A stretch of 64,000 nucleotides of DNA from Escherichia phage Ec_Makalu_002. The stretch lies in the sequence record MN709127.1; one strand, written 5' to 3'. The notes under the pieces were generated by a model. That model did not search any database. It saw nothing but the letters and a program-made list of their open reading frames with translations, and had not been told where the DNA came from. Position 1 is the stretch's first letter. The number at the start of each line of letters is the position of its first letter. The translations under genes and the position numbers were made by a program. Positions 1-64,000 of this stretch are shown here, one piece after another.

Positions 1-2
1 AA

Positions 3-728
3 TTGCCAGAAGATATTGTGTTGAAACTTGCTGGTATATCAGAAGAGGCAAAGCGAAAACATGTATACACGGAAGAATCTAGACTGAAAATGTCGGAATC
101 ACAAAAACGTTTCATGGCTTCTCTTGATGAAGAAGAATTAAAACGTCGCCATAAGAAAAGAACTGATTCCGTTAAAGAACATTTTAGAAACTTGAGCGAT
201 GAAGAACGAGAAAGAAAGTATAAAGAACGTGGCAAGAAAATATCAAAGGCGTTAAGTAATAGATCAGAGGAAAAACTTAAATTACGAAGAGAAAGGCTTC
301 TACAAACTATAAACTCAAAGTCAGACGAAGAAAAACAAAGAATCGCCAAACTACTTTCAGATTCACAAAAACCGAAAGAAACATGGGGAAAATTTGATGA
401 GTTATATGCATTATGGATTGATCTGAATATGCCTGGTCAATATGTATTCAAGCGCGAGGCCATTAAACGTGGATACCCAGATAGGTCATATGATTACATC
501 GTTAAAGAAATGAAAAATAAGTACATAAAGGAGAATGGAAACGACATAATAAAATTAAATCCCAGAAAAAATTCTGGTGTCTGGGTATATTATGACGAAA
601 TATATAAGCTGTGGAAAGAAAATGGTATGCCTAGCGATAGAAAAACAAGAAAAATAGCGGTCGAGAATGGGTATCCCGACCAATGCTATCAAACTATAGT
701 AAAAGACTTTAAGAACTCACTTATTTAA
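3..728 (+). CDS. Homing-endonuclease-like protein, C-terminal part (5' end outside window)
   Basis: ORF open at window edge; basic NUMOD3-like repeats (TEESRLKMSESQK...) as in Seg-type endonucleases, plus two ~45-aa C-terminal repeats; catalytic N-terminus not in window. Confidence 0.45.
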   Translation: MPEDIVLKLAGISEEAKRKHVYTEESRLKMSESQKRFMASLDEEELKRRHKKRTDSVKEHFRNLSDEERERKYKERGKKISKALSNRSEEKLKLRRERLLQTINSKSDEEKQRIAKLLSDSQKPKETWGKFDELYALWIDLNMPGQYVFKREAIKRGYPDRSYDYIVKEMKNKYIKENGNDIIKLNPRKNSGVWVYYDEIYKLWKENGMPSDRKTRKIAVENGYPDQCYQTIVKDFKNSLI

Positions 729-1190
729 ACCTTTAAAACCGAACACTTTTTTTAATGTGTGTTCGGTTATGATTTTAAATTCCATATTATGTTTTTTACA
801 CAATGCTACTGCCGCTGCCCACTTTTCGGTATTTTTCGTCCACGTCCAAGCCTCCATCATATAACGCTGCTTTGTTTTAGTCGTTAATCGCTTTGGCTTT
901 TCTGGTGGTCTAGTCTCTTTGGCTGGCTTAATTTCCCATAAATGCTCTTTTCCATCATCAAACTTAACATAAACATCAACAAAATATCTGTGACGCTTAC
1001 CGTCTGTTGATGAATTGTAAGGAATTACAACGGTCTCAGATCCCCATTTAACCACATGAGGATTACGGTCACACCATTTAAAAACATGCAATTCCCAGCT
1101 TGAACGGTATGTGATTTTCCGTATATCCCCTTTATACTTTTCCTTATTCTCAGGAACATACTTGCCCTTATAAGTGTTAGATCCTCCCAT
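717..1190 (-). CDS. 4: Head completion protein gp4
   Basis: 157 aa, resembles T4 gp4 as recalled (YKGKY.PEN..KY.GD...I.YRSSWEL); ATG with GGAGG site; divergent from gene 53 as in T4. Confidence 0.7.
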   Translation of the reverse strand: MGGSNTYKGKYVPENKEKYKGDIRKITYRSSWELHVFKWCDRNPHVVKWGSETVVIPYNSSTDGKRHRYFVDVYVKFDDGKEHLWEIKPAKETRPPEKPKRLTTKTKQRYMMEAWTWTKNTEKWAAAVALCKKHNMEFKIITEHTLKKVFGFKGLNK

Positions 1191-1205
1191 TTTAGCACCC
1201 TTTAT

Positions 1206-1213
1206 TATAAATA
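1206..1213 (+). promoter_or_regulatory. T4-type late promoter TATAAATA upstream of gene 53
   Basis: Exact TATAAATA about 33 nt upstream of ATG 1246. Confidence 0.55.
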
Positions 1214-1245
1214 CATAATACTATTTATCAATTGAGGGTGCTAAA

Positions 1246-1800
1246 ATGCTCTTTTCTTTCTTCCCTGCCATAGAATACAACGGCAAGATGATTACTGACA
1301 TTGTGCGCAATTACCGCGCATATTTCAACGCAATAATTTCTGATTATAACATACAAACATATTACATTCAAGGTAGTCCACGACCGGAACAAGTTGCATA
1401 TGAAGTATACGGAAACCAGCAACTTTATTGGATCTTGCTGATGCTTAATGACGTATACGATCCGTTTCATGACTGGATCACCGATCAAGAGACAGCATAT
1501 GAATCAGCCGAACAACGATATGCAAATGTAGGAGGAAATCAAGTATTATATCACGTTGATATTGACGGAAACAAGTATTGGAATCTTACCGAATATCCGA
1601 AAGGGTCAAGCAATTGGTACGACAAAGGGGATATTCATCACCGTCATTTGCAGTTTCATGGTGCACTGTCGGCTGTAGACACACTGGAAGATGCGATCCT
1701 CCGCAATGAGGAACGACGCAAGATCAAGATCATAGATCCTACACAAATTAAACAATTTATTAACGCATTCATTCGAGAAATGGAAAAGGCTGATGTGTAA
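1246..1800 (+). CDS. 53: Baseplate wedge protein gp53
   Basis: 184 aa; position between gene 4 and gene 5 and size match T4 gp53. Confidence 0.8.
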   Translation: MLFSFFPAIEYNGKMITDIVRNYRAYFNAIISDYNIQTYYIQGSPRPEQVAYEVYGNQQLYWILLMLNDVYDPFHDWITDQETAYESAEQRYANVGGNQVLYHVDIDGNKYWNLTEYPKGSSNWYDKGDIHHRHLQFHGALSAVDTLEDAILRNEERRKIKIIDPTQIKQFINAFIREMEKADV

Positions 1801-1811
1801 GGTGATTAATT

Positions 1812-3611
1812 ATGCTAATGTTTAATAACTCCGTTAAATGGTTTACCGGAATTGTGGAAAATAGGGAAGACCCGTTAATGTTAGGCCGAGTTCAGGTCAG
1901 GATTCATGGTATACATCCTTCGCTATCCGCACACGGTGACATTCAAGGTCTTCCAACCGAAGATCTATTATGGATTACGCCAGTGCAGGATATTACTAGC
2001 GCGGCGATATCAGGTATCGGACAAAGCCCTACTGGTATTGTTGAAGGTTCAATGGTATTTGGTTTGGCCTTAGATGAACGTTATTTAAACTGCGTTATTC
2101 TGGGTACTATTGCCGGACAATATACAGAGAAACCACTCACTACAGAAGGTTTTTGCGACCCTTCTGGTGCATACCCGCGCTATATTGGTAATGATGTTAA
2201 TATTCTTGCCCGTGGCGGCATTAACCCAGAAACCGGACAAACAACAAAACCTGATAGTGTCTATATTCGAGATGAAAACACTGGAGTTGCAGTAAATCCA
2301 GACGACGAGCCATTAGATCAAATTCCGGTTGATGATAATCCTGATTTTACAATAGAAAAAATGCTGCGGGGCGATGAGGGATATCGCGAGAAATGGTATC
2401 TTGATTCAGAAGGATATCCGACAATAGGCATCGGGCATTTGATCATTTATAAGAAAACCAGTGATCTGGGTATTATCAATAATGAACTTTCTAAGCTGGT
2501 AGGGCGTGAAGTTACAAACGGAAGACTTACCGCCGAAGAAGTTAGCAAAGTATTTGCTGACGATATAGAAAAAACTCGTCGTGATATGCGCAAACATCCA
2601 CGAATTGCACCTGTCTATAATAAATGTAATGCTTCTCGTCGTATGGCATTAGAAAATATGGCGTTTCAAATGGGTGTTGGTGGATTGGGTAAATTTAAGA
2701 ATAGTCTTGCTGCAATGCTGGCGGAAGAATGGAAACAAGCCTATGATGGATTACGTCAATCAGTATGGGCTAATCAAACTCCGGGACGCTCCAGCCGTGT
2801 TTCTAAAATTATTCTTACTGGCAACTTAGAATCCTATGGCGTAATTGCTCCTAAGAAAGAGGAATCTGTTTCCGATGATCCGCGAGCACGTTTGAGAAAT
2901 GCCCGTATTGCTGCCTATAAGACGCAGAGAGCAGAAGAAGACCCAGAAGCACCGTTTACCCCACAAGACACACGAATCATGTTTAAAGAGCCTAAGAGTT
3001 CGTATTCTGCAAGATATCCATATAACCACGTATACGAATCAGAGAGCGGTCATATTATCGAGATTGATGATACTCCTTCTCATGAGCGGTATCATCGTAA
3101 ACATCCTTCTGGTACATTTGAAGAAACCAGACCGGACGGAACGAGGGTAGAAAAGATTGAAGGTGATGATTATTTGATCGTTAAGCAAGGCCGCAAAGTC
3201 AACGTTAAAGGCAATCTGCAAGTTGTTGTTGAAGGTGACGCGCAAGTTTATTATATGGGTAATGTGATGCAAACCGTTGATGGTAACGTCACTGAATTTA
3301 TTCGTGGTAATGTTAATCAGACAGTTGAAGGTACAGCTAATATGCATGTTGTCGGTGATGTTACCGCGCAACTTGACGCTAATTTGACGGCTAACGTCAA
3401 GGGCAATGCTGAATTAATGATCGAGGGTAACACTACCGAGACAATTAAAGGTAACTATGATTTAACCGTTGAAGGTAATTTTAATATGACCGTCAATGGT
3501 ACTAAATCAGATCAGGTTAATGGTGACTGGTCCCGTAATTGTGGTGCAAGCGTTAAAGATATTGCATCCGGTACAGTTAAAATTGATGGTAGCCGTATTG
3601 ATCTTGGGTGA
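1812..3611 (+). CDS. 5: Baseplate hub and tail lysozyme gp5
   Basis: 599 aa; lysozyme-like segment (YLDSEGYPTIGIGHL) and C-terminal beta-helix repeats (VEGN/VKGN/VNGT). Confidence 0.9.
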   Translation: MLMFNNSVKWFTGIVENREDPLMLGRVQVRIHGIHPSLSAHGDIQGLPTEDLLWITPVQDITSAAISGIGQSPTGIVEGSMVFGLALDERYLNCVILGTIAGQYTEKPLTTEGFCDPSGAYPRYIGNDVNILARGGINPETGQTTKPDSVYIRDENTGVAVNPDDEPLDQIPVDDNPDFTIEKMLRGDEGYREKWYLDSEGYPTIGIGHLIIYKKTSDLGIINNELSKLVGREVTNGRLTAEEVSKVFADDIEKTRRDMRKHPRIAPVYNKCNASRRMALENMAFQMGVGGLGKFKNSLAAMLAEEWKQAYDGLRQSVWANQTPGRSSRVSKIILTGNLESYGVIAPKKEESVSDDPRARLRNARIAAYKTQRAEEDPEAPFTPQDTRIMFKEPKSSYSARYPYNHVYESESGHIIEIDDTPSHERYHRKHPSGTFEETRPDGTRVEKIEGDDYLIVKQGRKVNVKGNLQVVVEGDAQVYYMGNVMQTVDGNVTEFIRGNVNQTVEGTANMHVVGDVTAQLDANLTANVKGNAELMIEGNTTETIKGNYDLTVEGNFNMTVNGTKSDQVNGDWSRNCGASVKDIASGTVKIDGSRIDLG

Positions 3612-3619
3612 GGTAATTG

Positions 3620-4186
3620 ATGGTTGAAATTCTTCCTATGAGTTCAAAATTGGAGGATATCAGCGAGCGAGAAATCTTTGAGGTGGTGTTCTCTTATAAA
3701 GCAACGCCACCGGATGCAAATACCACATACACGATTAAAGAGTTTAAGATCAGCGAGTATCGCCCTAATAAGGGCGTTACCGTTGAAGAAACTAAAATAT
3801 CTGGTGAGTATCGGGATAGTTTTTCGCTTGGCGCGGATTCTCTTAAATATATAACGAAAGATCGAATTAAAAAATCTGCCGGAAGTTTTGATGATTTACC
3901 AGATCCAACTACAGCAGATCTATATTATTTTAACGCTCCTACACGTCTACAGGAGGTTTATACTTATAAAGTAACCCTAACCTATATCCAATCTGTTTCA
4001 GAGTCTTCTGGCGGTTCCGGTGAAGGAAATAGTGGTGGTTCTAACAGTCGAGAGGGTGCTGGTGAAACTAATCCGCCTCCGGTAGTAACCGAGCACACAA
4101 TAGAGAAAGTTTATACTCAAACCGTTTTTGGAAATTGGGATGTGTGGAGTAAACAGTTAAGAGATTATGTACATAGGGGTGTTTAA
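3620..4186 (+). CDS. gp5.1-like hypothetical protein
   Basis: ORF track starts at TTG 3617; ATG 3620 has GAGG site; position after gene 5 as in T4. Confidence 0.5.
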
Positions 4187-4479
4187 TGGCTGGATTATCC
4201 TACGATAAAGCTAAAACTACAGGGCACGGAAACTACCCACCTACGGTAATTAATGCAACTCAATCTAAGGTATTTGTTGAGGGTATCCCTGTATTAGTCG
4301 AAGGAGACCCAATTACACCACATACAAAAACAACAAAACCTTATGATACACACGGGGGAACTACGGTCGCCAGTACCCCGAAAGTATTTGTTACCGGAAA
4401 GAAAGCAATTCAAATGGCAGATCGTATTAGCTGTGGCGATACCGTCGCTATGGCATCACCGAAGGTATTCATAAAATGA
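4186..4479 (+). CDS. 5.4: PAAR-repeat spike tip protein gp5.4
   Basis: 97 aa; repeated P..VFV.G motifs typical of PAAR proteins; same size and position as T4 gp5.4. Confidence 0.75.
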
Positions 4480-6380
4480 CAAAGCAAAAGATTACACAAA
4501 TTCCTGATATTTTTAATGCTGCTACATTCGATGAAATTAAAAGCGCATTAACCGACTGGATGAGAAACCAGGAAGAATTTAAAGATTTTGATTTTAATGG
4601 TGCTGGTATTAACGTATTGATGGACTTGCTCGCATATAACACTCTGTATATTCAGCAATTCGCCAACGCCGCGCTATATGAATCTTTTATCAGAACGGCA
4701 ATTAAGCGTAGTTCAGTTGTTCAAGCCGCGCAAGATTTAGGATATTTGCCAGCGAGTAAAACTAGTGCATCGACTACAATTATGTTGCATGTTTCCCATC
4801 CACGAAATCCGGCAAGTATTCGAATCCCACGAGGGACTAAATTTATTGCAAGTGTGGATCGCCAGACTTCTTACCCATTTGTTACTACAGAAGACGTTGT
4901 GAGCGTTTTAGGTTCAAATGGTTTATATACGCCTATGCTTAAAGTCGCACAAGGTCGTATTGTTCGTACAGAAATGTTATTTGATCCGAAGAAACAAATT
5001 CTGATCCGTGACCCTGATATTGACCGCGCTCAGGTTAAATTGTGGGTGGACGGTGCTGAATGGAAAGACTGGACACGAGAAAGTATTGTTAATGCAACTG
5101 GCGCAAGCAATATTTTCTATATGCGTGAAACCGTAGACGGACATACAGAAATTTTCTTTGGTGAAGGTGAATCAACCTTATCTGCGGCTGGCGGGGCGCT
5201 GGAAGCAAATTATATTGGTGGACTTAAGCCGTCAACTGGCGCTAATATTGTTATCGAATATATCAGCACTAAGGGCGCGGAAGCAAACGGTTCAGTTAAT
5301 TTCACATACGCGGATACCCTTGCATCTATCTCTATTGTTAAAATTATTGAGAATCCGACAAATGATCGTGATTATGTCGGTGCAGATGGTGGTGGTGATC
5401 CTGAATCAATCGAACGTATCCGTGAACTTGCTCCGGTAATGCGTGAATCTCAGCGTCGTTGTGTAACTGCTTCCGACTACGAGGCTTTTGTTTCTAGCCG
5501 TTTTGGTAGTATTGTTCAGGCTGTACAATGTTTCACCGACCGAGAAAAACCGGGTTATGCTTTTGTTGCTGTTAAGCCTAAATCTGGCTTGCGTTTGACA
5601 ACTGTTCAAAAAGAAGATATGCGGGATTATCTGGCAAAATATAACCTTGCCCCTATCACACCGAGCATCATTGACCCTAACTATCTGTATATTAAACAGA
5701 ATATTAAAGTTTCCTATTCAATCAATGACTTGTCAGAATCAGAGCAGTGGTTGCGCGGTGCGGTTATTGATCAGATTGATGCATATTATACCGACGAAGT
5801 GGAAATTTTTAACCAGACCTTTAGTAAGTCTAAAATGCTTGCGCGTATTGACAAAGCTGATGTATCTGTGATAGGTTCTAGTGCAGAAATCGAGATGGTG
5901 CGAGAGATCGACAACTTCTATAAAGCACCGATGGCTGGAATCAAGTTTTTAAACCAGTATAAGAGCGGAATCAAGTCTAGTTCATTCAACTTCGAAAAGG
6001 ACGACAAGCAATATCCGATCCATTATGTAAGTACAGAAATGAACAAAGAATCCGGTTTAGCTAAATTGCTGGTTGGACCTTTCCCTGTTGGTTCTGCAAT
6101 CGCTTTACCGCACTATTCCGGCACTGATTTTGATAAAGAGGTTATCGACGGTGCGGACCTATACTTTGAGGTTGGAGAGGTTCAGCATTATGACGACCTT
6201 ATTTCATGGGATCTGGGTAAACTGAATATCAATAGCGATCGCTTTACTGGTTCATATATTGAGTTGACAGCTAAACCGATTGCTGATAACATCTTTACTA
6301 AAGACGGTTCTTTGATCGTGTTTGAAAACGATCTCCGTCCTCAGTACACAACTATTAGTCTGGAGGCAATTGCTCAATGA
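4476..6380 (+). CDS. 6: Baseplate wedge protein gp6
   Basis: 634 aa; synteny and size (T4 gp6 ~660 aa). Confidence 0.8.
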
Positions 6381-9300
6381 TTAAAGCGCCTAGTGTAACT
6401 AGCTTGACAATAGAAAAATTGTCTGCTAATCAGGCGTATATCACATGGGATGACGTAGGCGAAAACTTCTTTTATTTTGTGGAGTTAGCCGAAACCAGAA
6501 CACGAGACGGGGAGATCATCCCCGTCGATGAGTTAAGCTGGGTAAACCTGGGATATACTGCCGAACAAAACTGGTTTGAGGATAAAAGCCTTTTTCCAGA
6601 ATATTATTACAAGTTTCGTGTAGCAGTAGCCGCAGAAGGATTTGAACAAAGTAAATGGGTTGAGACAGAAGAGTTTCAGACATTTAAAACAAACGCATAT
6701 AATTTTTCTATGATGCGAGAGTTCAACCTTGCAAACGAGTTTATAAAGGAAAAATTTACATACGATAATAGAGAGTATGTCAAGTTTAATACTGACCTGA
6801 TTCAAGCATCATTGATGAAGGAAGATTTTGTCTTTAGTCCTGAATATGCAAACATGACAAATATCTCAAACTACATTGTAGTTGATGAGAACTTTCATGA
6901 AATACAGGATCACATAGAAAAAGTTTGTATTGATATAAACCGCACTATGTTAGCGGAAATGAACGGTGTTTTGTACCTTTTCGAACGGTTCCAGCCGATC
7001 GTGAAAGTGTCAAATGATAAAGGTCAATCATGGAAAGCATACAAGGCTTTTAATGACCGTGTAGGCAATCCGGTTTCCCGTACATGCGTTTATCAGTCTA
7101 AAACCACTACTTACGTTTTAGGATATGATCGAATCTTTTACGGACGACAAGCGAGCGATACTCGATGGAGCGCGGACGATGTTCGATTTAGTGATGACAC
7201 GATCACTTTTGCAAAGGTTGGTGACGAGAACGATTTAGGCTTTGACGTTGAGGTCTTTGGTGTATTTTCCAGATTAACAGGGGACACCACAAAATACGCC
7301 GAAGCTATGGCGTGCAGTGATGACTATTTGTGGGTTGGTGCTAAAGATGTTATTCGCCGGATTCGTCTTAAGAATACTCCAGTTGATACCGTACAGGGTT
7401 CGCCTACGTTTGGCGAAAAAATATTCGATCCTGATGTTATCCGAGTAACAGGAAATGATAAAGCTGTCATTCAGAAAATGGATGTGATCGACGGTAAATT
7501 GCTTGTATTTGTTACTGGTGAAGTTAAACAGCGTTATCAAGATCCAACTAAACCAGAAAACGTTGTTCCGTCAGATGATGCGGGTGTATACTTAATAGGG
7601 AGTGATGGTCTGTCTTTTCAGAGAGTATTTGGCAACACTCCGCAGGAAAGGGAATATATTCAGCACGGGTTCAGTAATATGTCAACCAATGGTGATGAGG
7701 TGTTCATAAGCCATTATAATCATCACTTCGAAAGCATTTTACCTGATCCAGAAACTGCCGCAAAATATGAATTAGGCGAAGCTGTGAAATATTCTCAGGA
7801 GCCAACTTATCTAACTGATAAGAAAATACATCAAACTACTTTCAGAGCAAGTTATGATGATTTGCGTATTTGGGAGTTAGGACCGCAAGCGTATTATAAT
7901 GAGGCTGATTATACATGGATGCGTCGAAACGGTGTCCGTGTGTGGATCACAAATGATAATCGCCCGTTGGTTGTTTATCCAGAGGTTATCTATACTCAAG
8001 AAGTTGATACATCTGGCATTCTTGACCAAAACAGGGTTAACCGAGAGGTTTATGATAAGGGGACAGTGACCTGTTATCTTAACAATGTTAAATTTGAAGG
8101 GTTCAAACAATATGCATCCGGTGTAATGTTCCATAAAAACACGGGAGAGATCATTGGATTCTATCAATTTAATTATCGTGTTCGTGACCAAGTTGGTGTA
8201 TATTGGAAACCTACAAATGTAGCATTTGTTGCTGAATTACAAAATCAGGTTCGAGAGGTTCCCTGGGTTCCTGTTCATTATGACAGAGAGCAAGACCCAG
8301 ATTTACGGCCTTTACTGAATAAGATGACCCCGGATAGCTTTTTGCTTGAGAACGAAAATTTCAGAAAATTCTCTGAATATTATCTGCAATTCTTAAGTGA
8401 TGGTTCAGGAACATATTATAATAAACTAAAAAATCTGATTAAAAACAAATACCCACGCGAGCAAGATGCATATGAGTATCTTTGGCCAGAGATGAACAAA
8501 CGAAACATCTATGCAGATAAAAACAAGCGAGATGCGGTAGTAAGATTCTTCGAATCCCGCAAATCAGATTTTTATTCCACTAAGGGCGTGGAGGCTTCTT
8601 ATAAGTTCTTGTTTAAGTTACTTTATAATGAAGATGTGGAAATTGAGGTTGAATCGCAAGCCGGACTAGAGTATGATATTGTTGTTAGTTCAACGAACAT
8701 TGACGAGGATATCGTAGGTCGCACGATCTATACTCCAACCGGACGGGCTAACGTGACGTATCTTGAAAGGGAATATGAAGGTGGTCGCCTACGCTGGCGA
8801 GTAACCATTCATAACCTGATCGGGCGGTTCGAAGAAGGTCAAGTGATCAAATCAGAGAAAACAGCGTTTGAAGGGATGATCCTTGTTGGTGTACGTGGTA
8901 AAGAGTTGTTGAGTAGTTCAATCGACTATATCAACCGCTCACGAAGCCAATACACCATGAAGATTAAAAGTGCATTACCAGTTTCGCGCTATGCAAATGA
9001 TGTAATGCGATTCGTTCATCCTGTCGGCTTTGGGTTTATCGGTGTTACCCTGCTTACGATGTTCATTAACAGCGGGTTGAGCATGAAGCACACCGAGACT
9101 ATAATTCAATCTCTGAAAAATTATAAGTTTGACAGCGGATTGCCTAGCGTGTATCCTGATCGGGTGGCAGACCTTGACGTTGACGGAAACATTAAGAAAG
9201 ACCCGCTTACCGGAAAAGCATTATATTTGACTTCACCTTTAATCGGTGAAGAATTTCCGGTTCCTCCTGAATATGATCAGGAGAACAGCGAATTGTTCCA

Positions 9301-9463
9301 CGGACTTAAAGCAAGCGAACGAAGATTTGCAATGAGTCCACTGTTTGACCAGTCGGCGGTATCATTCTCTATGTTCCGTGAACTTGTAGATAAACGGTTG
9401 AAGGATAATATAGGGAATCCACGCGATCCGAAGAATCCGACACAGAGGAAAATTAATGGCTAA
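6377..9463 (+). CDS. 7: Baseplate wedge protein gp7
   Basis: 1028 aa; synteny and size (T4 gp7 ~1032 aa). Confidence 0.8.
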   Translation: MIKAPSVTSLTIEKLSANQAYITWDDVGENFFYFVELAETRTRDGEIIPVDELSWVNLGYTAEQNWFEDKSLFPEYYYKFRVAVAAEGFEQSKWVETEEFQTFKTNAYNFSMMREFNLANEFIKEKFTYDNREYVKFNTDLIQASLMKEDFVFSPEYANMTNISNYIVVDENFHEIQDHIEKVCIDINRTMLAEMNGVLYLFERFQPIVKVSNDKGQSWKAYKAFNDRVGNPVSRTCVYQSKTTTYVLGYDRIFYGRQASDTRWSADDVRFSDDTITFAKVGDENDLGFDVEVFGVFSRLTGDTTKYAEAMACSDDYLWVGAKDVIRRIRLKNTPVDTVQGSPTFGEKIFDPDVIRVTGNDKAVIQKMDVIDGKLLVFVTGEVKQRYQDPTKPENVVPSDDAGVYLIGSDGLSFQRVFGNTPQEREYIQHGFSNMSTNGDEVFISHYNHHFESILPDPETAAKYELGEAVKYSQEPTYLTDKKIHQTTFRASYDDLRIWELGPQAYYNEADYTWMRRNGVRVWITNDNRPLVVYPEVIYTQEVDTSGILDQNRVNREVYDKGTVTCYLNNVKFEGFKQYASGVMFHKNTGEIIGFYQFNYRVRDQVGVYWKPTNVAFVAELQNQVREVPWVPVHYDREQDPDLRPLLNKMTPDSFLLENENFRKFSEYYLQFLSDGSGTYYNKLKNLIKNKYPREQDAYEYLWPEMNKRNIYADKNKRDAVVRFFESRKSDFYSTKGVEASYKFLFKLLYNEDVEIEVESQAGLEYDIVVSSTNIDEDIVGRTIYTPTGRANVTYLEREYEGGRLRWRVTIHNLIGRFEEGQVIKSEKTAFEGMILVGVRGKELLSSSIDYINRSRSQYTMKIKSALPVSRYANDVMRFVHPVGFGFIGVTLLTMFINSGLSMKHTETIIQSLKNYKFDSGLPSVYPDRVADLDVDGNIKKDPLTGKALYLTSPLIGEEFPVPPEYDQENSELFHGLKASERRFAMSPLFDQSAVSFSMFRELVDKRLKDNIGNPRDPKNPTQRKING

Positions 9464-10451
9464 TGAAAATAGTGTGATCTATCGCTCAATCATTACTAGT
9501 AAATTCAGAACGGAAAAACTTCTGAATTTCTATAATTCTGTAGGCGATGGGGCAAATCAAATTACAATTTATGGAACGTTTGGACGTTCGGAGCCGTGGT
9601 CAGAAAACGAAAAAGAGGTGGGCTTTGCCCCACCTTATCCGACCGATTCAACGGCTGGTGTTGTTGACATGTGGACCCATATGATGGGGGCGGTTAAGAT
9701 TAATAAATCACTTCTTGATGCGGTTATCCCTCGTAAAGATTGGGGTGATACCGGACAGGATAACCCGCGCACATTCTTTATCAATGACATTGTTGTTGTC
9801 AACTCAGCACCATATAACCGAACTGATGTTGGTAGCGGCTGGATGGTGTATCGCGTAACCGATGTTCCTGATCGCGGTTACTGCTCGATTTCAAGCATTG
9901 ACGCTAAAGTCGAGTGTTTGAAGTTGGGCGGAAAGTGGACACCTACTCATGAATCAATCGCGCCACCTGTAGGAAAGGGCGATTCTATTGATATGGGTGA
10001 TGGGTATCGTTGGGAATATCTGTACACAATTCCACCTGATGCGGCGATCAACCGTTGCACCAATGAACATATTGTTGTACCGTTCCCCGATGAACTGCGA
10101 CAAGATCCGGCGCGCTGGGGCTACGACAATGTGATCACATGGTATAATGACTATAATCTGCTTTATCGGCTGAAAGTAGTAACTTTGCGTTTTCAGGCTT
10201 ATATGGACTCTGCGCAATTCCCAACTACCGCGTTAGTGGGTAACACTGGTTTCCGTCAGTTAAGCATTATCCTTAACCCATTGGAAAAGAAAGCACGCCC
10301 TAGCGATCCAGACGTTAAAGCGGTTCAAGATAAGTACCGTCCGCAAGACTTAGAGCCACACTCAGGAGAAATGATCTACATGGAAAACCGACAACCTATC
10401 GTTCGGTCATTAGATCAAACAGAACTTGTTTCTGTACTGTTTGAGTTCTAA
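9456..10451 (+). CDS. 8: Baseplate wedge protein gp8
   Basis: 331 aa; synteny and size (T4 gp8 334 aa). Confidence 0.8.
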   Translation: MANENSVIYRSIITSKFRTEKLLNFYNSVGDGANQITIYGTFGRSEPWSENEKEVGFAPPYPTDSTAGVVDMWTHMMGAVKINKSLLDAVIPRKDWGDTGQDNPRTFFINDIVVVNSAPYNRTDVGSGWMVYRVTDVPDRGYCSISSIDAKVECLKLGGKWTPTHESIAPPVGKGDSIDMGDGYRWEYLYTIPPDAAINRCTNEHIVVPFPDELRQDPARWGYDNVITWYNDYNLLYRLKVVTLRFQAYMDSAQFPTTALVGNTGFRQLSIILNPLEKKARPSDPDVKAVQDKYRPQDLEPHSGEMIYMENRQPIVRSLDQTELVSVLFEF

Positions 10452-10462
10452 GTGTATGATTT

Positions 10463-10496
10463 AAAAGCCAATTCGAGAGAGTTGGCTTTTTCTATT
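10463..10496 (+). terminator. Rho-independent terminator after gene 8
   Basis: Hairpin AAGCCAA/TTGGCTT followed by T-run. Confidence 0.6.
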
Positions 10497-10503
10497 TTGG
10501 GTG

Positions 10504-10531
10504 TTGACAATCTTGTCTGATAAGGTATAAT
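10504..10531 (+). promoter_or_regulatory. Sigma70-type promoter (TTGACA-16 bp-TATAAT)
   Basis: Consensus -35 and -10 hexamers; GGAGG site precedes ATG 10561. Confidence 0.6.
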
Positions 10532-10560
10532 GCTCACATCTAAACAACGGAGGATAAATT

Positions 10561-10818
10561 ATGGCACGTCGTAAATTTACAGATAATTGTGAAGCAATTC
10601 AGGTATCCCCTTGCGGTTGGGATGTGATCGCGAACGGTGAAAAGATCGGAGAGATCATCGATCATACTCATTCATCACTAGCCGATTACACCGATGAACT
10701 ATGGGAGGGTATCAACTTCATGAATGACACTAAACGATTCAAGACTATCGACGAAGCTATCTATTTTGTGTATAATCCAACTTTCGGTATGTGGACTGAT
10801 AGAAAATGGCACGCGTAA
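10561..10818 (+). CDS. Hypothetical protein (cassette gene 1)
   Basis: 85 aa; ATG with GGAGG site; first gene downstream of the sigma70-type promoter. Confidence 0.5.
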   Translation: MARRKFTDNCEAIQVSPCGWDVIANGEKIGEIIDHTHSSLADYTDELWEGINFMNDTKRFKTIDEAIYFVYNPTFGMWTDRKWHA

Positions 10819-11135
10819 ATATTAAACGGCATTATACAATGGGTAAACCAAAACATCCAATGCATAAAGTGTTTTGGGGCTTACATCTTCAAGAAAAATG
10901 GCATGATAACTATTGGTTTTGTGACCATGATAAGAAGTGGCATTCTCAAGATGAAGTTAATGCGATGATGGAACAGGGTATAAAGTTTAATTACTCTAAT
11001 TATGACCATAGCATTACTTGTATTCGAAAAATGAAACGGTTTATTCGAAAGAATCCACAATTTAAAAACTTTGTGTTCTTTATGTCTCATGTTTATTTGG
11101 GGCATAGCGTTACCGTAACAGCAAAGGTTAAATAA
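10806..11135 (+). CDS. Hypothetical Trp/His-rich protein (cassette gene 2)
   Basis: 109 aa; overlaps upstream ORF; stop overlaps next start (TAATG). Confidence 0.5.
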   Translation: MARVNIKRHYTMGKPKHPMHKVFWGLHLQEKWHDNYWFCDHDKKWHSQDEVNAMMEQGIKFNYSNYDHSITCIRKMKRFIRKNPQFKNFVFFMSHVYLGHSVTVTAKVK

Positions 11136-11974
11136 TGGCACGACTTTCCAAACAAGAACAAAAATTACACGATCGGGCAATGGAGCTAATCAATTCAGAC
11201 CGCCCATTGACATATGAAGAAAAGGAGTTTTGCTATAATAACTATCATGGAGATGGTCTAGGTGGTTCCGGTGCATTCTTTACCCCAGAGGGGCTTGCGT
11301 GGGATTTTACCATTGACGCACACTGCACCGGAAAAGTATTAGATTTGTGTGCTGGGATCGGTCGCTTATCTTTCTGTATGTTACATCGATGCAGACCAGA
11401 AAAGATCGTATGCGTCGAACTCAATCCAGAATTTTCGCGGATTGGCAAGCGACTATTACCGGAGGCAGAATGGATCACCAGCGATATATTCGAATTTGAG
11501 TCAAACGAAAAATTCGATGTGGTGATCAGCAATCCACCTTTCGGTAAAATCAATACAACCGACACAAAGGATGTATTTGAATACACAGGCGGCGAATTTG
11601 AATTTAAGGTTATGACGTTAGGCCAGAAGTTTTCCGATGTAGGTTATTTTATTGTTCCTTCTGGTTCCGCTGGGTTTGCGTATTCTGGTAGACCTTATTA
11701 TGATGGATCAGTGAAGTCTAATAAATATCTAAAGTGGAGCAAACAAACTGGTCTTGTGACTTATGCCGGATGTGGGATCGATACATCAATTTATCGCGAT
11801 GAATGGCACTGCACCAACGTTTTAACAGAAGTGGTTGAGGTTCGGTATTACGAGAAAGAAGCCGTAGAAGCGCCTAAATCGCGTCCTAACGAACAAATAG
11901 AAGAAAGTAAGGAGATTACCTTACCAGAACAGGAAAGCGAGTCTGGTACGCTCTCAGACTTGTTTGACATTTAA
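11135..11974 (+). CDS. SAM-dependent amino-methyltransferase, gamma-class-like (probable DNA N6-adenine MTase)
   Basis: Motifs FFTPEG (motif X-like), VLDLCAGIGRL (motif I), VVISNPPFG (motif IV NPPF) in that order. Confidence 0.6.
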   Translation: MARLSKQEQKLHDRAMELINSDRPLTYEEKEFCYNNYHGDGLGGSGAFFTPEGLAWDFTIDAHCTGKVLDLCAGIGRLSFCMLHRCRPEKIVCVELNPEFSRIGKRLLPEAEWITSDIFEFESNEKFDVVISNPPFGKINTTDTKDVFEYTGGEFEFKVMTLGQKFSDVGYFIVPSGSAGFAYSGRPYYDGSVKSNKYLKWSKQTGLVTYAGCGIDTSIYRDEWHCTNVLTEVVEVRYYEKEAVEAPKSRPNEQIEESKEITLPEQESESGTLSDLFDI

Positions 11975-11976
11975 TT

Positions 11977-12005
11977 AAAAGCCGTCCTTGTGGGCGGCTT
12001 TTTTG
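11977..12005 (+). terminator. Rho-independent terminator after methyltransferase gene
   Basis: Hairpin AAGCCG...CGGCTT followed by TTTTT. Confidence 0.6.
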
Positions 12006-12014
12006 TATGTATTT

Positions 12015-12022
12015 TATAAATA
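12015..12022 (+). promoter_or_regulatory. T4-type late promoter TATAAATA upstream of gene 9
   Basis: Exact TATAAATA about 28 nt upstream of ATG 12050. Confidence 0.6.
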
Positions 12023-12049
12023 ATACATCATAACATGAGGAATTAAACA

Positions 12050-12904
12050 ATGGCACAAGTTCCAAAGAAAAGAATAGACACAGGTACTGTCGGCAATCCA
12101 TCGACTGGCGATATCTTATATGATGGCGGTAATAAAATTAACGATAACTTTGATTCAATATATGACGCATTTGCTGATCAGCGGTTTAAAGACGTAGACC
12201 ACGGCGTGGGAAGAATGGTTATTCATGCAACCGGATACTATCAGAAACATCCACGTCAAAGCTACGCTGGTTCCGCTGTTGAGATTGGGAGTCTACACGA
12301 TATCGATACAACTCAAGGCGCACTTATTGCTATTCTACCTAAAGCAAAGGTCGGCGAGGGTGTTGTATTCATAAATAGTAACGGTAGCCTTTCAACGACT
12401 ACACCGCTCAATATTCGAACTCAAGCAGGTGATTCTATTAGCGGGTATTCCGGTGATGCTACAATAACACAACCATTTTCAAAAGTCACTGTTTGGTGTA
12501 CTGCCGTTGAAGGTAGTCGCGTAACGTGGCGATTGGGTATCGAAAGTATGTTTACCGATACAACAACGCCATTGGATAAAACAGTTAACGTAACTGGAGT
12601 AGCAACAAACGTTGCTATTGCCGCAAAAACAGAATACGTTTCCATCAAATTATTAACTACCGCTAGCAATACATCCGGTTCAAAAATGCGTTCAAGTGAA
12701 ACGCTACTGATGATTGATTCTAAAGCCGGAAAAGTTTATGCGACGGAATATGCAGTTTTGCAGAAGACAGAAGATGAACTATACACGGTTCGTTATTTCA
12801 TCGGTTCCGGCGATAAAGTATATGCAGAGTATAAGGCTACTGGCGAAAATATTCGTTTAGCAGTTAAAGCCGTAGACACTATTAAAATCGGGGTTGCTAC
12901 ATGA
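12050..12904 (+). CDS. 9: Baseplate wedge / long tail fiber socket protein gp9
   Basis: 284 aa; synteny and size (T4 gp9 288 aa). Confidence 0.8.
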   Translation: MAQVPKKRIDTGTVGNPSTGDILYDGGNKINDNFDSIYDAFADQRFKDVDHGVGRMVIHATGYYQKHPRQSYAGSAVEIGSLHDIDTTQGALIAILPKAKVGEGVVFINSNGSLSTTTPLNIRTQAGDSISGYSGDATITQPFSKVTVWCTAVEGSRVTWRLGIESMFTDTTTPLDKTVNVTGVATNVAIAAKTEYVSIKLLTTASNTSGSKMRSSETLLMIDSKAGKVYATEYAVLQKTEDELYTVRYFIGSGDKVYAEYKATGENIRLAVKAVDTIKIGVAT

Positions 12905-14703
12905 AACAATTAATTAATATCGGTAACGTTGTTGATGACGGTACAGGTGATTATCTAAGAAAAGGTGGTCAAAAGATTAATGACAACTTTTCTGAACTTT
13001 ATACTAAGCTGGGGGATGGTGATATCCCTCATGCATCCGGCGCGTGGAAAACTCACACACAACCAGTATTAAAACCAAATTTTGGTGATGCATGGGCGAT
13101 TAATACAACGAACAACGCTGTTTCTGTTGAATTGCCTAAAGGAAGCGCGAGTGATTATAATAAAACAATTAAACTTCGTGATGTTTGGCGCTCATGGGCT
13201 GCACATAACGTAACGTTGAAGCCAGCACAAGGTGATACCATTAAGGGATCTCCAATCGACCGTGAGTTGTATAAAGATTTCATGGATGTTGAATTGGTTT
13301 ATTGTGCGCCTGGACGTTGGGAATATGTCGAAAATAAACGAGTAGATACTATCACCACTTCCGATTTAAGCACAGTTGCCAAAGAAGTTTATATTGCAAC
13401 CGAAGGACAAACAGACTTCCCTAATGTTTTTGGTTCCAATACTTACAATATTCGAAATGTTGAAGTGTATTATCGCGGTAACTTGCTTTATTATGGCAAG
13501 GATTTAACCGATGATTCTAACTATGGTTCAATCGGTGAAAACGGTGATATTGTTCCGCTGGACGGTAAAAGCATTAAATTACGCTTCCCTTGTTCGGCTG
13601 GTGATACCATTCAAATCATAACTTATATGGACGGTATCGCATCCTTCCGGTCAAGCTATATTACTCATACAATCCGCGTTTATGAAACAGGAATGACCAC
13701 TTTGGAATCCATCCCCGGTGAAGTTTGGGTTGGTGAACTAGCTAATAAGAAAGAATTTACTAATGCTGAATTAGGTGTAAGTAAGCGAGATCTTATTAAT
13801 CCAAATTCATTTGAATTGCTGATCAACGGCACACAAATGATTAAAGCGGGTGATGCGGATTTACCTTCCTTTATTTGTGAAGGCGCTGACGGTGAAACGG
13901 AAGAAACCTGCGTACTTGCTGGCGGTCAATGGGTGGAATCTGGGGAAGATTATTCATTGATGTTCGACGAAAACAGCGTGGTGACTGGTATTAAATTATC
14001 TAAAGCACTAGATAACCGAGATACTATCACAATTCGCTGGTTTAATAATGATATCGGAACATTAATGGAATGGGACGGTGTAGGCGGTATTAAAGAAAAA
14101 GCAGATAAAATCTATCTTAATAACGAAGATGAAGTTACTCTGACAAATCGAATTGAATATACCGATTTCCAAAATCCAAGCCAAGCAACTAAACGCCCAA
14201 TGGAAGATTATACAGGTCGTGTGATGGATATCTATTCCATATTCGATATTTTCTATCCTATAGGCACAATTTATGAAAATGCGCATAACCCAGCTAACCC
14301 AGCGACCTATATGGGATTTGGTACATGGGTACGTTATGCAGAAAAAGAATTTTTAGTTGGTTGGTCTTCTGACGCAAGCGATCAAAACTTCGCACTAAAC
14401 AACAACGATCTTGATACACATGGTCAACCTACACACACCGCAGGTGGTAACGGTGGTGATGTTGCATACCAGATCAAGAAAAATATGATTCCTGAATTAC
14501 AGAGCGACGTTCGAGTTCTTGTAAAAGATGATAACGGAAATATTATCATTGGTGGTTGTCAGGTAGACCCTGATGCAGTAGGTCCAGCGTTTACCAAATA
14601 TCGAGAAGATAATGTTAAAGTTAATCAGGGAAATACCGACCCATCAATGATTGGTATTCTTCCTCCATACAGAACTGTCTATCGTTGGCTAAGGGTAGGT
14701 TAA
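12901..14703 (+). CDS. 10: Baseplate wedge protein gp10
   Basis: 600 aa; N-terminus shares GD.L.KGGQKINDNF motif with gp9; size matches T4 gp10. Confidence 0.8.
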   Translation: MKQLINIGNVVDDGTGDYLRKGGQKINDNFSELYTKLGDGDIPHASGAWKTHTQPVLKPNFGDAWAINTTNNAVSVELPKGSASDYNKTIKLRDVWRSWAAHNVTLKPAQGDTIKGSPIDRELYKDFMDVELVYCAPGRWEYVENKRVDTITTSDLSTVAKEVYIATEGQTDFPNVFGSNTYNIRNVEVYYRGNLLYYGKDLTDDSNYGSIGENGDIVPLDGKSIKLRFPCSAGDTIQIITYMDGIASFRSSYITHTIRVYETGMTTLESIPGEVWVGELANKKEFTNAELGVSKRDLINPNSFELLINGTQMIKAGDADLPSFICEGADGETEETCVLAGGQWVESGEDYSLMFDENSVVTGIKLSKALDNRDTITIRWFNNDIGTLMEWDGVGGIKEKADKIYLNNEDEVTLTNRIEYTDFQNPSQATKRPMEDYTGRVMDIYSIFDIFYPIGTIYENAHNPANPATYMGFGTWVRYAEKEFLVGWSSDASDQNFALNNNDLDTHGQPTHTAGGNGGDVAYQIKKNMIPELQSDVRVLVKDDNGNIIIGGCQVDPDAVGPAFTKYREDNVKVNQGNTDPSMIGILPPYRTVYRWLRVG

Positions 14704-14704
14704 T

Positions 14705-15349
14705 ATGATTTCGAAAACACGTTCAAAAGCTAGTGTATTTTCCAGCGATGCGGCGTTTATTTCATACGATCCAGGATCGAAAGATCCTGTTATCGGTGGT
14801 TCTCGTCCAATTGGTGGCGTTAATGTCGATCAATCAAGAAAAGGTTCCTATGTAAGCAACGTTCAATCTGCAATTGATGACCTTTATTCATTGTCAATGA
14901 TCCGAATTGGTGATGTGTTGGTTACAACCAACTCAACTCCACCACAAGCCGCAGGACAGATTGAAACTCTGTCATTTTCTGGTTCTGTTAACAATCAGCA
15001 TAATCCAGACGCAAACAAAGTATTAATTGATGTTTTGGGTTATCCATTTATTGTTGATGTTGGTTCTTCCGGCGTTTCTCTATGTGAGAAAGTAACGGAA
15101 AAATTTACCGAACTAATGAATAAAAACATTATGTTCAAAGAAGTAAAAAGAAAAGGAAGTAGCAACGACCAATTAGAAATTCATTATATCGATTCTCTTG
15201 AACACCCACCAACCGATATTAACAAGTACGGAATTACAATCACAGGAAATGTTGATTCCCCTTCCCGTGTTGGTTATGGTTCATGGTCTCGCATGGGTAC
15301 AGAAGAGAAATTTGGAACTACCCTATATTATTTCAAACGTATTGCATAA
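14705..15349 (+). CDS. 11: Baseplate wedge protein gp11
   Basis: 214 aa; synteny and size (T4 gp11 219 aa). Confidence 0.8.
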   Translation: MISKTRSKASVFSSDAAFISYDPGSKDPVIGGSRPIGGVNVDQSRKGSYVSNVQSAIDDLYSLSMIRIGDVLVTTNSTPPQAAGQIETLSFSGSVNNQHNPDANKVLIDVLGYPFIVDVGSSGVSLCEKVTEKFTELMNKNIMFKEVKRKGSSNDQLEIHYIDSLEHPPTDINKYGITITGNVDSPSRVGYGSWSRMGTEEKFGTTLYYFKRIA

Positions 15350-15360
15350 GGTGATGTATA

Positions 15361-16761
15361 ATGTCAAACAATACTATTAACCATGTAAAAGACGATGCTC
15401 AATACGTCAAGTTTAACCCTGTAAATGATTGGCCTCAAAGCATTACCAACGTACAAGCGGCTTTAGCCGCTATTAATGGCTTTGCCGTAAATGGATTACC
15501 GGACGCTACGGAAGATACAGCCGGGATCGCTGCAATCGCAACTCAGGAAGAAGTAAACGACGGGGTAGTAGACAATAAGATCGTGACTCCAAAAACACTG
15601 GCTGTTAAAATGTCACGTCCAGATGCTACAAAAGAAGTAAAAGGCATTACCCGATTTGCCACAATGGAAGAATCGCTGCAAGAGAGCAACGAGAACATGG
15701 CAATCGGTCCAGACACACTAAACCATTACTTCACCACTAAAAAGGCGTCAGAGAGCGTTCAGGGGACTATTAAGATATGTTCTCTTGAGGCGGCAAAGAT
15801 TGGCAGTGATGACACAATGGCAGTAACACCGAAAAAGATGCACACTGCCATTGCACAGATTGTACCGGGATTAATTCCAGATCAAAACACAGCAACCGAA
15901 AGCGCACAGGGTTTAGTTCAGTTAGCAACCAGTGCGCAGGTTTTACAAGGCCAGATTCGAGAAGGTTTTGCAATTAGTCCTTATGCATTTGCAAATGCTC
16001 GCGCCAATGAGAATCAGGCGGGTACTGTTAAGATCGCCAGTCAGTCACAGATGAATGCTGGTTCAGATGATACTGTAGTTGTTTCTGCTAAGAAGTTTGC
16101 AAGCACTAAGGCAACAACGTCTCAATACGGTATTGTTAAACTACGAGACACCGTAGGAAGTGAGGCTAATGCTGCACTATCAGCAAATGCTAAGGTTCTT
16201 CCTAGCACTGGCGGTACGGTAAGCGGAAACGTCTATAAAGGTTCAAACTCAGACGGCAACCAGTTTGTTACTAAAAATGAATTAGCGAATCACGCAATGC
16301 CAATTGGTGGTATTATCCTTTCTGGATTCAATGCCGACCGAGGTGACTTTCTGATCTGTAATGGTCGTTCACTGAATAAAAATCAATATCCGCAATTATT
16401 TTCTGCGATTGGTTATACCTTTGGTGGTTCAGGTGACAATTTTAACATTCCTGATATGCGCGGTTTAGTTGCTCGTGGTTGCGATCATGGAAGAAACCTT
16501 GATCCAGGTCGTCGATTTGGTTCTTATCAAGAAGACGCAATGCAGAGAATTACTGGTAAATTCCCTGTAGCTGACCGCTGGCGCGGTTGGTATGGTGGCG
16601 CATTTACTGCACAGCGCGGTCAATGGAGCACGAACTATAAAAATGGTGGGGGTGATGATTGGGGTTCTACTGTTAACTTTGACTCAGGAAGATCCGTAAG
16701 AACGGCTAACGAGACTCGCGTCAAGAGTCTGGCATTAAACTATATCATAAGGGTGCGCTAA
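15361..16761 (+). CDS. 12: Short tail fiber protein gp12
   Basis: 466 aa; N-terminus (MSNNTI.HV....YVKF) and C-terminal LNYIIRVR resemble T4 gp12 as recalled. Confidence 0.85.
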   Translation: MSNNTINHVKDDAQYVKFNPVNDWPQSITNVQAALAAINGFAVNGLPDATEDTAGIAAIATQEEVNDGVVDNKIVTPKTLAVKMSRPDATKEVKGITRFATMEESLQESNENMAIGPDTLNHYFTTKKASESVQGTIKICSLEAAKIGSDDTMAVTPKKMHTAIAQIVPGLIPDQNTATESAQGLVQLATSAQVLQGQIREGFAISPYAFANARANENQAGTVKIASQSQMNAGSDDTVVVSAKKFASTKATTSQYGIVKLRDTVGSEANAALSANAKVLPSTGGTVSGNVYKGSNSDGNQFVTKNELANHAMPIGGIILSGFNADRGDFLICNGRSLNKNQYPQLFSAIGYTFGGSGDNFNIPDMRGLVARGCDHGRNLDPGRRFGSYQEDAMQRITGKFPVADRWRGWYGGAFTAQRGQWSTNYKNGGGDDWGSTVNFDSGRSVRTANETRVKSLALNYIIRVR

Positions 16762-18530
16762 TGATTGAACAATTAAACATCCACGAGATCCCACACGTTG
16801 ACGGTGTACCAAGCGAAGGACAGCACCGTATTAATTGGATCAAGAATGGCGAATGTTTAAGCGCAGCAACGACACAGACTGGCAATGACGGGACGCTTAA
16901 CCGCGCCCCGGTTGCAATTCAAGAAAACGTTGCACGCGTAAACGAAAACGCAAAATCAACCGTCGCTAAAGTTAACGAGGTTGTAACGGCGGTTAACGAT
17001 ATTAAAACAACTTTAGGGGTAATTTCTGACGGAAGTATCATTGATGTGGTTAACCAGACTGTCGCAAAAGTTGAATCCGTCGAAGAGAACTTAGGAGAAA
17101 CAGCAAGAACTCTGCAAACAACGGTAGACGCTGTATCAGAACTTAACATCAAGATTGGTGATCGCCCCGCTGCCGATCCGAGCACAAGAACAATCTATGA
17201 TGACATTTCTTTCATCAAACAAGAAATGGGTTCTTATCCTAACTTTAATATCAATGGTTCCCCTGATGCTGGCAGTTCCGGTTCTGGCATCAAATACCGA
17301 GTTATTCAGAATACCGCAGCATTAAATGACCACGGTCGCCGAATCGTTCAGCTTGAAAACGACTGGCAAGATTCTGACGTAGGCGAGTTAACAAGACAAG
17401 TTAACAAAATGCGCAGTGAGATCGGCGACACGTCTCTTGCCACACAAGAAAATGTGTATGTTCGTCTCCGCACCAACGCAAGAAACATTGCTAACCTATC
17501 AAACGAAGTTCTAGAAGTCAAGAAAGCAATTTTGTTTGATTCAATCCCTGATATCGGGACTAAAGTCACTACGCTGGGCACTAATTATGAACTTCTAAAC
17601 AATGATGTTAATGGTGTAGATTCCGGTATTCGTCCTCGTCTTCTGGCTGTCGAGAATAAGATCGGAACGCCTCAATCGGCAGGAAGCATTGATTATCGAT
17701 TAACCAACACAGAGCGAGAATTTTTAGATCTTAAACAGGTTGTTGGTGTAAGCGGTGCTGACGGTTTGCGCGGTGAAGTTGTTCGACTTTCCAATGAGAT
17801 TGGCACTGACAGCGATCGACATACTCTAGCCGGACGTATTAAAGTTGTAGAAAACACTCAGGGTCGGTTAGAAGCAAGCGTACAGGACATGGAACAGCTT
17901 GTAGGTGATCGCGAATCAGGTTTGACCGCTGGCGTTATTAAACTATCAAGTGATATCTATGGCGATGATGGTTCAGAAGATCCATTTACTCAGAAAGGCG
18001 TGATTAAAATCGTCAAAGAGCTACAAACATCTAACGGAAACAAAGTAGATGATGTACCTGATGACGGTTTCCATTATCTTCGTAAACGCGGAGAATGGGT
18101 GCAAGTTGCATATGCTGCTGGAGCATTTAAAAATACCGCAGATATTACGGTTGAACTTGACGAACAGGATGTTTATAAACAGATTCCACTTAACGACATG
18201 GCGGCAGAAGTTAATGCTCGTCAAATGGTTAAGAGCGAATCTCTTGTTACGGTTAACGACAAAGGCTTATTCCGTTGTGATTTCCGTTGTTCTGTAAATG
18301 CGGCACATAACGCTACTTTCGTAGTCGGTATTGCTAAAAATGGTCTGATTGTACATGAGGTACGAAATGGTCATTATGGAGCTGATGATTTAATTAGCTA
18401 TTCTACCAGTGCTTTCCTAAATATTGAAAAGGGCGACCGGATCGATATTCGCATTAAGGGCGTATCCGAAGAAGCATTAGCGCAACAGCTACAAATTAAA
18501 GAGTTCCTCTTTGGAATTTCTCCGGTATAA
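16761..18530 (+). CDS. wac: Fibritin (whisker) with foldon-like segment and C-terminal extension
   Basis: 589 aa; N-terminus resembles T4 fibritin; foldon-like DDGFHYLRKRGEWVQV followed by ~140 extra residues. Confidence 0.8.
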   Translation: MIEQLNIHEIPHVDGVPSEGQHRINWIKNGECLSAATTQTGNDGTLNRAPVAIQENVARVNENAKSTVAKVNEVVTAVNDIKTTLGVISDGSIIDVVNQTVAKVESVEENLGETARTLQTTVDAVSELNIKIGDRPAADPSTRTIYDDISFIKQEMGSYPNFNINGSPDAGSSGSGIKYRVIQNTAALNDHGRRIVQLENDWQDSDVGELTRQVNKMRSEIGDTSLATQENVYVRLRTNARNIANLSNEVLEVKKAILFDSIPDIGTKVTTLGTNYELLNNDVNGVDSGIRPRLLAVENKIGTPQSAGSIDYRLTNTEREFLDLKQVVGVSGADGLRGEVVRLSNEIGTDSDRHTLAGRIKVVENTQGRLEASVQDMEQLVGDRESGLTAGVIKLSSDIYGDDGSEDPFTQKGVIKIVKELQTSNGNKVDDVPDDGFHYLRKRGEWVQVAYAAGAFKNTADITVELDEQDVYKQIPLNDMAAEVNARQMVKSESLVTVNDKGLFRCDFRCSVNAAHNATFVVGIAKNGLIVHEVRNGHYGADDLISYSTSAFLNIEKGDRIDIRIKGVSEEALAQQLQIKEFLFGISPV

Positions 18531-18536
18531 GAAATT

Positions 18537-18560
18537 AAAGGGGCGTTAAGCCCCTTTTCC
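18537..18560 (+). terminator. Rho-independent terminator after wac
   Basis: Hairpin AAAGGGGCGTTAAGCCCC followed by TTTT. Confidence 0.6.
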
Positions 18561-18576
18561 GTTTATAGGTGATATT

Positions 18577-19509
18577 ATGTCAGGATATGTAACCAATAAC
18601 CCAAGAGAATTAAAAGACGCTATTCTGCGTCGTTTAGGCGCACCAGTAATTAACGTAGAAGTCACAGAAGACCAGATTTACGATTGTATTCAGAGAGCAC
18701 TAGAACTCTATGGGGAATATCATTTCGATGGTGTGAATAAAGGATATAAAGTATTTCGTGTTAGTGCAGAGCAAGCGCAACATGGGGTATTTGATTTAAG
18801 CGATTCTGGAGTATTTGCAGTAACTAAAATAATTCGAACAAACGTAGGTAGCGCGGCTACGATGGATGGCACTGCCGTTTATCCGTGGTTTACCGACTTT
18901 CTGTTGGGTTTAGCTGGTGTAAATGGCGGTTTAGGATCTGGATGTAGTAAATTTTATGGTCCAAATGCAATGGGCGGTGATCTAGGATATTTCGAACAGC
19001 TTATGAGCTATCGAGCCACTATGCAAAATATGCTTAATCCACTGCCAGACTATTGGTATAATAGCGCAAACGGACAACTTAAGATTACAGGAAACTTCCG
19101 AGAAGGTGATCTCATTGTTGTTGAATTATATGTTAAAAGCTATGTAGACGTTCCTGATATGATCGGCGCGGTTGCTGGTTATGCTCATGCTGGAGGATGT
19201 TCTACCGCTGGCGGGATTAGCGCCGTTTATGATAATCCAACTGCTGGTTTAAGCGGGATTGTTGCTGGCATGGGACCGATCAGTGAGAACAAGCAGGGCG
19301 CATATAATAACCGTTGGGTTAAAGACATGGCAACCGCTTTCACTAAGGAGGTGTGGGGGTCCATCATGGCTAAACATCAAGGTCTGCAATTACCAGGTGG
19401 TGTCACTGTTGATGGTATCCGAATCATTGAAGAAGCACGCGCCGACATTGAGAAATTGCGACAAGAACTACTTGACTTAGATCCACCATTTGGTATACTA
19501 ATGATATAA
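18577..19509 (+). CDS. 13: Neck protein gp13
   Basis: 310 aa; synteny and size (T4 gp13 309 aa). Confidence 0.8.
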
Positions 19510-19518
19510 AATAAATAT

Positions 19519-19540
19519 GGGTATATGATAACATATACCC
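19519..19540 (+). other. Perfect 9-bp stem-loop after gene 13
   Basis: GGGTATATG-ATAA-CATATACCC; no T-run. Confidence 0.4.
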
Positions 19541-19562
19541 TATGTAATATCGGAGATACTAA

Positions 19563-20378
19563 ATGGAACATTATGTATACAAAATAACCAACAAAATAAA
19601 CGATAAGATTTATGTCGGTGTTCGGTCTTGTGATGGATTAGCCGAAGACGATACAAAATACATGGGAAGTGGAAAAATAATAAAACAAGCTATTAAACAT
19701 CATGGATTAGAAAATTTCACCAAAGAGATATTGTCAAAATTTGATAGCAGAGAAGATGCGGATAAAGAAGAGTCAAGGATTGTTACGGTTGATTTTGTCA
19801 AGAGAGAAGACACGTATAATATAGCAGAAGGCGGTGGAACTGTTTGTATGTGGAAGGTTTCTGATGAAGCAAAGATAGAAGAAATGAGAAAAAAGATCTC
19901 AGAGAAAAATACTGGAAGAAAACATACTAAAGATACAAGACAAAAGATGTCCGCATCTCAAAAGGGAAGGAAGCATACGGAAGAAACAAAAGAAAAGATG
20001 AGGCAAAATAACTTAGGAAAAGTTATTGCAGAAGAGACAAAAGAAAAGTTAAGGATGATTAATTTAGGAAAAAGACACACAGAAGAAACGCGAAGAAAAA
20101 TGTCTGATTCACATAAGGGTCTATCCTTATCCGATGAGGTGAAGGATAAGATAAGACAAAAACACACAGGACGTGTTTTTACTAAAGAATGGAGAGAAAG
20201 AATTAGCAAATCTAGAATCGGAATAACTAGCACTAGATCAAGAAGAATAAGCATCAACGGAGTGATATACAATAGCATAGGAGAAGCTGTTATAAAATTA
20301 AACGTTAAGAGAGGATTGATTGTCGGAAGACTTAAATCAAATACCGATAAAAACAAAAATTATTTCTTCGTAGATTAA
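19563..20378 (+). CDS. GIY-YIG homing endonuclease (Seg-like) with NUMOD3 repeats
   Basis: N-terminal YVYKITNKINDKIYVG...YMGSG (GIY-YIG-like); repeated HTEETKEKM/RRKMSDSHKG NUMOD3-like repeats. Confidence 0.7.
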   Translation: MEHYVYKITNKINDKIYVGVRSCDGLAEDDTKYMGSGKIIKQAIKHHGLENFTKEILSKFDSREDADKEESRIVTVDFVKREDTYNIAEGGGTVCMWKVSDEAKIEEMRKKISEKNTGRKHTKDTRQKMSASQKGRKHTEETKEKMRQNNLGKVIAEETKEKLRMINLGKRHTEETRRKMSDSHKGLSLSDEVKDKIRQKHTGRVFTKEWRERISKSRIGITSTRSRRISINGVIYNSIGEAVIKLNVKRGLIVGRLKSNTDKNKNYFFVD

Positions 20379-20384
20379 TAAATT

Positions 20385-20400
20385 GGGGGAGTATTCCCCC
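20385..20400 (+). other. Stem-loop between endonuclease gene and gene 14
   Basis: GGGGGAGTATTCCCCC. Confidence 0.35.
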
Positions 20401-20414
20401 ATTTGGAGTAACAT

Positions 20415-21155
20415 ATGTTTAACAACACTCTTTTTGCTCGCCTTGAATCGCAAAAGGATTATGAGAATACACGACAAACAGAGATTCTCAATCCTTATGT
20501 GAACTTTCACAAATATACAAATACTCAGACGTTAGCCGACGTTATGGTCGCCGAAGCTATTCAGATGCGAGGTGTAGAATTATATTACATCCCTCGTGAA
20601 TTTGTCAAACCAGATATGATCTTTGGTGAGGATGTTCAAAGCAAATTTACTAAAGCATGGAAATTTGCGGCTTATATTAACTCATTTGATGGGTATGAAG
20701 GAGCGGGTAATTTCTTCTCTAGTTTCGGGTATCAAGCTAATGATGAATTAACCATAACCATAAATCCAAATTTATTCAAACATCAAGTAGATAACCAAGA
20801 GCCTAAATCCGGTGATTTATTTTACATTCCTATGAGCAATGATTTATTTGAAATCTCATATGTAGAGCCATATCAGCCGTTTTTTCAGGCTGGCAAAAAT
20901 GCCATGCGTAAAATTATTGCAGAGAAATTCGTGTATAGCGGTGAGGAATTGCGACCAGAATTACAACGCAATGAGGGAATTAATGTTGATGAGTTTGCGG
21001 ATCTGGATCTTGCACCGATCACTAATCTGGACGGGTTAACAGATATCAACTTAGATCAGTACAAAGAAGATAAGCAATTCAGAAGCGAAGGACAAGATTT
21101 TATTGACCCATTTGACCCAATTAATGGCACTGGTTCACCTTTTGCTAATTTTTGA
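20415..21155 (+). CDS. 14: Neck protein gp14
   Basis: 246 aa; synteny and size (T4 gp14 256 aa). Confidence 0.8.
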
Positions 21156-21181
21156 TAAATACTCATAAACAAGGGGGTCAA

Positions 21182-22015
21182 ATGTTCGGTTGGCACTATA
21201 ATTCGTCAATTAGAAGGTATATTGTATTGCTGGGTAATTTATTTTCCGGCGTACAAATTAAAAGGGTGCGTAGTGACGGTGAGCGTTTTATTAAAGTTCC
21301 TATCACCTACGCAAAGAAAGAAAAATTCATGATGAGTCTGGACAAATATAACAATATCTTAAGCGAGGAAGACGTCGCAAAGGTAGAAACTATTTTACCT
21401 CGTATGTGTCTTTCTTTGATTGATATGACATACGCCCAGAACTTTAAAACCAATATTGCAAATAAGACAGTACCAAAATATACGGCTGATGGAATCAGGA
21501 GCGTAACACAATATAACCCCGTACCATATAAGTTTACTTTCGAGTTAGGGATTTATACGCGTAACGAAGATGATATGTTTCAGATAATTGAACAGATTCT
21601 TCCTTACTTCCAGCCTCATTTTAACTGTAAGATTAAAGAACTACACGGTAATGATGTATGGATTGATCGAGATATTCAGGTCACAATTAGTTCTATTACT
21701 CCAGATGAACAGGTAGGCGAAGATAAGTTTTCTCGTCGTCGTCTTGAGTGGACCATTATGTTTGAGTTCATCGGGTTTATCTATCCTCCAGCCACCGACG
21801 TTAAGGGGGAAATCAGAACGATTTATCTTGATTTTCATGCTAATTCTCGTGAATTAAATCCTAGCGGTAATTTTGAATCTGTGGATCATGAAGTTGTTAA
21901 ACGTGATGTTGAGCAAGAAGAATGGGACGGAACTATCAAAGAATCATATTCTAGTGATATTCCAATACCAGTTGCACCGACTCCACCGGGTCCACGTATT
22001 GTAAGAGAATTTTAA
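21182..22015 (+). CDS. 15: Tail sheath stabiliser / tail completion protein gp15
   Basis: ORF track starts at TTG 21152 inside gene 14; ATG 21182 has AGGGGG site and gives ~277 aa (T4 gp15 272 aa). Confidence 0.8.
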   Translation: MFGWHYNSSIRRYIVLLGNLFSGVQIKRVRSDGERFIKVPITYAKKEKFMMSLDKYNNILSEEDVAKVETILPRMCLSLIDMTYAQNFKTNIANKTVPKYTADGIRSVTQYNPVPYKFTFELGIYTRNEDDMFQIIEQILPYFQPHFNCKIKELHGNDVWIDRDIQVTISSITPDEQVGEDKFSRRRLEWTIMFEFIGFIYPPATDVKGEIRTIYLDFHANSRELNPSGNFESVDHEVVKRDVEQEEWDGTIKESYSSDIPIPVAPTPPGPRIVREF

Positions 22016-22028
22016 GAGGTAATTTATT

Positions 22029-25342
<3,314 letters not shown>

Positions 25343-25373
25343 CGATAATGCATAAAAAGATGAGGAAATTCTA

Positions 25374-27374
25374 ATGACTCTATTATCACCGGGTTTCGAA
25401 ACGAAAGAAACTACTCTCTCCACTACCATTGTGCAATCTGCGACTGGTCGCGCGGCACTGGTAGGTAAATTCCAATGGGGTCCAGCTTTCCAGATTATTC
25501 AAGTAACTAATGAAGTTGAATTAGTTAATAAATTTGGTCAGCCGGATAATAACACCGCAGACTATTTCATGAGCGGGGCTAACTTCCTCCAGTACGGTAA
25601 TGATCTGCGTGTTGTTCGTGTATTGAATAAAGAAAAAGCGAAAAACGCAACCGCACTGGCTGGTAACATCGAGTTTGAAATCACAAACGAAGGTTCAAAC
25701 TATGAAGTAGGCGATACCATCAAGATTAAACATAACCGTCAAGATATTGAAACGGCAGGTAAAGTAACTAAAGTTGATGGTGATGGTAAAGTTAAGGGCG
25801 TATTTATCCCAACTGGTAAAATTATCGCTCACGCTAAAGCAATCGGTGTATATCCAGAACTTGATGGCGGTTGGACGGCAGAGTTCACTTCTTCGTCAGG
25901 TAACGGTAGTGCGGCGCTGTCAGTAACTAAAATTGTTACTGATTCCGGTCTTCTGTTAACGGATCTGGAAACTTCCCGCGCCAATATCACAAATCAAACT
26001 TTCTTGACTAAACTCCAGAAGTATGATATGCCAGCGGTAAGCGCGATCTATGCTGGTGAGATTGGCAACTCGCTGGAAGTTGAAATTCTGGCACGTAGTG
26101 CGTTTAAGAACACTGCACCGGATCTGACCATGTATCCTTATGGTGGCGAGCGCACCGCAGCACGCAACCTGATTCCATATGCACCGCAGAATGATAATCA
26201 ATATGCATTTATTGTTCGTCGCGATGGTGTTGTGGTAGAATCCTATGTACTGTCTACTCTGAAAGGGGATAAAGACGTATACGGCAATTCTATCTACATG
26301 GACGACTTCTTTGCTCGTGGTTCTAGCCAGTACATCTATGCAACCGCTCAAGGGTGGGTAGATGGTTTCAGTGGTATTATCTCTCTTGCTGGTGGTGTTT
26401 CTGCTAACGAGGCAACGACTGGTGGAGTTGGTGCTGATCCGTTCATCGGTGCGATGATGCAAGGTTGGGATCTGTTTGCTGAACGTGAATCTATTCACGT
26501 AAACCTTCTGATCGCTGGTGCATGTGCTGGCGAAGGCGATGCGTTCTCTACCGTACAGAAACATGCTGTTTCCATCGGTGATGAGCGTCAGGATTGCTTA
26601 GTAATGGTTTCTCCGCCGCGTAGCACTGTTGTTAATATTCCGGTGACTACTGCAATTGATAATCTGATTGCATGGCGCGAAGGTTCAGGAAACTATAATG
26701 AAAACAACATGAACATTAATACCACTTACGCGGTTATTGATGGTAACTACAAATATCAGTATGACAAATACAACGACGTAAACCGTTGGGTTCCGTTGGC
26801 TGCTGATATTGCTGGTTTGTGCGCTCGTACTGATGCTGTATCCCAGCCGTGGATGAGTCCGGCAGGTTATAACCGTGGTCAGATCATGAACGTGGTTAAA
26901 CTGGCAATTGAGCCTCGCAAGGCGCACCGCGATCGTCTGTATCAGGCCGCAATTAACCCGGTGATCGGTGCTGGTGGTGAAGGGTTTATCCTGATGGGTG
27001 ATAAAACCGCTACGACTGTTCCCAGCCCGTTTGACCGCATTAACGTTCGTCGTCTGTTTAACATGCTGAAAAAGAATATCGGCGATTCAAGCAAATACAA
27101 ACTGTTTGAAAACAACGATAACTTTACTCGCGCTTCTTTCCGTATGGAGGTTTCGCAATATCTCAGCACGATTCGCTCTCTGGGCGGCATTTATGACTTC
27201 CGAGTACAATGCGACACCACGAATAACACGCCGGATGTAATTGATCGTAACGAATTTGTTGCTAGTATGTTCATCAAACCAGCAAAATCGATCAACTATA
27301 TCATGCTCAATTTCACTGCTGTTGCAACGGGTTCTGATTTTGACGAAATTATCGGTCCAGCTAACCAGGCATAA
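25374..27374 (+). CDS. 18: Tail sheath protein gp18
   Basis: 666 aa; synteny and size (T4 gp18 659 aa). Confidence 0.9.
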   Translation: MTLLSPGFETKETTLSTTIVQSATGRAALVGKFQWGPAFQIIQVTNEVELVNKFGQPDNNTADYFMSGANFLQYGNDLRVVRVLNKEKAKNATALAGNIEFEITNEGSNYEVGDTIKIKHNRQDIETAGKVTKVDGDGKVKGVFIPTGKIIAHAKAIGVYPELDGGWTAEFTSSSGNGSAALSVTKIVTDSGLLLTDLETSRANITNQTFLTKLQKYDMPAVSAIYAGEIGNSLEVEILARSAFKNTAPDLTMYPYGGERTAARNLIPYAPQNDNQYAFIVRRDGVVVESYVLSTLKGDKDVYGNSIYMDDFFARGSSQYIYATAQGWVDGFSGIISLAGGVSANEATTGGVGADPFIGAMMQGWDLFAERESIHVNLLIAGACAGEGDAFSTVQKHAVSIGDERQDCLVMVSPPRSTVVNIPVTTAIDNLIAWREGSGNYNENNMNINTTYAVIDGNYKYQYDKYNDVNRWVPLAADIAGLCARTDAVSQPWMSPAGYNRGQIMNVVKLAIEPRKAHRDRLYQAAINPVIGAGGEGFILMGDKTATTVPSPFDRINVRRLFNMLKKNIGDSSKYKLFENNDNFTRASFRMEVSQYLSTIRSLGGIYDFRVQCDTTNNTPDVIDRNEFVASMFIKPAKSINYIMLNFTAVATGSDFDEIIGPANQA

Positions 27375-27407
27375 TCAGTAAATTAGCATAGATTAAAAGT
27401 TAAGTCA

Positions 27408-27428
27408 AGCGGGGAGAAAATCCCCGCT
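27408..27428 (+). terminator. Stem-loop after gene 18 (weak terminator)
   Basis: GCGGGGAGAAAATCCCCGC; weak T-tract. Confidence 0.5.
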
Positions 27429-27447
27429 CTATTAAGGAATATCAATT

Positions 27448-27942
27448 ATGGCACTCGATTTGAATGATATTACACGCGGTTTCGAGTCTGGCGATTTTGC
27501 TCGTCCTAACCTGTTTGAAGTTGAGATCCCGTATCTGGGGCAAAACTTTAAGCTGATGTGTAAGGCTGCTACTGTCCCGGCTGCTACCGTAGAAAAAATT
27601 GCTGTAGGCTATCAAAACCGTAAAATTAACATCGCTGGCGACCGTGTATACGACGACTGGACCATCACTGTATTCAACGATGACGCACACAAGATCCGTG
27701 ATGCTATCGTTGCATGGAGCGATCAGACACATGGCACTGGTTCGGCGATCACGGGTGCAACTCCTGCACAATATAAGAAACAAGCTATTGTTCGTCAACT
27801 TAACCGTAACACCGAATCAACTAGCGAAAAAACATTGTACGGTATTTTCCCTACCAACGTTGGTGAAGTAACCCTCGATTGGGAACAAAACAACGAAGTT
27901 GAAACGTTTGAAGTTACTTTTGCTATCGATTGGGTAGAATAA
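27448..27942 (+). CDS. 19: Tail tube protein gp19
   Basis: 164 aa; synteny and size (T4 gp19 163 aa). Confidence 0.9.
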   Translation: MALDLNDITRGFESGDFARPNLFEVEIPYLGQNFKLMCKAATVPAATVEKIAVGYQNRKINIAGDRVYDDWTITVFNDDAHKIRDAIVAWSDQTHGTGSAITGATPAQYKKQAIVRQLNRNTESTSEKTLYGIFPTNVGEVTLDWEQNNEVETFEVTFAIDWVE

Positions 27943-27954
27943 ATATATTATCAT

Positions 27955-27973
27955 GCGGGGAGAAGTTCCCCGC
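27955..27973 (+). terminator. Stem-loop after gene 19, near-identical to the one after gene 18
   Basis: GCGGGGAGAAGTTCCCCGC. Confidence 0.5.
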
Positions 27974-28000
27974 CTAATTTCTCCCAATTCGAGGTGAATA

Positions 28001-29566
28001 ATGTTTAGTAGATTAAAAATGCTTGCGCGTTGGGCTGATTTTGACAACGACAAATACGAAGAACAAATTAAAGATAAAGCAGAGTCTATCGCCGCACCTA
28101 AAAACAATGATGGTGCTACGGAAGTAGAAATTAACGATAATTCACCTGCTAGCTCGTGGAACTCTCTTACCCAGCAATTTTACAGCACCGACCAGAAAAT
28201 CAGCACAACTAAGCAATTAGTTAACACATATCGCGGTTTGATGAATAACCATGAAGTCGAAAACGCTGTACAAAATATCGTTAACGATGCGATTGTATTT
28301 GAAGAAGGTCATGAAGTTGTTTCATTAAATCTTGAGGCGACTGGCTTTAGTGAATCTGTAAAAGAGCGCATTCATGAAGAATTTAAAGATCTTTTAAACA
28401 CTATCCAGTTTGATAGGCGCGGTCAGGATATGTTCCGTCGCTGGTATGTCGATTCGCGTATTTTCTTCCATAAAATCATCGGCAAAAATCCAAAAGATGG
28501 TATCATAGAATTACGCCAGCTTGATCCACGAAATCTTGAATATGTTCGCGAGATCATTACAGAAGACACACCGGAAGGTAAAATTTATAAAGCAACGAAA
28601 GAATATTTCATTTACACTGTAGGTAATAGCTCTTATTGCGCAGGTGGTCAAGTATTCTCTCCTAACAGTCGCGTTAAAATCCCGCGTAGTGCTATTACAT
28701 ACGCTCACAGCGGCTTGATGGATTGCGATGATAAATATATCATTGGTTATTTGCATCGGGCTGTTAAGCCAGCAAACCAGCTTAAATTGTTGGAAGACGC
28801 AATGGTCGTTTATCGTATCACGCGTGCACCGGAACGCCGAGTGTTCTTTATTGATACCGGAAACATGAACAACCGCAAGGCTGCACAGCACATGAACTCA
28901 GTGGCACAGTCTTTTAAAAACCGCGTTGTTTATGATGCATCGACTGGTAAACTTAAAAACCAGCAAGCAAATCTATCAATGACAGAGGACTACTGGTTAC
29001 AGCGTCGAGATGGTAAAGCAATAACCGACGTTACTACTTTACCTGGTGCATCCGGTATGAGTGATATCGATGATATTCGCTACTTTAACCGTAAATTGTA
29101 TGAAGCGTTGCGTGTACCATTGTCACGCAGTAATCTCTCCGATGCTAATATGGTGATCGGTGGTGACGGTTCAGAAATTACTCGCGATGAGTTGGAATTT
29201 TCGAAATTCATTAGAACTCTGCAATCACAGTTTTCGGAAGTATTGCGCGATCCTCTGAAATATAATCTGATTCTCAAAAATGTAATTACGGAAGATGATT
29301 GGGATCGTGAAATAAATAATATCAAGGTGGTTTTCCATCGGGACTCTTATTATACAGAAGTTAAAGACGCGGAAATTTTAGAACGTCGAATCGGTCTAAT
29401 CGAACGTATTACACCTTACATTGGTAAATATTTCTCTAACCAGACAGTGATGCGTGACATTCTGAAATATACCGATGACCAGATGGACACCGAGAAGAAA
29501 CAGATCGAAGAAGAAGCGAACGATCCGCGCTTTAAACAAACTCCCGATGAAATAGAGGATTTTTAA
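28001..29566 (+). CDS. 20: Portal vertex protein gp20
   Basis: 521 aa; synteny and size (T4 gp20 524 aa). Confidence 0.9.
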   Translation: MFSRLKMLARWADFDNDKYEEQIKDKAESIAAPKNNDGATEVEINDNSPASSWNSLTQQFYSTDQKISTTKQLVNTYRGLMNNHEVENAVQNIVNDAIVFEEGHEVVSLNLEATGFSESVKERIHEEFKDLLNTIQFDRRGQDMFRRWYVDSRIFFHKIIGKNPKDGIIELRQLDPRNLEYVREIITEDTPEGKIYKATKEYFIYTVGNSSYCAGGQVFSPNSRVKIPRSAITYAHSGLMDCDDKYIIGYLHRAVKPANQLKLLEDAMVVYRITRAPERRVFFIDTGNMNNRKAAQHMNSVAQSFKNRVVYDASTGKLKNQQANLSMTEDYWLQRRDGKAITDVTTLPGASGMSDIDDIRYFNRKLYEALRVPLSRSNLSDANMVIGGDGSEITRDELEFSKFIRTLQSQFSEVLRDPLKYNLILKNVITEDDWDREINNIKVVFHRDSYYTEVKDAEILERRIGLIERITPYIGKYFSNQTVMRDILKYTDDQMDTEKKQIEEEANDPRFKQTPDEIEDF

Positions 29567-29806
29567 ATGAAACAATTTATCGAAGCAATTAAAACTCGCG
29601 ATCTAACGCTGATCGAAAAAGAATTTGATAAGATCATGGAGGCTAAAAAAGCCCAGATCATCGAATCCCAGCGTGTCGAAATCGCATCCAGTATCATGAT
29701 CGAAGGTGAAGAAGAAAAAGACCGCGATGATGAGGAAGATATGGAAGATGAGGACGACGAAGACGAAGATCGCAAAGACGATAAAAAAGACAAAGAAGAC
29801 GAATAA
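29567..29806 (+). CDS. 67: Prohead core protein gp67 (acidic)
   Basis: 79 aa with Asp/Glu-rich C-terminus; position between 20 and 68. Confidence 0.7.
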   Translation: MKQFIEAIKTRDLTLIEKEFDKIMEAKKAQIIESQRVEIASSIMIEGEEEKDRDDEEDMEDEDDEDEDRKDDKKDKEDE

Positions 29807-29818
29807 TAGGAAGCCAAC

Positions 29819-30226
29819 ATGATTAAAGATTTTACTCCTAAAGCTGACTTAGAAACTTTTCTGCCGGAAGCACAGGAAAAATTGGACATGTTGGCTATGT
29901 TTGAGTCAGAAGAACTATTGAAAATCGTTGAAGGTATCGCCGAAGATGAGCCAGAATTGGCTGTAGCAATGTTGTCTATTATCGACGGAATTACTGTAAA
30001 CGAAGCAATGGTTAAACATGTAAACGCACGCGGGGAAGTTGCACGCAAGAAAGATCGCAAAACCCGTGAGCGTAATGCTTACATGACTACTGGCCTAAGC
30101 AAAGCTAAACGCCGTCAAATTGCCCGTCGTGCTGCAAAAACCAAACGCGCAAATCCATCTATCGAACGTCATGCGGAACGTAAGCGCAAAAAAGCAATGC
30201 GTAAACGTAAGGCGTTAGGATTATAA
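29819..30226 (+). CDS. 68: Prohead core protein gp68
   Basis: 135 aa, basic C-terminus; position upstream of protease gene. Confidence 0.7.
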   Translation: MIKDFTPKADLETFLPEAQEKLDMLAMFESEELLKIVEGIAEDEPELAVAMLSIIDGITVNEAMVKHVNARGEVARKKDRKTRERNAYMTTGLSKAKRRQIARRAAKTKRANPSIERHAERKRKKAMRKRKALGL

Positions 30227-30237
30227 CAGGAAACAAC

Positions 30238-30933
30238 ATGGAAAAGAACGAATTACTGATCGAACAATGGGGCGTTCCTTGTGCTCGCGGTAGTTCGTCA
30301 TTGCTTGAATCATTTGATGATAAGGCTACAGGAAATCTCTATATTCAAGGGATTTTCCTGCAAGCCGAAACGGTAAACCGCAATAAACGCTGGTATCCTC
30401 GCAGTGTTCTAGAAAATGCGGTTACTAAATACATACATGAACAAGTTGAGACACATCAAGCTCTAGGCGAACTTAATCACCCAGCAAGAGCAATGCCAGA
30501 TCCATCTAATGCTTGCATCATAATTGAAAAATTATGGTGGGAAGGTAATAACGTGATGGGTAAAGCCCGTGTTATTGAAGGGGATAAAGGCGCAGGTGAT
30601 AAACTTGCTGCACTGATTCGCGCTGGCTGGATTCCTGGCGTTTCCTCCCGTGGGTTGGGTCGGTTGAAAGACTCTGGTCGCGGATACAATATTGTACAGG
30701 AAGGTTTTGTGTTGACGGTTGGTGTTGATGTTGTTTGGGGTCCAAGCGCACCAGATGCGTGGGTAACTCCTGTGGTTGAGTCAACGGATATCGATTCTAG
30801 CGCGTCAGACGCACCAGAAAGTGATAAAACCGAAAAAGTGACTAACCCTACAGCCCCACAACAAAACATCGTAGAATTGAATAATAGCGCGTTTATGGCG
30901 CTCGCAGAAGCGTTATCTAAACGTTATAAATAA
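30238..30933 (+). CDS. 21: Prohead core protease gp21
   Basis: 231 aa; synteny (67-68-21-22-23) and size. Confidence 0.8.
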   Translation: MEKNELLIEQWGVPCARGSSSLLESFDDKATGNLYIQGIFLQAETVNRNKRWYPRSVLENAVTKYIHEQVETHQALGELNHPARAMPDPSNACIIIEKLWWEGNNVMGKARVIEGDKGAGDKLAALIRAGWIPGVSSRGLGRLKDSGRGYNIVQEGFVLTVGVDVVWGPSAPDAWVTPVVESTDIDSSASDAPESDKTEKVTNPTAPQQNIVELNNSAFMALAEALSKRYK

Positions 30934-30964
30934 TAACGTCGTTATCAACAAGAAGGTTATAACC

Positions 30965-31759
30965 ATGCTTAAAGAAATGCTGCTCGAAGAAGCAAAACAG
31001 ATCACCGTAGACGTTGCTCTCGATGACCTGTTTGAATCCGTCGAACTGTCGCCGGAAGTAAAAGAAAATTTTGGTACTATCTACGCTCAGGCGGTAAAAG
31101 CTAATGCTGTTGCTCTGGCAGAAAGCCACATTGAAAAAATCGCCGCTAAAGCCGATGAACTGGTAGAATCAAAGGTCGAAGAAGCACGTACCGAGATTGA
31201 AACCAAACTATACGAAGATGCAGATAAATTCCTGAATCACTTAGGCGCTAAATGGCTGGCAGAAAATAAAGAAGCCGTCACCCGTAATATTAAAGCGGAT
31301 CTGTGCGAATCCCTGATTGGTTCTCTGAAAGATGTTTTCGTTACTCACAATGTTGTAGTACCGGAAGAATCTGTAGACGTTGTTGCGGAACTTGACGAAG
31401 CACTCAAAGAAGAAAAAGAAAAAACCTCTGAACTCTTTGATGCCAAACTGCAACTTGAAAGCGAAATTCGTGGCATGAAGCGCGAACAAGCGATCAATGA
31501 AAGCACTCGTGATCTTTCCGATACTCAGAAAGAAAAAGTAACCGCGCTGATTGAAGGTCTGGAATATAGCGAAACTTTCGATAAGAAATTAACTGCAATT
31601 GTCGAAATGGTTGCTAAGAAAGAAGACAAACCAGCGAAGATTGAAGAATCACTAAATACTGATGCCGACAAGCTGAATGTTATTGCAGAAGCTGTCGAAG
31701 AATCAGAGAAAAAGGCAACTGTAGATTCCGGCGTATCCCGCTACCTGAATTTCATCTAA
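30965..31759 (+). CDS. 22: Prohead core scaffold protein gp22
   Basis: 264 aa; Glu/Lys/Ala-rich, predicted helical; upstream of major capsid gene. Confidence 0.8.
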   Translation: MLKEMLLEEAKQITVDVALDDLFESVELSPEVKENFGTIYAQAVKANAVALAESHIEKIAAKADELVESKVEEARTEIETKLYEDADKFLNHLGAKWLAENKEAVTRNIKADLCESLIGSLKDVFVTHNVVVPEESVDVVAELDEALKEEKEKTSELFDAKLQLESEIRGMKREQAINESTRDLSDTQKEKVTALIEGLEYSETFDKKLTAIVEMVAKKEDKPAKIEESLNTDADKLNVIAEAVEESEKKATVDSGVSRYLNFI

Positions 31760-31777
31760 TGTAATTCAAATCTACTT

Positions 31778-31785
31778 TATAAATA
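31778..31785 (+). promoter_or_regulatory. T4-type late promoter TATAAATA upstream of gene 23
   Basis: Exact TATAAATA about 34 nt upstream of ATG 31819. Confidence 0.65.
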
Positions 31786-31818
31786 CTTTAGGTTAACAAC
31801 AAACAAGGTTTAAAGAAC

Positions 31819-33405
31819 ATGAAAACTACCAAAGAACTGATGGAAAAATGGTCCCCGCTGCTGGAGAACGAAAAACTGCCGGAAATCGCAACTGCGTCTA
31901 AGCAGAAACTGGTTGCTAAAATTCTGGAATCTCAGGAAGCGGATTTTGCTGTAGACCCGATCTATAAGGATGAAAAAGTTGTTGAAGCATTCGGTGGCTT
32001 TATCGCAGAAGCCGAAGTTGCTGGCGACCACGGTTATGACGCATCTCAGATCGCGGCTGGTCAGACTACTGGTGCAATCACTAACGTAGGTCCGGCTGTT
32101 ATCGGTATGGTTCGCCGTGCTATTCCTAACCTGATCGCATTTGATATTTGTGGCGTTCAGCCGATGAGCACCCCGACTAGCCAGATCTTTGCAATCCGTT
32201 CTGTATACGGTCCTAACCCGCTGGCGGCTCAGGCTAAAGAAGCATTCCATCCGATGTATGCGCCTGATGCGTTCCATAGCTCTCTTGCTGCTAAAGGTGC
32301 AATTGTCGGTTCTCCGACCGGGACTCCGTTTGCTAAACTGGCAATCGGTACTCAGATTGAAGCAGGTGATATTGTACACCACACCTTCGCAGAAACTGGC
32401 ATTGCATATCTGCAAAACGTTACCGCAGAACAAGTAACCCCGACCAAAGCTGGCAGCGAGTCCGAAGATGAAGTTGTCATGAAGCTGATGGAAGAAGGTA
32501 AACTGGCTGAAATCGCTTTCGGTATGGCGACTTCCATTGCCGAAATTCAGGAAGGCTTTAACGGTTCCAGCAATAACCCGTGGGCTGAAATGTCAATGCG
32601 TATTGACAAACAGGTTGTTGAAGCGAAATCTCGCCAACTGAAAGCCCGTTACTCTATCGAAGTTGCGCAGGATCTGCGTGCTGTACACGGTATGGATGCT
32701 GACGCTGAACTGAATGCTATCCTGGCTAACGAAGTTCTGCTGGAAATCAACCGTGAAATCGTTGACGTCATCAACTTTACCGCTCAGGTTGGTAAGACTG
32801 GTATGACTCAGACCGTTGGTTCTAAAGCTGGTGTATTTGACCTGCAAGACCCGATCGATACTCGCGGTGCTCGTTGGGCTGGTGAATCCTTCAAATCTCT
32901 GATCTACCAGATCGACAAAGAAGCTGCTGAAATCGCTCGTCAGACTGGTCGCGGTGCGGGTAACTTTGTTATCGCTTCCCGTAACGTTGTAAACATTCTG
33001 GCTTCTGCTGATCAGGGTATCAGTCTTGCTATGCAGGGTGCTGCAAAAGGTCTGAATACCGACACCACTAAAGCTGTTTTCGCTGGTGTTCTGGCTGGTA
33101 AGTACAAAGTGTTCATCGACCAGTATGCTCGTCAAGACTACTTCACCGTAGGTTACAAAGGCGACAACGAAATGGATGCTGGTATCTACTATGCTCCGTA
33201 TGTTGCTCTGACTCCGCTGCGTGCAACTGACCCGCAGTCTTTCCACCCGGTTCTGGGCTTCAAGACTCGCTATGGCATCGGTATTAACCCGTTTGCAGAC
33301 AGCAAATCCCAGGCACCGTCCGCTCGCATCACCTCCGGTATGTTGAGCAAAGACAGCGTAGGTAAAAACGCATACTTCCGCCGTGTATGGGTTAAAGGTT
33401 GCTAA
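31819..33405 (+). CDS. 23: Major capsid protein gp23
   Basis: 528 aa; long identical stretches to T4 gp23 as recalled (GDHGY, MVRRAIPNLIAFDICGVQPM, SRQLKA.YSIE.AQDLRAVHGMDADAEL, YFRRV.VKG). Confidence 0.95.
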   Translation: MKTTKELMEKWSPLLENEKLPEIATASKQKLVAKILESQEADFAVDPIYKDEKVVEAFGGFIAEAEVAGDHGYDASQIAAGQTTGAITNVGPAVIGMVRRAIPNLIAFDICGVQPMSTPTSQIFAIRSVYGPNPLAAQAKEAFHPMYAPDAFHSSLAAKGAIVGSPTGTPFAKLAIGTQIEAGDIVHHTFAETGIAYLQNVTAEQVTPTKAGSESEDEVVMKLMEEGKLAEIAFGMATSIAEIQEGFNGSSNNPWAEMSMRIDKQVVEAKSRQLKARYSIEVAQDLRAVHGMDADAELNAILANEVLLEINREIVDVINFTAQVGKTGMTQTVGSKAGVFDLQDPIDTRGARWAGESFKSLIYQIDKEAAEIARQTGRGAGNFVIASRNVVNILASADQGISLAMQGAAKGLNTDTTKAVFAGVLAGKYKVFIDQYARQDYFTVGYKGDNEMDAGIYYAPYVALTPLRATDPQSFHPVLGFKTRYGIGINPFADSKSQAPSARITSGMLSKDSVGKNAYFRRVWVKGC

Positions 33406-33487
33406 TATAAGCCATTCCTGAAAAACTCCGGTCGGGTGCAATACCCGACTTATCATAAACCTTATGACAGTGTAAAGTGTTAATTCC

Positions 33488-33519
33488 AAAGGGAAGACTC
33501 GAAAGGGTCTTCCCTTTTT
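33488..33519 (+). terminator. Strong rho-independent terminator after gene 23
   Basis: 11-bp stem AAAGGGAAGAC/GTCTTCCCTTT followed by TTTTT. Confidence 0.7.
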
Positions 33520-33535
33520 GCGTATTATATCCCAT

Positions 33536-33543
33536 TATAAATA
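33536..33543 (+). promoter_or_regulatory. T4-type late promoter TATAAATA in the 23-24 intergenic region
   Basis: Exact TATAAATA; downstream target unclear. Confidence 0.5.
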
Positions 33544-33891
33544 AGGTTGCAAGCCTATATTCTATTTGGAGCGAAAATAGATACACACAACAAAGACAGG
33601 AAGATGCAGAACATCGGCGGGTTGCGATCCTAAATCCGGTGGCTATGATATGTGATTTCTTTTGATGCTGGATTTATTAAATTCCACCAATTTTCGTAGT
33701 AACTGCATGGCAAAGGGACCAATGAATGAAATGAGCGTTCATGTTGATATTGTGTTGGATAGATTTGGTAGATATACAGTTCTGGTGTATGCCGACCTTG
33801 TTATGACATTCCAGCGTGACGCTAGCGGTAATTTTTGGTTTTGGTACGCTGTTCCCTGAATTAACCCAAAATTCTCCATAAGGAGGAATGC

Positions 33892-34044
33892 ATGAGTAAG
33901 AAAGAAAACAGCTATGTTATGACTCGTAAGGAATACAACGAATTGATGTTAGCATTAGCTTATGCAATTATTCGTTCTGATCATGCAATTAATCTGGTAA
34001 ACAAAGTTAACCGTAGCGTTGATAATGTTTCTAGGAAGAAGTAA
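33892..34044 (+). CDS. Small hypothetical protein (50 aa)
   Basis: ATG preceded by AGGAGG at optimal spacing; followed by terminator hairpin; below ORF-track size cut-off. Confidence 0.4.
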   Translation: MSKKENSYVMTRKEYNELMLALAYAIIRSDHAINLVNKVNRSVDNVSRKK

Positions 34045-34053
34045 GTTTATTTT

Positions 34054-34078
34054 GGAATCCTTCGGATTCCTTTTTCTT
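34054..34078 (+). terminator. Rho-independent terminator
   Basis: GGAATCC-TTC-GGATTCC followed by TTTTT. Confidence 0.55.
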
Positions 34079-34082
34079 TTTG

Positions 34083-34090
34083 TATAAATA
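34083..34090 (+). promoter_or_regulatory. T4-type late promoter TATAAATA upstream of gene 24
   Basis: Exact TATAAATA about 38 nt upstream of ATG 34128. Confidence 0.6.
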
Positions 34091-34127
34091 TGATATATCC
34101 ATTAAGGCAAATACAGGATTCATAAAC

Positions 34128-35369
34128 ATGACTCATATTTTTACTGAACTGTTGCGGGAATCTACTTCCTCAGTAGCTAACCAGACAGCGCGACCGCAAC
34201 TATTATCATTAACTCGCGCGGTAAACAACCTGATTTTCTCTGATCTGGTAGCAATCCAGCCAACGGATCAACCAGTATCTGCATTGTACGGCCTACGTTA
34301 TCTTAATCGTGATGGTCAGATGACTTTCCGAACTGCTGCAACCTACGGTGGTGCGGTTGGTGATCGCACAGAGATTGAAGAGTTTTCAAAAGAAAAATCT
34401 TATGACGAAGGCGCACTATTCAAATCAGGCGATGTTGTATACGAAGTTGTGACCGCTGGTACAGTCGGTGAAGATGCCGCAACTCCAGAAGCTGCGATCT
34501 TTAAAGGCGTAATGACAAACAAAATTCGTTTCTATAGCGATTGTGCATCGGTAGAATACTTTGAAGATAAAAACACCGAAATTGCGTCTACCTCTATGCA
34601 GTTTGACAAGTGGCAAGTTAATGTAGGTTCTCGTAAACTGAAAACCTCGTTCACCACTGAATTAATGCAGGATCTTGAGGCAAGCCAAATCAACTCTGAA
34701 AACTCTGTAATTGATCTTCTGGCTACTGTTGCTTCCGAAGAGATCAACAAAGATATTATTCAGAAGTTGATCACTGTATCATCTCGCTATAAAATTAAAG
34801 GGATCACCCCTGATGGCGTACTTTCTCTCGTTAGCGTTCAGGATGCACCAACACAAGCGCGTGAACTTTACCGCTATGCTTGCGAGATGAGCAATCAAAT
34901 GTTGCGGACTTCCTCCTTTGCTGGTACATACGTTTTGGCGTCTTCTCGCGTGGTTGGCCTCCTGCAATCTTCCGGTTGGATGGAAGAAACCGACAATGCT
35001 CTAAGCGAAGGTCGTCTACGTTGCGGTCTGGAAGTTTACGCAGACACGACAACACCTTTCGATTATATGCTCGTTGGTTGCAAGCACATGATCGGTGATA
35101 TGGAGAGTGTCGGTTCTCTGTTCTACTCCCCATATACAGAAGCTGACGGCGCTGGCGCGTATAAGAGCGTAATTGACCCTAATAGCTTCCAGCATCATGT
35201 AGCTATTATGAATCGTTATTCACTCTCTGTCAACCCATACACATCAAAAGTTGATCAGGAAGAACACCAGGTCATCAAGGGTGACGATTGGGGTAAAATG
35301 GCTGGACGTTCAGAAATGTCCTACATTTTAGGAATCGAACTGCCACCACTTGAGATTGACAACGCTTAA
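34128..35369 (+). CDS. 24: Capsid vertex protein gp24
   Basis: ORF track starts at TTG 34080 (overlapping the late promoter); ATG 34128 gives MTHIFTELLRES..., aligning with T4 gp24 N-terminus as recalled. Confidence 0.85.
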   Translation: MTHIFTELLRESTSSVANQTARPQLLSLTRAVNNLIFSDLVAIQPTDQPVSALYGLRYLNRDGQMTFRTAATYGGAVGDRTEIEEFSKEKSYDEGALFKSGDVVYEVVTAGTVGEDAATPEAAIFKGVMTNKIRFYSDCASVEYFEDKNTEIASTSMQFDKWQVNVGSRKLKTSFTTELMQDLEASQINSENSVIDLLATVASEEINKDIIQKLITVSSRYKIKGITPDGVLSLVSVQDAPTQARELYRYACEMSNQMLRTSSFAGTYVLASSRVVGLLQSSGWMEETDNALSEGRLRCGLEVYADTTTPFDYMLVGCKHMIGDMESVGSLFYSPYTEADGAGAYKSVIDPNSFQHHVAIMNRYSLSVNPYTSKVDQEEHQVIKGDDWGKMAGRSEMSYILGIELPPLEIDNA

Positions 35370-35957
35370 CTAAATATCTAACCAAGACAAGTCAGATCCG
35401 CCCAAGATTTTTTCGACGGCGGATCTATTTTCTTGATGATATAAGTTAAAACATGGTATCCCATGTCTACGGGCAACATAAACAGCAATTCGAGTTCCTC
35501 CCGAAACGATTCCATTAACTTCTTTCGCCCAGAATATCACACAATCTACAGGATCATCAAGTGTCTCACCTAAGACTTGAGCAACATTTCTAGAAAACAG
35601 ATTTTGCATGTATAACGGTATAGAACGAGGATTATCATAAACGTGTTCTAATTCATCCATCGCCAGATTTTTTTGTTCTAAGGTTTGCCATGCAATCACA
35701 TCATGACCGTTATGCTTGTGATCATAAAACTTCCAATTTGGAATGAAAATTTTTCTATAATCTGGATCGTAATACTTCATGAAAGCATTGTCCATACCGT
35801 AAGCCCCTCCAGAATGCGCTACAACGCGATTTTCTGACAATACCCTCCCAATGGTACTAGCCATTATCAAAATGTCGCTAGGCGCTTTTCTAGAGCCTAT
35901 TAAAGCACATCTACGAAGTGGTTTTACTCCAAATAGATCTTGTAACTGGTCAAACAT
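35370..35957 (-). CDS. SLOG/DprA-like Rossmann-fold protein
   Basis: Motifs ALIGSRKAPSD and VVAHSGGAYGMD resemble the DprA/Smf-LOG nucleotide-binding core; ATG with GGAGG site. Confidence 0.5.
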   Translation of the reverse strand: MFDQLQDLFGVKPLRRCALIGSRKAPSDILIMASTIGRVLSENRVVAHSGGAYGMDNAFMKYYDPDYRKIFIPNWKFYDHKHNGHDVIAWQTLEQKNLAMDELEHVYDNPRSIPLYMQNLFSRNVAQVLGETLDDPVDCVIFWAKEVNGIVSGGTRIAVYVARRHGIPCFNLYHQENRSAVEKILGGSDLSWLDI

Positions 35958-36110
35958 AATATTTCCTCCATAGAAAGCAATATCATACTACAAGTTAATA
36001 ACAAATACAAGTATCCGCGTAGCGGAAGCGAGCACAGCGAGCAATAAAACACTTCCAGTAATTGATTAATAAATGTTCGAAACAAATTTTTATTATTCTA
36101 TAAGATAAGT

Positions 36111-36135
36111 CTTCGTTTTGATCATAATTTAATCA
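36111..36135. repeat. Direct repeat copy 1 (CTTCGTTTTGATCATAATTTAATCA)
   Basis: Identical 25-mer repeated 149 bp downstream in a region without ORFs. Confidence 0.5.
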
Positions 36136-36259
36136 TACATGTAAAAACGACACAAAAGGATATCGCTTCGCGAACTCCTACGGAGTATAACATTTGTGTT
36201 ACATTATGTGGTGATTAATAATTAATCAAAGATACATTTTCTATGTTCTAAAGATCTTT

Positions 36260-36284
36260 CTTCGTTTTGATCATAATTTAATCA
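36260..36284. repeat. Direct repeat copy 2
   Basis: Identical to 36111-36135. Confidence 0.5.
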
Positions 36285-36336
36285 AACAGTATTAATATTG
36301 TCCATATGTAAACTAAAATTATGTCAGTAATAGATA

Positions 36337-36362
36337 CAAAAAAGCCGCCCCGAAGGACGGCT
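36337..36362 (-). terminator. Minus-strand terminator after 36371..36808 gene
   Basis: Hairpin AGCCGTCCTTCGGGGCGGCT followed by T-run on minus strand. Confidence 0.5.
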
Positions 36363-36370
36363 AATGTTAA

Positions 36371-36808
36371 TTATTTGTTGATAACGATCTGATTTCGGCG
36401 AATGGTAACATTACTCTTAGAGATGATCAGATCATCCGGCACTACGTTAGTTTTGTATGGTTGGAAGCGAACAAGCATCTGATTGCGTTTAGACCCTTCC
36501 TTAATCTTGATTTCCATCTGGATATTGTTGCCTACGTGAGCAACCGCAATTTCACCTTTATTCTCATAGACCCACTTGCTGGTAACGTCTCCCGCAAAAG
36601 CCTTAATAACTTGCAATGCTTCGTCGTATGCGGTAGAGCTGTGAACTTTCAGAAGGCCAGCCGTAGCAAGACGGGAGCAGGTGATCGCCGGAGATTGCCA
36701 AACATCAACATTAATTTGCTCAATCAGAGTAACACCGCCCTGATCAACTGCTTTGAATGCTTCGAACATTGCCTTTTTCATTGCTACGTGGTTTTTACGG
36801 AATTTCAT
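36371..36808 (-). CDS. Hypothetical protein
   Basis: 145 aa ORF with ATG start; followed by terminator. Confidence 0.5.
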   Translation of the reverse strand: MKFRKNHVAMKKAMFEAFKAVDQGGVTLIEQINVDVWQSPAITCSRLATAGLLKVHSSTAYDEALQVIKAFAGDVTSKWVYENKGEIAVAHVGNNIQMEIKIKEGSKRNQMLVRFQPYKTNVVPDDLIISKSNVTIRRNQIVINK

Positions 36809-36854
36809 AATTAGTCACCTCTATTGATTAGTTATTCAGAATATTAATTACAAA

Positions 36855-37130
36855 TCAGGACATTGCCCGTTTGAATGCGTCCATTATAACAGTGTTATTT
36901 GGCTTGTCAACACGTTTTTGAACTTTATTTTTAAATTTTTTGTTTATGTGGTGTTTACGATAAACAACCTTTTCACGGCTGGCGTAAGCCTCGCGTGCAT
37001 CTTTTACCATCAACCATGCCTTAGCCGCATCTTGTCCGCTGATCCCGCCAATCTTCTTAGCAATATCAACAAAATTAAGACCGTGATCTTCGCGTAGCAT
37101 GTAAACCATTAACGCTGTTTTCTTGTCCAT
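36855..37130 (-). CDS. Hypothetical protein (possible helix-turn-helix)
   Basis: 91 aa ORF; start overlaps stop of upstream ORF. Confidence 0.45.
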   Translation of the reverse strand: MDKKTALMVYMLREDHGLNFVDIAKKIGGISGQDAAKAWLMVKDAREAYASREKVVYRKHHINKKFKNKVQKRVDKPNNTVIMDAFKRAMS

Positions 37131-37327
37131 TACTTCGCCTCATTGACGATTAACAGGATAGTGATCAGTACCGGAAACTGGATCATGACAGTACCAATAA
37201 ACCGGATAAACGCATTTTCTGACTTCCACACATGACATGCGACTAGCTGATAGACCATTGTTGCAACCAAAGCCAGAAAATACATCTCGATTGGCGTTTC
37301 TTTGATCAATCGTACAATCTCATTCAT
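37130..37327 (-). CDS. Small hydrophobic (membrane) protein
   Basis: 65 aa with two hydrophobic stretches. Confidence 0.45.
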   Translation of the reverse strand: MNEIVRLIKETPIEMYFLALVATMVYQLVACHVWKSENAFIRFIGTVMIQFPVLITILLIVNEAK

Positions 37328-37496
37328 ACTTCACCTCATACATTCATAAACACAACAACGAATAGGACAGTAACAGTTATTAAAGCCATTTTCAACCCCA
37401 TATTCATAATATTTTCTTCGCCTCACGATGACAGTAGCATGTCGATGCGTGCCATTATAGGCATCTAAATCGCTCTGTCAAGCACAAAAACAAAAA

Positions 37497-37516
37497 AGCC
37501 ACCCCGAAGGATGGCT
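37497..37516 (-). terminator. Minus-strand terminator after hoc-like gene
   Basis: Hairpin AGCCATCCTTCGGGGTGGCT followed by T-run on minus strand; sister of the 36337 hairpin. Confidence 0.5.
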
Positions 37517-37527
37517 GATAGATTTCA

Positions 37528-38730
37528 TTAATCACGAATGCGTAGAACTCGCTCTAACGTCTCTCGGTCCAGTTTATGTAACTCTTTGGAATGATACATG
37601 AAACCATTGCGAGATTCCATGCAAGTGCAATCACTATATTTTTCTTCCGCTGCCGCGATTGTCTCCAGATCTTTGGCGTACTTGCTGGTTGAATAAACTT
37701 CTCGGTTACGCCACTCTAACCCAGCCTCATTGAATTTAACAATCTCGTCAAATACCCACCATCCAATGTAGATAAATGAAGTTTTGCGCCACGGGATCGG
37801 GTGTACGTAACGAAACATTTTAACAACTTCCATTGAACATTTTCTACTTGTACTTGTTGCAACTTCTACTGTTTCATCTTCGATCTGTTGATATAGTTTA
37901 GCAACACACCAGAATTTGGCTGTGTCATCGTAAGTAGCACTCTCTTTGAACAGATGACCGTCTGGCATGATAGAAAATCCTTCCAGTGCTTCGCCGACCT
38001 CACTACCGATTAGAGTCGGTGACAGTTGTCCTTCGCGCTGCAAATACCAGTTATGTTTGATCGTCAATGTAGGCATACCGCTAGAATCGCCTACAATGTC
38101 CTCTGACACAACATAATTAAGTGAGATCTCATTACCTAGTGCCACGGTCTTTGATTCCACCACATCCTGTTCTACGTTCATTGTTGCCAGCATGATTTTA
38201 GTCGATGCGCTATCGGCTGAATCTTCCGACTCACCCCACACTTTTACAGTATACACGCCGTTTTTATCTGCTGTAAATTTTTGGATCGTAATATCCTGTG
38301 TTGTGTCTATAACTTCTTCGCCCTTACTCCAACTATAATGTAGTTCATAGTTGTCTGCTGGAGTCTTCCCACCCGAAAATTTTACTGTTGCATGTAATTC
38401 TACGTTTGTTTGTGATGATACGTAGAATTGCTGCGGTTCGGTGATATTTACGATTAATTCAGCTTCTTCCATGAGGAAAACTTCAGATTCTACTGATTCC
38501 ATCGTATCGGTATCTTGTACCGTTACTTTATAGCTACCCGCATTTTCACTTGTTGCGTCTGCTACAGTTAGCGTAGCTGTGCTATTTTCATGCGGTTGGT
38601 CGTCTTTTGTCCATGTATATGTCAAATTGCTGGGTAATGGTTCGTCACCCGCTACAGTCGCCGTTAAGGTGAAACCATCTCCAGCAAGAAAACATCTTTT
38701 GTTGGATTGTATTGATACTGTGAAAGCCAT
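37528..38730 (-). CDS. hoc: Hoc-like outer capsid protein with Ig-like domains
   Basis: 400 aa; repeated Ig-like segments (TYTWTKDD...ENAGSYKVTV, YSWSKGEE...KNGVYTVKV); position relative to gene 24 as in T4. Confidence 0.6.
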   Translation of the reverse strand: MAFTVSIQSNKRCFLAGDGFTLTATVAGDEPLPSNLTYTWTKDDQPHENSTATLTVADATSENAGSYKVTVQDTDTMESVESEVFLMEEAELIVNITEPQQFYVSSQTNVELHATVKFSGGKTPADNYELHYSWSKGEEVIDTTQDITIQKFTADKNGVYTVKVWGESEDSADSASTKIMLATMNVEQDVVESKTVALGNEISLNYVVSEDIVGDSSGMPTLTIKHNWYLQREGQLSPTLIGSEVGEALEGFSIMPDGHLFKESATYDDTAKFWCVAKLYQQIEDETVEVATSTSRKCSMEVVKMFRYVHPIPWRKTSFIYIGWWVFDEIVKFNEAGLEWRNREVYSTSKYAKDLETIAAAEEKYSDCTCMESRNGFMYHSKELHKLDRETLERVLRIRD

Positions 38731-38825
38731 ATAAAGCCACTCCCATAGAAAATCCGAATTTAATTAATTGAAATAGTTGATTGCCATCAACCAGATAACC
38801 ATTGCGAGATTCCAATACATGAGTA

Positions 38826-38990
38826 TTAGAATAGTGATGTAACGAGGCCGAAATAGTATCGATCTCGTCTTGGTATTTGTTCTGTTATAAAGTCTGCTGT
38901 ACTAACAACAATCTTTAACAGAAGTGGATGACCAACGGAGCCATAAACCGGACCTTCTGTTTGATGTAATACATTGATTTTGTTAGACAT
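38826..38990 (-). CDS. Small hypothetical protein (54 aa)
   Basis: ATG with AAGAGGA site; below ORF-track cut-off. Confidence 0.3.
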   Translation of the reverse strand: MSNKINVLHQTEGPVYGSVGHPLLLKIVVSTADFITEQIPRRDRYYFGLVTSLF

Positions 38991-39068
38991 GTAGTATCCT
39001 CTTTTAATTGCATAACGGAACTACAATTAAAATTATAACAAATATTTCACAACTTTTATCACCCAAAA

Positions 39069-39794
39069 TTACTTGAGTGTGTGGAATTGGCTATGTTTAG
39101 TCTCTCGCACCTTGACAGACCCATCGCGTTTGATATAATAGATCAGTGACTTGAGGGTGTCGTGTACATACGCGTGCGGGAAACGCTCTGGATACTTCTT
39201 CCAATCTGGAGTATTAACGATCCAGTCGAAAATCCACCACGGGCAGGAGTAGTAACCACGACCGCCACCGATCAAGCAAATGGTCGGACGGAAACCAGTA
39301 AGATCACAAAATGAATCAGTGTCATGTGCAGGAGAACGATGCTCTGCTTCGTCAGAGAAAATGTTTGCTACCGGAGATTCCACTTTAACTTCCGGTGCTT
39401 CTTCAACATCTGACTTAACTTCTTCGACCACTGGTTCAACTGCTGGAGATTCTTCTTTTGTTTCTTCAATGACGATCTCAGGTTCTTTCATTGCTTCAAC
39501 CAGAGACGGATCAACTTCGTCGAATACCACTTTATCATCTGCGGTATCTGCTGCCAGAATAAGGTCGTTAATACTGGTTCCTTCTGCCGGAGTTTCTTCT
39601 TCCATTTCGGAAGCCAGTTTAGTTAATTCGGTTTCTACGAACTCGATCATGTTCTCTAGTGATAAAGTCTTTTTGACCTTGATATCAAATTGTTTTGCAT
39701 AGTCTGCTAATTCTGTTTTAGCTGTTTTCTGTGCTTCTTTGTCGTCGGACGCCGCAATAGCGCGGAGTTCTTCGAAATATTCTTTATCAAACAT
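39069..39794 (-). CDS. Acidic hypothetical protein, possibly Inh-like
   Basis: 241 aa, acidic central region; placed next to hoc as inh is in T4; sequence identity not verified. Confidence 0.4.
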   Translation of the reverse strand: MFDKEYFEELRAIAASDDKEAQKTAKTELADYAKQFDIKVKKTLSLENMIEFVETELTKLASEMEEETPAEGTSINDLILAADTADDKVVFDEVDPSLVEAMKEPEIVIEETKEESPAVEPVVEEVKSDVEEAPEVKVESPVANIFSDEAEHRSPAHDTDSFCDLTGFRPTICLIGGGRGYYSCPWWIFDWIVNTPDWKKYPERFPHAYVHDTLKSLIYYIKRDGSVKVRETKHSQFHTLK

Positions 39795-39820
39795 GCTATT
39801 CTCCTGATTGGGGGTGTTTG

Positions 39821-39828
39821 TATAAATA
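39821..39828 (+). promoter_or_regulatory. T4-type late promoter TATAAATA upstream of uvsW
   Basis: Exact TATAAATA about 37 nt upstream of ATG 39865. Confidence 0.6.
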
Positions 39829-39864
39829 TTTGTATACTGTATTTATTGAGTGAGGCTATTCGCT

Positions 39865-41367
39865 ATGCAAGATATTAAAATTCACTTTCTGAACTACTCC
39901 CACGTTCAAATTGAATGTAGCGATTCAATTTTATTAGAAATGCGAGATTATTTTAGTTTTGAAGTCGAGGGAGCGCGGTTTCAAAAAAGATTTAAGTATG
40001 GCGGATGGGATGGGCGTATTCGTCTTTTAGATTACAATGGAAAGTTGCCAATCGGACTAACTAAAACCGTTGGTATCTTCGCTAAAAATATGGGTTATTC
40101 TGTTTGGGTAGACCCTCGCTTATTCGAGAAAGAACAGGTTACAGAAGAAGAGATCACAAAATGGTGTAACGACTTAGAATTATATTCCGGTGCTAACAGG
40201 ATCACCCCGCATTGGTATCAATCAAAGGCTGTCTTTGAAGGTATTCATCATAAACGCCGTATGTTAGTTTTGCCTACGTCCGCTGGTAAATCTGCGATTG
40301 CTTGTATGTTGTCTCGCTGGTACTTAGAGAACTACGAAGGGAAAGTGCTGATCATCGTTCCTACCACGTCTCTAGTGCTGCAAATGCGAGATGACTTTGT
40401 TGATTATCGCCAGTTTCCTTATGAAGCAATTCATACTATCATGAGCGGTACTAGTAAACACGTAGGTGATCGCCTGATCGTTGTTAGTACGTGGCAATCT
40501 GCATGTAAACAACCTCGTGAGTGGTTCCAACAATTCGGGATGGTTATTGTTGACGAATGTCACAAGGCCACGGCTAAAAACCTGCTAAACATCGTTACTG
40601 ATATGGATCATTGCCAATTTAAGATCGGTATGACTGGTTCCCCTCGTGACGGGAAAGCTAACATGATGCAGTATGTCGGGCTTTTCGGTGATATTTCTAA
40701 GATCGTGAGTATTGACCGCCTGATGGAAGAAGGTCAAGTGACAAAACTGAAAATTAACTGTCTTTTTCTTCGTTATACCGATGAGGAATGTAGCGCGGTT
40801 AAGGGGAGAGAATATGCGGAAGAGATCAAGTATATTACATCTAACCCACGACGTAATAAGTTTGCTTGCAATTTGGCGCTAAAACTCGCTAAGAAGGGCG
40901 AAAACGTATTCCTGATGTTCCGCAACACTAAGCACGGAAAACTTATGTATGATGCGTTACAGAAGGTACATGACAAGGTTTATTATATTGACGGTGGAGT
41001 TAAGACAGAAGAACGTGATGAATTTAAGAAAATGGCGGAAGGTGACACCGGGATCATTTGTGTTGCGTCTTATGGTGTGTTCTCTACTGGTGTTTCCATC
41101 AAGAACTTGCATCATGTTATTTTCGGTCATCCAGTGAAGGAATCAACCATCGTTCGTCAGAGTATCGGTCGTGCATTGCGTAAACATGGTTCTAAGGATA
41201 TTGCTACCGTTTGGGATCTTATCGATCATTTGGCGGTGAAGACAAAGAGCAAGAATGCTAAGAAACAGTTTAGTCACCTTAATTATGCTCTTAAACACGC
41301 GCTTTTGAGGATACAGCTTTACAATACCGATAAATTTGAGTATGCCACGAAAACCATCGAGATTTAA
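39865..41367 (+). CDS. uvsW: UvsW DNA helicase
   Basis: ORF track starts at GTG 39850; ATG 39865 gives MQDIKIHF...; helicase motifs LPTSAGKS (Walker A), VDECH (Walker B); strong resemblance to T4 UvsW. Confidence 0.9.
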   Translation: MQDIKIHFLNYSHVQIECSDSILLEMRDYFSFEVEGARFQKRFKYGGWDGRIRLLDYNGKLPIGLTKTVGIFAKNMGYSVWVDPRLFEKEQVTEEEITKWCNDLELYSGANRITPHWYQSKAVFEGIHHKRRMLVLPTSAGKSAIACMLSRWYLENYEGKVLIIVPTTSLVLQMRDDFVDYRQFPYEAIHTIMSGTSKHVGDRLIVVSTWQSACKQPREWFQQFGMVIVDECHKATAKNLLNIVTDMDHCQFKIGMTGSPRDGKANMMQYVGLFGDISKIVSIDRLMEEGQVTKLKINCLFLRYTDEECSAVKGREYAEEIKYITSNPRRNKFACNLALKLAKKGENVFLMFRNTKHGKLMYDALQKVHDKVYYIDGGVKTEERDEFKKMAEGDTGIICVASYGVFSTGVSIKNLHHVIFGHPVKESTIVRQSIGRALRKHGSKDIATVWDLIDHLAVKTKSKNAKKQFSHLNYALKHALLRIQLYNTDKFEYATKTIEI

Positions 41368-41372
41368 TAAAT

Positions 41373-41396
41373 AGGGGCTTTAATGCCCCTTTATTC
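41373..41396 (+). terminator. Terminator hairpin after uvsW
   Basis: AGGGGC-TTTAAT-GCCCCT followed by TT-rich tract. Confidence 0.5.
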
Positions 41397-41410
41397 TACG
41401 GAGATTAAAA

Positions 41411-41647
41411 ATGATTAGCTTTAAACGTTTTTTGGTTGAGGCCGCTATTGACGGTTTCATGAGTAAGATTTATTCTTGTAATACTATCGAGGGATTGAAT
41501 GAACTTGAGGCATATTATGAGAAGCGCAAGAAAGAAACAGAATTGAAACCTGCTGATGATATTTCGATCCGTGATGCCATCGCCGGACGCCGTAAGCAAC
41601 TGGAGGCCGACAACGAGCCAGAAGAGGAGCCGGAAGAGGATTTTTAA
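41411..41647 (+). CDS. uvsW.1: UvsW.1
   Basis: 78 aa with acidic C-terminus directly after uvsW, as in T4. Confidence 0.7.
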   Translation: MISFKRFLVEAAIDGFMSKIYSCNTIEGLNELEAYYEKRKKETELKPADDISIRDAIAGRRKQLEADNEPEEEPEEDF

Positions 41648-41650
41648 GAT

Positions 41651-41677
41651 ATAAAAAAGCCCCATCAATGATGGGGC
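41651..41677 (-). terminator. Minus-strand terminator between convergent uvsW.1 and uvsY-side genes
   Basis: Hairpin GCCCCAT...ATGGGGC with T-run on minus strand. Confidence 0.5.
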
Positions 41678-41710
41678 AAAATAAACCAATTAAAATCGGT
41701 TATCAACAAA

Positions 41711-41887
41711 TTACATTAACAGCATTGTTTGCTCTACGAGTTGTTCTTGTTCTTCGCCGTTCGCATCTTCACTAATCGAACGTTCTGTTACTAGCTGTAA
41801 GCAGTAGCCAGTGTGAACAACGCCGTTTTCTGTCTGGACGGCTAACGCATCCTCGACAGGTTGTTTACAACAAATACAGATTTTCAT
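41711..41887 (-). CDS. Small Cys-rich protein (58 aa), uvsY.-1-like position
   Basis: ATG with AGGAGG site; CICC...C pattern; below ORF-track cut-off. Confidence 0.45.
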   Translation of the reverse strand: MKICICCKQPVEDALAVQTENGVVHTGYCLQLVTERSISEDANGEEQEQLVEQTMLLM

Positions 41888-41907
41888 AAAATTCCTCCTG
41901 CATGTAT

Positions 41908-42315
41908 TTAGCGACCAGATTCCAGCATACGCAATTCTATTGCATTCTTGATCGCAAAGCCACGAGATTTAACGATATCAAGTGCGCGACCAGCGAAATC
42001 CATTACCATCTGGTAATATGCAATTTTCGTATCAAGTGGTAAGATCTCGTCATCTGCTGCCATGACAACTTTCAATTCTGATTTCTCATACTCAGCGCGA
42101 CACCAGTCATCACTACGGTTAGTGTAAAAGTCAAGACGATTTTTCATAGCCTTTTTCTTTTTAGCCTCAAGAGCAATCGTCTCTCGCTTCGCCTCGCTGT
42201 AAATCCTTAACCACTTTGAGTATACTACCGGATTATTCAGCGCCTCCCATTGCAACTTAGTCGCATCGATCTTCATGTCAGCTTCTAATTGTTCTTTCAA
42301 ATCGTTTAGGTCCAT
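41908..42315 (-). CDS. uvsY: UvsY recombination mediator
   Basis: 135 aa; matches T4 UvsY pattern as recalled (KLQ.EA.NN...YSKWL, KSRGFAIK). Confidence 0.85.
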   Translation of the reverse strand: MDLNDLKEQLEADMKIDATKLQWEALNNPVVYSKWLRIYSEAKRETIALEAKKKKAMKNRLDFYTNRSDDWCRAEYEKSELKVVMAADDEILPLDTKIAYYQMVMDFAGRALDIVKSRGFAIKNAIELRMLESGR

Positions 42316-42362
42316 AATATCCCCTTATTCACACTAAGACCTATATCATATCACACGCAAAA

Positions 42363-42761
42363 TCATTTTGCAAGTCTTATGCGTAGTTGTTCAAGATCAT
42401 CTGGGTTATCTATTACTGAAAAGTAGATTGATACTATGATTGAATTATCGTCGTACTGCGGAGTTACTTCTACTGTCAGGTTTCGGACCCGTGGTTCATA
42501 GTTTCGGATTGCCTCATTAATGTTTTTTGATAAGGTATCCACTGTCAGTGGGTTCATGTTCTCAAACAGTGATTTATTGAGGTCACATCCAAACAGTGGA
42601 TCAAATGGACGAGATCCCTTGCGAGTAGTCACGATCAGTAGAATAGAATCCTTAACCGCTTTAATTCCTATGTTCTTTTTAACGTCGTTATTCCACGATC
42701 TGGATATATTGAGATCCAAATCAGTATACATCTGATTAATTGTTGCCATGTTATACCTCAA
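42363..42761 (-). CDS. 25: Baseplate wedge protein gp25
   Basis: 132 aa (T4 gp25 132 aa); synteny. Confidence 0.8.
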   Translation of the reverse strand: MRYNMATINQMYTDLDLNISRSWNNDVKKNIGIKAVKDSILLIVTTRKGSRPFDPLFGCDLNKSLFENMNPLTVDTLSKNINEAIRNYEPRVRNLTVEVTPQYDDNSIIVSIYFSVIDNPDDLEQLRIRLAK

Positions 42762-43387
42762 AGAATTTTAAGGAAACTGGATAGACCTGATAATGAATAT
42801 ACACCAGATTCCCCGCATTCGCATTTGATCGGTACTGCCAGCGTGATTTGATTTCTTGTTAGCTCGTCGATCACTTCTTCCACTTTATCCGTGGTAAGCA
42901 TATCCAACACGCGGTCAAAGTCCTGCGCGTTCAGGTCGTCTATATTGAATTGCTGATCGCCGATCACGATATATTCGATACATGCAATTACCATCTGCAT
43001 AATATCAACATCTTCTGTAAACTTAGGTTGACGAAACTTGATTTTTACTTGTCCTAAGTCTAGAATATACGGTTCGACTTCTGGTATCTGTGTGCGTGAA
43101 ACATCAAGAGAATATACTTTCTCTTTATTGCATACACCACACACCCAAGTAGCATCAATTTTCATCTTATTGAGGCTGTGACACCATAAGAGAAGAAAAA
43201 TATATTCTGCTTCGCATTTCTCTAGCTCTAATGCATTGATCCCCGTACATTCGTATATAATCTCTATAACAACATCTGACAGCTTGCCAGTCTCTTTTGC
43301 TGCTACCAGTTTTTGAAATTCGCCGAAGGTGAAAGCACGGGCGTGTATCAACTTTTCGCCTATTTGGATCTTGAAAAAGTATTGCAT
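42758..43387 (-). CDS. 26: Baseplate hub protein gp26
   Basis: 209 aa; synteny and size. Confidence 0.75.
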   Translation of the reverse strand: MQYFFKIQIGEKLIHARAFTFGEFQKLVAAKETGKLSDVVIEIIYECTGINALELEKCEAEYIFLLLWCHSLNKMKIDATWVCGVCNKEKVYSLDVSRTQIPEVEPYILDLGQVKIKFRQPKFTEDVDIMQMVIACIEYIVIGDQQFNIDDLNAQDFDRVLDMLTTDKVEEVIDELTRNQITLAVPIKCECGESGVYSLSGLSSFLKIL

Positions 43388-43429
43388 AATAAAACACCCT
43401 TTATAAACACATAGAATTATTTAGTATTT

Positions 43430-43437
43430 TATAAATA
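43430..43437 (+). promoter_or_regulatory. T4-type late promoter TATAAATA upstream of gene 51
   Basis: Exact TATAAATA about 21 nt upstream of ATG 43458. Confidence 0.6.
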
Positions 43438-43457
43438 CCCGAAAGGGGGATTATACC

Positions 43458-44228
43458 ATGAATATTATCCGAATAAAACTACCGGAAGGTGTACAGCGAT
43501 TTAAACCATTCACGGTAAAAGATTATAGAGATTTCCTTCTGGTGTCAACTGAAATTAAGATGAATCCAGAAGAAGAACAAACTATACTGGATGAGCTACT
43601 AGAAGAAATATATCCAGACGTAGACCCTGCATTTCGTGAATATATTTTCCTGAACGTTTTTACTAGCTCAATAGGTAAAACAAAGATACCGCTTTGCTTT
43701 ACTTGCCCGACTTGCAACAAAGAAAGAAAAATGTTGCTCAACTTACAGGTCGAAGCACTAAAACCAATCGTTCTGGAGGCCGCAGGGCTTAAAATAACTT
43801 TCCGGTATGTGAAACCATCAACCGACTATGCAAAAACGTTTCTAGATGCGATAGAGCGTGTCTCTGATGGTGTTAATGATTATCTATGGACTGAATTACC
43901 GGAAGAAGTTAGAGATCAGGTTATCGATTCAATCTCATTTGCTGAATTTGAAGAAGTTGTTAAGCAGATGCACACGATCAAGATCGAACAAAAGATATCT
44001 TGCTGTGAAAGTCATGACCTGAAATACATAGGTCTTCTTCCATTATTCAAATTGTTGTTGAATCCAGATGAGTTATTCATCTTTTATCGAATAAACCATC
44101 TATTGGCAAAATCAAATTATTCTATCAGTGATCTTATGGACATGTTACCCGTCGAGAGAAACATTGCACTGACACTGGTCGAGAAAGACGTAAAAGAGGC
44201 AAACAATGCAAAGAACGGGGTTTCCTAA
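43458..44228 (+). CDS. 51: Baseplate hub assembly protein gp51
   Basis: 256 aa; divergent from gene 26 as in T4. Confidence 0.7.
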   Translation: MNIIRIKLPEGVQRFKPFTVKDYRDFLLVSTEIKMNPEEEQTILDELLEEIYPDVDPAFREYIFLNVFTSSIGKTKIPLCFTCPTCNKERKMLLNLQVEALKPIVLEAAGLKITFRYVKPSTDYAKTFLDAIERVSDGVNDYLWTELPEEVRDQVIDSISFAEFEEVVKQMHTIKIEQKISCCESHDLKYIGLLPLFKLLLNPDELFIFYRINHLLAKSNYSISDLMDMLPVERNIALTLVEKDVKEANNAKNGVS

Positions 44229-45315
44229 TGTCTCAATAAAACTTTATCAGGATTATGAGGCATTTCTAAATCATCGCTTTATAGAATTGGGTGCTACCTT
44301 TGTTACAATGACTCTGCGTGATTCGATTCGTGGGGTGAACGAAGGATTGTTGCAATTCTATGATAATAAAGCGATGCATACAAAATTAAACGGGCGGGAG
44401 ATCATTCAGATTTCGTTATCTACTGCCAACACAGATGAAGTGTTCAACCGAATCTATGGGATCTCTCATAGTAATGTAACGATTGACCAAAAATCCGACA
44501 ACATTTTAACATTCCAGTTAAAGAGCTATCACGAAACACTAAACCTTAAATTTTCTCGCGCATTGACAAATAACGCTGTTAATAACGTAACCAGTATGAT
44601 TGATGCCATCTATAAGGAAGTCCCTTTATGGAAACCAGCTATAAAAGGTGATAACGTTGTTATTCCTCGTTGTCCGTGGGTTAGTACCATAAATGACTAT
44701 ATGGATTTTGTGAGGGCATACGGGCAAAGCGTAGAAACCGAGTCTTTCGTGTATTGTTGGGAAGATTTTGATGGTATAACTATAGCCGGACACGATACAA
44801 TATTAAAAAATGAGCCAATACCAGCTATAATCTGTGAGCCTAGACTCATGGGGCAATTTATTGATATGTCACCTAATCTGATGGTTTTTAATTTCGAGTG
44901 GCAGACTAAGAGCAATGCTAAAGTTAAAAATTCATTTAACAATGTGACATACACGACTATTGATTTTGTTACTAAGCAGTATAATAAAATTGTTGTTGGT
45001 AACGGGGATAACATTGCTCATTTTGCACATGGTGGCGCTTATGGGGAGTTGACTTATAAGAATGCATTTTTGGAAGGTTCTAAACTTGCCACAATAGAAC
45101 AGTATGATTCATATGCTACCGCCGTGTGTCATGGTAATTTTTCATTGCGTCCTGGTATGGTAATTCGATTCTTTGACGAGAAGCAACAAGCACGCAATGA
45201 TTTTATTGTTGACGAAGTGGTGCATGAAATTAGCCGAGAACAATCATTAACTCACCTGTATATGATCGGTAACAGCGAAGAATTACAGGAAGTCAAATTT
45301 GAAGGTAAGATATAA
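44206..45315 (+). CDS. 27: Baseplate hub protein gp27
   Basis: 369 aa; synteny and size. Confidence 0.8.
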   Translation: MQRTGFPNVSIKLYQDYEAFLNHRFIELGATFVTMTLRDSIRGVNEGLLQFYDNKAMHTKLNGREIIQISLSTANTDEVFNRIYGISHSNVTIDQKSDNILTFQLKSYHETLNLKFSRALTNNAVNNVTSMIDAIYKEVPLWKPAIKGDNVVIPRCPWVSTINDYMDFVRAYGQSVETESFVYCWEDFDGITIAGHDTILKNEPIPAIICEPRLMGQFIDMSPNLMVFNFEWQTKSNAKVKNSFNNVTYTTIDFVTKQYNKIVVGNGDNIAHFAHGGAYGELTYKNAFLEGSKLATIEQYDSYATAVCHGNFSLRPGMVIRFFDEKQQARNDFIVDEVVHEISREQSLTHLYMIGNSEELQEVKFEGKI

Positions 45316-45833
45316 TGACAGAAACTAAACCTATGTTAAAATTTGTTGTTCCTGTAAAAACTTTAGAGATAAACGGGAAACATATCAAGATCCCAAAAAT
45401 GGGTATTAAGCAACATCGATTATTAAAAGATGTTCGTAGCTGCGATGAAACATTAAAGATTCTTCTTGATTCAATCTGCCCTGGGTTAAACGCTGCTGAG
45501 TCTGAATTGGTTATGCTTAATCTTTGTGCGTTTAATGGTAAATGTCTGGAAGAAAAAGACGGTCTTAAACTATCTGATGTGTATATTTGTACAGAAACTG
45601 AATTTGATTTAAATGGCAAAACATTTAAATTTAAAAATCCGATGTATACTTCTGACCCCATTATCGATGACGCTGATTTCTTGAGTCATCATTATCACGA
45701 TCCTAGTGTAGACTTCCATGACTTCCCAGCTTTTATTATGGATTGGGCTACAGGATTAAGAAAAACTATTGCACTGGATACGCCGGAAGGTACTATCTAT
45801 GGTGGAATTAACATATTGGATCGCCTATCATGA
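45315..45833 (+). CDS. 28: Baseplate hub protein gp28
   Basis: 172 aa; synteny and size. Confidence 0.75.
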   Translation: MTETKPMLKFVVPVKTLEINGKHIKIPKMGIKQHRLLKDVRSCDETLKILLDSICPGLNAAESELVMLNLCAFNGKCLEEKDGLKLSDVYICTETEFDLNGKTFKFKNPMYTSDPIIDDADFLSHHYHDPSVDFHDFPAFIMDWATGLRKTIALDTPEGTIYGGINILDRLS

Positions 45834-47563
45834 ATGACGCATTAACATCATTTCGCGGGATGCGCAAGGAAGCGGAAGAAAATCCGATTGATAAACTTAA
45901 CAAATTAGATAAACTTGATTCTATTGATAATTTGCAAGCCGCTACCGAATTGGTGGCGGAGACAGTAGAACAAAAATCTAATGAAGTTGTTGGTGCGGTA
46001 GAGGATAACACCGCAGCCAATGAATTAACGGCAGAGAATACACAATCTACCGCTGGCAATACCCAAAAAACTTATGAAGAATTGCAAAAACTCAATAATT
46101 TCTCTTCTCAGATGAATGAGAAATTACGTGGTTTTGGCGTTATGATGGAACGTAGATTTGGTGTTGTCAGTAAAATGGCGAGCGGTATTGGTGCGATTGA
46201 AGAAGCACTGAAAAAACCGGAACAACCGCAAACAATGCCATCACCTCAGCCAGTTTTGCCTACTGTACCGGAACAGCCTAATAATGACAACTATCAAGGT
46301 CTTCCAAAGAAAAAACCAGATGTTGATGACCGAAAGAAAAAGAACGCCACAGATAAGCGTAATGCGGATTCTATGGAGAATCTTATTAAAGTTGTTCGTG
46401 GTGGATTTAAAGAAACCATAGGAATCTCTAATAAGGTCTTAGGGATGTTATTTAAGATCACCTTAACCGCAATGGCAGAAGCCGCAAAATGGGGTGCTAT
46501 TTTGATGGGTATTGTTTTCGTCATTGATACCCTGATGGTTCATTTCAGATATTGGAGCGATTTATTCGAAACAAAATTCGATGATTTTATGGATAAGGCC
46601 GGAGAATGGGCTGGACCAATTAGTGATATTCTAACAACTATTCGTCAAGTTCGAGATTATTGGTCTAAAGGCGAATATGGAGAATTAATTAAATCTCTTG
46701 TTATGGGTATTGGTGATGCATTCTATAAAACCTTTATCCAACTTGATCGAATTATCACTACTGGTATTGCTAAAATTCTTCGCATGATTCCTGGTATGGG
46801 TGATTATGCCGATAAGTTAGAATATGGTGCTTTAAAATCTGCTGTCGCTCAAGGATATACGCCAAATGAAAGAGAACTCGAATTAATGGATAAGGTCGAG
46901 TCTGAACACGAAAAAGACAAGTATGGAGAGCGCACAGGGTGGACCGGAAAAGCCCGTGATATTGGCGAAGCTATCGGGGATTCTATTAAGGATAAAGTTA
47001 ACGAAGGTCTTGTTAGTCTGGGTTGGCGAGATCAAAAGGATGTTGACGCAGAGAAGCGACAAGAAGAATTAAAGCGCGGAGAATATGAGTCTGTTTCTGC
47101 TGAACAACGATCTGCTAGTCGTAAACTTAGAATTAAAAGTGAGGGCGCGATCAACAATATTAATGAAGTTATGGAGAATTTGAGCGGTGACTATGACAAA
47201 GAAAGAATGGGAGAGTTGAAAAAGGATATTGATGTTTACCGTGAGAAAGTTCAAGATCCTACATTAGTTGAAAGTGATCGTTCTCAGTTAGAGCGTCTTA
47301 TTGAAAAATTTGATGAGATGTATGCTGATAAAACTAAGGGTGTTGTGCAAACACAGCCAGTTCCTGCAACTGAAACGGAAACAGCAAAACAAGCGGAACG
47401 TACTGAACAAATGCAGAAACAAGCTGCAATCCAGCAACAAACGACAAATCAGACCTCAAACGTAAATAATACACAAATTGTAACAAACAATAGAACTATT
47501 AAACAGGGTGCACCAACAACTAGAATTGATGCCCCAGGTACAATTAATATGGGGAACTTTTAA
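45830..47563 (+). CDS. 29: Tail tape measure / baseplate hub protein gp29
   Basis: 577 aa; synteny and size (T4 gp29 590 aa). Confidence 0.8.
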   Translation: MNDALTSFRGMRKEAEENPIDKLNKLDKLDSIDNLQAATELVAETVEQKSNEVVGAVEDNTAANELTAENTQSTAGNTQKTYEELQKLNNFSSQMNEKLRGFGVMMERRFGVVSKMASGIGAIEEALKKPEQPQTMPSPQPVLPTVPEQPNNDNYQGLPKKKPDVDDRKKKNATDKRNADSMENLIKVVRGGFKETIGISNKVLGMLFKITLTAMAEAAKWGAILMGIVFVIDTLMVHFRYWSDLFETKFDDFMDKAGEWAGPISDILTTIRQVRDYWSKGEYGELIKSLVMGIGDAFYKTFIQLDRIITTGIAKILRMIPGMGDYADKLEYGALKSAVAQGYTPNERELELMDKVESEHEKDKYGERTGWTGKARDIGEAIGDSIKDKVNEGLVSLGWRDQKDVDAEKRQEELKRGEYESVSAEQRSASRKLRIKSEGAINNINEVMENLSGDYDKERMGELKKDIDVYREKVQDPTLVESDRSQLERLIEKFDEMYADKTKGVVQTQPVPATETETAKQAERTEQMQKQAAIQQQTTNQTSNVNNTQIVTNNRTIKQGAPTTRIDAPGTINMGNF

Positions 47564-48621
47564 TGAAAATTAGTGTTATCAATGATGCCGTTGATAGCTT
47601 TAAAGCGGGGGTTAAAACCTCCGCTGGTTTTACCTCAAAAAATAAAGGGAAAACATTAACCGCTCAATTCCCCGCTGAACGTGCTAGCGGTAATGATGCT
47701 AGCGGTTATTATATCAACGACTTATATAATAATGGTCTGTTATTCACTGCATACGATTATACATCTCGTACTACCGGATCGTTGCGTGATTTCAGGAAAA
47801 AGAAAAATGTTGCTAGTGGTTTTGGTGGTAGCGTTAATATCGCTGGTTTTGATTTAAATTTGGGTGGGAGAAATGCTGCATTTGACCGAGAGGCAATTGC
47901 TAATATTCTTCTTCCTCGTAGTCAATCTGACGTTGACGCTGCTAGCCATAAGTTTAATGATGTTGGTGAATCTGTTATTTCTCGCGGTGGTGGTACTTTA
48001 GGAGGTGCTCTTTCTAATATGGCATCTACTGCCGTTTTTGGTGGTATCGAAAGTATTACTGGTGGATATCTTGCCGATCACGGTGAACAGATTTATAATA
48101 CTGCTCGAAGCATGTATGCTGGTGCTGACGCACGAACTAAAAACTACGTATGGCATCTAACCCCACGTAGTATTGAAGACCTTCGCAATATTCTAATCAT
48201 ATACGAAACGTTTTTAGAATTGTCTTATGGTTCTAGTGGTATTTCCAGCACCGCAAAAGAATTAAAAGCGGAAGTTGATGCGTGGTATAAAAATACACTA
48301 TTGAGAAAATCCACCCCAGAGGAAGCGAAGAGAAACGATACTCTGTTTGAAGGGATCACCGATTTTCTATCAAACGTAATTACTGTATCTAACCCGACAA
48401 TATGGATGATCTCTAACTTCGGCAAGCGTACATCGTTTGAAGGGCGTAGCGATGCATTTGGTCCCGCTCAGATCTCAAGTGTACGTCTGGACAAGTCGCC
48501 TGATGGTAAGTTTAATGGCCTTGCTATTTCTCCTAACTTGCCGAGTACCTTTGTTCTGGAAGTATCATTTAGAGAGATCTTGACACTTTCCCGTGGTACT
48601 ATATTTGGGAGTGCGGCATAA
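47563..48621 (+). CDS. 48: Baseplate tail-tube cap protein gp48
   Basis: 352 aa; synteny and size. Confidence 0.8.
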   Translation: MKISVINDAVDSFKAGVKTSAGFTSKNKGKTLTAQFPAERASGNDASGYYINDLYNNGLLFTAYDYTSRTTGSLRDFRKKKNVASGFGGSVNIAGFDLNLGGRNAAFDREAIANILLPRSQSDVDAASHKFNDVGESVISRGGGTLGGALSNMASTAVFGGIESITGGYLADHGEQIYNTARSMYAGADARTKNYVWHLTPRSIEDLRNILIIYETFLELSYGSSGISSTAKELKAEVDAWYKNTLLRKSTPEEAKRNDTLFEGITDFLSNVITVSNPTIWMISNFGKRTSFEGRSDAFGPAQISSVRLDKSPDGKFNGLAISPNLPSTFVLEVSFREILTLSRGTIFGSAA

Positions 48622-49553
48622 TGTTTGATTTAAATGACTTTAACGAACAAGCCGCTAACCTTGACTTTCAGCGATCTAACTTATTCAGCGTGGCATTTGC
48701 CACCACTCCAAGTAATAAGACACAAGCGATCCTAGAAAGTATGGGCGGTGCGGTATATGATATTATACCAAATGCATTAAATGACTATTTCGGGATTACT
48801 CGTGGTGATTATACTGACGCATTAACAAATCTTGCTGTACAGGGTGTTAGGCGTGCTGTTGATTCATCCGGTGTCAAAAAGTATCTTTTAGGTGCAATGT
48901 CATCCCGCGTAGTTCAATCTCTTCTGGGGCAATTTGATGTTGGTACATATGCGCTTGACTGGTTCAATATGGCATATAAGACAAGCGGTCTTCTGGTGTA
49001 TGCTGTTAAGGTTCCAGAAAACAGATTGAATTATGAAATAGACCGCAACCACAATGCGCCAAACATTCGAATTACGGGACGTGATTTTGATCCGCTTGTA
49101 TTGAGCTTTAGAATGGACTCTAGCGCATCAAACTATAGAGCAATGCAGGATTGGGTTAACTCAGTAGAAGACCCCGTTACAGGGCTTCGTGCGCTTCCTG
49201 TTGACGTTGAAGCAGATATTCAGGTTAACTTACATAACCGAATGGGAGTTCCTCACACGATCATGATGTTTAATGGTTGTGTTCCTGTTGGTGTGAGTGC
49301 ACCGGAATTAACCTATGAAAATAACAACGAAATTACAACATTCGATGTTACTTTTGCGTATAGGACTATGCAAACTGGTGCTGTAGGAGAGCAAGCCGCG
49401 CGAGAATGGATTGAGGATAAGGCAATAAACGCAATAACAAACACTTTCGGCAACAATTTACTTGATAGTGGGTTATCTGCTGCTGGTAATGCTTTATCGC
49501 GTCTAAATGGCGTCGGTGGGCGTGTGGTGAATACTGTCACTAACTGGTTCTGA
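48621..49553 (+). CDS. 54: Baseplate tail-tube initiator gp54
   Basis: 310 aa; synteny and size. Confidence 0.8.
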   Translation: MFDLNDFNEQAANLDFQRSNLFSVAFATTPSNKTQAILESMGGAVYDIIPNALNDYFGITRGDYTDALTNLAVQGVRRAVDSSGVKKYLLGAMSSRVVQSLLGQFDVGTYALDWFNMAYKTSGLLVYAVKVPENRLNYEIDRNHNAPNIRITGRDFDPLVLSFRMDSSASNYRAMQDWVNSVEDPVTGLRALPVDVEADIQVNLHNRMGVPHTIMMFNGCVPVGVSAPELTYENNNEITTFDVTFAYRTMQTGAVGEQAAREWIEDKAINAITNTFGNNLLDSGLSAAGNALSRLNGVGGRVVNTVTNWF

Positions 49554-49560
49554 TAAGCGA

Positions 49561-49588
49561 AAGGCGGGGGACAATCCCCCGCCTTTTT
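49561..49588. terminator. Bidirectional terminator between gene 54 and the convergent minus-strand operon
   Basis: GGCGGGGG-ACAAT-CCCCCGCC followed by TTTTT; A-rich on the other side. Confidence 0.65.
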
Positions 49589-50072
49589 ATTTTGCTAAAT
49601 CATTGCAATATTTTAGTGCCTTAGTTTGAAACTCTGCGCTGTTAAGTTCTTCATAACGGTCATAATCACCGTTTAATGCTGCCTTTCTTGCTTCTTGTTC
49701 TATCTGCATGTCAGACATGATAATACAACGATCCCGCGCTTTCATCTTCTCAAGTTGTATAGACTCTTCTTGTTGCTTGCGCAATTCTTCTTGATGCTTC
49801 TTTTCTTCTCGTGCTTTCTCTTCCCGCGCTTCTTTGATTGCATCTTTGAACATCTGCGTTTGTGGTGCTAAACCAACTTTAACGCGATCCACGTCTCGAC
49901 GTTCCATTTTAGAAATAAAACATGATTCGATCTGGTCATCGCTTGCATATGCTGCTTTACATTCACGAAGCAAGAAAACCGGATCTGATTTAGCATTCAT
50001 CATAGCTTCCATGTTAGTACAACCAGTAAGCATGAATGCAGCCGCAAGACCAATCAGTTTAATCATTTTCAT
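49587..50072 (-). CDS. Predicted lipoprotein with coiled-coil region
   Basis: N-terminus MKMIKLIGLAAAFMLTGC (signal peptide with lipobox LTGC); start overlaps stop of upstream gene by 4 nt. Confidence 0.55.
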   Translation of the reverse strand: MKMIKLIGLAAAFMLTGCTNMEAMMNAKSDPVFLLRECKAAYASDDQIESCFISKMERRDVDRVKVGLAPQTQMFKDAIKEAREEKAREEKKHQEELRKQQEESIQLEKMKARDRCIIMSDMQIEQEARKAALNGDYDRYEELNSAEFQTKALKYCNDLAK

Positions 50073-50893
50073 TTAGTCACCTCACCGAAAATTGTAAATT
50101 GTCTACGATTCTCATCGCCGAAAGATTCTACTACGTCGTTTACCTTGATGCAAGTCCCGCGCGGTAAAATTACTTCACATTCGCAAGGATTCCATGCAAT
50201 AGACCCAACAACAAAACCTTTATGATCTTTTACGTCAATTACCCATGATACATTACAAGAATGTTGCATCTTTCCGGTCATTGATTCATATCGATTCTCA
50301 CAATAAAGGCTAGTGCTGTTTGAAAGCCATCCTCCAAAGATGATCGGTGTCATGCTGGTCGATACAAAGTTTTTAAAGGTAAATTCCTTATCTTCAATAA
50401 TACGCTCTATTGTCTGAATGTCAAGATGTTGACCGCGATAAAGAGTACCGTTTAACTTTTCGGTTTTATCCATGACACAATCCATCAAATCGACAATCTC
50501 TGATATCTCATCGGTCATGTCTTCTTCCCCTAAGAGAGCACCATTTACCCATTCGTATTGTTCAGACACATAATCGCAGATTGCATTATATTCTGCTGGG
50601 GTTATGTTGTTATGTTTGTAATGTTTGAATACATTATCTCCAAAATCTTCGGAATGTACTTCATACATCACATTAATGATTTTCTTGACAAATCCATAAT
50701 CTTGCGTTTCTTGCTCAAGGAAACGGATAACTTTCACGTAATCATCAAAGTTAATATGATCGCTGATCATTTCAGTGATCATGTAACCATTAATCCCCTC
50801 AATGCCATATGTTTCGATGTAATTATCCATACGTTCCATCATTGATTCGCGTGATTCTTCGGAAAGGCGAAAATCCTGTAATTTCTTGAACAT
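50069..50893 (-). CDS. ADP-ribosyltransferase, short Alt/Mod-like paralogue
   Basis: R-S-E motif triad: LYRGQ, FVSTS, ECEVILPRG; ATG with GGAGG site. Confidence 0.65.
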   Translation of the reverse strand: MFKKLQDFRLSEESRESMMERMDNYIETYGIEGINGYMITEMISDHINFDDYVKVIRFLEQETQDYGFVKKIINVMYEVHSEDFGDNVFKHYKHNNITPAEYNAICDYVSEQYEWVNGALLGEEDMTDEISEIVDLMDCVMDKTEKLNGTLYRGQHLDIQTIERIIEDKEFTFKNFVSTSMTPIIFGGWLSNSTSLYCENRYESMTGKMQHSCNVSWVIDVKDHKGFVVGSIAWNPCECEVILPRGTCIKVNDVVESFGDENRRQFTIFGEVTK

Positions 50894-50972
50894 TTTAAAC
50901 CTCCCATATAACAGAAAACGGGGCTAGTATAAAACTAGTCCCCGTTTGAGTCAACCATTATTTCTTAAAAAA

Positions 50973-53024
50973 TTACATTTTAAATTTATCCGGCATAGCG
51001 TCTACAGACACAAGATCAGCGATAAGCTGACGTAGAGTTGCCTTATCTGCTTTCTTACGTTCGGTTTTAGCTTCGGTAATGAAGCTGGAGAAAGACAGGT
51101 CAGAAGCAGGTTTAACAACACCTTCACGGATGAATGCATCACCGTCCGCGATCATCTCACCAGATTCTTGTAATGCTGCCAGTTCATTTTTGTTCATAAT
51201 ATGTGCCTCGATGTAATAAGTTTCTTGTGAATCCGTCGATGCCGTAGCACGAGTTACCGTATCAAAGGATAACACAACACCGCGAGGAAGTAAAATCTCG
51301 CATTCTTTGTAAGCAAATGCTTTGTTACCTACTGGCAATACAGGGATGTTTTCCGCGCCAGCAATGGAGAAAGCAACATTAGCGCCACCTTCACCGCGAG
51401 ATCCCGCCATAGAATCAACACCAGCAACGGCACTAGCCACGTTTGCATTCCAGCCACCAAAAATATTAGGTGCAAGGGAAGTGCTCACATAGTTTTTAAA
51501 GTAAAACGCTTTTTGCTTACGTGCAGTTTCCCACATTTGCGACCGGAAGTCCATACCACGATACAAGATAGTACCTGGATCAAGTTTAACACCATAGTTA
51601 GCAAATGCGTTATCCAGTGCATCACACATCTTGACCAATTCTTCTGGGTCTGCGATGCCTTCAAACTCTTCCAGCTTACGGTCGGTTAGGAAGTTGTTCA
51701 TATTGATGTATGCTGCATCCGCATATTCGCTCAACACAAAACCTTCCGCGCCAGGCAGATCAAGATCAATATCTGCCATCATTTCACCCATGTTGCTAGC
51801 AATTGCTTCAAACATACCGGAAGCAACATTACGCAGGGCATCGGTTTTAATCTGCGTGATGTGACTACGCAGCATTTCAGCTTTTACATCTGCTGGCATA
51901 GACTGGTCGACGCGATCCATTGCCAGGGCGGTGATCTTGTTTTCGAATACTTCCTCGCTCATGATTTCTTTTAAGCGTTTGATTGATGCTGCGATGACTT
52001 CCGCAGACAACGGATCATATTGATCCTGAACTTTTACCAGTTCGCTTACTGCATATTTTGCATCGGCTTCGCTTTCAAAAATAGTACGCATGAAACCATA
52101 GCGAGTGATAATATCACTTGTCCAGTCATTCAGAGAACGGGCGGTTGAACGTTCTAAGGCTTGACGGTCAATCAGAGTATTAAACTGTTTCTTAGGTTCT
52201 GCTTCGGTGATATCTTCTTCCGGTTTAAGATTAATTTTTTCTGGATGATTCACATAGTCGCTGTTATAGGTCGCTTGAGTTTTCAGCATTTCTTCTTTAG
52301 TCAAACGAGATTTAGCCGCTACGCGTTGTTCTGCTTCCGCGTTTCGTTCTTCTTCCGACACAAGACTAGCCGCATACGCCTCATCTTTAGTCAGAGATTC
52401 ACCAGTAGCCTTAGATACCCAGCGATCACCTAAATCACTTTCTACTTTAGTGAACAGGGATTCATCGAGTTTAATCCCTTTAATCTTATCAATCGCCATC
52501 CCGCGACGTTTGACAACAACTAAAGCGATCTTTTTGCTGGTCATTACTTCCTGCTGGAATACTTCAAACTTCGGTGTACGACGCACCAAACGCTCTATAA
52601 CGCGCTTAACCAGTTCGGTCTTACCTTTCATGCGGGATACGTTAAAACGGAACATAACAGCGTCTAATTGCGCTTTACGGGCTGTTTCCATGACCACATC
52701 AAAAGCACTTGACATAACTGCAATCGGGTTATCTCCTAGACCATTTTTAAGCTGTACAATACGACCGCTTTTGTTCATTTCGCACAGTACAACATGTGCG
52801 GTCTTGTCACCCATACGAATGATTTTAGGTGTTTTGTTGGTGAAGTTACAAAGACGGACAATCACATCTTTATCGCGTGTCTGTACTGCAAAAAGCTGTT
52901 TAGGATTCTGCTTAGGCTTTAAGCACTGTACCGGAGCAATACTGCCAAAGTTTTCTTCCTCTTCCGTCAACAGCCATTTCTCGAAAGATTCAATCATTAG
53001 ATCGTCGATTTCTAAGTTAAACAT
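50973..53024 (-). CDS. alt: ADP-ribosyltransferase Alt
   Basis: 683 aa (T4 Alt 682 aa); C-terminal R-S-E motifs LYRGMD, YVSTS, ECEILLPRG; position next to gene 54. Confidence 0.8.
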   Translation of the reverse strand: MFNLEIDDLMIESFEKWLLTEEEENFGSIAPVQCLKPKQNPKQLFAVQTRDKDVIVRLCNFTNKTPKIIRMGDKTAHVVLCEMNKSGRIVQLKNGLGDNPIAVMSSAFDVVMETARKAQLDAVMFRFNVSRMKGKTELVKRVIERLVRRTPKFEVFQQEVMTSKKIALVVVKRRGMAIDKIKGIKLDESLFTKVESDLGDRWVSKATGESLTKDEAYAASLVSEEERNAEAEQRVAAKSRLTKEEMLKTQATYNSDYVNHPEKINLKPEEDITEAEPKKQFNTLIDRQALERSTARSLNDWTSDIITRYGFMRTIFESEADAKYAVSELVKVQDQYDPLSAEVIAASIKRLKEIMSEEVFENKITALAMDRVDQSMPADVKAEMLRSHITQIKTDALRNVASGMFEAIASNMGEMMADIDLDLPGAEGFVLSEYADAAYINMNNFLTDRKLEEFEGIADPEELVKMCDALDNAFANYGVKLDPGTILYRGMDFRSQMWETARKQKAFYFKNYVSTSLAPNIFGGWNANVASAVAGVDSMAGSRGEGGANVAFSIAGAENIPVLPVGNKAFAYKECEILLPRGVVLSFDTVTRATASTDSQETYYIEAHIMNKNELAALQESGEMIADGDAFIREGVVKPASDLSFSSFITEAKTERKKADKATLRQLIADLVSVDAMPDKFKM

Positions 53025-53065
53025 TTTATATCCTCTAGTTGATAACCTATAAACCTATATTTATG

Positions 53066-53088
53066 AAAAAGGGGCTTAACACCCCCAT
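53066..53088 (-). terminator. Minus-strand terminator upstream of alt
   Basis: GGGGGTGTTAAGCCCC followed by T-run on minus strand. Confidence 0.5.
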
Positions 53089-53091
53089 TTA

Positions 53092-53304
53092 TTATAATGC
53101 ACCATCGAGCAATTGCTCTAAGGTGTATCCTGAATAGTCTTTTTCAATCAGGATATATTTTCCTACTCGTTTAATACAACCGCGCATTTCAACGTATTCT
53201 GCGTAGTTGATGGTGCGAGTTGTTCCATCTTCTAGTAAAGCAGTACCGATTTCGTTAATGCGGTCATAAGTTACGTCGGTAATGATGATTTCGATGTTAG
53301 CCAT
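53092..53304 (-). CDS. Hypothetical early protein
   Basis: 70 aa; ATG preceded by conserved AGGAG leader. Confidence 0.5.
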   Translation of the reverse strand: MANIEIIITDVTYDRINEIGTALLEDGTTRTINYAEYVEMRGCIKRVGKYILIEKDYSGYTLEQLLDGAL

Positions 53305-53340
53305 TTGATACTCCTTAGTAGTTCGTTTCGGTATGGGTGT

Positions 53341-53369
53341 ATTATGATATACACCCTCTGTTATGTCAA
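53341..53369 (-). promoter_or_regulatory. Early sigma70-type promoter (TTGACA-17-CATAAT)
   Basis: Member of the repeated promoter/leader module family. Confidence 0.5.
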
Positions 53370-53375
53370 CAACTT

Positions 53376-53555
53376 TTAGAACATTTTTGAAATTAATTCT
53401 GCTTTGATTTCGCAGAGAACATCTAAAGATTTCTCGTCACCCGCTTTTGCTGCTTCTGCTTGCATTTTTGAAATGGCTTCAATGTCAGTGCAATTATAAG
53501 CCGCTTGAACTTTAGCGATTGCGATGATTGCCGATTCGATGGTTAAGTGTTTCAT
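53376..53555 (-). CDS. Small hypothetical early protein (59 aa)
   Basis: ATG preceded by conserved leader ...AAAGGAGAATCAAAC; below ORF-track cut-off. Confidence 0.45.
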   Translation of the reverse strand: MKHLTIESAIIAIAKVQAAYNCTDIEAISKMQAEAAKAGDEKSLDVLCEIKAELISKMF

Positions 53556-53587
53556 GTTTGATTCTCCTTTCGTTTCGGTATGTGTGC

Positions 53588-53616
53588 AGTATAGGGGATC
53601 GCCGATCCCCTGTCAA
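53588..53616 (-). promoter_or_regulatory. Early promoter with palindromic spacer (TTGACA-GGGGATCGGCGATCCCC-TATACT)
   Basis: Hexamers at 17-bp spacing; the spacer is a GATC-containing hairpin. Confidence 0.6.
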
Positions 53617-53623
53617 CAACTTT

Positions 53624-54142
53624 TTAGTTATTTTTTAATTGCTCATCTTGCAATAATGCAATCACATGCTGGCGATGTTCTTCCGATTGAGGAACACCGA
53701 AAAAGTTTGTTTTGTAGAAATACTCTAATCGGTCTTCTCGTGTGCTCTCTTCCATCATGATCGCGGGTAGTCCAAGATTTCGGAAACGTCGCTTTTCTGC
53801 TGGCGTAAAATCACTGTAATACAACATAGAATCATCATTACCAGCAATGCTAAACTCATCCTTCATAAAGGAGAATATTGCGTTTAAACGCTGTTTACCG
53901 TCCACGATTTCGATCTCATAGCGAGAGCCATCATCAATCTTAGCCATTGCGATAGCACCAACCGGAAAATCATTAATCAGGTTTTCGATAAACATACGTT
54001 TGTTTTCGGTGTCCCATACCAAAGGACGCTGATAATCTGGGTTCATGTTGATATAGCCATCTTCTAACCACGCCTCATAAACAGAGATGACAAAGTTTTT
54101 AGTATTGGTATAGTAACGGCGTTTAGGCGTTAAACGGTTCAT
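53624..54142 (-). CDS. DUF262 (ParB/Srx-like, GmrSD N-terminal-type) domain protein
   Basis: YQRPLVWD ... IVDGKQRLNAI resembles the DUF262 DGQQR motif; ORF track starts at TTG 54178, ATG 54142 has AGGAGA site. Confidence 0.55.
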   Translation of the reverse strand: MNRLTPKRRYYTNTKNFVISVYEAWLEDGYINMNPDYQRPLVWDTENKRMFIENLINDFPVGAIAMAKIDDGSRYEIEIVDGKQRLNAIFSFMKDEFSIAGNDDSMLYYSDFTPAEKRRFRNLGLPAIMMEESTREDRLEYFYKTNFFGVPQSEEHRQHVIALLQDEQLKNN

Positions 54143-54143
54143 G

Positions 54144-54476
54144 TTATAGTCTCCTGAATGGATCATCACGTAAATCAATATCTTTTAAGAACTCATCCCA
54201 TGAATGGCGGATAATGTTCTTAATTCTCCAGATAAGCGCAGGGATTGAACGCTCTCCCATCTGGAAGTAAGGATCATATGATCCATATGCCCAATATGCT
54301 ACTACAATTCCACAATCGGCGCAATAATATTCTATTTCACTTGCTGGCGACCAAAGTCCATCAATATGATCACGGATCTTGCTTTCGATGTTATGGCTAT
54401 GGCAATCAGGGCAACGGATGCAATGACCTTGTTTATCGTAATTTGACGTTAGCGAATACTTAAACAATCTCATCAT
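54144..54476 (-). CDS. Zinc-ribbon protein
   Basis: CIRCPDCHSH ... YCADCG (paired CxxC); start overlaps stop of upstream gene (ATGA). Confidence 0.5.
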   Translation of the reverse strand: MMRLFKYSLTSNYDKQGHCIRCPDCHSHNIESKIRDHIDGLWSPASEIEYYCADCGIVVAYWAYGSYDPYFQMGERSIPALIWRIKNIIRHSWDEFLKDIDLRDDPFRRL

Positions 54477-55189
54477 AGATCCTTATTGGCTTCAAATACT
54501 GCCTTTGCGAATCCTCGCGGGGTAAGTGACCTGATAGTCTTTGTTCTGGTTCCTTTCCCGCCTAGCTTAGAATGCTGTTTACTGTACCCTTTATTAATCT
54601 GCAACGGTTTCTTTTCTGGCATTATAAAGCCTTGTCCGGTCCATAAGCAAGTCTTTTTCGGGTACATATCACGGGCGGCAATATACTCAGGAAACGTAGG
54701 ATGCTTATCATCTTCCGGCAAATAACCGCCATATTCCCACGGATGGAACATGTAATCAGGCTTACGCCACATGCTAGAGATAACGCTTACAGGATTCTCT
54801 ATCATGTAGGGAACTCCTAGCCATTCACCCAAATAAGCGGTTATTTTAGCTGCCCTTACATCATGAACTTGAATTAATGGTCCTTGTTCTCGTTTCTTTC
54901 GTTCAAAGTGCGCAGCGCCACTAACAGCTAAATTGGTGCATGGTGGGAATGCAAAGATAATATCCGGTTTCCCCCATTCAAGGTCCATTGCTCTTTCCAG
55001 CCAATTTAAATCAATCCATGTGTTTACATATGTAATGTTTGGATGTTCAAATCGGGTATTATATTTTTTGTATGTACCGTGGTCGCCATCGTCAGCATTA
55101 AAGCAGATCACCTTATGACCTGCTTTAGCCCATTCTAACCCCATTATCCCCGATCCGTCAAAGTTGCAGAATATTAATTTTTGTTTCAT
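54473..55189 (-). CDS. Compact C5-cytosine methyltransferase-like protein
   Basis: FDGSGIMG (motif I-like), FPPCTNLAVSG (PC motif IV), MIENPV (ENV motif VI), RSLTPRGFAKAV (RxLTPRE-like); 238 aa. Confidence 0.55.
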   Translation of the reverse strand: MKQKLIFCNFDGSGIMGLEWAKAGHKVICFNADDGDHGTYKKYNTRFEHPNITYVNTWIDLNWLERAMDLEWGKPDIIFAFPPCTNLAVSGAAHFERKKREQGPLIQVHDVRAAKITAYLGEWLGVPYMIENPVSVISSMWRKPDYMFHPWEYGGYLPEDDKHPTFPEYIAARDMYPKKTCLWTGQGFIMPEKKPLQINKGYSKQHSKLGGKGTRTKTIRSLTPRGFAKAVFEANKDL

Positions 55190-55431
55190 ATACGCCCCTT
55201 TAACCCAACACAGATTTTAGAAGGTTCTTTGCCGTGCCACATTAAGTAAATTCCGTTAATGCGTCCTTGTTTTGTATATGATTCTTTTCTGATCTTCTTA
55301 TAGTGTCGTGCTTCCTCAGCCGATTGTTTAGAATGTCGATCATAAAGGAAGAGGAACAAAGGCCAACCATTAGCGGCCTTAATGCAGTTATTCAAAAATT
55401 CCTTATTTCGTTTAATTAATTTTCTTTTCAC
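55186..55431 (-). CDS. Hypothetical basic protein
   Basis: 81 aa; apparent GTG start overlapping upstream stop (GTGA); no in-frame ATG nearby. Confidence 0.45.
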   Translation of the reverse strand: MKRKLIKRNKEFLNNCIKAANGWPLFLFLYDRHSKQSAEEARHYKKIRKESYTKQGRINGIYLMWHGKEPSKICVGLKGRI

Positions 55432-55679
55432 GCTGCCCCCATTGGTTTGATAGTAACAGAATCTAAAAGACCTTTGTTAGCCAGTTCGCGGCAAGTTTTC
55501 AGATCCGCAACTTCCCAGCCAGCCGCAATAAGGTTATCAATGAGGCTGTTAGCAACTTCTTCGCTCATGAAAGAGCACTGTTTGCCGATGGTGTAGCGTA
55601 CACGCTGTAATTTCAGTTTACGGAAGCCTTTAACGTTCAGGTCTTTAGCGATTTTCTTTGCGGTTTCGATGTTAGCCAT
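55428..55679 (-). CDS. Hypothetical early protein (first gene of five-gene operon)
   Basis: 83 aa; ATG preceded by TTAGGAGAATCAAAC leader and promoter module. Confidence 0.5.
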   Translation of the reverse strand: MANIETAKKIAKDLNVKGFRKLKLQRVRYTIGKQCSFMSEEVANSLIDNLIAAGWEVADLKTCRELANKGLLDSVTIKPMGAA

Positions 55680-55719
55680 TGTTTGATTCTCCTAAGTGGT
55701 ATCTCGTCTTGATGGTTGT

Positions 55720-55748
55720 ATTGTAGGGGAGTTATCCTCCCCTGTCAA
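55720..55748 (-). promoter_or_regulatory. Early promoter with palindromic spacer (TTGACA-GGGGAGGATAACTCCCC-TACAAT)
   Basis: Hexamers at 17-bp spacing; spacer forms a hairpin. Confidence 0.55.
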
Positions 55749-55762
55749 CACTTTTTATAAAA

Positions 55763-55930
55763 TTATTTGTTAATTTCTGGTGCGTTGCTAGGATAGTAAC
55801 CTTCTTTAACTCCGAGGTATTTCGCAACCATCCCTACAATCTTCTGTGCTACTACAATGTCAAATTTCAGATAATCTTCGCCGTGGGTTTCAATGATATA
55901 TGCTTCACATGCTGCTTTAGTCTCGAACAT
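55763..55930 (-). CDS. Small protein (55 aa), duplicated gene copy A
   Basis: MFETKAACEAYIIETHGEDYLKFDIVVAQKIVGMVAKYLGVKEGYYPSNAPEINK; near-identical to 59046..59213. Confidence 0.5.
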   Translation of the reverse strand: MFETKAACEAYIIETHGEDYLKFDIVVAQKIVGMVAKYLGVKEGYYPSNAPEINK

Positions 55931-55963
55931 TTTGATTCTCCTATTTCGTTTCGGTATGTGTGT

Positions 55964-55992
55964 ATTATAGGGGATCTCCCGATCCCCGTCAA
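55964..55992 (-). promoter_or_regulatory. Early promoter with palindromic spacer (TTGACG-GGGATCGGGAGATCCCC-TATAAT)
   Basis: Hexamers plus GATC-containing hairpin spacer. Confidence 0.55.
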
Positions 55993-56006
55993 CAACTTTT
56001 TTAAAA

Positions 56007-56288
56007 TTATTCGTGATTAGTTTCGATATTGTGCATTTTGCACCAGTTCAGCCAATCGCCAAGATCTTGATAGTTGATGCTTTTATCTGCTGCCATCGTT
56101 TTTGTCTTGATACCCATATGTGCGTTATGAGTAAGCATTTTTACAGTGAACTCAATTTTATCGCCTTTAGCTTTAACATCAACCAGTTTGGTCCACTGGC
56201 TACCAGCACCGCGAATGTTCATACCAACGATGTTTCCGATGTATGCTTCTTTGTTGTTCAGGATTTCGGTTGCTTTGATGAATTTCAT
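56007..56288 (-). CDS. Hypothetical early protein
   Basis: 93 aa; ATG behind conserved leader. Confidence 0.5.
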   Translation of the reverse strand: MKFIKATEILNNKEAYIGNIVGMNIRGAGSQWTKLVDVKAKGDKIEFTVKMLTHNAHMGIKTKTMAADKSINYQDLGDWLNWCKMHNIETNHE

Positions 56289-56321
56289 TTTTGATTCTCC
56301 AGTTCGTTTCGGTATGGGTGT

Positions 56322-56350
56322 ATTATGCTATGTTCTTACTTTGGTGTCAA
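56322..56350 (-). promoter_or_regulatory. Early promoter (TTGACA-17-CATAAT)
   Basis: Repeated module; non-palindromic spacer. Confidence 0.55.
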
Positions 56351-56358
56351 CAACTTTT

Positions 56359-56628
56359 TTAGATATTTTCAGAAATAAATTTTAAAACTTGACGTAAATG
56401 TTTCTCATCTTTGATAGTCGCCGGAAGTTCTTCTTTTACTTCCTGTGCAAGATAGATATTTCCGTTCCAAGTGAAAGACCCGTCTTCGTTTACGCGATAG
56501 CTGAACATCCATTCGCAATCATTTTCGATTTCATATACACACAGAAGGGTGTAATCTTCAAAGCTATTGATTTCAAGGTCGAAGCCGTGGCGTTTTGCAA
56601 AGTTGGTAGTGGTTTTAGTCAGTGCCAT
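56359..56628 (-). CDS. Hypothetical early protein
   Basis: 89 aa; ATG behind conserved leader. Confidence 0.5.
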   Translation of the reverse strand: MALTKTTTNFAKRHGFDLEINSFEDYTLLCVYEIENDCEWMFSYRVNEDGSFTWNGNIYLAQEVKEELPATIKDEKHLRQVLKFISENI

Positions 56629-56668
56629 TGTTTGATTCTCCTAAGTGGTATCTCGTTTCGATGGGTGT

Positions 56669-56698
56669 ATTATGCTATAGGCGTGATCAGGTGTCAAT
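56669..56698 (-). promoter_or_regulatory. Early promoter (TTGACA-18-CATAAT)
   Basis: Repeated module. Confidence 0.5.
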
Positions 56699-56722
56699 GC
56701 CTTTTTTAAAATTTTATGCAAT

Positions 56723-56747
56723 AAAAAAGCCGACACTAAGGTCGGCT
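56723..56747 (-). terminator. Minus-strand terminator after paralogue P1
   Basis: AGCCGACCTTAGTGTCGGCT followed by TTTTTT on minus strand. Confidence 0.55.
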
Positions 56748-56754
56748 AATAAAA

Positions 56755-57063
56755 TCATTTAGACAAATAATCATTCAGTGCAATCCGGTCGGCATGTTCC
56801 GGCGTTACATCAATCGCAATCACTTTAACGCGTGCTTTCTTGCGACCTGGGTTTTCTCGTAACCAGTGCTCATGACCGTGAACATTTTTATACTGCGATG
56901 CTTCTTCGAAGGTACGGATCGGACCAGGGTAATCAGCGTAAAGGATCTCTAGGTCATCGGTGATGTAAAAATATACGTTGTAATTACTGTTCTCTAGCTT
57001 AAGCAGAGACTTTCGGAACATTGGGAGATTTTCGCGGGTAAATTCAAAAGTAATATCTTTCAT
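56755..57063 (-). CDS. HxHW-family paralogue P1
   Basis: ATG 57063 with GAGGA site (ORF-track start 57210 overlaps upstream gene); motifs YFYITDDLEI, HGHEHW, VIAIDV. Confidence 0.5.
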   Translation of the reverse strand: MKDITFEFTRENLPMFRKSLLKLENSNYNVYFYITDDLEILYADYPGPIRTFEEASQYKNVHGHEHWLRENPGRKKARVKVIAIDVTPEHADRIALNDYLSK

Positions 57064-57085
57064 AGTATTATCCTCAATAGTTGGA

Positions 57086-57107
57086 TGAAAAGGGGGCTTA
57101 ACGCCCC
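57086..57107 (-). terminator. Minus-strand terminator
   Basis: GGGGCGTTAAGCCCCC followed by TTTT on minus strand; same hairpin core as the wac terminator. Confidence 0.5.
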
Positions 57108-57112
57108 ATATA

Positions 57113-57400
57113 TTAAAACAGTCCTTCCTGTACACCGTAGTAGAGTTCGTCGCTGATAATTTCATTAATGCGACGGTGTGCATATTCCTGATTTGCGAAG
57201 TTGTCAGCAAGTTCTACTTTAGTTTCACCGTCATGAGTCCATTTAGTGATAACTTTACCATCTGCAAATTTGAAGTTGAACTCTTTAGCTACTGCATCGC
57301 GTACCAGACGTGCGAACTTGTTGTTACGGATTGCATTATCGGTTTCGTGTGCAGCGTGAGCAAATTTGTTAACTTTCAGAGTGATAGTGATGTATGCCAT
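57113..57400 (-). CDS. Hypothetical early protein
   Basis: 95 aa; ATG behind conserved leader. Confidence 0.5.
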   Translation of the reverse strand: MAYITITLKVNKFAHAAHETDNAIRNNKFARLVRDAVAKEFNFKFADGKVITKWTHDGETKVELADNFANQEYAHRRINEIISDELYYGVQEGLF

Positions 57401-57446
57401 AATTTGATTCTCCTAGTTAGAAAGTGTATCTCGTTTCGATGGGTGT

Positions 57447-57475
57447 ATTATGCTATACACCCGATCTTATGTCAA
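57447..57475 (-). promoter_or_regulatory. Early promoter (TTGACA-17-CATAAT)
   Basis: Repeated module. Confidence 0.55.
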
Positions 57476-57483
57476 CACTTTTT

Positions 57484-57762
57484 TTATAAAATAATTTTTT
57501 GATATTTTTCTATGATGTTTGTGTAATCCACATCAACCGCTATCACCGTTGCTTCGAATCCACCGTTTAGCCAATGGCTATGGTCATGATCGTGAAAGAA
57601 ACCAAGACCAGTACGAAGACCTTCTTTATATTCGGCGCGTACATTTAGATCATCATCGATAAACAGATAAAACCATGAATTTTTACTAGGATTGATGATA
57701 CAACCTTTCAGATTAGGGAGAATATCACGACTAAGAATAAACTTATCACCTACTTTGAACAT
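57484..57762 (-). CDS. HxHW-family paralogue P2
   Basis: ORF track starts at GTG 57777; ATG 57762 with GAGGA site; motifs FYLFIDDDLNV, HDHDHSHW, VIAVDV. Confidence 0.5.
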   Translation of the reverse strand: MFKVGDKFILSRDILPNLKGCIINPSKNSWFYLFIDDDLNVRAEYKEGLRTGLGFFHDHDHSHWLNGGFEATVIAVDVDYTNIIEKYQKIIL

Positions 57763-57766
57763 AATA

Positions 57767-58087
57767 TTAGTCCTCACTTATAAGGTCAAACCAATTGTTT
57801 TTCGCATAATGCTTAATGCGTGCTTGATCTGCTTCCGCTGGTGATAGATTCCATGCAACCACTACAACTTCTGACGCGTCGTCATCCGTTTCTGATACCC
57901 AATGATTGTGATTCATACAGTTATTTGCGATCGAGTGAGCAAATGATTTCATCACTGGAGACGTATAATCATAGTAACGGATTTTCAGATTTTCATCAAC
58001 ATACAAGTAGATCGTATAAGGTTTATATTCAGTAACCAGTAACAGACAGTTACGCAATTCTGGGAAAATCTTTTTAGTTAATTTCAT
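57767..58087 (-). CDS. HxHW-family paralogue P3
   Basis: ATG 58087 one nt after upstream stop, GAGGA site; motifs YLYVDENLKI, NHNHW. Confidence 0.5.
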   Translation of the reverse strand: MKLTKKIFPELRNCLLLVTEYKPYTIYLYVDENLKIRYYDYTSPVMKSFAHSIANNCMNHNHWVSETDDDASEVVVVAWNLSPAEADQARIKHYAKNNWFDLISED

Positions 58088-58088
58088 T

Positions 58089-58307
58089 TTATAATCCTCG
58101 GTCGCGGCTATAGTACACGGTACGCCATACAATTTCATGTTTCGTGTCGCTCCAGCACACGATCTCATTTACTCTTAAATCTTTGTTATCAACAAAAGAT
58201 GAACATTGTGACGCTTCTTTCATCATTTTATCTGCTGTTTTCTCATCAAATACAGCACAGATTTCTTTATACACTCGATAATCTTTGAATTGACTCTGGA
58301 TACCCAT
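58089..58307 (-). CDS. Hypothetical protein, tandem paralogue of 58267..58524
   Basis: Shares SQFKDYRVYKEI...MMKEASQC with upstream neighbour; start uncertain (58307 or 58319). Confidence 0.4.
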   Translation of the reverse strand: MGIQSQFKDYRVYKEICAVFDEKTADKMMKEASQCSSFVDNKDLRVNEIVCWSDTKHEIVWRTVYYSRDRGL

Positions 58308-58524
58308 AATTAACACCATTCCAACCAATTGTTTTTGAGAAAACGTTTATCCACTGTTGAGTGTAGCATGTTTCTTTCCATGATACAATACGAGTAGAAT
58401 AATGGTTTTTGTTTCCAGAAAAGGACGGGCATTTTGATGCATCTTCCATCATCTTTTCGGCGAACTCCGCGTCATATACCCGCAGGATCTGTTGATATGC
58501 TTTATAATCTTTAAATTTGCTCAT
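58267..58524 (-). CDS. Hypothetical protein, tandem paralogue of 58089..58307
   Basis: SKFKDYKAYQQI...MMEDASKC; ATG start. Confidence 0.45.
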   Translation of the reverse strand: MSKFKDYKAYQQILRVYDAEFAEKMMEDASKCPSFSGNKNHYSTRIVSWKETCYTQQWINVFSKTIGWNGVNYGYPESIQRLSSV

Positions 58525-58789
58525 AATTGTTAACTACCTTATCAGCTTCTTTTATTGTTTTTACATCAACTGCGATAATCCGTAAAGGTTCGTCGAAGGT
58601 CCACCAGTGGTCATGAATATCAGCTTGTGATTTATCACCAAAGGAATCACGAATATCATTTTTACATTTATAGCTAATATGGCCTTCATAGTCAACATAA
58701 AGGTAATTATCGAAAATCGGCGTTTTTAAGATCATACCGAAAAATCTTTCTTTGTGTGTCTTATCAAGTGTTGCAGTAATTCGCATCAT
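58511..58789 (-). CDS. HxHW-family paralogue P4
   Basis: Motifs YLYVDYEGHI, HDHWW, IIAVDV. Confidence 0.5.
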   Translation of the reverse strand: MMRITATLDKTHKERFFGMILKTPIFDNYLYVDYEGHISYKCKNDIRDSFGDKSQADIHDHWWTFDEPLRIIAVDVKTIKEADKVVNNYEQI

Positions 58790-58801
58790 AATATATTCCT
58801 C

Positions 58802-58981
58802 TTAGAAAGGGATGGTCATTTCTTGAGCTTGTACATTCTCGTTAGGATTAAACTTCATCCAACCGATATTGTCTACCAGCATATGTACATTTTTATCATA
58901 TCCTACGTGAGTAGTCAACACTAAATGTGCTTTACCTTCAACGATGATTTCCATGTACTTCTGAACTTCGATAGCTTTCAT
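58802..58981 (-). CDS. Small hypothetical early protein (59 aa)
   Basis: ATG behind conserved leader and promoter; below ORF-track cut-off. Confidence 0.4.
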   Translation of the reverse strand: MKAIEVQKYMEIIVEGKAHLVLTTHVGYDKNVHMLVDNIGWMKFNPNENVQAQEMTIPF

Positions 58982-59013
58982 TTTGATTCTCCGTTTGTTG
59001 TCTTGATGGGAGT

Positions 59014-59042
59014 ATCTTACTACTCCCTTTAATCATTGTCAA
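59014..59042 (-). promoter_or_regulatory. Early promoter (TTGACA-17-TAAGAT) with hairpin overlapping -10
   Basis: GGGAGTA...TACTCCC inverted repeat spans the -10 region. Confidence 0.5.
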
Positions 59043-59045
59043 CTA

Positions 59046-59213
59046 TTATTTGTTAATTTCCGGTGCGTTGCTCGGATAGTAACCTTCTTTAACACCCAGA
59101 TATTTTGCAACCATTCCGGTGATCTTCTGTGCTACTACGATATCGAATTTCAGGTAGTCTTCACCGTGGTTTGCTACAATGTATGCTTCGCATTCTGCTT
59201 TAGTCTGGAACAT
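59046..59213 (-). CDS. Small protein (55 aa), duplicated gene copy B
   Basis: MFQTKAECEAYIVANHGEDYLKFDIVVAQKITGMVAKYLGVKEGYYPSNAPEINK; ORF-track N-terminal extension runs through the promoter leader. Confidence 0.5.
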   Translation of the reverse strand: MFQTKAECEAYIVANHGEDYLKFDIVVAQKITGMVAKYLGVKEGYYPSNAPEINK

Positions 59214-59247
59214 TTTTGATTCTCCTATATCTCGTTGGTATGTGTGC

Positions 59248-59276
59248 ATTATAGGGGATCGGTGATCCCCTGTCAA
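59248..59276 (-). promoter_or_regulatory. Early promoter with palindromic spacer (TTGACA-GGGGATCACCGATCCCC-TATAAT)
   Basis: Consensus hexamers, 17-bp GATC-hairpin spacer. Confidence 0.6.
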
Positions 59277-59283
59277 CAACTTT

Positions 59284-59580
59284 TTATGATTTTTCTTTAT
59301 ATGCGTATTGAATAAATTGGTCCGCCACTTCGTCGGCTTTTTCGGGTTTGACTTCTGACGCCAGGACAATAGCTAGATCGGTTTCGTCGTTCCCGTCATA
59401 CCAATGATTATGAGTGTCTTTTTCTTTGATATAGAATGAGTCATTTGGAGTTGGACGACAATATACGTCTAAATTCTCGTCGATGTAAAAGATCCAATCT
59501 TCATAAAGAATAACCGTATTAGCAAGGTTCTTATTACCTTCAACGAAAGGTTCGGTTACAAACAAATCAGTACGTTCCAT
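59284..59580 (-). CDS. HxHW-family paralogue P5
   Basis: Motifs IFYIDENLDV, HNHW. Confidence 0.5.
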   Translation of the reverse strand: MERTDLFVTEPFVEGNKNLANTVILYEDWIFYIDENLDVYCRPTPNDSFYIKEKDTHNHWYDGNDETDLAIVLASEVKPEKADEVADQFIQYAYKEKS

Positions 59581-59595
59581 AGTATTTTCCTCAAA

Positions 59596-59757
59596 TTAAG
59601 AAAAAGCGTTGAAAACAACCGCCAACACAACTACGTTAGCGATAAGGCTTAAAAAGCATTTCTTGAAACTTTCAGTGCAGATACCAATACTGGCAGGAAT
59701 TACACCGATCACGATAGCATAAAGAATAACTGCGATTTCTTGAAATACACCGTTCAT
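59596..59757 (-). CDS. Small hydrophobic protein (53 aa)
   Basis: Largely hydrophobic sequence; ATG with GAGGA site; below ORF-track cut-off. Confidence 0.4.
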   Translation of the reverse strand: MNGVFQEIAVILYAIVIGVIPASIGICTESFKKCFLSLIANVVVLAVVFNAFS

Positions 59758-59814
59758 AATATTATCCTCAAAGTATGGGAGAGTGTTACCCCTCCCGATG
59801 ATTGTTATATTGCA

Positions 59815-60147
59815 TCACACAAAATGGCGTGTCAATGCTTCTTTTGCGGTTCCGCTAAGATTCTCGATCTCTCCTGGCATAACATCAACCGCCAGAACTT
59901 CTACAACATCCTCTGTTCCTAACCAGTGAGTATGACCTTTGTAGAACTTGATGCCCATATTGCCTTCTTCGTCCCATTTAACGCCCCATTTAACGTTATC
60001 ACTAGCCCACCACACATCACCGTCGATAAAGTTGATGTAAAGCACACTACGCCACATTGAATTAGTTACTTTCAATACCGCGCCTTTCATCTCTTCCACG
60101 GTGTGGTCTTCCATTTTGAAGACCTCGCCTACCTGAACTTTTGCCAT
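59815..60147 (-). CDS. HxHW-family paralogue P6
   Basis: Motifs LYINFIDGDV, GHTHW, VLAVDV. Confidence 0.5.
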   Translation of the reverse strand: MAKVQVGEVFKMEDHTVEEMKGAVLKVTNSMWRSVLYINFIDGDVWWASDNVKWGVKWDEEGNMGIKFYKGHTHWLGTEDVVEVLAVDVMPGEIENLSGTAKEALTRHFV

Positions 60148-60164
60148 TTAGTCACCTCTCTTTA

Positions 60165-60344
60165 TTACATAACAATCACGCCAGCCGTTGAAAGTTGATG
60201 TTTCAACTGAGCATTTTCTGCTACTGTCAAATCAATGATTTCTTGTGACGCTGCAATCATATAGCCATTGGTGATATTGTTTTGCATCAGTTCAATGGTT
60301 TCTTCGTTGTAGCGGATTTTAGCGATGATTTCGTTGAAGTTCAT
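60165..60344 (-). CDS. Hypothetical early protein (59 aa)
   Basis: ATG 60344 behind conserved leader; ORF-track start 60380 lies inside the -10 element. Confidence 0.45.
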   Translation of the reverse strand: MNFNEIIAKIRYNEETIELMQNNITNGYMIAASQEIIDLTVAENAQLKHQLSTAGVIVM

Positions 60345-60378
60345 GTTTGATTCTCCTAGTTCGTTTCGGTATGTGTGC

Positions 60379-60408
60379 ATTATAGGGGATCTCCCGACCC
60401 CCTGTCAA
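60379..60408 (-). promoter_or_regulatory. Early promoter with palindromic spacer (TTGACA-GGGGGTCGGGAGATCCCC-TATAAT)
   Basis: Consensus hexamers, 18-bp hairpin spacer. Confidence 0.6.
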
Positions 60409-60421
60409 CAACTTTTTTGAA

Positions 60422-60898
60422 TTATTTTTCTTGATGCTCGCGCTCGTACTTTTCGAAATAAAATTCTACTGGCTGATCGTGGATTGAAAGCAAGCCAAAG
60501 CGTTTAGCCGCACGTAATCCCATGTTACGTTGAATGTACTTCTGGAAGTTCTCGCGTATACACTTACGCCAGTATTCTAAGCCCATACAGCTTTTGTAAA
60601 GATTGCATTGCACACAAGCCGGATTCATGTTGTCAAGTATATCGTGCTCCGGTTTATGCATTCCTACAACCTTATACTTCCACGACCCATCATCATTACG
60701 GGCAATTCGTCCATTTTCATCATAGACTACTTTTGAGCGTCGCAATACTGGTTTGATGTGGTCTGCGTGCCAGCGATCCCCTAGTTCCTCGCCACAATAG
60801 GCACAACGTCCACCGTATTTCATTTTCAGGATCTGGCGTTGCTCTTTCTTTGACAATTTTTTAGGTTTAGGGGCTTTCGCCCCTTCATTATCACACAT
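60422..60898 (-). CDS. HNH endonuclease
   Basis: CAYCG ... WHADHIKP ... N ... CVQCN (HNH zinc-finger nuclease signature); start overlaps 3' end of ligase gene. Confidence 0.7.
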   Translation of the reverse strand: MCDNEGAKAPKPKKLSKKEQRQILKMKYGGRCAYCGEELGDRWHADHIKPVLRRSKVVYDENGRIARNDDGSWKYKVVGMHKPEHDILDNMNPACVQCNLYKSCMGLEYWRKCIRENFQKYIQRNMGLRAAKRFGLLSIHDQPVEFYFEKYEREHQEK

Positions 60899-62393
60899 CG
60901 AATACCTCTTTTACTGTATTTGCAGTGGTCTTGTCGTAGCGAATACGTTTGATGATTGGGAGAAATAAAGAGAACTCCGGTTCATCTTCTTTACGTGATT
61001 TGCTGCGGATATATCCGTTGCATGTCATCTCAATGACTTTTCCAATCAGGTTATGACGGTCAGCCCATAACATTTCTCGGTCAAGTTCATTTCGACGATC
61101 GAACGGAATTACACGTTCAATACCATCATCACCTTTTTCGGTTGTGGTGTCTGTCAATCCCGATCCGGTGTTAGTCATCATTCGTCCGCACGCACTACGG
61201 ACAGTAAAACCGCCTACCTTGTTAGGTTCTTTACTGTGCGGATATACATCAACAATTTCCGCGTCGAAGTCAATCACTTCTTTAAATTTAACCTGGTCTT
61301 TACTGCGACGATCTTCAAATACACCATGTAAATTTTTAAGGATAATACCTTCTAATCCCATGTTGACATAACGATGATATACTTCGCGAGCTTCATCGAT
61401 ATTGTTAACTACAGTATTTTCGATTATCTGAACACGAGGATCGTTAAGTTCTTCAACAATCTGTTTTAGTTCTTCGAATCGATCTTTATATTGCTTCGTT
61501 GCTTTCTCGTTTCCGTAATACACATCACGGTCGATAACATCCCAGACAGTGTAAACAATACATTGGGCTTCTTCTTTTGGAATAGTTCCTTTCAGTGATT
61601 TGTTGAGGATACCATTTCCGGTCTGACGGTCTGCAACAACGGATTCTTTCACTGCTTCCGCTACTGGCGTTAATGGCATTTCCTCTTCTTCAAATATCCA
61701 TGATAGAGTACCATCATAAACGCTCTCAACGAAGTTCTGCGCTGGTGTTTGAGAAAGGGTAGGCATATATACCAACTCACCATCTAAAACAATTCCACGG
61801 CCTCGTAGACGCTCTAAAACAGCAAACAAATCATCCAGCCCCTGATAGGTATTACCTGAACGGGTATAGATTGCTAATGTTTCTCCGTCAATATCAGCCA
61901 TACCACGAGCGCCATCGCTTTTAAGTTGTGCATACGCCGGATATTTGATATTGGCAATAGTCTTATCAGAACATGACGATGCAAGGTGGCACGGCTGCTG
62001 AGGAATCAGCTTCTTCCATACCTTGTTTGCGGTGGTAGCGGAACAACCGCATTCCAGATCACGATTCAGGACCATCATTGCAACTTTAGCATCATCTTCT
62101 GACAAGCAAGTCAGAGTATCGGTAACTAGCTGTAATGCAGCATTACCAGTTACTTGACGCGTGGCAAGTTTATTTTTAAAGACCTGTAATGCACCGGATA
62201 AAGACAATACAGACGAATAGCGAGACGGTTTATCGTATTTCTTTACGCCAAACGTAACCTGCTTGCAATATGCCAGATAAAAGCATTCTTTCAGCGTTTC
62301 ATTGCTTGCAGATTCTTTCAGGATCTTTTCTTTCAGCGATGTTTTGTCAGTAGCTGCAAGCTGATTAATGATATTAAGAATTGACATTTTCAC
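60891..62393 (-). CDS. 30: ATP-dependent DNA ligase gp30
   Basis: 500 aa; adenylation motif I YAQLKSDGAR (KxDG); size close to T4 gp30. Confidence 0.85.
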   Translation of the reverse strand: MKMSILNIINQLAATDKTSLKEKILKESASNETLKECFYLAYCKQVTFGVKKYDKPSRYSSVLSLSGALQVFKNKLATRQVTGNAALQLVTDTLTCLSEDDAKVAMMVLNRDLECGCSATTANKVWKKLIPQQPCHLASSCSDKTIANIKYPAYAQLKSDGARGMADIDGETLAIYTRSGNTYQGLDDLFAVLERLRGRGIVLDGELVYMPTLSQTPAQNFVESVYDGTLSWIFEEEEMPLTPVAEAVKESVVADRQTGNGILNKSLKGTIPKEEAQCIVYTVWDVIDRDVYYGNEKATKQYKDRFEELKQIVEELNDPRVQIIENTVVNNIDEAREVYHRYVNMGLEGIILKNLHGVFEDRRSKDQVKFKEVIDFDAEIVDVYPHSKEPNKVGGFTVRSACGRMMTNTGSGLTDTTTEKGDDGIERVIPFDRRNELDREMLWADRHNLIGKVIEMTCNGYIRSKSRKEDEPEFSLFLPIIKRIRYDKTTANTVKEVFDV

Positions 62394-62853
62394 CTCGTTT
62401 TGTTAAACGTTCACGAATATCGTTTAGGATACTACAAAATTCCGATTCGGTCAATATGGTCTTTAACGGATCAGTTCCACCTATGCTATGACGCAATTTC
62501 TTATTTCCGGTAGCGAGCAATGCTTTACAAAAATCTGGGTTATTTCGTGCCATCGTAACAAATGCCAGATGTACCAGTCTGTAATAATGCTCACTCATTC
62601 GATGAATCGGGCGACCCTGAAAATATAGCATGTGATTCTCTATCTTTTCAGTCCTTCCGGTTCTTTTTGCTTTGCAGCCGTGCATCAAAAAGATTTCTCT
62701 TTGTCTCTGAGGGTTCTTAAATCTTAGCCCCTGTAAAAATCCTTCTGTGCTGTTAATATCGCAACCAAATAGACGGAATGGCCTTTTATTGAAATTACTC
62801 AACTCGCCAGATGGATAAGGTCCACCCGCATAGATATCAATTTCAGAAGTCAT
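62374..62853 (-). CDS. NADAR (YbiA-like, DUF1768) domain protein
   Basis: GELSNF...STEGFLQGLRF and ALLATGNKKLRH parallel E. coli YbiA FSNF...TSEHYFQAQKF and ALLLAT..KLVEH as recalled. Confidence 0.6.
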   Translation of the reverse strand: MTSEIDIYAGGPYPSGELSNFNKRPFRLFGCDINSTEGFLQGLRFKNPQRQREIFLMHGCKAKRTGRTEKIENHMLYFQGRPIHRMSEHYYRLVHLAFVTMARNNPDFCKALLATGNKKLRHSIGGTDPLKTILTESEFCSILNDIRERLTKRGENVNS

Positions 62854-63007
62854 TGAAACTAATCTCGCTAATCAGAGAGAACGGATCATAATCGTCATGA
62901 GGAATATCGATAGTAATCGAGTGAGGATTTACCCATACACCAAACTGGTCTTCTTCGGTGAATACTTCGGTATGGATTTCGTGGATGTTTACATTCATAG
63001 TTTTCAT
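62843..63007 (-). CDS. Small hypothetical protein (54 aa)
   Basis: ATG-initiated ORF overlapping the NADAR gene start; weak ribosome site. Confidence 0.3.
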   Translation of the reverse strand: MKTMNVNIHEIHTEVFTEEDQFGVWVNPHSITIDIPHDDYDPFSLISEISFNDF

Positions 63008-63051
63008 AATAAAAATTCCTTAATAATCAATAACTTACAAAATCATATAGC

Positions 63052-63079
63052 CAAAATATAGGCGGGATTATTTCCCGCC
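63052..63079 (-). terminator. Minus-strand terminator after gene 31
   Basis: GGCGGGAAATAATCCCGCC followed by T-rich tract on minus strand. Confidence 0.5.
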
Positions 63080-63090
63080 GTTTAAACTCA

Positions 63091-63414
63091 TTAACCGTAA
63101 ACTACCACAATATTCTGTTTGTGTGTTACAGTCCATTTCAGGTCGATCTCTTCTTCCTTCTTAACGCCGTTAATAACGTCTGGATGAGGAACTTTATTCA
63201 TCTTGCCGTGTGGCAGTAGAACAGTTTTACCCAGCAATTCTTTATCTACAGTTTCACCAATATCAATAATCTTACCTACCAGCGGAATCTCGCCCATAGT
63301 GCGCTTTTGCTCAATAATGATCCCCATAGAGCTTTTTACTTCGGTTCCTGCGCTTTCTGCTTTAGCTTCGATAATTACATAATCACCAAGTGCTTTAGGA
63401 GTTTTAACGGTCAT
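63091..63414 (-). CDS. 31: Head assembly co-chaperonin gp31 (GroES-like)
   Basis: 107 aa; resembles T4 gp31 as recalled (GDYVI...; VPHP); GAGG site. Confidence 0.8.
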   Translation of the reverse strand: MTVKTPKALGDYVIIEAKAESAGTEVKSSMGIIIEQKRTMGEIPLVGKIIDIGETVDKELLGKTVLLPHGKMNKVPHPDVINGVKKEEEIDLKWTVTHKQNIVVVYG

Positions 63415-63454
63415 AATTTCTTACCTCTTCAAATCAATACAGTTTAATGATGAA

Positions 63455-63775
63455 TTATTTATAAATTTCGACGATCTGCGCTGGAGTCAGCCCGTCTACA
63501 TTAATCAGACTATCAAGCCCAAAACTACGGAAACCTTCAACTGCAATTTCATATACTGGCAAAGATGTTTCTGATTCTTTACGCGGTTTTTCTACATTAG
63601 GAACTAACCACTTTTCGTATGTTTCAAAAGGCATCAGTGCCGGATCTCGCGTGGCGATCATCTCGCGGACAGTACCATCTTTCTTAGTAAACTGCAAAGA
63701 GTGAGTACCGACCGAAAACATTTTCTTTAGTGCTTCACGAAGTGCGATAATATCAATTTGTTCAGTCATTATCAA
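63455..63775 (-). CDS. Hypothetical protein (31.1 position)
   Basis: 106 aa between cd and gene 31. Confidence 0.5.
   Translation of the reverse strand: MIMTEQIDIIALREALKKMFSVGTHSLQFTKKDGTVREMIATRDPALMPFETYEKWLVPNVEKPRKESETSLPVYEIAVEGFRSFGLDSLINVDGLTPAQIVEIYK
63456..63463 (-). promoter_or_regulatory. T4-type late promoter (TATAAATA on minus strand) upstream of gene 31
   Basis: Plus-strand TATTTATA about 42 nt upstream of the gene 31 ATG. Confidence 0.5.
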
Positions 63776-64000
63776 TACCCTTCAAATCAGTCAGTAATGC
63801 TTTTGGAATACGCGTAACCGTAATGTCGGCTTTATCCAAAATATCAGCCCAATCACGCCCACCATTTCGATCATATGTGTCGCAATAGTATAGATGTTTA
63901 ATTCCACTGTTTGCAATTGCTTTAGCGCAATCTGGACACGGTGAAGCCGTACACCACATACTAGCTCCTTCAATCGATACACCGCTACGGGCAGCAAACA
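63762..64000 (-). CDS. cd: dCMP deaminase, C-terminal part (5' end outside window)
   Basis: SPCPDCAKAIANSGIK zinc-binding PCxxC motif of cytidine/dCMP deaminases; reading frame continues to window edge. Confidence 0.75.
   Translation of the reverse strand, partial: FAARSGVSIEGASMWCTASPCPDCAKAIANSGIKHLYYCDTYDRNGGRDWADILDKADITVTRIPKALLTDLKGIDND

What the first reader, a model, noticed from the sequence alone, without database searches (positions are those of the whole stretch)
3..728. Second homing-endonuclease-like gene converging on gene 4
The ORF entering from the left edge has NUMOD3-like basic repeats and two ~45-aa C-terminal repeats (GKFDELYALWIDLNMPGQYVFKREAIKRGYPDRSYDYIVKEMKNKY and GVWVYYDEIYKLWKENGMPSDRKTRKIAVENGYPDQCYQTIVKDFKN). 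It runs opposite to gene 4 and its 3' end overlaps the gene 4 stop by 12 bp. In T4, gene 2 lies at this side of gene 4 on the same strand as gene 4, so this looks like another endonuclease insertion in a structural region. The catalytic domain is outside the window.
Basis: partly seen in the sequence, partly recalled or inferred. Interest (0 to 1): 0.4.

Follow-up and report, generated by a model that had tools for sequence, protein, structure and literature searches.

The report
Mob-like HNH homing endonuclease gene
The ORF at the left edge is the back two-thirds of a selfish HNH homing-endonuclease gene wedged, backwards, between two phage head genes; this is an ordinary kind of element for T4-type phages, though this copy shows a clear footprint of its arrival.

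Summary
Window 3-728 (+) is the C-terminal 241 aa of a 340-aa ORF. That ORF is complete in the 99%-identical Krischvirus phages Cognac and PHB13 and in 22 metagenome contigs.

The missing N-terminus carries an intact HNH motif (E37, H39-H40, N59, H68, H72). These residues are at least 80% conserved, and all but E37 at least 90%, across about 75 relatives. AlphaFold predicts a beta-beta-alpha fold there.

The ORF lies antisense between gene 2 and gene 4. In Phi1, GEC-3S, ECD7 and SSG23 these genes are 11 bp apart. The roughly 1.13-kb insert sits exactly at the gene 4 stop codon and overlaps the new stop by 12 bp.

Two C-terminal repeats are real (41% identity, E 1e-13). Each is a three-helix module with no Pfam model. 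Relatives carry 1-3 copies, joined to either HNH or GIY-YIG-like heads. Only one repeat in the basic region scores as NUMOD3-type.

New here: a 375-bp stretch of gene 4 next to the insert (717-1091) carries 83 differences fixed between genomes with and without the endonuclease gene. The gene 2 side has none in 840 bp. This is a one-sided co-conversion footprint, so the target probably lies in gene 4.

Verdict: a new member of the known Mob-like family of freestanding endonuclease genes. Activity is untested. Interest is low to moderate.

The parts
3..728 (+). C-terminal 241 codons plus the stop of a 340-aa freestanding HNH homing-endonuclease gene. The HNH head (residues 1-99), the ribosome-binding site and the promoter lie about 425 bp beyond the left edge of the window.
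3..377 (+). Charged helical linker, residues 100-225 of the full protein. It forms about six helices, each starting with an S/T-[DE]-E-E-like cap. In relatives this region holds NUMOD3 repeats.
   Evidence: AlphaFold model with pLDDT mostly above 85; Pfam NUMOD3 in 33/80 relatives
63..107 (+). The single NUMOD3-type unit that scores clearly: VYTEESRLKMSESQK.
   Evidence: 17.1 bits against a shuffle maximum of 8.3; 0/300 shuffles of the region reach the observed score
384..521 (+). C-terminal three-helix module, copy 1 (W..FDELY.LW...P...F...A...GYPD..Y..IV).
579..716 (+). C-terminal three-helix module, copy 2 (tandem duplicate, 41% identical to copy 1).
717..728 (.). 12-bp convergent overlap between the endonuclease gene's last codons (…S L I stop) and the last codons of gene 4 (L N K stop). 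All four gene 4 codons are recoded synonymously relative to Phi1: CTT AAC AAA TAG becomes TTA AAT AAG TGA.
717..1190 (-). Gene 4 (head completion / head closure protein, 157 aa), the neighbour and probable target gene.
717..1091 (.). Foreign sequence tract inside gene 4 that is linked to the endonuclease gene. It holds 83 differences fixed between 11 sequences with the gene and 4 without it (22% of positions). Its distal end is the same in all sequences that carry the gene.
1071..1091 (.). Densest cluster of fixed differences (15 of 21 nt; gp4 ...ELHVFKWC... against ...ERWIMQWL...), at the far end of the tract. [quoted passage not shown] This is inference only.
737..768 (.). Perfect 10-bp hairpin 9 nt after the endonuclease gene's stop codon, inside the 3' coding end of gene 4. 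It is a possible terminator or RNA-stability element for the endonuclease transcript. It is strong in the allele linked to the endonuclease gene and weak in Phi1.
   Evidence: -15 kcal/mol, z -4.1, against -5 kcal/mol, z +0.4

Best explanation
This is a freestanding homing-endonuclease gene of the Mob-like HNH class, inserted in a sub-lineage of Krischvirus (RB49/Phi1-type, T4-related) coliphages.

Location and expression. It sits exactly at the gene 4 stop codon, between gene 4 and gene 2, and points against both. The insert brings its own expression signals, which lie outside the window: a sigma-70-type promoter (TTGACA-17-TGcTAAAAT), a late-promoter-like GATAAATA, and an AGGAGG ribosome-binding site. 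A hairpin follows just past its stop codon.

Protein layout. The protein has an N-terminal beta-beta-alpha-metal HNH nuclease head. After that comes a long charged helical linker that is NUMOD3-derived. Two tandem copies of a ~45-aa three-helix module at the C-terminus probably read the DNA target.

Inferred mechanism. When a phage carrying the gene co-infects a cell with a relative that lacks it, the enzyme nicks or cuts the relative's DNA within gene 4. The likely site lies within about 375 bp of the insertion point. Recombinational repair from the carrier genome then copies the endonuclease gene together with the adjoining gene 4 segment. That segment is too different to be cut. This would explain why every genome with the gene carries the same foreign ~375-bp stretch of gene 4.

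Shown: anatomy, insertion site, presence/absence polymorphism, an intact catalytic motif, and the one-sided linked tract.

Inferred: catalytic activity, target location, promoter use and the DNA-binding role of the C-terminal modules.
For: Full-length ORF and its setting:
- The ORF is complete at 340 aa in Cognac, PHB13 and 22 contigs from at least five independent sample sets, always in the order gene 2 | endonuclease gene | gene 4 | gene 53.
- The insertion sits precisely at the gene 4 stop. Phi1, GEC-3S, ECD7 and SSG23 have gene 2 and gene 4 adjacent with an 11-bp spacer.

Family assignment:
- phrog_655 'homing endonuclease' at 1.7e-15 and phrog_12434 'HNH endonuclease' at 4.6e-6.
- An exhaustive HMMER search gives 258 relatives at E <= 1e-3.
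- H39, H40, N59, H68 and H72 are at least 90% conserved and E37 about 81%; all six are present in this protein.
- AlphaFold (mean pLDDT 92.8) gives strands 37-40 and 60-63 followed by helix 65-79.
- Foldseek against viral models gives 35 hits at E <= 1e-3. Most of those that carry a name are annotated HNH, Mob-like or NUMOD homing endonucleases.
- tblastn hits include 'MobD-like homing endonuclease' and 'mobD'.

Signs the gene is maintained and foreign:
- Variation among copies is mostly synonymous (6-9 synonymous against 2-3 nonsynonymous codons), with no frameshifts.
- GC content is 33.9% against 40.7% for the window.

Co-conversion footprint:
- Gene 4 alleles linked to the endonuclease gene are 99.2-99.4% identical to each other and about 80% to alleles from genomes without it. 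Those alleles are 97.9-99.2% identical to each other. Genes 2 and 53 show no such split.
- There are 83 fixed differences in window 717-1091 and none in 840 bp on the gene 2 side.
- Identity to Phi1 returns to 99-100% from about window 1200 onwards.

Expression signals:
- The promoter-like site lies within the inserted DNA. Only 89 of 20000 shuffles of the 126-nt leader give an equally good match.

Literature:
- Freestanding T4 endonucleases cut hundreds of bp from their own gene and drive co-conversion. [quoted passage not shown]
Against: - No nuclease assay exists for this protein or for any close relative. The best characterised relatives (T4 MobE, MobA) are only distantly similar.
- Pfam and NCBIfam give no hit for the protein itself.
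- No solved structure matches by sequence or by fold. The HNH call therefore rests on motif conservation, the predicted fold and relatives' annotations.
- The catalytic head is not in the window. Its presence in this particular genome is assumed from 99% identical genomes.
- The linked gene 4 tract could be a hitch-hiking mosaic patch from a single recombination event rather than the product of repeated homing. All sequences that carry the gene share one tract endpoint, so only one acquisition event is documented.
- An early-type promoter and an antisense orientation are atypical for T4 homing-endonuclease genes.
Confidence: 0.82

Rival explanations
1. The gene is a domesticated or decaying relic. 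It descends from a homing endonuclease but no longer cuts DNA. It would persist as a sequence-specific DNA-binding protein or regulator, or simply because a clean deletion at the gene 4 stop / gene 2 start junction is rare.
For: - The NUMOD3 repeats have decayed to one scoring unit.
- There are no Pfam HNH or NUMOD3 hits on the protein itself.
- Only one acquisition event can be seen.
- The gene is wedged between two essential genes, where imprecise loss would be lethal; this argument is made for T4 in PMC2988022.
Against: - All conserved HNH residues are intact.
- The ORF is full length in every one of about 25 copies, with mainly synonymous variation.
- The gene keeps a dedicated promoter and a strong ribosome-binding site.
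Confidence: 0.1
2. The element functions mainly as a phage-against-phage competition or exclusion nuclease. It cuts co-infecting relatives to exclude their markers, and spread of its own gene is secondary or absent.
For: - Marker exclusion is a documented consequence of T4 freestanding endonucleases (PMC2988022).
- The candidate early promoter would express it before genome replication of a co-infecting phage.
Against: This reading is not exclusive of homing, because the same cut produces both outcomes. The tract linked to the gene is exactly what homing with co-conversion predicts.
Confidence: 0.05
3. The ORF is an unrelated accessory gene or a conserved structural gene, and its resemblance to endonucleases is coincidental.
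For: - GenBank annotates it 'hypothetical protein' in both phages.
- There are no Pfam hits.
Against: - It is absent from most Krischvirus genomes.
- It has the HNH motif and the predicted HNH fold, a PHROG homing-endonuclease match, and 35 structural matches to viral models, most of whose named entries are endonucleases.
Confidence: 0.02

Closest known systems
T4 Mob proteins (MobA-MobE), freestanding HNH homing endonucleases; MobE is the characterised example
   Same: - Both have an N-terminal HNH head fused to a distinct C-terminal, presumed DNA-binding region.
- Both are intergenic insertions between conserved phage genes.
- Both are present or absent between close relatives, with flanking sequence co-converted.
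- Depositors annotate tblastn and Foldseek relatives as MobD-like, MobE or Mob-like (PMC2988022).
   Different: - Sequence identity to any annotated Mob-like protein is 34% or less, and usually 22-28%.
- It sits at a different locus (gene 2 / gene 4) and has a different probable target (gene 4).
- It points against its neighbours and carries its own sigma-70-type promoter. The T4 mob genes are co-oriented with their neighbours, and none of T4's endonuclease-specific promoters is early.
- Its C-terminal module is duplicated.
T4 segD (GIY-YIG homing-endonuclease gene between genes 23 and 24)
   Same: It is the only T4 homing-endonuclease gene that lies antisense between two essential late structural genes. 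The element here has the same arrangement.
   Different: - segD belongs to a different nuclease class (GIY-YIG).
- No segD-specific promoter was found in T4, whereas this insert has a strong promoter-like site.
T4 SegG and SegF 'intronless homing'
   Same: The cleavage site is distant from the endonuclease gene, with polar co-conversion of the stretch between the site and the gene (PMC2988022 and PMC2993671). The 375-bp one-sided tract here fits that model.
   Different: SegG and SegF are GIY-YIG enzymes that make double-strand breaks. An HNH Mob-type enzyme is expected to nick one strand. The mechanism here is inferred from population data only.
I-HmuI and I-TevI modular architecture (catalytic head + NUMOD3-type helices + C-terminal helix-turn-helix)
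   Same: The overall layout is the same: a nuclease head, an extended basic helical linker and a small helical C-terminal DNA-binding unit. One relative hits Pfam I-HmuI_NUMOD-like, and 33/80 hit NUMOD3.
   Different: - There is no detectable sequence or fold match to solved structures.
- The C-terminal three-helix module has no Pfam model. It is not shown to be a helix-turn-helix.

Membership tests
HNH (beta-beta-alpha-metal) nucleases | Catalytic motif: His(-His) on strand 1, a structural Asn before strand 2, and His/Asn metal ligands on the following helix | tested here: met
   H39-H40, N59, H68 and H72 are present in the full-length protein (Cognac, P0001) and at least 90% conserved in 75-79 relatives; they are invariant in the 22-sequence head alignment. 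The N-9-H-4-H spacing matches what I recall for colicin E9; that comparison is from memory, not tested. This segment lies outside the window.
HNH (beta-beta-alpha-metal) nucleases | Beta-beta-alpha fold | tested here: met
   The AlphaFold model has pLDDT 97-99 over residues 1-100, with strands 37-40 and 60-63 followed by helix 65-79. This is a prediction only. Foldseek against the PDB gave no significant match for the whole chain.
HNH (beta-beta-alpha-metal) nucleases | Match to curated HNH profiles | tested here: inconclusive
   Pfam and NCBIfam give no hit on this protein. Only 6 of 80 relatives hit a Pfam HNH model, and weakly. PHROG 'HNH endonuclease' phrog_12434 matches at 4.6e-6.
HNH (beta-beta-alpha-metal) nucleases | Metal-dependent DNA nicking or cleavage | not testable with these tools
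   This needs a biochemical assay.
Freestanding homing-endonuclease genes of T4-type phages (Mob-like) | Located between conserved genes, not in an intron or intein, and present or absent among close relatives | tested here: met
   The gene is inserted at the gene 4 stop codon in the window, Cognac, PHB13 and 22 contigs. It is absent in Phi1, GEC-3S, ECD7, SSG23 and about 50 other Krischvirus records.
Freestanding homing-endonuclease genes of T4-type phages (Mob-like) | Co-conversion of flanking sequence, with a target allele in the carrier genome that is expected to resist cutting | tested here: met
   83 fixed differences lie in a 375-bp tract of gene 4 linked to the endonuclease gene, against 0 in 840 bp on the other flank. 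The pattern is consistent with co-conversion but does not prove it. That the diverged allele resists cutting is assumed, not tested.
Freestanding homing-endonuclease genes of T4-type phages (Mob-like) | Super-Mendelian inheritance in mixed infections | not testable with these tools
   This needs phage crosses.
NUMOD3-containing nucleases (Pfam PF07460) | Repeated NUMOD3 motif detectable by the Pfam model | tested here: not met
   There is no Pfam NUMOD3 hit at E <= 1 on either the window fragment or the full protein. One unit scores 17.1 bits with a family-derived HMM, and 33/80 homologues do match NUMOD3. The linker therefore derives from NUMOD3 repeats, but this protein is not itself a clear member.

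The most novel reading that the evidence does not exclude
The ~45-aa three-helix C-terminal unit (W-x3-DELY-x-LW ... P ... F ... A ... GYPD-x2-Y-x2-MV-x2-F) may be a nuclease-associated modular DNA-binding domain that has not been catalogued, in effect an additional NUMOD type.

- It has no Pfam model and no match to any solved structure.
- It occurs in 1-3 tandem copies.
- It is shuffled between HNH (Mob-like) and GIY-YIG/Seg-like catalytic heads. In this protein it is duplicated.

Separately, this gene would be a rare case of a T4-type homing-endonuclease gene that is antisense to its neighbours and driven by its own early promoter. It splits what in relatives is a tightly packed gene 4 - gene 2 pair.
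Probability: 0.4. Interest if true: 0.4.

Novelty: new member of a known kind. Interest (0 to 1): 0.25.

Why it matters
For annotation, two GenBank 'hypothetical proteins' (QZI93719 in Cognac, QBQ74113 in PHB13) and their metagenomic copies can be named HNH homing endonucleases.

For biology, this is a clean natural example of intronless homing. It has base-pair-resolved insertion boundaries and a sharply one-sided 375-bp linked tract in an essential head gene. That predicts where the target lies and can be tested directly with phages already isolated (PHB13 or Cognac against Phi1 or RB49).

The shared C-terminal module may also interest those who engineer modular nucleases. None of this changes the general picture, because variable homing-endonuclease genes are a well-known feature of T4-type genomes.

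Tried and rejected
- Pfam and NCBIfam scans of the fragment and of the full protein gave no meaningful hit. The only match was a sub-threshold TPR_21 hit at E 0.085-0.16, treated as noise from the charged helices.
- PDB sequence searches found nothing credible. I tried the full protein, the 80-sequence family profile, the N-terminal 100 aa and a 22-sequence HNH-head profile. The TRPM1, myosin and centrin hits at E of 0.2 or above are low-complexity noise.
- Foldseek against the PDB gave no hit at E <= 0.001, either for the full model or for the C-terminal 116-aa model. RecX three-helix repeats appear at probability 0.13-0.16 only, so the fold class of the module remains unassigned.
- The MAFFT alignment of the junction with and without the insert mis-placed the right flank. 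I re-derived the boundaries by direct comparison of the sequences.
- My first column-by-column comparison was corrupted by a 1-nt indel in contig L006. I repeated it with anchors on each side.
- I looked for the donor of the foreign gene 4 allele. There is no closer allele in the phage collection (best from a genome lacking the insert is 82%). Among 5.8 billion proteins the best is 86%, the same identity as Phi1 gp4 (22 of 157 residues differ), so it is probably the Phi1-type cluster; that is inferred, not checked. The donor remains unknown.
- I looked for a late promoter for gene 2 inside the insert on the minus strand and found only 7/8 matches (TCTAAATA, TTTAAATA). Gene 2 is therefore presumed to be transcribed by read-through from the gene 4 promoter across the antisense endonuclease gene. 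This is not shown.

Full report
**What is in the window.** Window 3-728 (+) is an open frame that runs in from the left edge and stops at TAA 726-728. The minus-strand ORF 717-1190 is gene 4, the head completion protein. It matches phrog_218 'head closure' at 1e-60 and Pfam TnsA-like N at 5e-21. It is followed by gene 53 (Pfam Phage_gp53, 4e-59) and gene 5.

**Source and full-length gene.** The first 1300 bases are 99.2-99.3% identical to the Krischvirus phages PHB13 (MK573636) and Cognac (MZ504877). All other Krischvirus records match only from position 730 onward. In Cognac and PHB13 the ORF is 340 aa and is annotated 'hypothetical protein'. It lies on the opposite strand between gene 2 (DNA end protector) and gene 4. 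The window therefore holds residues 100-340. An exact-sequence look-up found the same 340-aa protein on 22 contigs from several unrelated sequencing projects. In every place shown the order is gene 2 | ORF | gene 4 | gene 53.

**Insertion site.**
- In Phi1, GEC-3S, ECD7 and SSG23, gene 4 and gene 2 are co-oriented and 11 bp apart.
- Direct comparison shows about 1.13 kb inserted exactly at the gene 4 stop codon.
- The old stop (CTA on the plus strand) and the gene 2 ribosome-binding site survive on the left of the insert.
- On the right, the endonuclease gene's last codons (S L I stop) overlap the last gene 4 codons. All four of those are recoded synonymously: CTT AAC AAA TAG becomes TTA AAT AAG TGA. 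The gp4 C-terminus ...KKVFGFKGLNK is unchanged.

**What the protein is.**
- The full protein matches phrog_655 'homing endonuclease' (1.7e-15) and phrog_12434 'HNH endonuclease' (4.6e-6). Pfam and NCBIfam find nothing.
- A word-indexed search of 5.8 billion proteins found only six relatives. Some are Vibrio proteins named 'NUMOD3 domain-containing DNA-binding protein'.
- An exhaustive HMMER search of 1.84 billion representatives found 258 at E <= 1e-3.
- In an 80-sequence alignment, H39, H40, N59, H68 and H72 are at least 90% conserved and E37 about 81%. All six are present in this protein. H39, H40, N59, H68 and H72 are invariant in a 22-sequence alignment of the head, and E37 is at least 90% conserved there.
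- AlphaFold, run with that alignment, gives mean pLDDT 92.8. It predicts strands 37-40 and 60-63 followed by helix 65-79, the beta-beta-alpha arrangement of HNH nucleases. About six long charged helices follow, then two three-helix units.
- Foldseek against predicted viral structures gives 35 hits at E <= 1e-3. Most of those that carry a name are annotated HNH, Mob-like, MobD-like, MobE or NUMOD homing endonucleases of T4-type phages.
- Nothing in the PDB matches by sequence or by fold.
- tblastn finds distant relatives (22-34% identity) in many T4-type phages, annotated HNH or MobD-like and sitting at other loci, for example next to the dCTPase gene.

**The repeats.**
- The two C-terminal repeats are 41% identical over 49 residues without gaps (E 1e-13; 0 of 5000 shuffles reach the score).
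- Each folds as a three-helix unit. The C-terminal 116 aa modelled alone gives pLDDT 90.7. No solved structure is similar.
- A profile of this module finds it in 67 of 153 relatives: one copy in 52, two in 12 and three in 3.
- It is joined to HNH heads in 50 proteins. In about 11 it follows GIY-YIG-like or Seg-like heads, identified by the YxYKITN...YIG and YRTY...YxG...GSG motifs.
- It also ends a protein that the RB68 record calls segE. That protein belongs to a different homing-endonuclease PHROG, phrog_314.
- The module is thus a shuffled accessory domain of homing endonucleases. Its position makes a DNA-binding role likely, but that is untested. Pfam has no model for it.
- The 'NUMOD3-like basic repeats' are weaker than stated. 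Pfam NUMOD3 does not hit this protein. An HMM built from relatives' units finds one good unit (window 63-107, 17.1 bits, shuffle maximum 8.3) and only traces elsewhere. In 33/80 relatives Pfam NUMOD3 does match.

- Against Phi1, the gene 2 flank is 98.5-100% identical right up to the insert.
- The gene 4 flank is only 75-80% identical. Identity returns to 99-100% from about window 1200.
- Gene 4 alleles linked to the insert (window, Cognac, PHB13) are 99.2-99.4% identical to each other and about 80% to alleles from four phages without it. Those four are 97.9-99.2% identical to each other. Genes 2 and 53 show no such split.
- Across 11 sequences with the insert and 4 without, there are 83 fixed differences in window 717-1091 (375 bp). 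There are none in 840 bp on the gene 2 side, and none beyond 1091.
- Between the window and Phi1, 46 differing codons are synonymous and 22 are not.
- No closer gene 4 allele exists in the phage collection or in the protein database. The endonuclease gene and this stretch of gene 4 therefore arrived together from an unsampled, more distant phage.
- This is the pattern expected for intronless homing. Freestanding endonucleases cut hundreds of base pairs from their own gene, and the interval is co-converted (PMC2988022; PMC2993671).
- Selection should keep the endonuclease gene linked to an uncuttable target. I therefore infer that the target lies inside 717-1091.
- The densest cluster of changes is at the far end, 1071-1091 (15 of 21 nt, changing gp4 ELHVFKWC from ERWIMQWL). 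This is the leading candidate. The recoded stop-codon junction 717-729 is second. This is inference only.
- All copies share one tract endpoint, so only a single acquisition event is documented.

**Expression signals.**
- The inserted DNA, which lies outside the window, carries TTGACA-17-TGcTAAAAT. This is an 11/12 match with an extended -10, and only 89 of 20000 shuffles of the 126-nt leader do as well.
- It also carries a late-promoter-like GATAAATA and an AGGAGG ribosome-binding site.
- Nine nucleotides after the stop codon, inside gene 4, a perfect 10-bp hairpin (737-768) folds at -15 kcal/mol (z -4.1). The Phi1 equivalent reaches only -5 kcal/mol (z +0.4). It may end or stabilise the endonuclease transcript.
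- No good late promoter for gene 2 lies in the insert. Gene 2 is presumably read through from the gene 4 promoter. That is not shown.
- In T4, only segD is antisense to its neighbours, and no endonuclease-specific promoter is early. This arrangement is therefore unusual but has a precedent.

**State of the gene.** All copies are full length. Differences among them are mostly synonymous (6-9 synonymous against 2-3 nonsynonymous codons). GC content is 33.9% against 40.7% for the window. This fits a maintained gene of foreign origin rather than a decaying one.

**Verdict.** The nuclease class is now identified as HNH, Mob-like. The element is a new, unannotated member of a well-known kind. The added value is threefold: the exact insertion site, the one-sided linked tract that points to gene 4 as the target, and the recognition of a Pfam-less C-terminal module shared across endonuclease classes. 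Enzymatic activity, target site and promoter use remain to be tested.

Noticed in passing
window 19563-20378 (+): A 271-aa ORF with a GIY-YIG head (YVYKITNKINDKIYVG...YMGSG) and a long run of canonical NUMOD3 repeats sits between two structural-gene ORFs. It is the only other ORF in the window that matches the family profile, and only over the NUMOD3 part (E 1e-17).
   Followed up: partly
L001:2737-3765 (Cognac) and L003:3131-4162 (Phi1 ORF130.1), about 1 kb left of the window edge: A second variable endonuclease gene (Pfam CapR homology domain, phrog_681 at 2.6e-79) lies immediately downstream of gene 2 on the same strand. It is present in Phi1, Cognac and ECD7. It is absent in PHB13, GEC-3S, SSG23 and contigs L004-L006. 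Its central part is only 61-78% identical between Cognac and Phi1, although the flanks are 99% identical.
   Followed up: partly
window 717-1190 (-): gp4, the head completion protein, matches Pfam Tn7_TnsA-like_N, a restriction-endonuclease-like fold, at 5e-21. It also weakly matches a PHROG 'endonuclease' family. A nuclease fold in a head-completion protein is worth noting.
   Followed up: no
L007-L009 and L011 (metagenome contigs): Several independent assemblies break at the same point about 1.3 kb upstream of the endonuclease gene. This is just where ORF130.1 is present or absent, which suggests mixed populations polymorphic for that second endonuclease gene.
   Followed up: no
L012:10001-10837 (Vibrio parahaemolyticus contig MBTR01000002): The closest cellular homologues (33% identity; HNH head, NUMOD3 repeats and one C-terminal module) sit next to a large serine recombinase. 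The island also carries a Gp23-like capsid gene, an EcoRV-type restriction-modification pair and an anti-restriction gene. From the locus tags, a second paralogue appears to lie about 19 genes away on the same contig.
   Followed up: partly
whole window, both strands: Near-perfect sigma-70-type promoter matches (at least 11/12) are strongly strand-biased: 16 on the minus strand against 2 on the plus strand. I did not look into the cause.
   Followed up: no

What the first reader, a model, noticed from the sequence alone, without database searches (positions are those of the whole stretch)
10463..12006. Sigma70-promoter three-gene cassette (two small proteins plus a methyltransferase) inserted between baseplate genes 8 and 9
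In T4 genes 8 and 9 are adjacent. Here 1.5 kb separates them, bounded on both sides by hairpin + T-run terminators (10463-10496, 11977-12005). The insert has its own TTGACA-16 bp-TATAAT promoter (10504-10531), whereas neighbouring genes sit behind TATAAATA late promoters. It carries a GGAGG ribosome site and three tightly coupled ORFs that all begin Met-Ala-Arg (10561, 10806, 11135; the last junction is TAATG). This is the architecture of an independently expressed accessory island placed inside the late structural operon. The two small proteins (85 and 109 aa, the second Trp/His-rich) have no motif I recognise.
Basis: partly seen in the sequence, partly recalled or inferred. Interest (0 to 1): 0.7.

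Follow-up and report, generated by a model that had tools for sequence, protein, structure and literature searches.

The report
Early methyltransferase cassette with clamp-binding tail
An RB49-like phage carries a separately switched early gene cassette between two baseplate genes, and its methyltransferase ends in the same short peptide that anchors the phage's own DNA polymerase to the sliding clamp, which suggests an enzyme that rides the replication machinery to mark new phage DNA.

Summary
The window is a Krischvirus (RB49-like, 99.7% to Ec_Makalu_003). Between gp8 and gp9 lie a terminator, a perfect TTGACA-16-TATAAT promoter, GGAGG, three coupled ORFs, a second terminator and a TATAAATA late promoter. 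The architecture is not new: GEC-3S annotation and Nolan 2006 mark these signals, and it fits the published PeSL class (stem-loop plus sigma-70 early promoter). All 58 Krischvirus records have the cassette. Six other T4-like genera have gp8 and gp9 adjacent.

The cassette is composite. The methyltransferase is the stable resident: metagenomic relatives carry it alone, or behind a different ORF. ORF1-ORF2 is a swappable ORFan pair shared at about 68% with unrelated rV5-like phages. Their function stays unknown. The shared Met-Ala-Arg start is coincidence or inheritance.

The new point concerns the methyltransferase. It has a disordered acidic linker ending TLSDLFDI; the phage's own DNA polymerase gp43 ends SLTDLFDI, the gp45 sliding-clamp-binding peptide. 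Across the family the tail follows the clamp type. T4-like phages have gp45-type tails. Phages with no clamp found nearby end in QL[S/D]LF, the bacterial beta-clamp motif (29 of 38 loci, against 1 of about 2,350 other ORFs). Chromosomal copies have no tail. The likeliest reading is a clamp-tethered DNA adenine methyltransferase. This is inferred, not shown.

The parts
9456..10451 (+). gp8 baseplate wedge subunit (left neighbour, late gene)
   Evidence: Pfam Phage-Gp8 2.2e-143; phrog_977
10463..10496 (+). Intrinsic terminator that ends the gp6-7-8 late transcript and forms the stem-loop half of a PeSL-type element. Its left arm TTAAAAGCC (10461-10469) and right arm GGCTTTTT (10484-10491) recur in the downstream terminator.
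   Evidence: 12 bp stem, dG -15.6, z -4.45. Annotated as a terminator in GEC-3S and Makalu_003 and by TransTerm in the Nolan 2006 supplement. A terminator is kept at this position in L015 and L018.
10504..10531 (+). Sigma-70 consensus early promoter: TTGACA, 16 bp spacer, TATAAT. The expected start is near 10538.
   Evidence: 12/12 match, unique within 10 kb. The -35 and -10 hexamers are conserved in RB49, GEC-3S and L015; Phi1 has TTTACA and L018 has GATACT at -10. Annotated as a promoter in GEC-3S. The leader resembles the PeSL leaders at 53-60 kb in the same window.
10549..10553 (+). GGAGG Shine-Dalgarno sequence for ORF1
   Evidence: Read directly; annotated as an RBS in Makalu_003
10561..10818 (+). 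ORF1: 85 aa, acidic (pI 5.0), function unknown. First half of a swappable ORFan pair.
   Evidence: phrog_16603, unknown function. No Pfam, NCBIfam or PADLOC hit. Found only in Krischvirus and in rV5-like FV3/HMD-6, at 68-69%. Broken by an 11 bp deletion in the RB49 reference genome.
10806..11135 (+). ORF2: 109 aa, basic (pI 9.9), Trp/His-rich, function unknown. Second half of the ORFan pair. Its 5' two-thirds (about 10786-11020) is a mosaic patch that differs between Krischvirus lineages.
   Evidence: phrog_12630, unknown function. 66-69% identical in many Vequintavirus genomes. An exhaustive profile search added only two marginal relatives. AF2 pLDDT 66 with no fold match. dN/dS 0.17-0.21. 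Mosaic shown.
11135..11974 (+). Class I SAM-dependent amino-methyltransferase, 279 aa. Motifs run in gamma order: FFTP (aa 48-51, nt 11276-11287), VLDLCAGIG (aa 68-76, nt 11336-11362), NPPF (aa 133-136, nt 11531-11542). The catalytic core is aa 1-240.
   Evidence: Pfam MTS 36.5 bits (cut-off 23) and Eco57I 28.3 bits (cut-off 25.3). phrog_3820 at 4e-115. PADLOC mad2 at 8e-16 and Type II MTase at 7e-9. AF2 core pLDDT above 90. M.TaqI catalytic domain superposes at rmsd 3.4-4.0 A. dN/dS 0.05.
11867..11947 (+). Disordered acidic, Ser/Pro-rich linker of the methyltransferase (aa 245-271)
   Evidence: pLDDT below 50 for residues 245-278. Length and sequence vary among homologues, and chromosomal copies lack it.
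11948..11971 (+). C-terminal peptide TLSDLFDI: proposed gp45 sliding-clamp-binding epitope
   Evidence: gp43 of RB49 and of Makalu_003 ends SLTDLFDI: 6 of 8 identical, the other two are S/T swaps, and the last 5 are identical. It is the only ORF besides gp43 with at least 4/8 matches among 440 ORFs.
11977..12005 (+). Intrinsic terminator that closes the cassette. Its arms TTAAAAGCC (11975-11983) and GGCTTTTT (11996-12003) repeat those of the upstream terminator.
   Evidence: 11 bp stem, dG -17.7, z -4.89. Annotated in GEC-3S and Makalu_003 and in the Nolan supplement.
12015..12022 (+). TATAAATA late promoter that restarts late transcription for gp9-gp12
   Evidence: The same motif follows the terminator in L015 and L018 and sits in the plain gp8/gp9 gap of T2, JS10 and Acj9.
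12050..12904 (+). gp9 baseplate wedge / tail-fibre connector (right neighbour, late gene)
   Evidence: Pfam T4_gp9_10_N 1.4e-40

Best explanation
The region is an early transcription unit of the PeSL type, sitting at a natural operon boundary of the late baseplate cluster.

Late transcripts from gp6-7-8 stop at the first hairpin. Host sigma-70 RNA polymerase starts at the consensus promoter soon after infection and makes one mRNA for ORF1, ORF2 and the methyltransferase, which are translationally coupled. The second hairpin stops that mRNA. The TATAAATA promoter then restarts late transcription for gp9 onward.

The resident gene is the methyltransferase. It is most likely an N6-adenine DNA methyltransferase, and it is additional to the phage's Dam. 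A flexible acidic linker carries a C-terminal peptide that copies the clamp-binding end of the phage's own DNA polymerase. This peptide would dock the enzyme on the gp45 sliding clamp, so that it travels with, or just behind, the replisome. It could then methylate newly made, cytosine-unmodified phage DNA fast enough to keep up with replication. That would protect progeny genomes from host restriction.

ORF1-ORF2 is a separately acquired pair of small early proteins, one acidic and one basic. The pair occupies the slot between promoter and methyltransferase, does not depend on the methyltransferase, and was exchanged with rV5-like coliphages at a breakpoint next to the promoter.

Shown: the anatomy, conservation, mosaicism, selection, the tail identity and the family-wide link between tail type and clamp type. 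Inferred: early timing, DNA as the substrate, adenine as the target, physical clamp binding, an anti-restriction role, and any function for ORF1 and ORF2.
For: Anatomy and its statistics.

PeSL class: Arbiol 2010 (PMC2839356) describes sigma-70 consensus promoters with adjacent stem-loops in RB49 and phi1. One subclass has the stem-loop upstream of the -35. 'A few' lie in the virion module next to genes of unknown function. The same window holds many classic PeSLs with a similar leader, and one more of the same design at 37454-37520(-).

Lineage restriction: 58 Krischvirus records carry the cassette, and 58 records have gp8 at 95% identity or more. Other genera have gp8 and gp9 adjacent. In T2, JS10 and Acj9 the gap is a terminator plus TATAAATA.

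Modularity: L015-L017 have gp8-MTase-gp9. L018 has gp8, a 154-aa ORF, the MTase, then gp9. Both keep the same terminator/promoter/terminator/late-promoter layout. FV3 carries ORF1-ORF2 without the methyltransferase. Its DNA homology (74.7% over 609 bp) starts just after the -10 and ends at the ORF2 stop, and FV3 has its own TTGACA promoter upstream. There is a mosaic patch in ORF2.

Enzyme class: FFTP, VLDLCAGIG and NPPF occur in gamma order. Pfam Eco57I and MTS are above their cut-offs. PADLOC DNA methyltransferase hits. The fold matches the M.TaqI catalytic domain. In class C phages the homologue sits in the replication module beside other DNA methyltransferases.

Clamp tail:
- gp43 ends SLTDLFDI and the methyltransferase ends TLSDLFDI. 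This match is unique among 440 ORFs.
- The linker is disordered.
- Published work says gp43, gp33 and gp55 bind gp45 through highly similar, interchangeable, hydrophobic-acidic C-termini on unstructured variable linkers (PMC2988020; PMC9690074).
- Only 14 nt are shared at the DNA level, with synonymous differences and unrelated flanks, so selection acts on the peptide.
- Across the family, T4-like loci that carry gp45 have (D/N)LFTF(R/T)IE or ATFDFRIE tails beside gp43 tails SLN(D/T)LFGD(D)W or SLSDLFDF.
- 29 of 38 loci with no gp45-type clamp found nearby end in Q[LAMP][SD][LI]F plus 2-7 residues, against 1 of about 2,350 other ORFs. This matches the beta-clamp consensus QL[SD]LF and its working variants QHDLF and QPDLF (PMC12867686).
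- Enterobacterial chromosomal copies have no tail.
Against: No experiment bears on this locus. There is no transcript map here, no methylome and no binding assay.

Fold and sequence do not separate DNA from RNA methyltransferases. The top PDB hits are METTL5-like putative RNA methyltransferases, and RsmC, KsgA and Erm also match. The protein is small and has no separate DNA-recognition domain.

The class B tail LFTFRIE only loosely resembles the gp43 tail of the same phage.

Some T4-like phages that have a gp45 clamp carry tail-less copies (Aeromonas 65 and AS-zj type; GAP32 has only a short end), and the roughly 30 kb enterobacterial elements have none. The tail is therefore not obligatory.

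Absence of a clamp gene in class C phages was checked only within 10 kb on each side and only with gp45 queries.

The terminator before the promoter may leak, so late read-through expression is not excluded.
Confidence: 0.62

Rival explanations
1. The methyltransferase acts on RNA or protein, not DNA. Candidates are rRNA or tRNA m6A/m2G, or glutamine methylation of release factors or ribosomal proteins. It would be an early host-takeover enzyme that retunes translation, and the C-terminal peptide would serve some other purpose.
For: The best PDB sequence and fold hits are PH1948 and Ta1320 (METTL5-like), RsmC, KsgA and Erm. The top Pfam hit is MTS. NCBIfam lists PrmC, L3 Gln-MTase and RsmC first. 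Several GenBank records call it PrmC, and the RB49 note says rRNA guanine-N2 MTase. The protein is small with no obvious target-recognition domain.
Against: All NCBIfam hits are far below cut-off: PrmC 35.6 against 199, RsmC 27 against 295. Pfam Eco57I (DNA m6A) passes its cut-off. The PADLOC DNA methyltransferase hits are stronger (8e-16). A tail that matches sliding-clamp ligands in two different clamp systems makes sense only for an enzyme working on DNA. Relatives sit in replication modules among DNA methyltransferases.
Confidence: 0.13
2. The tail match is a by-product of recombination and not a working clamp anchor. The 3' end of gp43 (which PeSLs flank in RB49 and phi1) or a terminator-proximal segment was copied onto the methyltransferase gene during PeSL-mediated shuffling, and it is carried along neutrally.
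For: gp43 is bordered by PeSLs in RB49 and phi1. The last 14 nt of the two genes are identical. This region of the genome is demonstrably mosaic.
Against: Identity stops after 14 nt, the sequences on both sides are unrelated, and the Leu codons differ synonymously. The motif is kept while the linker varies freely in length and sequence, including in L015 and L018 at 64-65% protein identity. Distant relatives independently carry the beta-clamp motif at the same position. dN/dS over the gene is 0.05.
Confidence: 0.07
3. The three genes form one functional system. For example, ORF1 and ORF2 might regulate or direct the methyltransferase as controller or specificity subunits, or the set might be an anti-defence operon acting together.
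For: Tight translational coupling (13 nt overlap, TAATG) and a single promoter and terminator. The pair is one acidic and one basic protein. All 58 Krischvirus records keep the three together.
Against: L015-L017 have the methyltransferase with neither small ORF, and L018 has an unrelated 154-aa ORF instead. FV3 and other rV5-like phages have ORF1-ORF2 or ORF2 without the methyltransferase. RB43, KP27 and Aeromonas 65 have unrelated ORFs upstream of their copies. ORF1 is frameshifted in the RB49 reference genome.
Confidence: 0.08
4. The promoter is not used, or is minor. The cassette would then be expressed mainly late, by read-through from the gp6-8 late transcript, as part of the structural operon.
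For: The cassette is co-oriented with the late genes, whereas early genes normally run the other way ('w' against 'c' in Nolan 2006). Intrinsic terminators are rarely complete. Promoter-like sites in general are no more frequent than chance here.
Against: This is a 12/12 consensus match with a conserved -35 and -10 across lineages that differ by 20% in gp8. A strong terminator sits directly upstream. PeSL promoters tested in reporters were extremely strong. The RB49 early consensus was validated by 5' mapping (cited).
Confidence: 0.08

Closest known systems
PeSL cassettes (promoter-early stem-loop plus ORFan) of RB49 and phi1; Arbiol et al. 2010, Comeau et al. 2014
   Same: Same phage genus. 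A sigma-70 consensus promoter sits beside a stem-loop terminator, directly upstream of an SD and an ORFan. The leader resembles other PeSLs in the window. The gene content behind the promoter varies between relatives, as expected for modular shuffling. The paper states that a few PeSLs lie in the virion module.
   Different: The stem-loop is a full rho-independent terminator upstream of the -35, not the common G/C stem between -35 and -10. The unit holds three genes, one with a recognisable enzyme fold. The accessible text of those papers does not name this locus. Mini-circle formation was not tested here.
Phage orphan DNA adenine methyltransferases (T4 Dam and others), used to evade host restriction
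   Same: A phage-encoded SAM-dependent amino-methyltransferase with an NPPF catalytic motif and no partner restriction enzyme, in a phage with unmodified cytosines.
   Different: It is unrelated to T4 Dam in class (gamma motif order, not alpha), and RB49 carries Dam as well. The target sequence is unknown. It has a C-terminal clamp-type tail, which was not found described for phage methyltransferases in the searchable literature.
gp45 sliding-clamp ligands of T4-type phages (C-termini of gp43, gp33, gp55)
   Same: An extreme C-terminal, hydrophobic and acidic short peptide on an unstructured linker of variable length, nearly identical to the gp43 tail of the same phage.
   Different: The carrier is a methyltransferase, not a polymerase or a transcription factor. 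Binding has not been demonstrated.
Eukaryotic Dnmt1-PCNA coupling, and bacterial QL[SD]LF beta-clamp ligands (Pol II/IV/V, MutS, Hda, MuC)
   Same: The same logic: a DNA-modifying or DNA-processing enzyme is recruited to newly replicated DNA through a short clamp-binding motif. Distant relatives of this methyltransferase carry near-consensus QL[SD]LF.
   Different: No homology to Dnmt1, which makes C5-cytosine methylation. The phage versions use a C-terminal tail. The link is by analogy and motif only.
M.TaqI / Eco57I-type gamma-class N6-adenine DNA methyltransferases, and the MADS Mad2 methyltransferase
   Same: The same motif order and catalytic-domain fold. Pfam Eco57I is above its cut-off and the PADLOC mad2 hit is 8e-16.
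   Different: It lacks the large C-terminal target-recognition domain of M.TaqI. Identity is about 16%. It matches METTL5-like RNA methyltransferases about as well.

Membership tests
PeSL regulatory cassette (Arbiol 2010) | [quoted passage not shown] | tested here: met
   TTGACA-16-TATAAT, 12/12
PeSL regulatory cassette (Arbiol 2010) | Adjacent stable stem-loop that can act as terminator or attenuator (five positional subclasses, one upstream of the -35) | tested here: met
   12 bp stem plus T-run, 8 nt upstream of the -35, dG -15.6, z -4.45; subclass described
PeSL regulatory cassette (Arbiol 2010) | Intergenic position, after an upstream stop codon and before the SD and start of a gene of unknown function | tested here: met
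   gp8 stop at 10451, GGAGG at 10549, ORF1 ATG at 10561; ORF1 has no known function
PeSL regulatory cassette (Arbiol 2010) | Sequence repeated elsewhere in the genome, giving homology for recombination | tested here: inconclusive
   The hexamers and part of the leader (gcNcacatc..aaac) are shared with PeSLs at 53-60 kb, and the design recurs at 37454-37520(-). No long identical repeat was found. The flanking terminators share 8-9 nt arms.
PeSL regulatory cassette (Arbiol 2010) | [quoted passage not shown] | tested here: inconclusive
   The content between the promoter and the methyltransferase differs among relatives, and the FV3 homology begins at the promoter edge. Mini-circles cannot be tested in silico.
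Gamma-class N6-adenine DNA methyltransferase | Motif order X (FxTP), then I (SAM-binding Gly-rich loop), then IV ((D/N)PP(Y/F)) | tested here: met
   FFTP at 48-51, VLDLCAGIG at 68-76, NPPF at 133-136; all invariant across 32 homologues
Gamma-class N6-adenine DNA methyltransferase | Scores above a curated DNA methyltransferase family threshold | tested here: inconclusive
   Pfam Eco57I 28.3 bits against a cut-off of 25.3 (pass). N6_Mtase 16.3 against 20.4 (fail). The generic MTS family also passes.
Gamma-class N6-adenine DNA methyltransferase | Separate target-recognition domain that contacts DNA | tested here: not met
   The model is a single Rossmann domain with an N-terminal helical extension. 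M.TaqI aligns only over its catalytic domain.
Gamma-class N6-adenine DNA methyltransferase | Methylates adenine in DNA at a defined sequence | not testable with these tools
   Needs a methylome or an enzyme assay
PrmC/HemK release-factor glutamine methyltransferase (the name used in several GenBank records) | Reaches the curated equivalog score | tested here: not met
   TIGR03534 35.6 bits against a cut-off of 199.1; hemK_fam 16.9 against 115.5
   NF007023 27 bits against a cut-off of 295
T4-type gp45 sliding-clamp ligand (C-terminal epitope) | Short hydrophobic and acidic motif at the extreme C-terminus | tested here: met
   ...TLSDLFDI followed by the stop codon; definition
T4-type gp45 sliding-clamp ligand (C-terminal epitope) | Highly similar to the gp43, gp33 or gp55 termini of the same phage | tested here: met
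   gp43 SLTDLFDI (6/8 identical, last 5 identical); gp55 ...SLDQFYEIEN; gp33 ...NTLDI. Only gp43 and the methyltransferase score at least 4/8 among 440 ORFs.
T4-type gp45 sliding-clamp ligand (C-terminal epitope) | Joined to the folded body by an unstructured linker of variable sequence and length | tested here: met
   pLDDT below 50 for 245-278; tails after the core run 19-49 residues (linker plus terminal motif), with differing sequences
T4-type gp45 sliding-clamp ligand (C-terminal epitope) | Physical binding to gp45 | not testable with these tools
   No complex prediction or assay was available
Bacterial beta-clamp ligand (QL[SD]LF motif), applied to the distant relatives and not to the window protein | Near-consensus QL[SD]LF in an exposed terminal segment | tested here: met
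   29 of 38 class C homologues, against 1 of about 2,350 other ORFs in the same loci; consensus and tolerated variants

The most novel reading that the evidence does not exclude
This methyltransferase belongs to an unrecognised, widespread family of phage DNA methyltransferases that are physically tethered to the sliding clamp of whichever replisome copies the phage. T4-type phages that bring their own clamp use a gp45-type C-terminal peptide. Phages that appear to use the host replisome use a QL[SD]LF beta-clamp motif. Non-replicating chromosomal copies have no tail. This would be a prokaryotic and viral counterpart of Dnmt1-PCNA coupling. It would let a small enzyme with no DNA-recognition domain methylate DNA processively at the fork, and the tail would be a portable module swapped to match the clamp.
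Probability: 0.55. Interest if true: 0.75.

Novelty: new variant of a known kind. Interest (0 to 1): 0.58.

Why it matters
The cassette architecture is a textbook example of how T4-type phages slot early accessory genes into conserved late modules, and that part is known.

The tail is what matters. If it binds the clamp, three things follow.
1. It explains how a fast-replicating phage with unmodified cytosines keeps its DNA fully methylated.
2. It adds a DNA-modifying enzyme to the short list of gp45 and beta-clamp clients.
3. It gives a simple sequence rule (gp45-type tail or QL[SD]LF) for telling from sequence alone which replisome a phage uses.

It also corrects database names. Records variously call this protein PrmC, an rRNA methylase, a radical SAM protein or hypothetical. 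It flags a methyltransferase that the study of KP15/KP27 DNA modification did not consider. Every step can be tested with standard binding assays and methylome sequencing.

Tried and rejected
- **ORF1 and ORF2 against family libraries.** Pfam, NCBIfam and PADLOC gave nothing. PHROGs gave only unknown-function families.
- **Deep searches for the small ORFs.** The word-indexed search of 5.8 billion proteins found only Krischvirus and Vequintavirus-type sequences. An exhaustive HMMER profile search of 1.84 billion representatives added two marginal relatives at E about 1e-4.
- **Zinc-site idea for ORF2.** C39, H41, H68 and C72 looked like a possible site, but these residues are not kept in the two distant relatives. 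Dropped.
- **ORF2 structure.** AF2 gave pLDDT 66 and pTM 0.54. Foldseek against PDB gave no match (best E 0.6, TM below 0.25).
- **A conserved partner ORF upstream of the methyltransferase.** The ORFs upstream in RB43, KP27 and Aeromonas 65 are unrelated to ORF2 and to each other, apart from RB43 with KP27.
- **Met-Ala-Arg as a shared signal.** Rejected.
- **Fold and PDB profile search to settle DNA against RNA substrate.** Not discriminating.
- **Tail copied as a DNA block from gp43.** Rejected: only 14 nt are shared.
- **R-M partner next to the chromosomal homologues.** No obvious one. They sit in islands of small unknown genes, with an HNH gene 5 kb away in Citrobacter.
- **C-terminal '..AA' of class C tails as a degron.** Many ORFs in those phages end in AA because of ATGA-coupled stops and embedded SD sequences. 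Not pursued.
- **Literature.** No paper in the searchable library combines DNA methyltransferase, DnaN and clamp-binding motif. The original RB49 genome paper (Desplats 2002) is not held.


Full report
**What the window is**

The region 10400-12060 is 99.7% identical to Escherichia phage Ec_Makalu_003. It is 92-96% identical to GEC-3S, RB49, Phi1, JSE and about 50 other Krischvirus genomes. The flanking genes are gp7 (6377-9463), gp8 (9456-10451), gp9 (12050-12904), gp10 and gp11.

**Check of the observation**

- Both hairpins fold much better than dinucleotide shuffles: -15.6 kcal/mol (z -4.45) and -17.7 kcal/mol (z -4.89).
- The promoter is a 12/12 match and the only one in 10 kb. Promoter-like sites in general are no more common than chance (22 found, 26.7 expected), so the evidence is the perfect match in the right place, not a count.
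- The ORFs are real genes. dN/dS is 0.05 for the methyltransferase and 0.17-0.21 for ORF2. ORF1 is 68% conserved with a phage of another family.
- The Met-Ala-Arg starts are real but carry no common meaning.

**Is it lineage-specific?**

Yes. The number of phage records with gp8 at 95% identity or more (58) equals the number carrying the cassette (58). In T2, KP15, a Tulanevirus, JS10, Acj9 and Vibrio phage PVA8, gp8 and gp9 are 9-128 bp apart. In T2, JS10 and Acj9 that gap is itself a terminator followed by TATAAATA. So the cassette sits exactly at a pre-existing operon boundary. Its two flanking terminators share their arm sequences (TTAAAAGCC ... GGCTTTTT).

**Already known**

- The GEC-3S RefSeq record annotates the terminator, the -35, the -10 and the second terminator at these positions.
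- Makalu_003 annotates both terminators.
- The Nolan 2006 supplement lists TransTerm terminators '8-->RB49ORF140w' and 'RB49ORF143w-->9', and its Pfam table lists RB49ORF143w as a weak 'Methyltransferase small domain' hit.
- Arbiol et al. 2010 defined PeSLs in RB49 and phi1. These are sigma-70 consensus promoters with an adjacent stem-loop, in about 50 copies, mostly in hyperplastic regions. A few lie in the virion module next to genes of unknown function. One subclass has the stem-loop upstream of the -35. Reporter assays showed strong promoter and terminator activity.
- The window contains a run of classic PeSLs at 53-60 kb on the minus strand, with a leader similar to the one here, and a second element of the same design at 37454-37520(-).

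The architecture is thus a member of a known kind.

**The cassette is composite**

1. ORF1 and ORF2 have adjacent homologues in the rV5-like phage FV3 (Vequintavirus) at 69% identity each, with no methyltransferase there. The DNA homology (74.7% over 609 bp) runs from window 10534, just after the -10, to the ORF2 stop. FV3 has its own TTGACA-17-TATTCT promoter just upstream.
2. Metagenomic Krischvirus-like phages with gp8 at 80-88% identity carry the methyltransferase alone between gp8 and gp9 (L015-L017), or behind an unrelated 154-aa ORF (L018). All keep the order terminator, promoter, genes, terminator, TATAAATA.
3. Within Krischvirus, the window and Phi1 are 98-100% identical through gp8, the promoter, ORF1 and gp9. 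They are only 52-83% identical over about 250 bp of ORF2, and 85-98% in the methyltransferase.
4. The RB49 reference genome has an 11 bp deletion that breaks ORF1.

So the methyltransferase is the long-term resident, and the slot between the promoter and the methyltransferase takes up ORFans. This is the behaviour described for PeSL modules.

**The small proteins**

Nothing informative was found. There are no family hits, only PHROGs of unknown function, and no relatives outside the two coliphage groups apart from two marginal hits. The ORF2 model has modest confidence and no structural neighbour. ORF1 is acidic (pI 5.0) and ORF2 is basic (pI 9.9). The two always travel together, which hints that they act as a pair. 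That is a guess.

**The methyltransferase**

It has the motifs FFTP, VLDLCAGIG and NPPF in gamma-class order, and all are invariant in 32 homologues. Pfam MTS and Eco57I pass their cut-offs. PrmC and RsmC models are far below theirs, so the 'PrmC' and 'rRNA methylase' names in GenBank are not supported. PADLOC gives DNA methyltransferase hits (mad2 at 8e-16).

The AF2 model has a confident single-domain core. It superposes best on the M.TaqI catalytic domain, but METTL5-like, KsgA and Erm RNA methyltransferases score similarly. Fold alone cannot name the substrate. RB49 also encodes a separate Dam.

Homologues at 42-50% identity occur in RB43, Slopekvirus, GAP32, Aeromonas and Sinorhizobium phages. 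In RB43 and KP27 the gene lies between the gp41 helicase and the gp61 primase. The closest relatives outside the genus, at 54-61%, are in enterobacterial chromosomal islands.

**The tail: the new finding**

The phage copies carry an extension that the chromosomal copies lack. In the window it is a 27-residue disordered acidic linker (pLDDT below 50) ending TLSDLFDI. The DNA polymerase gp43 of RB49 and of Makalu_003 ends SLTDLFDI. Among 440 ORFs in 158 kb of Krischvirus sequence, only gp43 and the methyltransferase match this 8-mer at 4 or more positions.

Published work states that gp43, gp33 and gp55 bind gp45 through highly similar, interchangeable, hydrophobic-acidic C-termini held on unstructured variable linkers. 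It also reports that the RB69 clamp was crystallised with the last 11 residues of its polymerase.

At the DNA level only the last 14 nt are shared. The Leu codons differ synonymously and the flanks are unrelated, so this is not a recently copied block.

**Family-wide test**

A scan of viral contigs gave 80 loci, and the tails were extracted by script.
- **Class A** (Krischvirus and relatives): (S/T)L(S/T)DLFDI, SLSMFDI or TLDFVDFSEI.
- **Class B** (RB43, Slopekvirus and other T4-like phages, with gp45 in the same locus): (D/N)LFTF(R/T)IE or ATFDFRIE. The gp43 tails in the same loci are SLN(D/T)LFGD(D)W or SLSDLFDF. This resemblance is looser.
- **Class C** (38 loci, 40-45% identity, GC 52-65% with one locus at 37%, contigs of 5-90 kb): variable Ala/Pro/Glu-rich linkers ending QLSLFDAA, QLDLFGMAA, QASLFGDAA, QADLFGVAA, QMDLFGEAA and similar.

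The pattern Q[LAMVIP][SDN][LIM][FW] within the last 12 residues occurs in 29 of the 38 class C methyltransferases. It occurs in 1 of about 2,350 other ORFs of the same loci. The bacterial beta-clamp consensus is QL[SD]LF, and QHDLF and QPDLF are shown to work in phage Mu MuC.

In the two class C loci examined (L091 and L098), the gene lies in the replication module. It sits next to a DnaB-like helicase or a primase-polymerase, often among other DNA methyltransferases, and L091 also has a terminase downstream. No gp45-type clamp was found within 10 kb.

About 30 loci have no tail. These are the enterobacterial elements of roughly 30 kb, GAP32, and the Aeromonas AS-zj type.

**Reading**

The tail motif follows the type of clamp available to the replicon. 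That pattern is hard to explain unless the tail is a clamp anchor, and a clamp anchor in turn argues that the substrate is DNA. The proposed mechanism has four steps: early synthesis, docking on gp45 through the polymerase-like peptide, travel with or behind the fork, and methylation of new DNA, most likely at adenine N6. The result would be protection from restriction in a phage whose cytosines are normally unmodified.

Weak points:
- There is no experiment of any kind on this locus.
- There is no distinct DNA-recognition domain.
- The class B match to gp43 is loose.
- Some T4-like phages have tail-less copies.
- The clamp check in class C loci is incomplete.

I found no description of clamp-tethered phage methyltransferases in the searchable literature. 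That library is incomplete, so this is not proof of novelty.

**Verdict**

The architecture is already known as the PeSL class and is already annotated. The methyltransferase tail and its covariation with clamp type across the family look new and are directly testable.

Noticed in passing
window 717-1190 (-), promoter 1231-1204 (-): A 157-aa ORF (MGGSNTYKGK...) lies on the opposite strand among late baseplate genes, behind an 11/12 sigma-70-like promoter. Its homologue in L015 (228-710, -) carries Pfam Tn7_TnsA-like_N. It may be another early-type, endonuclease-like accessory gene set into the late region.
   Followed up: partly
window 53300-60450 (-): A hyperplastic region with at least nine classic PeSLs. 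Each has TTGACA, a GGGG..CCCC stem, TATAAT or a close variant, and a shared leader gcacacataccgaaacga...aggagaatcaaa before a small ORF.
   Followed up: partly
window 37454-37520 (-): A second element of the same design as the one after gp8: a terminator hairpin, a T-run, then TTGACA-16-TATAAT (12/12).
   Followed up: no
L002 (RB49 NC_005066) 1662-1908; window about 10708: The RB49 reference genome has an 11 bp deletion that splits ORF1 into RB49p140 and RB49p141. Either ORF1 is dispensable in the laboratory strain or this is a sequencing error.
   Followed up: partly
Literature: PMC13390438; phages SAP (OZ034687) and TB34 (OX001802): Krischvirus SAP is reported to have fully modified, glucosylated cytosines with no known pathway genes, while TB34 (99.96% identical) has plain cytosines. 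Both carry this cassette, so the cassette by its presence cannot explain the difference. The puzzle remains open.
   Followed up: no
L019 (T2) 2803-2865; L022 (JS10) 2797-2924; L023 (Acj9) 2803-2860: In genera without the cassette, the short gp8/gp9 gap is itself a terminator followed by TATAAATA. The junction is an old operon boundary, and recombination between the cassette's two similar terminators would restore that state.
   Followed up: partly
L098 9429-12580; L091 7891-10852: In class C phages the homologue sits in a cluster of two or three different DNA methyltransferase genes (phrog_359, phrog_116, phrog_799) inside the replication module.
   Followed up: partly
L033-L054 (IMG/VR contigs of about 20-36 kb); L008-L011 (Citrobacter freundii): The tail-less enterobacterial copies sit at the very end of prophage-like contigs of roughly 30 kb, or at the edge of a chromosomal island of small unknown genes beside yliH and dacC. 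The identical protein is seen on 887 contigs. The nature of this element was not worked out.
   Followed up: no
window 20579-20608 (-) and 39112-39139 (+): Two more 12/12 sigma-70 consensus matches. The first appears to lie inside a coding region, and neither has an adjacent hairpin in the flanks shown. Their status is unknown.
   Followed up: no
L006 (KP27) 3001-3777; PMC5219037: The KP15/KP27 study of an unknown DNA modification reported finding only Dam and Dcm. It did not consider this methyltransferase (KP27_035), which has a class B tail.
   Followed up: partly

What the first reader, a model, noticed from the sequence alone, without database searches (positions are those of the whole stretch)
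11135..11974. Compact gamma-class-like amino-methyltransferase of unknown target
The 279-aa protein has FFTPEG (motif X-like), VLDLCAGIGRL (SAM-binding motif I) and VVISNPPFG (catalytic NPPF motif IV) in the linear order seen in gamma-class N6-adenine DNA methyltransferases (M.TaqI/HsdM-like). It is short for a DNA methyltransferase with a full target-recognition domain and ends in an acidic tail. It is not the alpha-class Dam-type enzyme of T4. The substrate (DNA adenine, RNA or protein) cannot be decided from sequence.
Basis: partly seen in the sequence, partly recalled or inferred. Interest (0 to 1): 0.55.

Follow-up and report, generated by a model that had tools for sequence, protein, structure and literature searches.

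The report
Sliding-clamp-tethered phage methyltransferase
A small early phage methyltransferase ends in the same peptide the phage's DNA polymerase uses to grip the sliding clamp, so it probably rides the replication machinery to methylate new DNA, a coupling known in animals (DNMT1-PCNA) that I could not find described for phages or bacteria.

Summary
The 279-aa ORF and its three motifs are real. The window is a Krischvirus (RB49-like T-even phage). The gene is already annotated, inconsistently, as a putative, DNA or release-factor methyltransferase (RB49ORF143w, PHROG 3820). The catalytic domain alone cannot assign a substrate: it lies about equally far from gamma-class DNA enzymes, METTL5/RsmC RNA enzymes and HemK. 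It is a disordered linker ending in SGTLSDLFDI. The phage's own DNA polymerase ends in VASLTDLFDI, which is homologous to the RB69 gp43 peptide crystallised in the gp45 clamp. Only these two of 1,582 six-frame ORFs end in DLFDI. A derived motif otherwise marks RNase H (N-terminus) and DNA ligase (loop), exactly where the T4 orthologs bind gp45. Homologs in phages and prophages that use a beta clamp end in textbook beta-clamp motifs (QLSLFDAA, QLDLFGEAA), far above background, and sit in replication modules, sometimes beside a phage dnaN. Best reading: an early-expressed, clamp-tethered DNA N6-adenine methyltransferase that acts on replicating DNA. Binding and substrate are inferred, not shown. 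Published HPLC/MS found no detectable modification in Krischvirus TB34 DNA, which argues against bulk methylation.

The parts
10463..10490 (+). Intrinsic terminator after baseplate gene 8; it isolates the cassette from late read-through
   Evidence: 12-bp stem plus T-run; annotated as a terminator in GEC-3S
10504..10531 (+). Sigma-70 (early-type) promoter TTGACA-16-TATAAT, 12/12 match
   Evidence: annotated as a promoter in GEC-3S. Early timing is inferred, not measured.
10561..10818 (+). ORF85, first gene of the cassette, function unknown, found only in Krischvirus
   Evidence: PHROG 16603; no Pfam or PADLOC hit; found only in Krischvirus loci
10806..11135 (+). ORF109, second gene, function unknown, found only in Krischvirus; its stop overlaps the methyltransferase ATG (TAATG)
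   Evidence: PHROG 12630
11135..11974 (+). Methyltransferase gene (279 aa): catalytic core aa 1-240, linker aa 241-269, terminal motif aa 270-279
11276..11293 (+). Motif X (FFTPEG); F49 and T50 are invariant in the family
11336..11368 (+). Motif I, SAM-binding loop (VLDLCAGIGRL)
11519..11545 (+). Motif IV, catalytic (VVISNPPFG); N133, P134, P135 and G137 are invariant
11855..11941 (+). Disordered, acidic, fast-evolving linker (aa 241-269)
   Evidence: pLDDT below 60. 23-28 of 29 residues identical among close orthologs, against 10/10 for the terminal motif. The linker is unrelated in P0002, which keeps the motif.
11942..11971 (+). Predicted gp45 sliding-clamp-binding peptide SGTLSDLFDI (aa 270-279)
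   Evidence: The phage's own gp43 ends VASLTDLFDI, homologous to the RB69 gp43 tail KKASLFDMFDF (PDB 1b8h per PMC3012046). Only these two of 1,582 ORFs end in DLFDI. Binding itself is inferred.
11977..12002 (+). Intrinsic terminator that closes the cassette
   Evidence: 11-bp stem, 6 GC pairs, T-run
12015..12022 (+). T4-type late promoter TATAAATA for gene 9
   Evidence: Read directly from the sequence; the consensus is from established T4 biology

Best explanation
The gene encodes an active SAM-dependent amino-methyltransferase with an NPPF catalytic motif. It is transcribed early from its own sigma-70 promoter, as a three-gene cassette inserted between the late baseplate genes 8 and 9. The compact catalytic core has no target-recognition domain and is joined by a roughly 30-residue disordered acidic linker to a C-terminal peptide (TLSDLFDI). 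That peptide mimics the C-terminus of the phage DNA polymerase gp43 (SLTDLFDI), which docks into the hydrophobic pocket of the gp45 sliding clamp. I infer that the enzyme is recruited to clamps loaded on replicating phage DNA and methylates adenine N6 in nascent duplex DNA. The clamp would supply the DNA tethering that the enzyme itself lacks. The likely benefit is prompt, replication-coupled protection or marking of a genome that carries ordinary cytosine. The same design recurs across the family: members in phages and prophages that replicate with a beta clamp carry a QL[SD]LF-type beta-clamp motif at the same position. Shown here: the gene, its motifs, the tail identity, the family-wide motif enrichment and the replication-module context. 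Inferred: clamp binding, DNA as substrate, adenine N6 as the target atom, early timing and biological role.
Against: There are no binding or activity data; everything is computational. HPLC/MS of Krischvirus TB34 DNA found no detectable modified nucleosides (PMC13390438), and TB34 carries an intact copy with the tail. Bulk or non-specific adenine methylation of virion DNA is therefore unlikely. That paper also reports no m6dA for Dam-encoding phages, so sparse site-specific methylation may fall below what it reports. By sequence, the nearest solved relatives include RNA enzymes (PH1948/METTL5, RsmC). Pfam MTS matches 28 of 36 members, while N6_Mtase and Eco57I match only 5-6. The core is acidic (pI 5.2) and has no recognisable DNA-recognition domain. 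About 40% of family members have no tail, including the closest prophage relatives and some phages that have their own clamps (Aeromonas and jumbo phages), so the tail is accessory. In RB16 and KP15 the tail (LFTFTIE) shares only the LF core with the cognate gp43 tail (LFGDDW). The Krischvirus consensus regex was refined after I had seen the sequences.
Confidence: 0.55

Rival explanations
1. It is an RNA adenine or guanine amino-methyltransferase (METTL5/PH1948-, RsmC- or TrmN6-like) that modifies host or phage rRNA or tRNA. The tail resemblance to gp43 would then serve another purpose or be incidental.
Against: Those matches are weak (E about 1e-6 or worse) and cover only the shared Rossmann core. 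An RNA role does not explain the clamp-type motifs that track replisome type across hundreds of lineages. It does not explain the placement in replication and recombination modules or next to dnaN. Sliding clamps encircle duplex DNA, not RNA.
Confidence: 0.15
2. It is a protein methyltransferase (PrmC/HemK- or PrmB-like glutamine N5, or lysine) that uses the clamp as a docking site to methylate a replisome or clamp-bound protein.
Against: The NCBIfam scores are far below the cut-offs (35.6 against 199 bits). The FFTP motif X is typical of nucleic-acid gamma-class enzymes and is not a HemK feature (established knowledge). There is no HemK N-terminal domain. Public 'prmC' names are automatic transfers.
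Confidence: 0.07
3. The tail is primarily regulatory. The protein competes with gp43, gp33 or gp55 for gp45 (or with host proteins for the beta clamp) to tune replication or late transcription, and catalysis is secondary.
For: The tail is almost identical to the polymerase tail. gp45 is also the late-transcription activator through gp33 and gp55 (established T4 biology). A phage protein that uses the beta clamp for late transcription has recently been reported (Mu MuC).
Against: The catalytic and SAM-binding residues are invariant across the whole family, so enzymatic activity is under selection. Many members function without any tail. Competing with its own polymerase would be costly to the phage.
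Confidence: 0.08
4. The tail resemblance is chance or a hitch-hiking fragment with no clamp function, and the protein is an ordinary free-diffusing orphan DNA methyltransferase.
For: The shared stretch is short: 5 identical residues, or 7 of 8 similar. The closest prophage relatives lack a tail. The last six codons, including the stop, match at 17 of 18 nt, which is compatible with a small transfer.
Against: Only 2 of 1,582 ORFs share the ending. The motif is invariant while the linker drifts. Independent lineages carry a different clamp motif at the same position, about 200-fold above background.
Confidence: 0.1

Closest known systems
Eukaryotic DNMT1-PCNA coupling (PIP-box-mediated recruitment of a DNA methyltransferase to the replication clamp)
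   Same: A DNA methyltransferase carries a short linear clamp-binding motif in a disordered region and is thereby recruited to newly replicated DNA. This is an analogy in how it works, drawn from established knowledge.
   Different: The enzymes are unrelated: DNMT1 is a C5-cytosine multidomain enzyme, and this is a 240-aa NPPF amino-methyltransferase. The clamps differ (PCNA against gp45 or beta). Here the motif is at the extreme C-terminus. The interaction is not demonstrated here.
T4/RB69 gp45 clients: gp43 C-terminal tail, DNA ligase NTase loop, RNase H N-terminus, gp33 and gp55 tails
   Same: The same kind of terminal or loop hydrophobic peptide is present. In this phage the methyltransferase tail (TLSDLFDI) is nearly identical to the gp43 tail (SLTDLFDI) and resembles the ligase loop (TLSWIFEE) and the RNase H N-terminus (TLNDFFDD).
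   Different: No methyltransferase is among the described gp45 partners in the literature I could search.
Gamma-class N6-adenine DNA methyltransferases (M.TaqI, type I HsdM, Eco57I/MmeI family, lmo1582/YtxK type, MADS Mad2)
   Different: There is no target-recognition domain or specificity subunit. The protein is only about 240 aa. N6_Mtase is below its cut-off. No cognate nuclease is present.
METTL5 / PH1948 / Ta1320 18S rRNA m6A methyltransferases
   Different: Similarity is weak (E about 1e-6) and limited to the Rossmann core. The family has its own conserved N-terminal helices, an LPEAxW motif and a C-terminal subdomain. The replication context and clamp motifs have no counterpart in METTL5.
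T4 Dam (alpha-class, D12 family)
   Same: A phage-encoded orphan adenine methyltransferase without a nuclease partner.
   Different: It has a different class and motif order. The phage has a separate true Dam (PF02086, 7e-32) with no clamp-like tail.

Membership tests
PHROG 3820 / RB49ORF143w orthologs (phage 'DNA methyltransferase', function untested) | Full-length profile match | tested here: met
   4e-115, residues 1-250 of the protein against 1-246 of 255 profile positions; 57 Krischvirus records hold a full-length copy
Gamma-class N6-adenine DNA methyltransferase | Linear motif order X - I - IV with (N/D)PP(F/Y/W) as motif IV | tested here: met
   FFTPEG aa 48-53, LDLCAGIG aa 69-76, NPPF aa 133-136; invariant in the family
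Gamma-class N6-adenine DNA methyltransferase | Curated family model above its gathering score (PF02384 N6_Mtase or PF07669 Eco57I) | tested here: inconclusive
   Eco57I scores 28.3 against a cut-off of 25.3 (passes). N6_Mtase scores 16.3 against 20.4 (fails). Only 5-6 of 36 family members hit either model, whereas 28 hit MTS.
Gamma-class N6-adenine DNA methyltransferase | Target-recognition domain after motif VIII, or a separate specificity subunit | tested here: not met
   The fold ends about 105 residues after NPPF and the remainder is a disordered tail. The neighbouring ORF85 and ORF109 are confined to Krischvirus and have no HsdS-like hits.
Gamma-class N6-adenine DNA methyltransferase | Transfers methyl to adenine N6 in DNA | not testable with these tools
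   Needs a methylome or an in vitro assay. Published HPLC/MS of TB34 DNA reports no detectable modification.
gp45 sliding-clamp client (T4-type PIP-like peptide) | Disordered terminal or loop peptide resembling the cognate gp43 C-terminus | tested here: met
   TLSDLFDI against SLTDLFDI; unique in the genome; disordered; conserved while the linker drifts
gp45 sliding-clamp client (T4-type PIP-like peptide) | The phage encodes the gp45 clamp and its loader | tested here: met
   gp45, gp44 and gp62 are annotated in a 99.7%-identical genome. gp45 matches RB69 and T4 gp45 at about 1e-40.
gp45 sliding-clamp client (T4-type PIP-like peptide) | Physical, motif-dependent binding to gp45 | not testable with these tools
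Needs SEC, ITC or a pull-down.
Beta-clamp partners carrying a QL[SD]LF clamp-binding motif (applies to homologs, not to the window protein) | Consensus penta- or hexapeptide at a disordered terminus | tested here: met
   Examples are QLSLFDAA, QLDLFGEAA and QLALF. 19 of 78 are strict against a null of 0.39. 21 of the 22 motif-bearing ORFs among 884 are this methyltransferase. 14 loci also encode dnaN.
METTL5/PH1948-type rRNA m6A methyltransferase | Significant full-length homology to the family | tested here: inconclusive
PrmC/HemK release-factor glutamine methyltransferase (the name used in some GenBank records) | NCBIfam equivalog score above its cut-off | tested here: not met
   TIGR03534 scores 35.6 bits against a cut-off of 199.1; TIGR00536 scores 16.9 against 115.5
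T4 Dam (D12 class) | PF02086 match | tested here: not met
   There is no PF02086 hit for this protein. The separate Dam gene matches at 7e-32.
Known anti-phage defence methyltransferases (BREX PglX, MADS Mad2, DISARM) | Full-length model match and the system's partner genes nearby | tested here: not met
   The Mad2 hit covers only residues 35-139 (profile positions 259-370 of 492). The neighbours are baseplate genes and two small unknown ORFs.

The most novel reading that the evidence does not exclude
This is a widespread, previously unrecognised class of replisome-riding methyltransferases in phages and prophages. The enzyme is minimal and has no recognition domain. It uses the sliding clamp as its DNA-binding module. 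Its C-terminal peptide has been repeatedly re-tuned to whichever clamp replicates the element: gp45 in T4-like phages, and host or phage-encoded beta clamp elsewhere. This would give replication-coupled DNA methylation in prokaryotic viruses, and in cytosine-DNA T4-like phages possibly a way to mark or protect nascent phage DNA.
Probability: 0.45. Interest if true: 0.8.

Novelty: new variant of a known kind. Interest (0 to 1): 0.62.

Why it matters
Replication-coupled recruitment of a DNA methyltransferase by the sliding clamp is a textbook feature of eukaryotic maintenance methylation. In the literature I could search, no methyltransferase appears among the partners of the bacterial beta clamp or of T4 gp45. 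If the tail works as predicted, several things follow.

- It adds a new client class to both clamp 'tool-belts'.
- It explains how a methyltransferase without a recognition domain can find DNA.
- It gives a simple sequence rule (catalytic core, linker, clamp motif) that assigns DNA as the substrate of more than 1000 protein clusters now annotated only as 'methyltransferase'.
- It offers a natural experiment in convergent evolution of short linear motifs, with gp45-type and beta-type tails on one enzyme family.

It is also relevant to how unmodified-cytosine T4-like phages (Krischvirus, Pseudotevenvirus, Slopekvirus) cope with restriction. The hypothesis can be tested directly with a peptide-binding assay and a tail-deletion phage.

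Tried and rejected
2. **Strict covariation of methyltransferase tail with cognate polymerase tail.** This holds in Krischvirus (near identity). In RB16, KP15 and L040 only the LF or FDF core is shared, so I claim 'same motif class' and not exact covariation.
3. **Recent DNA transfer of the gene 43 3' end.** The last six codons, including the stop, match at 17 of 18 nt, but there is no similarity upstream. Transfer can neither be shown nor excluded.
4. **ORF85 and ORF109 as obligate partners or specificity subunits.** They occur only in Krischvirus and are absent from a related phage that has the gene in the same slot (L094) and from all other lineages.
5. **Defence-system membership.** PADLOC gave only partial methyltransferase-domain hits.
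6. **Experimental data.** I found no methylome for Krischvirus. The KP15/KP27 paper lists only Dam and Dcm and misses the homolog KP15_25. The Durham collection paper gives a negative HPLC/MS result for TB34.
7. **Long family members as fusion clues.** Only P0125 carries a partial N6_N4_Mtase fragment, which is weak support.
8. **Complex prediction of the tail with gp45.** This was not possible with the structure tool available (single chains only, restricted inputs).

Full report
**Observation.** The ORF at 11135-11974 (+) exists, starts with ATG and encodes 279 aa. FFTPEG (aa 48-53), VLDLCAGIGRL (aa 68-78) and VVISNPPFG (aa 129-137) are present in that order, and the last 41 residues hold 12 acidic and 4 basic residues. 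The gene is real and conserved. PHROG 3820 matches full length at 4e-115. Pfam MTS (36.5 bits) and Eco57I (28.3 bits) both exceed their gathering scores. A profile of 22 homologs finds 1030 clusters at 50% identity, 347 of them below 1e-30. F49, T50, G74, G76, E95, N133, P134, P135 and G137 are invariant across 36 diverse members, so this is an active enzyme under selection.

**Where it is.** The window is 99.7% identical to Escherichia phage Ec_Makalu_003, a Krischvirus (RB49-like T-even phage). The gene is the last of three translationally coupled ORFs (85, 109 and 279 aa) inserted between baseplate genes 8 and 9. The insert is a self-contained unit: a terminator after gene 8 (10463-10490), a 12/12 sigma-70 promoter (10504-10531), the three ORFs, a terminator (11977-12002) and then a TATAAATA late promoter for gene 9 (the same features are annotated in GEC-3S). 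It therefore looks like an early cassette embedded in a late operon. A full-length copy is present in 57 of 58 matching Krischvirus records. Public names vary: hypothetical protein, putative methyltransferase, DNA methyltransferase, or release factor glutamine methyltransferase/prmC. The RB49 ortholog RB49ORF143w was listed in 2006 with a weak Pfam MTS hit (PMC1524935).

**What the catalytic domain says.** It says little beyond 'NPPF amino-methyltransferase'.

- NCBIfam's best hits are PrmC and L3-Gln methyltransferase, far below their cut-offs (35.6 against 199 bits).
- PDB sequence and profile searches give PH1948 and Ta1320 (METTL5-type), RsmC, a TrmN6-like protein, EcoR124 HsdM and HemK, all weak.
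- Foldseek is generic.
- PADLOC's best hit is the MADS Mad2 DNA methyltransferase (8e-16, covering motifs X-IV), but that library contains only DNA enzymes.
- The AF2 model (pLDDT 83.5) shows a Rossmann core that ends near residue 240, with no separate recognition domain and a disordered tail.

**The tail.** Aligning homologs showed that lytic-phage versions carry a variable acidic or proline-rich linker and a conserved extreme C-terminus, while the enterobacterial prophage versions stop right after the domain. I then read the C-termini of the replication proteins in the 99.7%-identical Makalu_003 genome. DNA polymerase gp43 ends ...KVASLTDLFDI* and the methyltransferase ends ...ESGTLSDLFDI*. 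The gp43 tail aligns position for position with RB69 gp43 ...KKASLFDMFDF. That is the peptide co-crystallised in the hydrophobic pocket of the gp45 sliding clamp (PDB 1b8h; PMC3012046). Of the 1,582 six-frame ORFs of at least 40 aa in the whole genome, only these two end in DLFDI. At the DNA level the last six codons, including the stop, match at 17 of 18 nt, and nothing upstream is similar.

Among close orthologs the last ten residues are invariant while the linker varies. P0002, a relative with a 67%-identical core, has an unrelated linker but ends SGTLTDLFDI. This is how a short linear motif behaves.

A consensus [ST]Lxx[LIFM]F[DE] occurs five times in the ~252-ORF proteome (shuffle null 0.62 +/- 0.78; maximum 4 in 500 shuffles). 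The sites are the gp43 C-terminus, the RNase H N-terminus (TLNDFFDD), a DNA ligase internal loop at aa 229 (TLSWIFEE), this protein, and one ORF antisense to annotated genes. The first three are exactly where the T4 orthologs carry their gp45-binding peptides (PMC3012046; PMC6212786). The T4 ligase site was itself discovered through similarity to the gp43 tail and then proven by SEC, ITC and crystallography. I refined this regex after seeing the sequences, so its statistics are indicative only. The DLFDI result is not affected by that.

**The family.** The same position carries a different clamp motif in other lineages.

- Among the 150 best representatives, 78 have tails of 10-120 aa. Nineteen of these carry a strict Q[LFMIV]x[LFMI][FL] in the last 14 residues (shuffle null 0.39 +/- 0.62) and 41 carry a broader LF motif (null 2.4 +/- 1.5). 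The strict motif never occurs elsewhere in the linkers. QL(S/D)LF is the consensus beta-clamp-binding motif (PMC11139829).
- In 80 IMG/VR loci, T4-like phages that have their own gp45 carry gp43-like tails, for example RB16/KP15 ...[DN]LFTFTIE against gp43 ...LFGD(D)W, and L040 ...TFDFRIE against gp43 ...SLSDLFDF. Contigs of 40-66 kb with no gp43 or gp45 hit end in ...TQLSLFDAA...SQLDLFGMAA...VQADLFGVAA or ...LQASLFGDAA.
- Among 884 distinct ORFs in those loci, 22 have the motif in the last 14 residues, and 21 of them are this methyltransferase.
- In 80 species-level bacterial genomes from Proteobacteria, Bacteroidota, Actinomycetota, Acidobacteriota and Planctomycetota, about 60 copies end in such a motif, including many Rhizobiales copies ending ...EQLALL.

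**Context agrees.**

- In RB16 and KP15 the gene lies between primase 61/61.1 and helicase 41.
- In 14 loci it sits in the module dnaN(beta clamp)-helicase-gp157-MT-A70-this gene-DUF6511-PrimPol.
- Elsewhere it is coupled to a DnaB-like helicase or lies next to RecT/YqaJ, and one locus has an integrase.
- The tail-less enterobacterial copies are the terminal gene of prophages.

**Interpretation.** The most economical reading is an early-expressed DNA (probably N6-adenine) methyltransferase that a flexible linker and a C-terminal clamp-binding peptide tether to the gp45 clamp on replicating DNA. In this reading the clamp stands in for the missing DNA-recognition domain. The Krischvirus enzyme is closer to the tail-less prophage versions (54-61% identity) than to those of other T4-like genera (44-50%). 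It also sits at a different locus. This suggests a separate acquisition followed by gain of a gp43-like tail, which would make the tails convergent. That step is inference.

**Against.** Nothing here shows binding or activity. HPLC/MS of Krischvirus TB34 DNA found no detectable modification (PMC13390438), and TB34 has an intact copy with the tail. Bulk, non-specific adenine methylation of packaged DNA is therefore unlikely. The same paper reports only cytosine derivatives even for Dam-encoding phages, so sparse site-specific m6A may go unreported. The core is acidic (pI 5.2). About 40% of family members lack a tail, so the tail is accessory. RNA enzymes are among the nearest solved relatives.

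**Novelty.** The gene and its 'methyltransferase' label are already public. A clamp-binding tail on a phage or bacterial methyltransferase is not mentioned in a 2024 beta-clamp review (no occurrence of 'methyltransferase' or 'methylase'). It also does not appear in the clamp reviews, the T4 replication literature or the jumbo-phage survey I could search. The KP15/KP27 study overlooked the homolog altogether. My search covers open-access papers only. I rate this a new variant of a known kind: an orphan DNA-type methyltransferase with replisome tethering analogous to DNMT1-PCNA. It is of moderate to high interest because it can be tested directly with a peptide-binding assay and a tail-deletion phage.

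Noticed in passing
window 60891-62393 (-); loop motif at about 61689-61709: The ATP-dependent DNA ligase (PHROG 114, Pfam DNA_ligase_A_M) has an internal DGTLSWIFEEEE at aa 226-237. This is the positional counterpart of the T4 ligase gp45-binding loop EPEGLDFLFD. The ligase also ends ...TVKEVFDV*, which resembles the gp43 and methyltransferase tails.
   Followed up: partly
window 35370-35957 (-): A DprA-like recombination-mediator protein (PHROG 768) starts MFDQLQDLFGVKPLRR. This is a QLxDLF-type motif at the extreme N-terminus, ahead of the domain, and makes the protein a possible further clamp client.
   Followed up: partly
MN882349.1 142461-143408 (-), outside the window (L010 17462-18409): RNase H carries TATLNDFFDD at aa 9-18. 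This matches the known N-terminal gp45-binding site of T4 RNase H and the Krischvirus motif consensus.
   Followed up: partly
window 10561-11135 (+): Two small ORFs (85 and 109 aa; PHROGs 16603 and 12630) are co-transcribed with the methyltransferase. They have no Pfam or PADLOC hits and occur only in Krischvirus. A related phage (L094) has the methyltransferase in the same gp8-gp9 slot without them.
   Followed up: partly
L084 9408-10001 and 13 related loci: An MT-A70-family methyltransferase lies immediately upstream of the clamp-motif methyltransferase, in a phage replication module that also encodes its own dnaN beta clamp. This gives two different adenine-methyltransferase families side by side.
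   Followed up: partly
L075 6630-7313: A phage-encoded GcrA-like regulator lies 3 kb upstream of the DnaB-coupled methyltransferase. GcrA-family proteins read m6A-marked promoters in Alphaproteobacteria.
   Followed up: no
L090 7505-9151: A YqaJ-type exonuclease is fused at its C-terminus to a T7 gp5.9-like RecBCD-inhibitor domain.
   Followed up: no
L096 (NZ_JBHSCL010000010.1, 'Flagellimonas marina', 178,077-bp contig): This contig carries an RB16-type copy with the tail PAQNLFTFTIE, identical to those of enterobacterial T4-like phages. It is probably a T4-like phage genome present in a bacterial assembly.
   Followed up: no
Literature (PMC13390438); phages TB34 (OX001802.1) and SAP (OZ034687.1): Two Krischvirus isolates that are 99.96% identical differ completely in cytosine modification: TB34 has none and SAP has glucosyl-hmC. 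Neither has a known hmC pathway. The authors leave this unexplained. Both carry this methyltransferase, which as an NPPF amino-methyltransferase is not an obvious candidate.
   Followed up: no
window 9456-10451 (+): Baseplate protein gp8 ends ...LVSVLFEF*, a superficially similar hydrophobic C-terminus. This is probably chance in a structural protein.
   Followed up: no

Follow-up and report, generated by a model that had tools for sequence, protein, structure and literature searches.

Why do the neck genes 13 and 14, which lie next to each other in RB49, stand 905 bp apart in this phage, and what does the reading frame between them do? The window analyzed here is the whole stretch of 64,000 nt, taken from a coliphage of the genus Krischvirus (RB49-like, Straboviridae). 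Its neck and packaging block is encoded entirely on the + strand, in the order wac (16761-18530), gene 13, an extra reading frame, gene 14, gene 15, gene 16 and gene 17. The upstream host gene of the extra frame is gene 13 (18577-19509, +), the neck protein and head-tail adaptor, which matches PHROG_211 (head-tail adaptor Ad2, E=4e-40) and is collinear with gene 13 of RB49; the downstream host gene is gene 14 (20415-21155, +), the neck protein for head closure (Pfam T4_neck-protein, E=9e-102). A sequence-only reading had placed a gene of 271 aa between these two and had named it a homing endonuclease gene (HEG). We found this frame at 19563-20378 on the + strand (271 aa plus stop). A Shine-Dalgarno sequence GGAG (19552-19555, +) can be read off the sequence 7 nt before its ATG, and a ribosome-binding site at this GGAG is already annotated in phage Ec_Makalu_001.

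The gap between the two neck genes measures 905 bp in the window versus 36 bp in RB49. Aligning the junction with RB49 and eight other phages that carry no HEG gave a net insertion of 869 bp with precise boundaries, located directly 3' of the gene 13 stop and 5' of the hairpin GGGGGAGTATTCCCCC. The HEG sits between complete reading frames of genes 13 and 14 and has the same orientation as its neighbours. An Rfam scan of positions 18000-26000 (E<=1) gave no match, so that neither a group I intron nor any other RNA family is detected around the HEG, which is consequently a free-standing gene.

The HEG had also been described as bracketed by two stem-loops. Both hairpins fold as proposed, but only the left one belongs to the insert. 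The left hairpin (19519-19540, +; 9-bp stem and 4-nt loop, -12.5 kcal/mol, z=-2.9) lies between the stop codon of gene 13 and the ribosome-binding site of the HEG, and is absent at HEG-less junctions. The right hairpin (20385-20400, +; 5-7-bp stem, -12.9 kcal/mol, z=-2.2) is identical in RB49 and the eight other HEG-less phages; it is therefore native to the 13/14 intergenic region, lies outside the insert and marks its right boundary. A mobile element bracketed by both hairpins can be ruled out for this reason. A masking of the ribosome-binding site by the left hairpin can be ruled out as well, since the hairpin ends 11 nt before the GGAG. We observed no T-run after either hairpin on the + strand, and the terminator scan calls both of them terminator-like on the - strand only. 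As a separate observation, the loop of the left hairpin (19528-19531) reads either ATAA or its reverse complement TTAT among 13 HEG-carrying copies, with an invariant stem, and the loop of the right hairpin (20391-20394) reads GTAT, or its reverse complement ATAC in KFS-EC, L023 and L024, again with an unchanged stem. These alternative forms look like hairpin-loop inversions by template switching.

Domain architecture of the encoded protein

The reading frame encodes a Seg-like GIY-YIG homing endonuclease, as its family matches and its domain architecture show. The protein matches PHROG_314 ('homing endonuclease', E=1e-58) and the Pfam families NUMOD3 (E=2e-12), I-TevI_DNA-bd (PF20987, E=3e-6) and SegE_GIY-YIG (E=2e-5), the last of these with 25.2 bits, i.e. 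0.2 bits above the cutoff of 25. Searching the PDB with the single sequence (phmmer) returned a weak match to 1i3j alone (E=0.17), and a family profile was needed: the profile built from 36 homologues matched both the catalytic domain of I-TevI (1ln0, E=2e-11) and its DNA-binding domain (1i3j, E=4e-6). The identity to SegA of phage T4 is 36% over 148 aa (E=1e-19).

Three parts can be distinguished along the protein. The GIY-YIG catalytic domain (aa 1-92; 19563-19838, +), supported by the 1ln0 profile match and a Foldseek match to 1mk0, is followed by seven tandem NUMOD3-like helix repeats of 17 aa (aa 101-222; 19863-20228, +) and by a C-terminal I-TevI-type DNA-binding domain with a helix-turn-helix (aa 223-271; 20229-20375, +), for which PF20987, the 1i3j profile match and the top Foldseek match agree. 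The GIY-YIG motifs YVY (Y6) and YVG (Y17, G19) are in register with I-TevI. Residues Y6, Y17, G19, E70 and N86 are invariant in the 36 homologues and align with Y6, Y17, G19, E75 and N90 of I-TevI, so that the catalytic Glu (E70, corresponding to E75) and the conserved Asn (N86, corresponding to N90) are both kept. The AlphaFold2 model has a mean pLDDT of 90.8 and consists of an N-terminal three-stranded sheet (strands 2-10, 16-23 and 52-60) with helices, a middle part of seven helices spaced by 17 residues (aa 102-218) and a C-terminal beta-beta-helix-turn-helix. Its best Foldseek matches in the PDB are the I-TevI domains 1i3j and 1mk0/1ln0, followed by I-HmuI and UvrC; for 1mk0 we obtained a TM(target) of 0.63 with a probability of 1.00. 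The GIY-YIG-like N-terminus and the NUMOD3-like DNA-binding repeats of the sequence-only reading are thus both borne out, the former by the SegE_GIY-YIG, PHROG_314, 1ln0 and fold matches together with the SegA identity, and the latter by the NUMOD3 match and the seven 17-aa helices of the model. Tandem Repeats Finder detected no DNA-level repeat beneath the seven NUMOD3 units, so no recent repeat expansion has taken place.

One segment of I-TevI has no counterpart in the window protein. The segment KRWKRH, which contains Arg27 of I-TevI, the conserved Arg on the first helix of GIY-YIG nucleases, appears in the alignment as an insertion relative to the HEG protein and its family. T4 SegA shows the same gap, with the motif YMGSG in its place, and as the window protein shares both the gap and this motif, the Arg27-less arrangement may be a feature of the Seg subtype.

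Distribution of the gene and the recoded end of gene 13

Comparing the 13/14 junction among relatives, the check that the sequence-only reading had proposed, we found the window-type HEG in 6 of about 57 Krischvirus-level records, namely Ec_Makalu_001, KFS-EC (two records), MIZ4, MIZ5 and PHB13. At least 33 of the listed Krischvirus-level records have a clean junction, seen as a span of 1710 bp without insert, and here the two genes are adjacent as in RB49. The gene is therefore far from being present at this site in all relatives, and an unequal HEG content among the closest relatives of T4 is textbook knowledge (PMC2993671). All 10 public contigs that encode the protein have it between gp13 and gp14, and in these 10 contigs an intein in gp17 and a second HEG between genes 14 and 15 vary independently of the 13/14 HEG. 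All 13 copies of the HEG that we examined are intact and full length. They segregate at 31 synonymous versus 5 nonsynonymous sites, giving a pN/pS of 0.03-0.05 for haplotypes that are about 14% apart at synonymous sites, and the gene is under strong purifying selection. The copy in the window has one private change, A71S, at a variable position adjoining E70. The gene is already annotated in Ec_Makalu_001 as 'putative Seg-like homing endonuclease, GIY-YIG family'; in our literature search, no publication dealing with an endonuclease at this junction came up.

Next to the insert we observed a short tract of gene 13 whose sequence goes with the presence of the HEG. In sliding windows comparing five HEG-carrying with nine HEG-less phages, the divergence between the groups reached 20-32% at 19438-19509 with about 1% within each group, while elsewhere the divergence between groups equalled that within them. 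Counting fixed differences between 13 HEG-carrying and 9 HEG-less haplotypes from wac to gene 16 (979 variable sites), we found them confined to 19471-19500, with the exception of three alignment-boundary columns at 20377-20381. Compared to RB49, 10 of the last 14 codons of gene 13 are changed, 8 of them synonymously and six of them in succession (P-P-F-G-I-L), versus 18 of 297 codons elsewhere in the gene (binomial P~5e-10). From 19471 onward the tract is identical in all 13 HEG-carrying copies, and just outside it both flanks are mosaic. Such a pattern is to be expected where a short segment has to be kept together with the HEG. The 13 recoded codons at the end of gene 13 (19471-19509, +) may thus form the left edge of the mobile cassette and are the best candidate for the altered target site; on the most economical reading of these alignments, the tract would be an uncleavable version of the target of the enzyme. 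As a side observation, an I-TevI-like CNNNG motif (CTCCG) occurs in the HEG-less gene 13 tail and is gone from the recoded one; Seg enzymes are not known to use this motif. A blastn search with the tract also recovered it in G37-3 and G5211, with 100% identity up to 19505, and JSE, whose 13/14 junction is HEG-less, has the first six of its changes. An exclusive association of the recoded tract with the window-type HEG is thereby ruled out.

The recoding also creates a putative sigma-70-like promoter (19472-19499, +), consisting of TTGACT and TATACT at a distance of 16 nt with an upstream TGn. Sites of such quality occur only five times on the + strand of the window, and the HEG-less allele has AATTAT and CATCCT at the same positions, i.e. 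no such hexamers. At the level of 9 of 12 matching positions, 7 sigma-70-like sites were found versus 10.5 expected, chance matches being common in AT-rich phage DNA. Of the six synonymous changes in the tract, three (19485, 19488 and 19500) are not needed for the promoter hexamers. In T4, the endonuclease genes segA, segG, mobC and mobD have their promoters inside the 3' part of the preceding gene; these promoters are of the middle or late type, and none of the endonuclease-specific promoters of T4 is of the early type (PMC2988022). The exact T4-type late promoter TATAAATA does not occur between 12015 and 25335 in the window, which leaves a dedicated late promoter for the HEG unsupported; late expression would come by read-through within the late operon.

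Further endonuclease genes in the neck module and a probable intein in the terminase gene

The 13/14 junction of related phages is also occupied by other endonucleases. The E26-type HEG encodes a protein of 311 aa that is 37% identical to the window protein and matches SegE_GIY-YIG (E=2e-8); in the phage collection, no proteins are closer to it than the window-type copies. In E26 the whole spacer is replaced, gene 13 at its tail and gene 14 at its start show a recoding of their own, and a separate promoter-like site is present (TTTACA and TATAAT, 17 nt apart). The G37-3-type HEG, found in G37-3, G5211 and Brandy, encodes 214 aa with 28% identity to the window protein. Its protein has a weak Pfam match to the C-terminal I-TevI_DNA-bd family, and its N-terminus is similar by BLASTP to the other two junction HEGs. 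In G37-3 and G5211 the insertion point is the native hairpin's loop, 17 bp downstream of that in the window, and the inserted gene overlaps gene 14; the order of the allele is recoded tail, native stop with half of the hairpin, and then the different HEG. The Brandy gene, which is frameshifted and accompanied by a native RB49-type gene 13 tail, is apparently decaying. In this copy (L032, 1122-1785) the frame breaks after about 21 codons, and only an ORF of 141 aa is annotated.

Homologues of the G37-3-type endonuclease reach beyond the genus. Dhakavirus MX01 (L031, 1498-2124) has a 60%-identical homologue between genes 13 and 14, from which it follows that this junction is occupied by a HEG outside Krischvirus too; other homologues with 56-60% identity are annotated adjoining a neck gene in other coliphages, and 14 records of Klebsiella phages also match the G37-3-type endonuclease. 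A fourth Seg-like HEG, of 251 aa, lies between genes 14 and 15 in JSE (L030, 3370-4125), MIZ4 (L005, 5620-6375), G2494 (L017, 4751-5506) and two metagenomic contigs (L020 and L024, both 4634-5389). Its protein matches I-TevI_DNA-bd (E=1e-7) and weakly SegE_GIY-YIG, and the gene is absent from the window; gene 15 of G2494, which adjoins this HEG, is annotated as two pieces. With three different Seg-like HEGs at 13/14, a fourth at 14/15 and the occupied junction of MX01, the suspicion of a hotspot in the neck region is strengthened, and the neck module is a recurrent landing site for Seg-like HEGs.

Apart from the 13/14 junction, we noticed that the large terminase gene (gene 17, 22523-25339) encodes 938 aa in the window versus 607 aa in RB49. 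The difference is an insert of 331 aa at about 23015-24007 (aa 165-495), which interrupts the Walker A motif (SRQLGK / TTAV). With Ala as its first residue, His-Asn at its end before a Thr, and a LAGLIDADG_3 match, the insert resembles an intein that contains a homing endonuclease. Ec_Makalu_003, ELT3 and FL04 have this gene 17 of 2817 nt too, annotated there as 'intein-containing', and this form of the gene is absent from RB49 and Ec_Makalu_001. The intein and the 13/14 HEG occur together in no isolate record among those listed; both are found in the metagenomic contigs L018 and L019. Around the Walker B region of the intein-bearing gp17 (about 24275-24320, aa 585-600) amino-acid changes are clustered compared to DECAFIQNWTDCFL in RB49, and outside this cluster gp17 is 98% identical to that of RB49. 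The gene 17 products on L020 (6731 onward) and L026 (5961 onward) have 829 aa and 579 aa, and not 607 or 938, which suggests that the terminase gene has additional variants, with insertions or truncations.

Proposed homing at the junction and its alternatives

Taken together, we consider it probable (roughly 70%) that the 869-bp insertion at 13/14 is a functional free-standing Seg-like HEG that spreads by homing, a mechanism which we propose by analogy with T4 SegA-SegG and I-TevI (PMC2988022, PMC2993671). In a mixed infection, the enzyme would bind the endonuclease-less 13/14 junction via its NUMOD3 repeats and the C-terminal helix-turn-helix and would cut close by, the final ~40 bp of gene 13 being the most probable place. 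The break would then be repaired from the HEG-carrying genome, so that the HEG and flanking neck-gene markers would be copied into the recipient. Such localized marker exclusion is known to be caused by Seg enzymes (PMC2988022), and the mosaic flanks described above would fit it without being specific to it. Resistance of the HEG-carrying allele itself would probably come from the 39 recoded bp at the end of gene 13 (19471-19509), and the sigma-70-like promoter formed there could allow expression of the HEG without late read-through. The cleavage itself, the place of the target, the immunity and the working of the promoter are predictions.

The position of the target is the part of this proposal for which a different reading deserves the most weight. 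Since some T4 Seg enzymes such as SegG cut hundreds of bp from their own gene (cited in PMC2988022), the target may lie outside the linked tract; like SegG and SegF, an active enzyme could cleave remotely, whether in one of the two neck genes (13 or 14) or farther away. Because the tract is separable from the window-type HEG, as seen in G37-3, G5211 and JSE, it could then be hitch-hiking donor sequence, or only a promoter. The extended -10 and -35 elements formed by the tract, its presence upstream of a different HEG in G37-3 and G5211 and in part in the HEG-less JSE, and the native tail beside the G37-3-type HEG of Brandy are all in keeping with such a distant target, as is the far cleavage by SegG (PMC2988022). 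Against it stands that the 979 variable sites from wac to gene 16 hold no other fixed difference, so that a genome with the HEG would have no protective polymorphism there, and that half of the six synonymous changes (19485, 19488 and 19500) are unneeded for the promoter hexamers. We therefore regard a distant target as unlikely, although clearly ahead of the other alternatives to a cut in the gene 13 tail.

Purifying selection alone cannot separate homing from another function, and a GIY-YIG protein that no longer homes could have been retained for a benefit to the phage, for instance competition with relatives, regulation or recombination stimulation, or because its deletion is harmful, its patchy distribution being produced by ordinary recombination. 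Mosaic flanks would arise anyway from the heavy recombination of T4-like phages, and SegB is reported to aid immune evasion by amplifying anti-defence loci (PMC13096335). We nevertheless think that such domestication is improbable: all family-conserved residues of the catalytic core are intact, the exact position of the cassette does not vary among the copies, the presence of three different HEGs at a single junction speaks for repeated invasion, and a recoded tract that is specific to the allele and borders the insert is what one would expect of an active site-specific nuclease. Least of all do we believe in a decaying, inactive remnant. Decay does occur at this junction, as the frameshifted HEG of Brandy illustrates, and the Arg27 segment is absent from the window protein; but 13 of 13 copies are full length with a pN/pS of 0.03-0.05, the model is confident (pLDDT 90.8), and T4 SegA has the same Arg27-less arrangement. 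SegA itself is reported to be an active endonuclease (Sharma et al. 1992).

Within the homing reading, the allele of G37-3 and G5211 allows a more tentative suggestion, which we offer as possible but doubtful. The 39-bp tail might be a module of immunity plus promoter that can move without the endonuclease: it would block the window-type enzyme and at the same time provide an early-type promoter to any HEG located downstream. In that case this allele would be the trace of a cut made by the window-type enzyme, after which repair copied the resistant tail alone. If this were true, three lineages of endonucleases would be competing naturally for the 13/14 junction.

The general importance of the gene is modest, as it is one more uncharacterized member of a thoroughly studied class and near-identical genes are annotated already. 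Its value lies in the natural alleles available for a test of intronless homing: HEG-carrying and HEG-less junctions, two other junction HEGs, the G37-3 tail without the window-type HEG and the frameshift of Brandy, in a phage that presumably has unmodified cytosine DNA. For phage cocktails of Krischvirus, a biased inheritance of neck-module alleles is predicted when strains co-infect.

Among the known systems, the HEG is most similar to T4 SegA and SegB-SegG, with which it shares a GIY-YIG domain at the N-terminus, belonging to the 'Y-x-G ... Y-M-G-S-G' subtype, and NUMOD3 repeats after it. Like the Seg genes it is free-standing, intergenic, oriented as its neighbours and unevenly distributed among close relatives, and as in segA and segG a candidate promoter lies in the 3' end of the upstream gene (PMC2988022). 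In contrast to the Seg genes of T4 it is found at the 13/14 neck junction and in Krischvirus; its candidate promoter is of the sigma-70 or early type, whereas the endonuclease-specific promoters of T4 are middle or late. The alignment with SegA leaves the seven NUMOD3-like repeats and the I-TevI-type C-terminal domain uncovered. With I-TevI the protein has in common a GIY-YIG catalytic domain, a long linker and a C-terminal minor-groove/helix-turn-helix DNA-binding domain, and both I-TevI domains are its best solved-structure matches by profile and by fold; the bipartite site of I-TevI would also be similar in length to the linked tract of ~40 bp. Unlike I-TevI, the window HEG is not intron-encoded, and its protein has neither the Arg27-containing KRWKRH segment nor a zinc finger, its linker being formed by the NUMOD3 repeats. 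The E26-type and G37-3-type junction HEGs, finally, occupy the same intergenic site in the same orientation, but differ from the window HEG in their insertion points.
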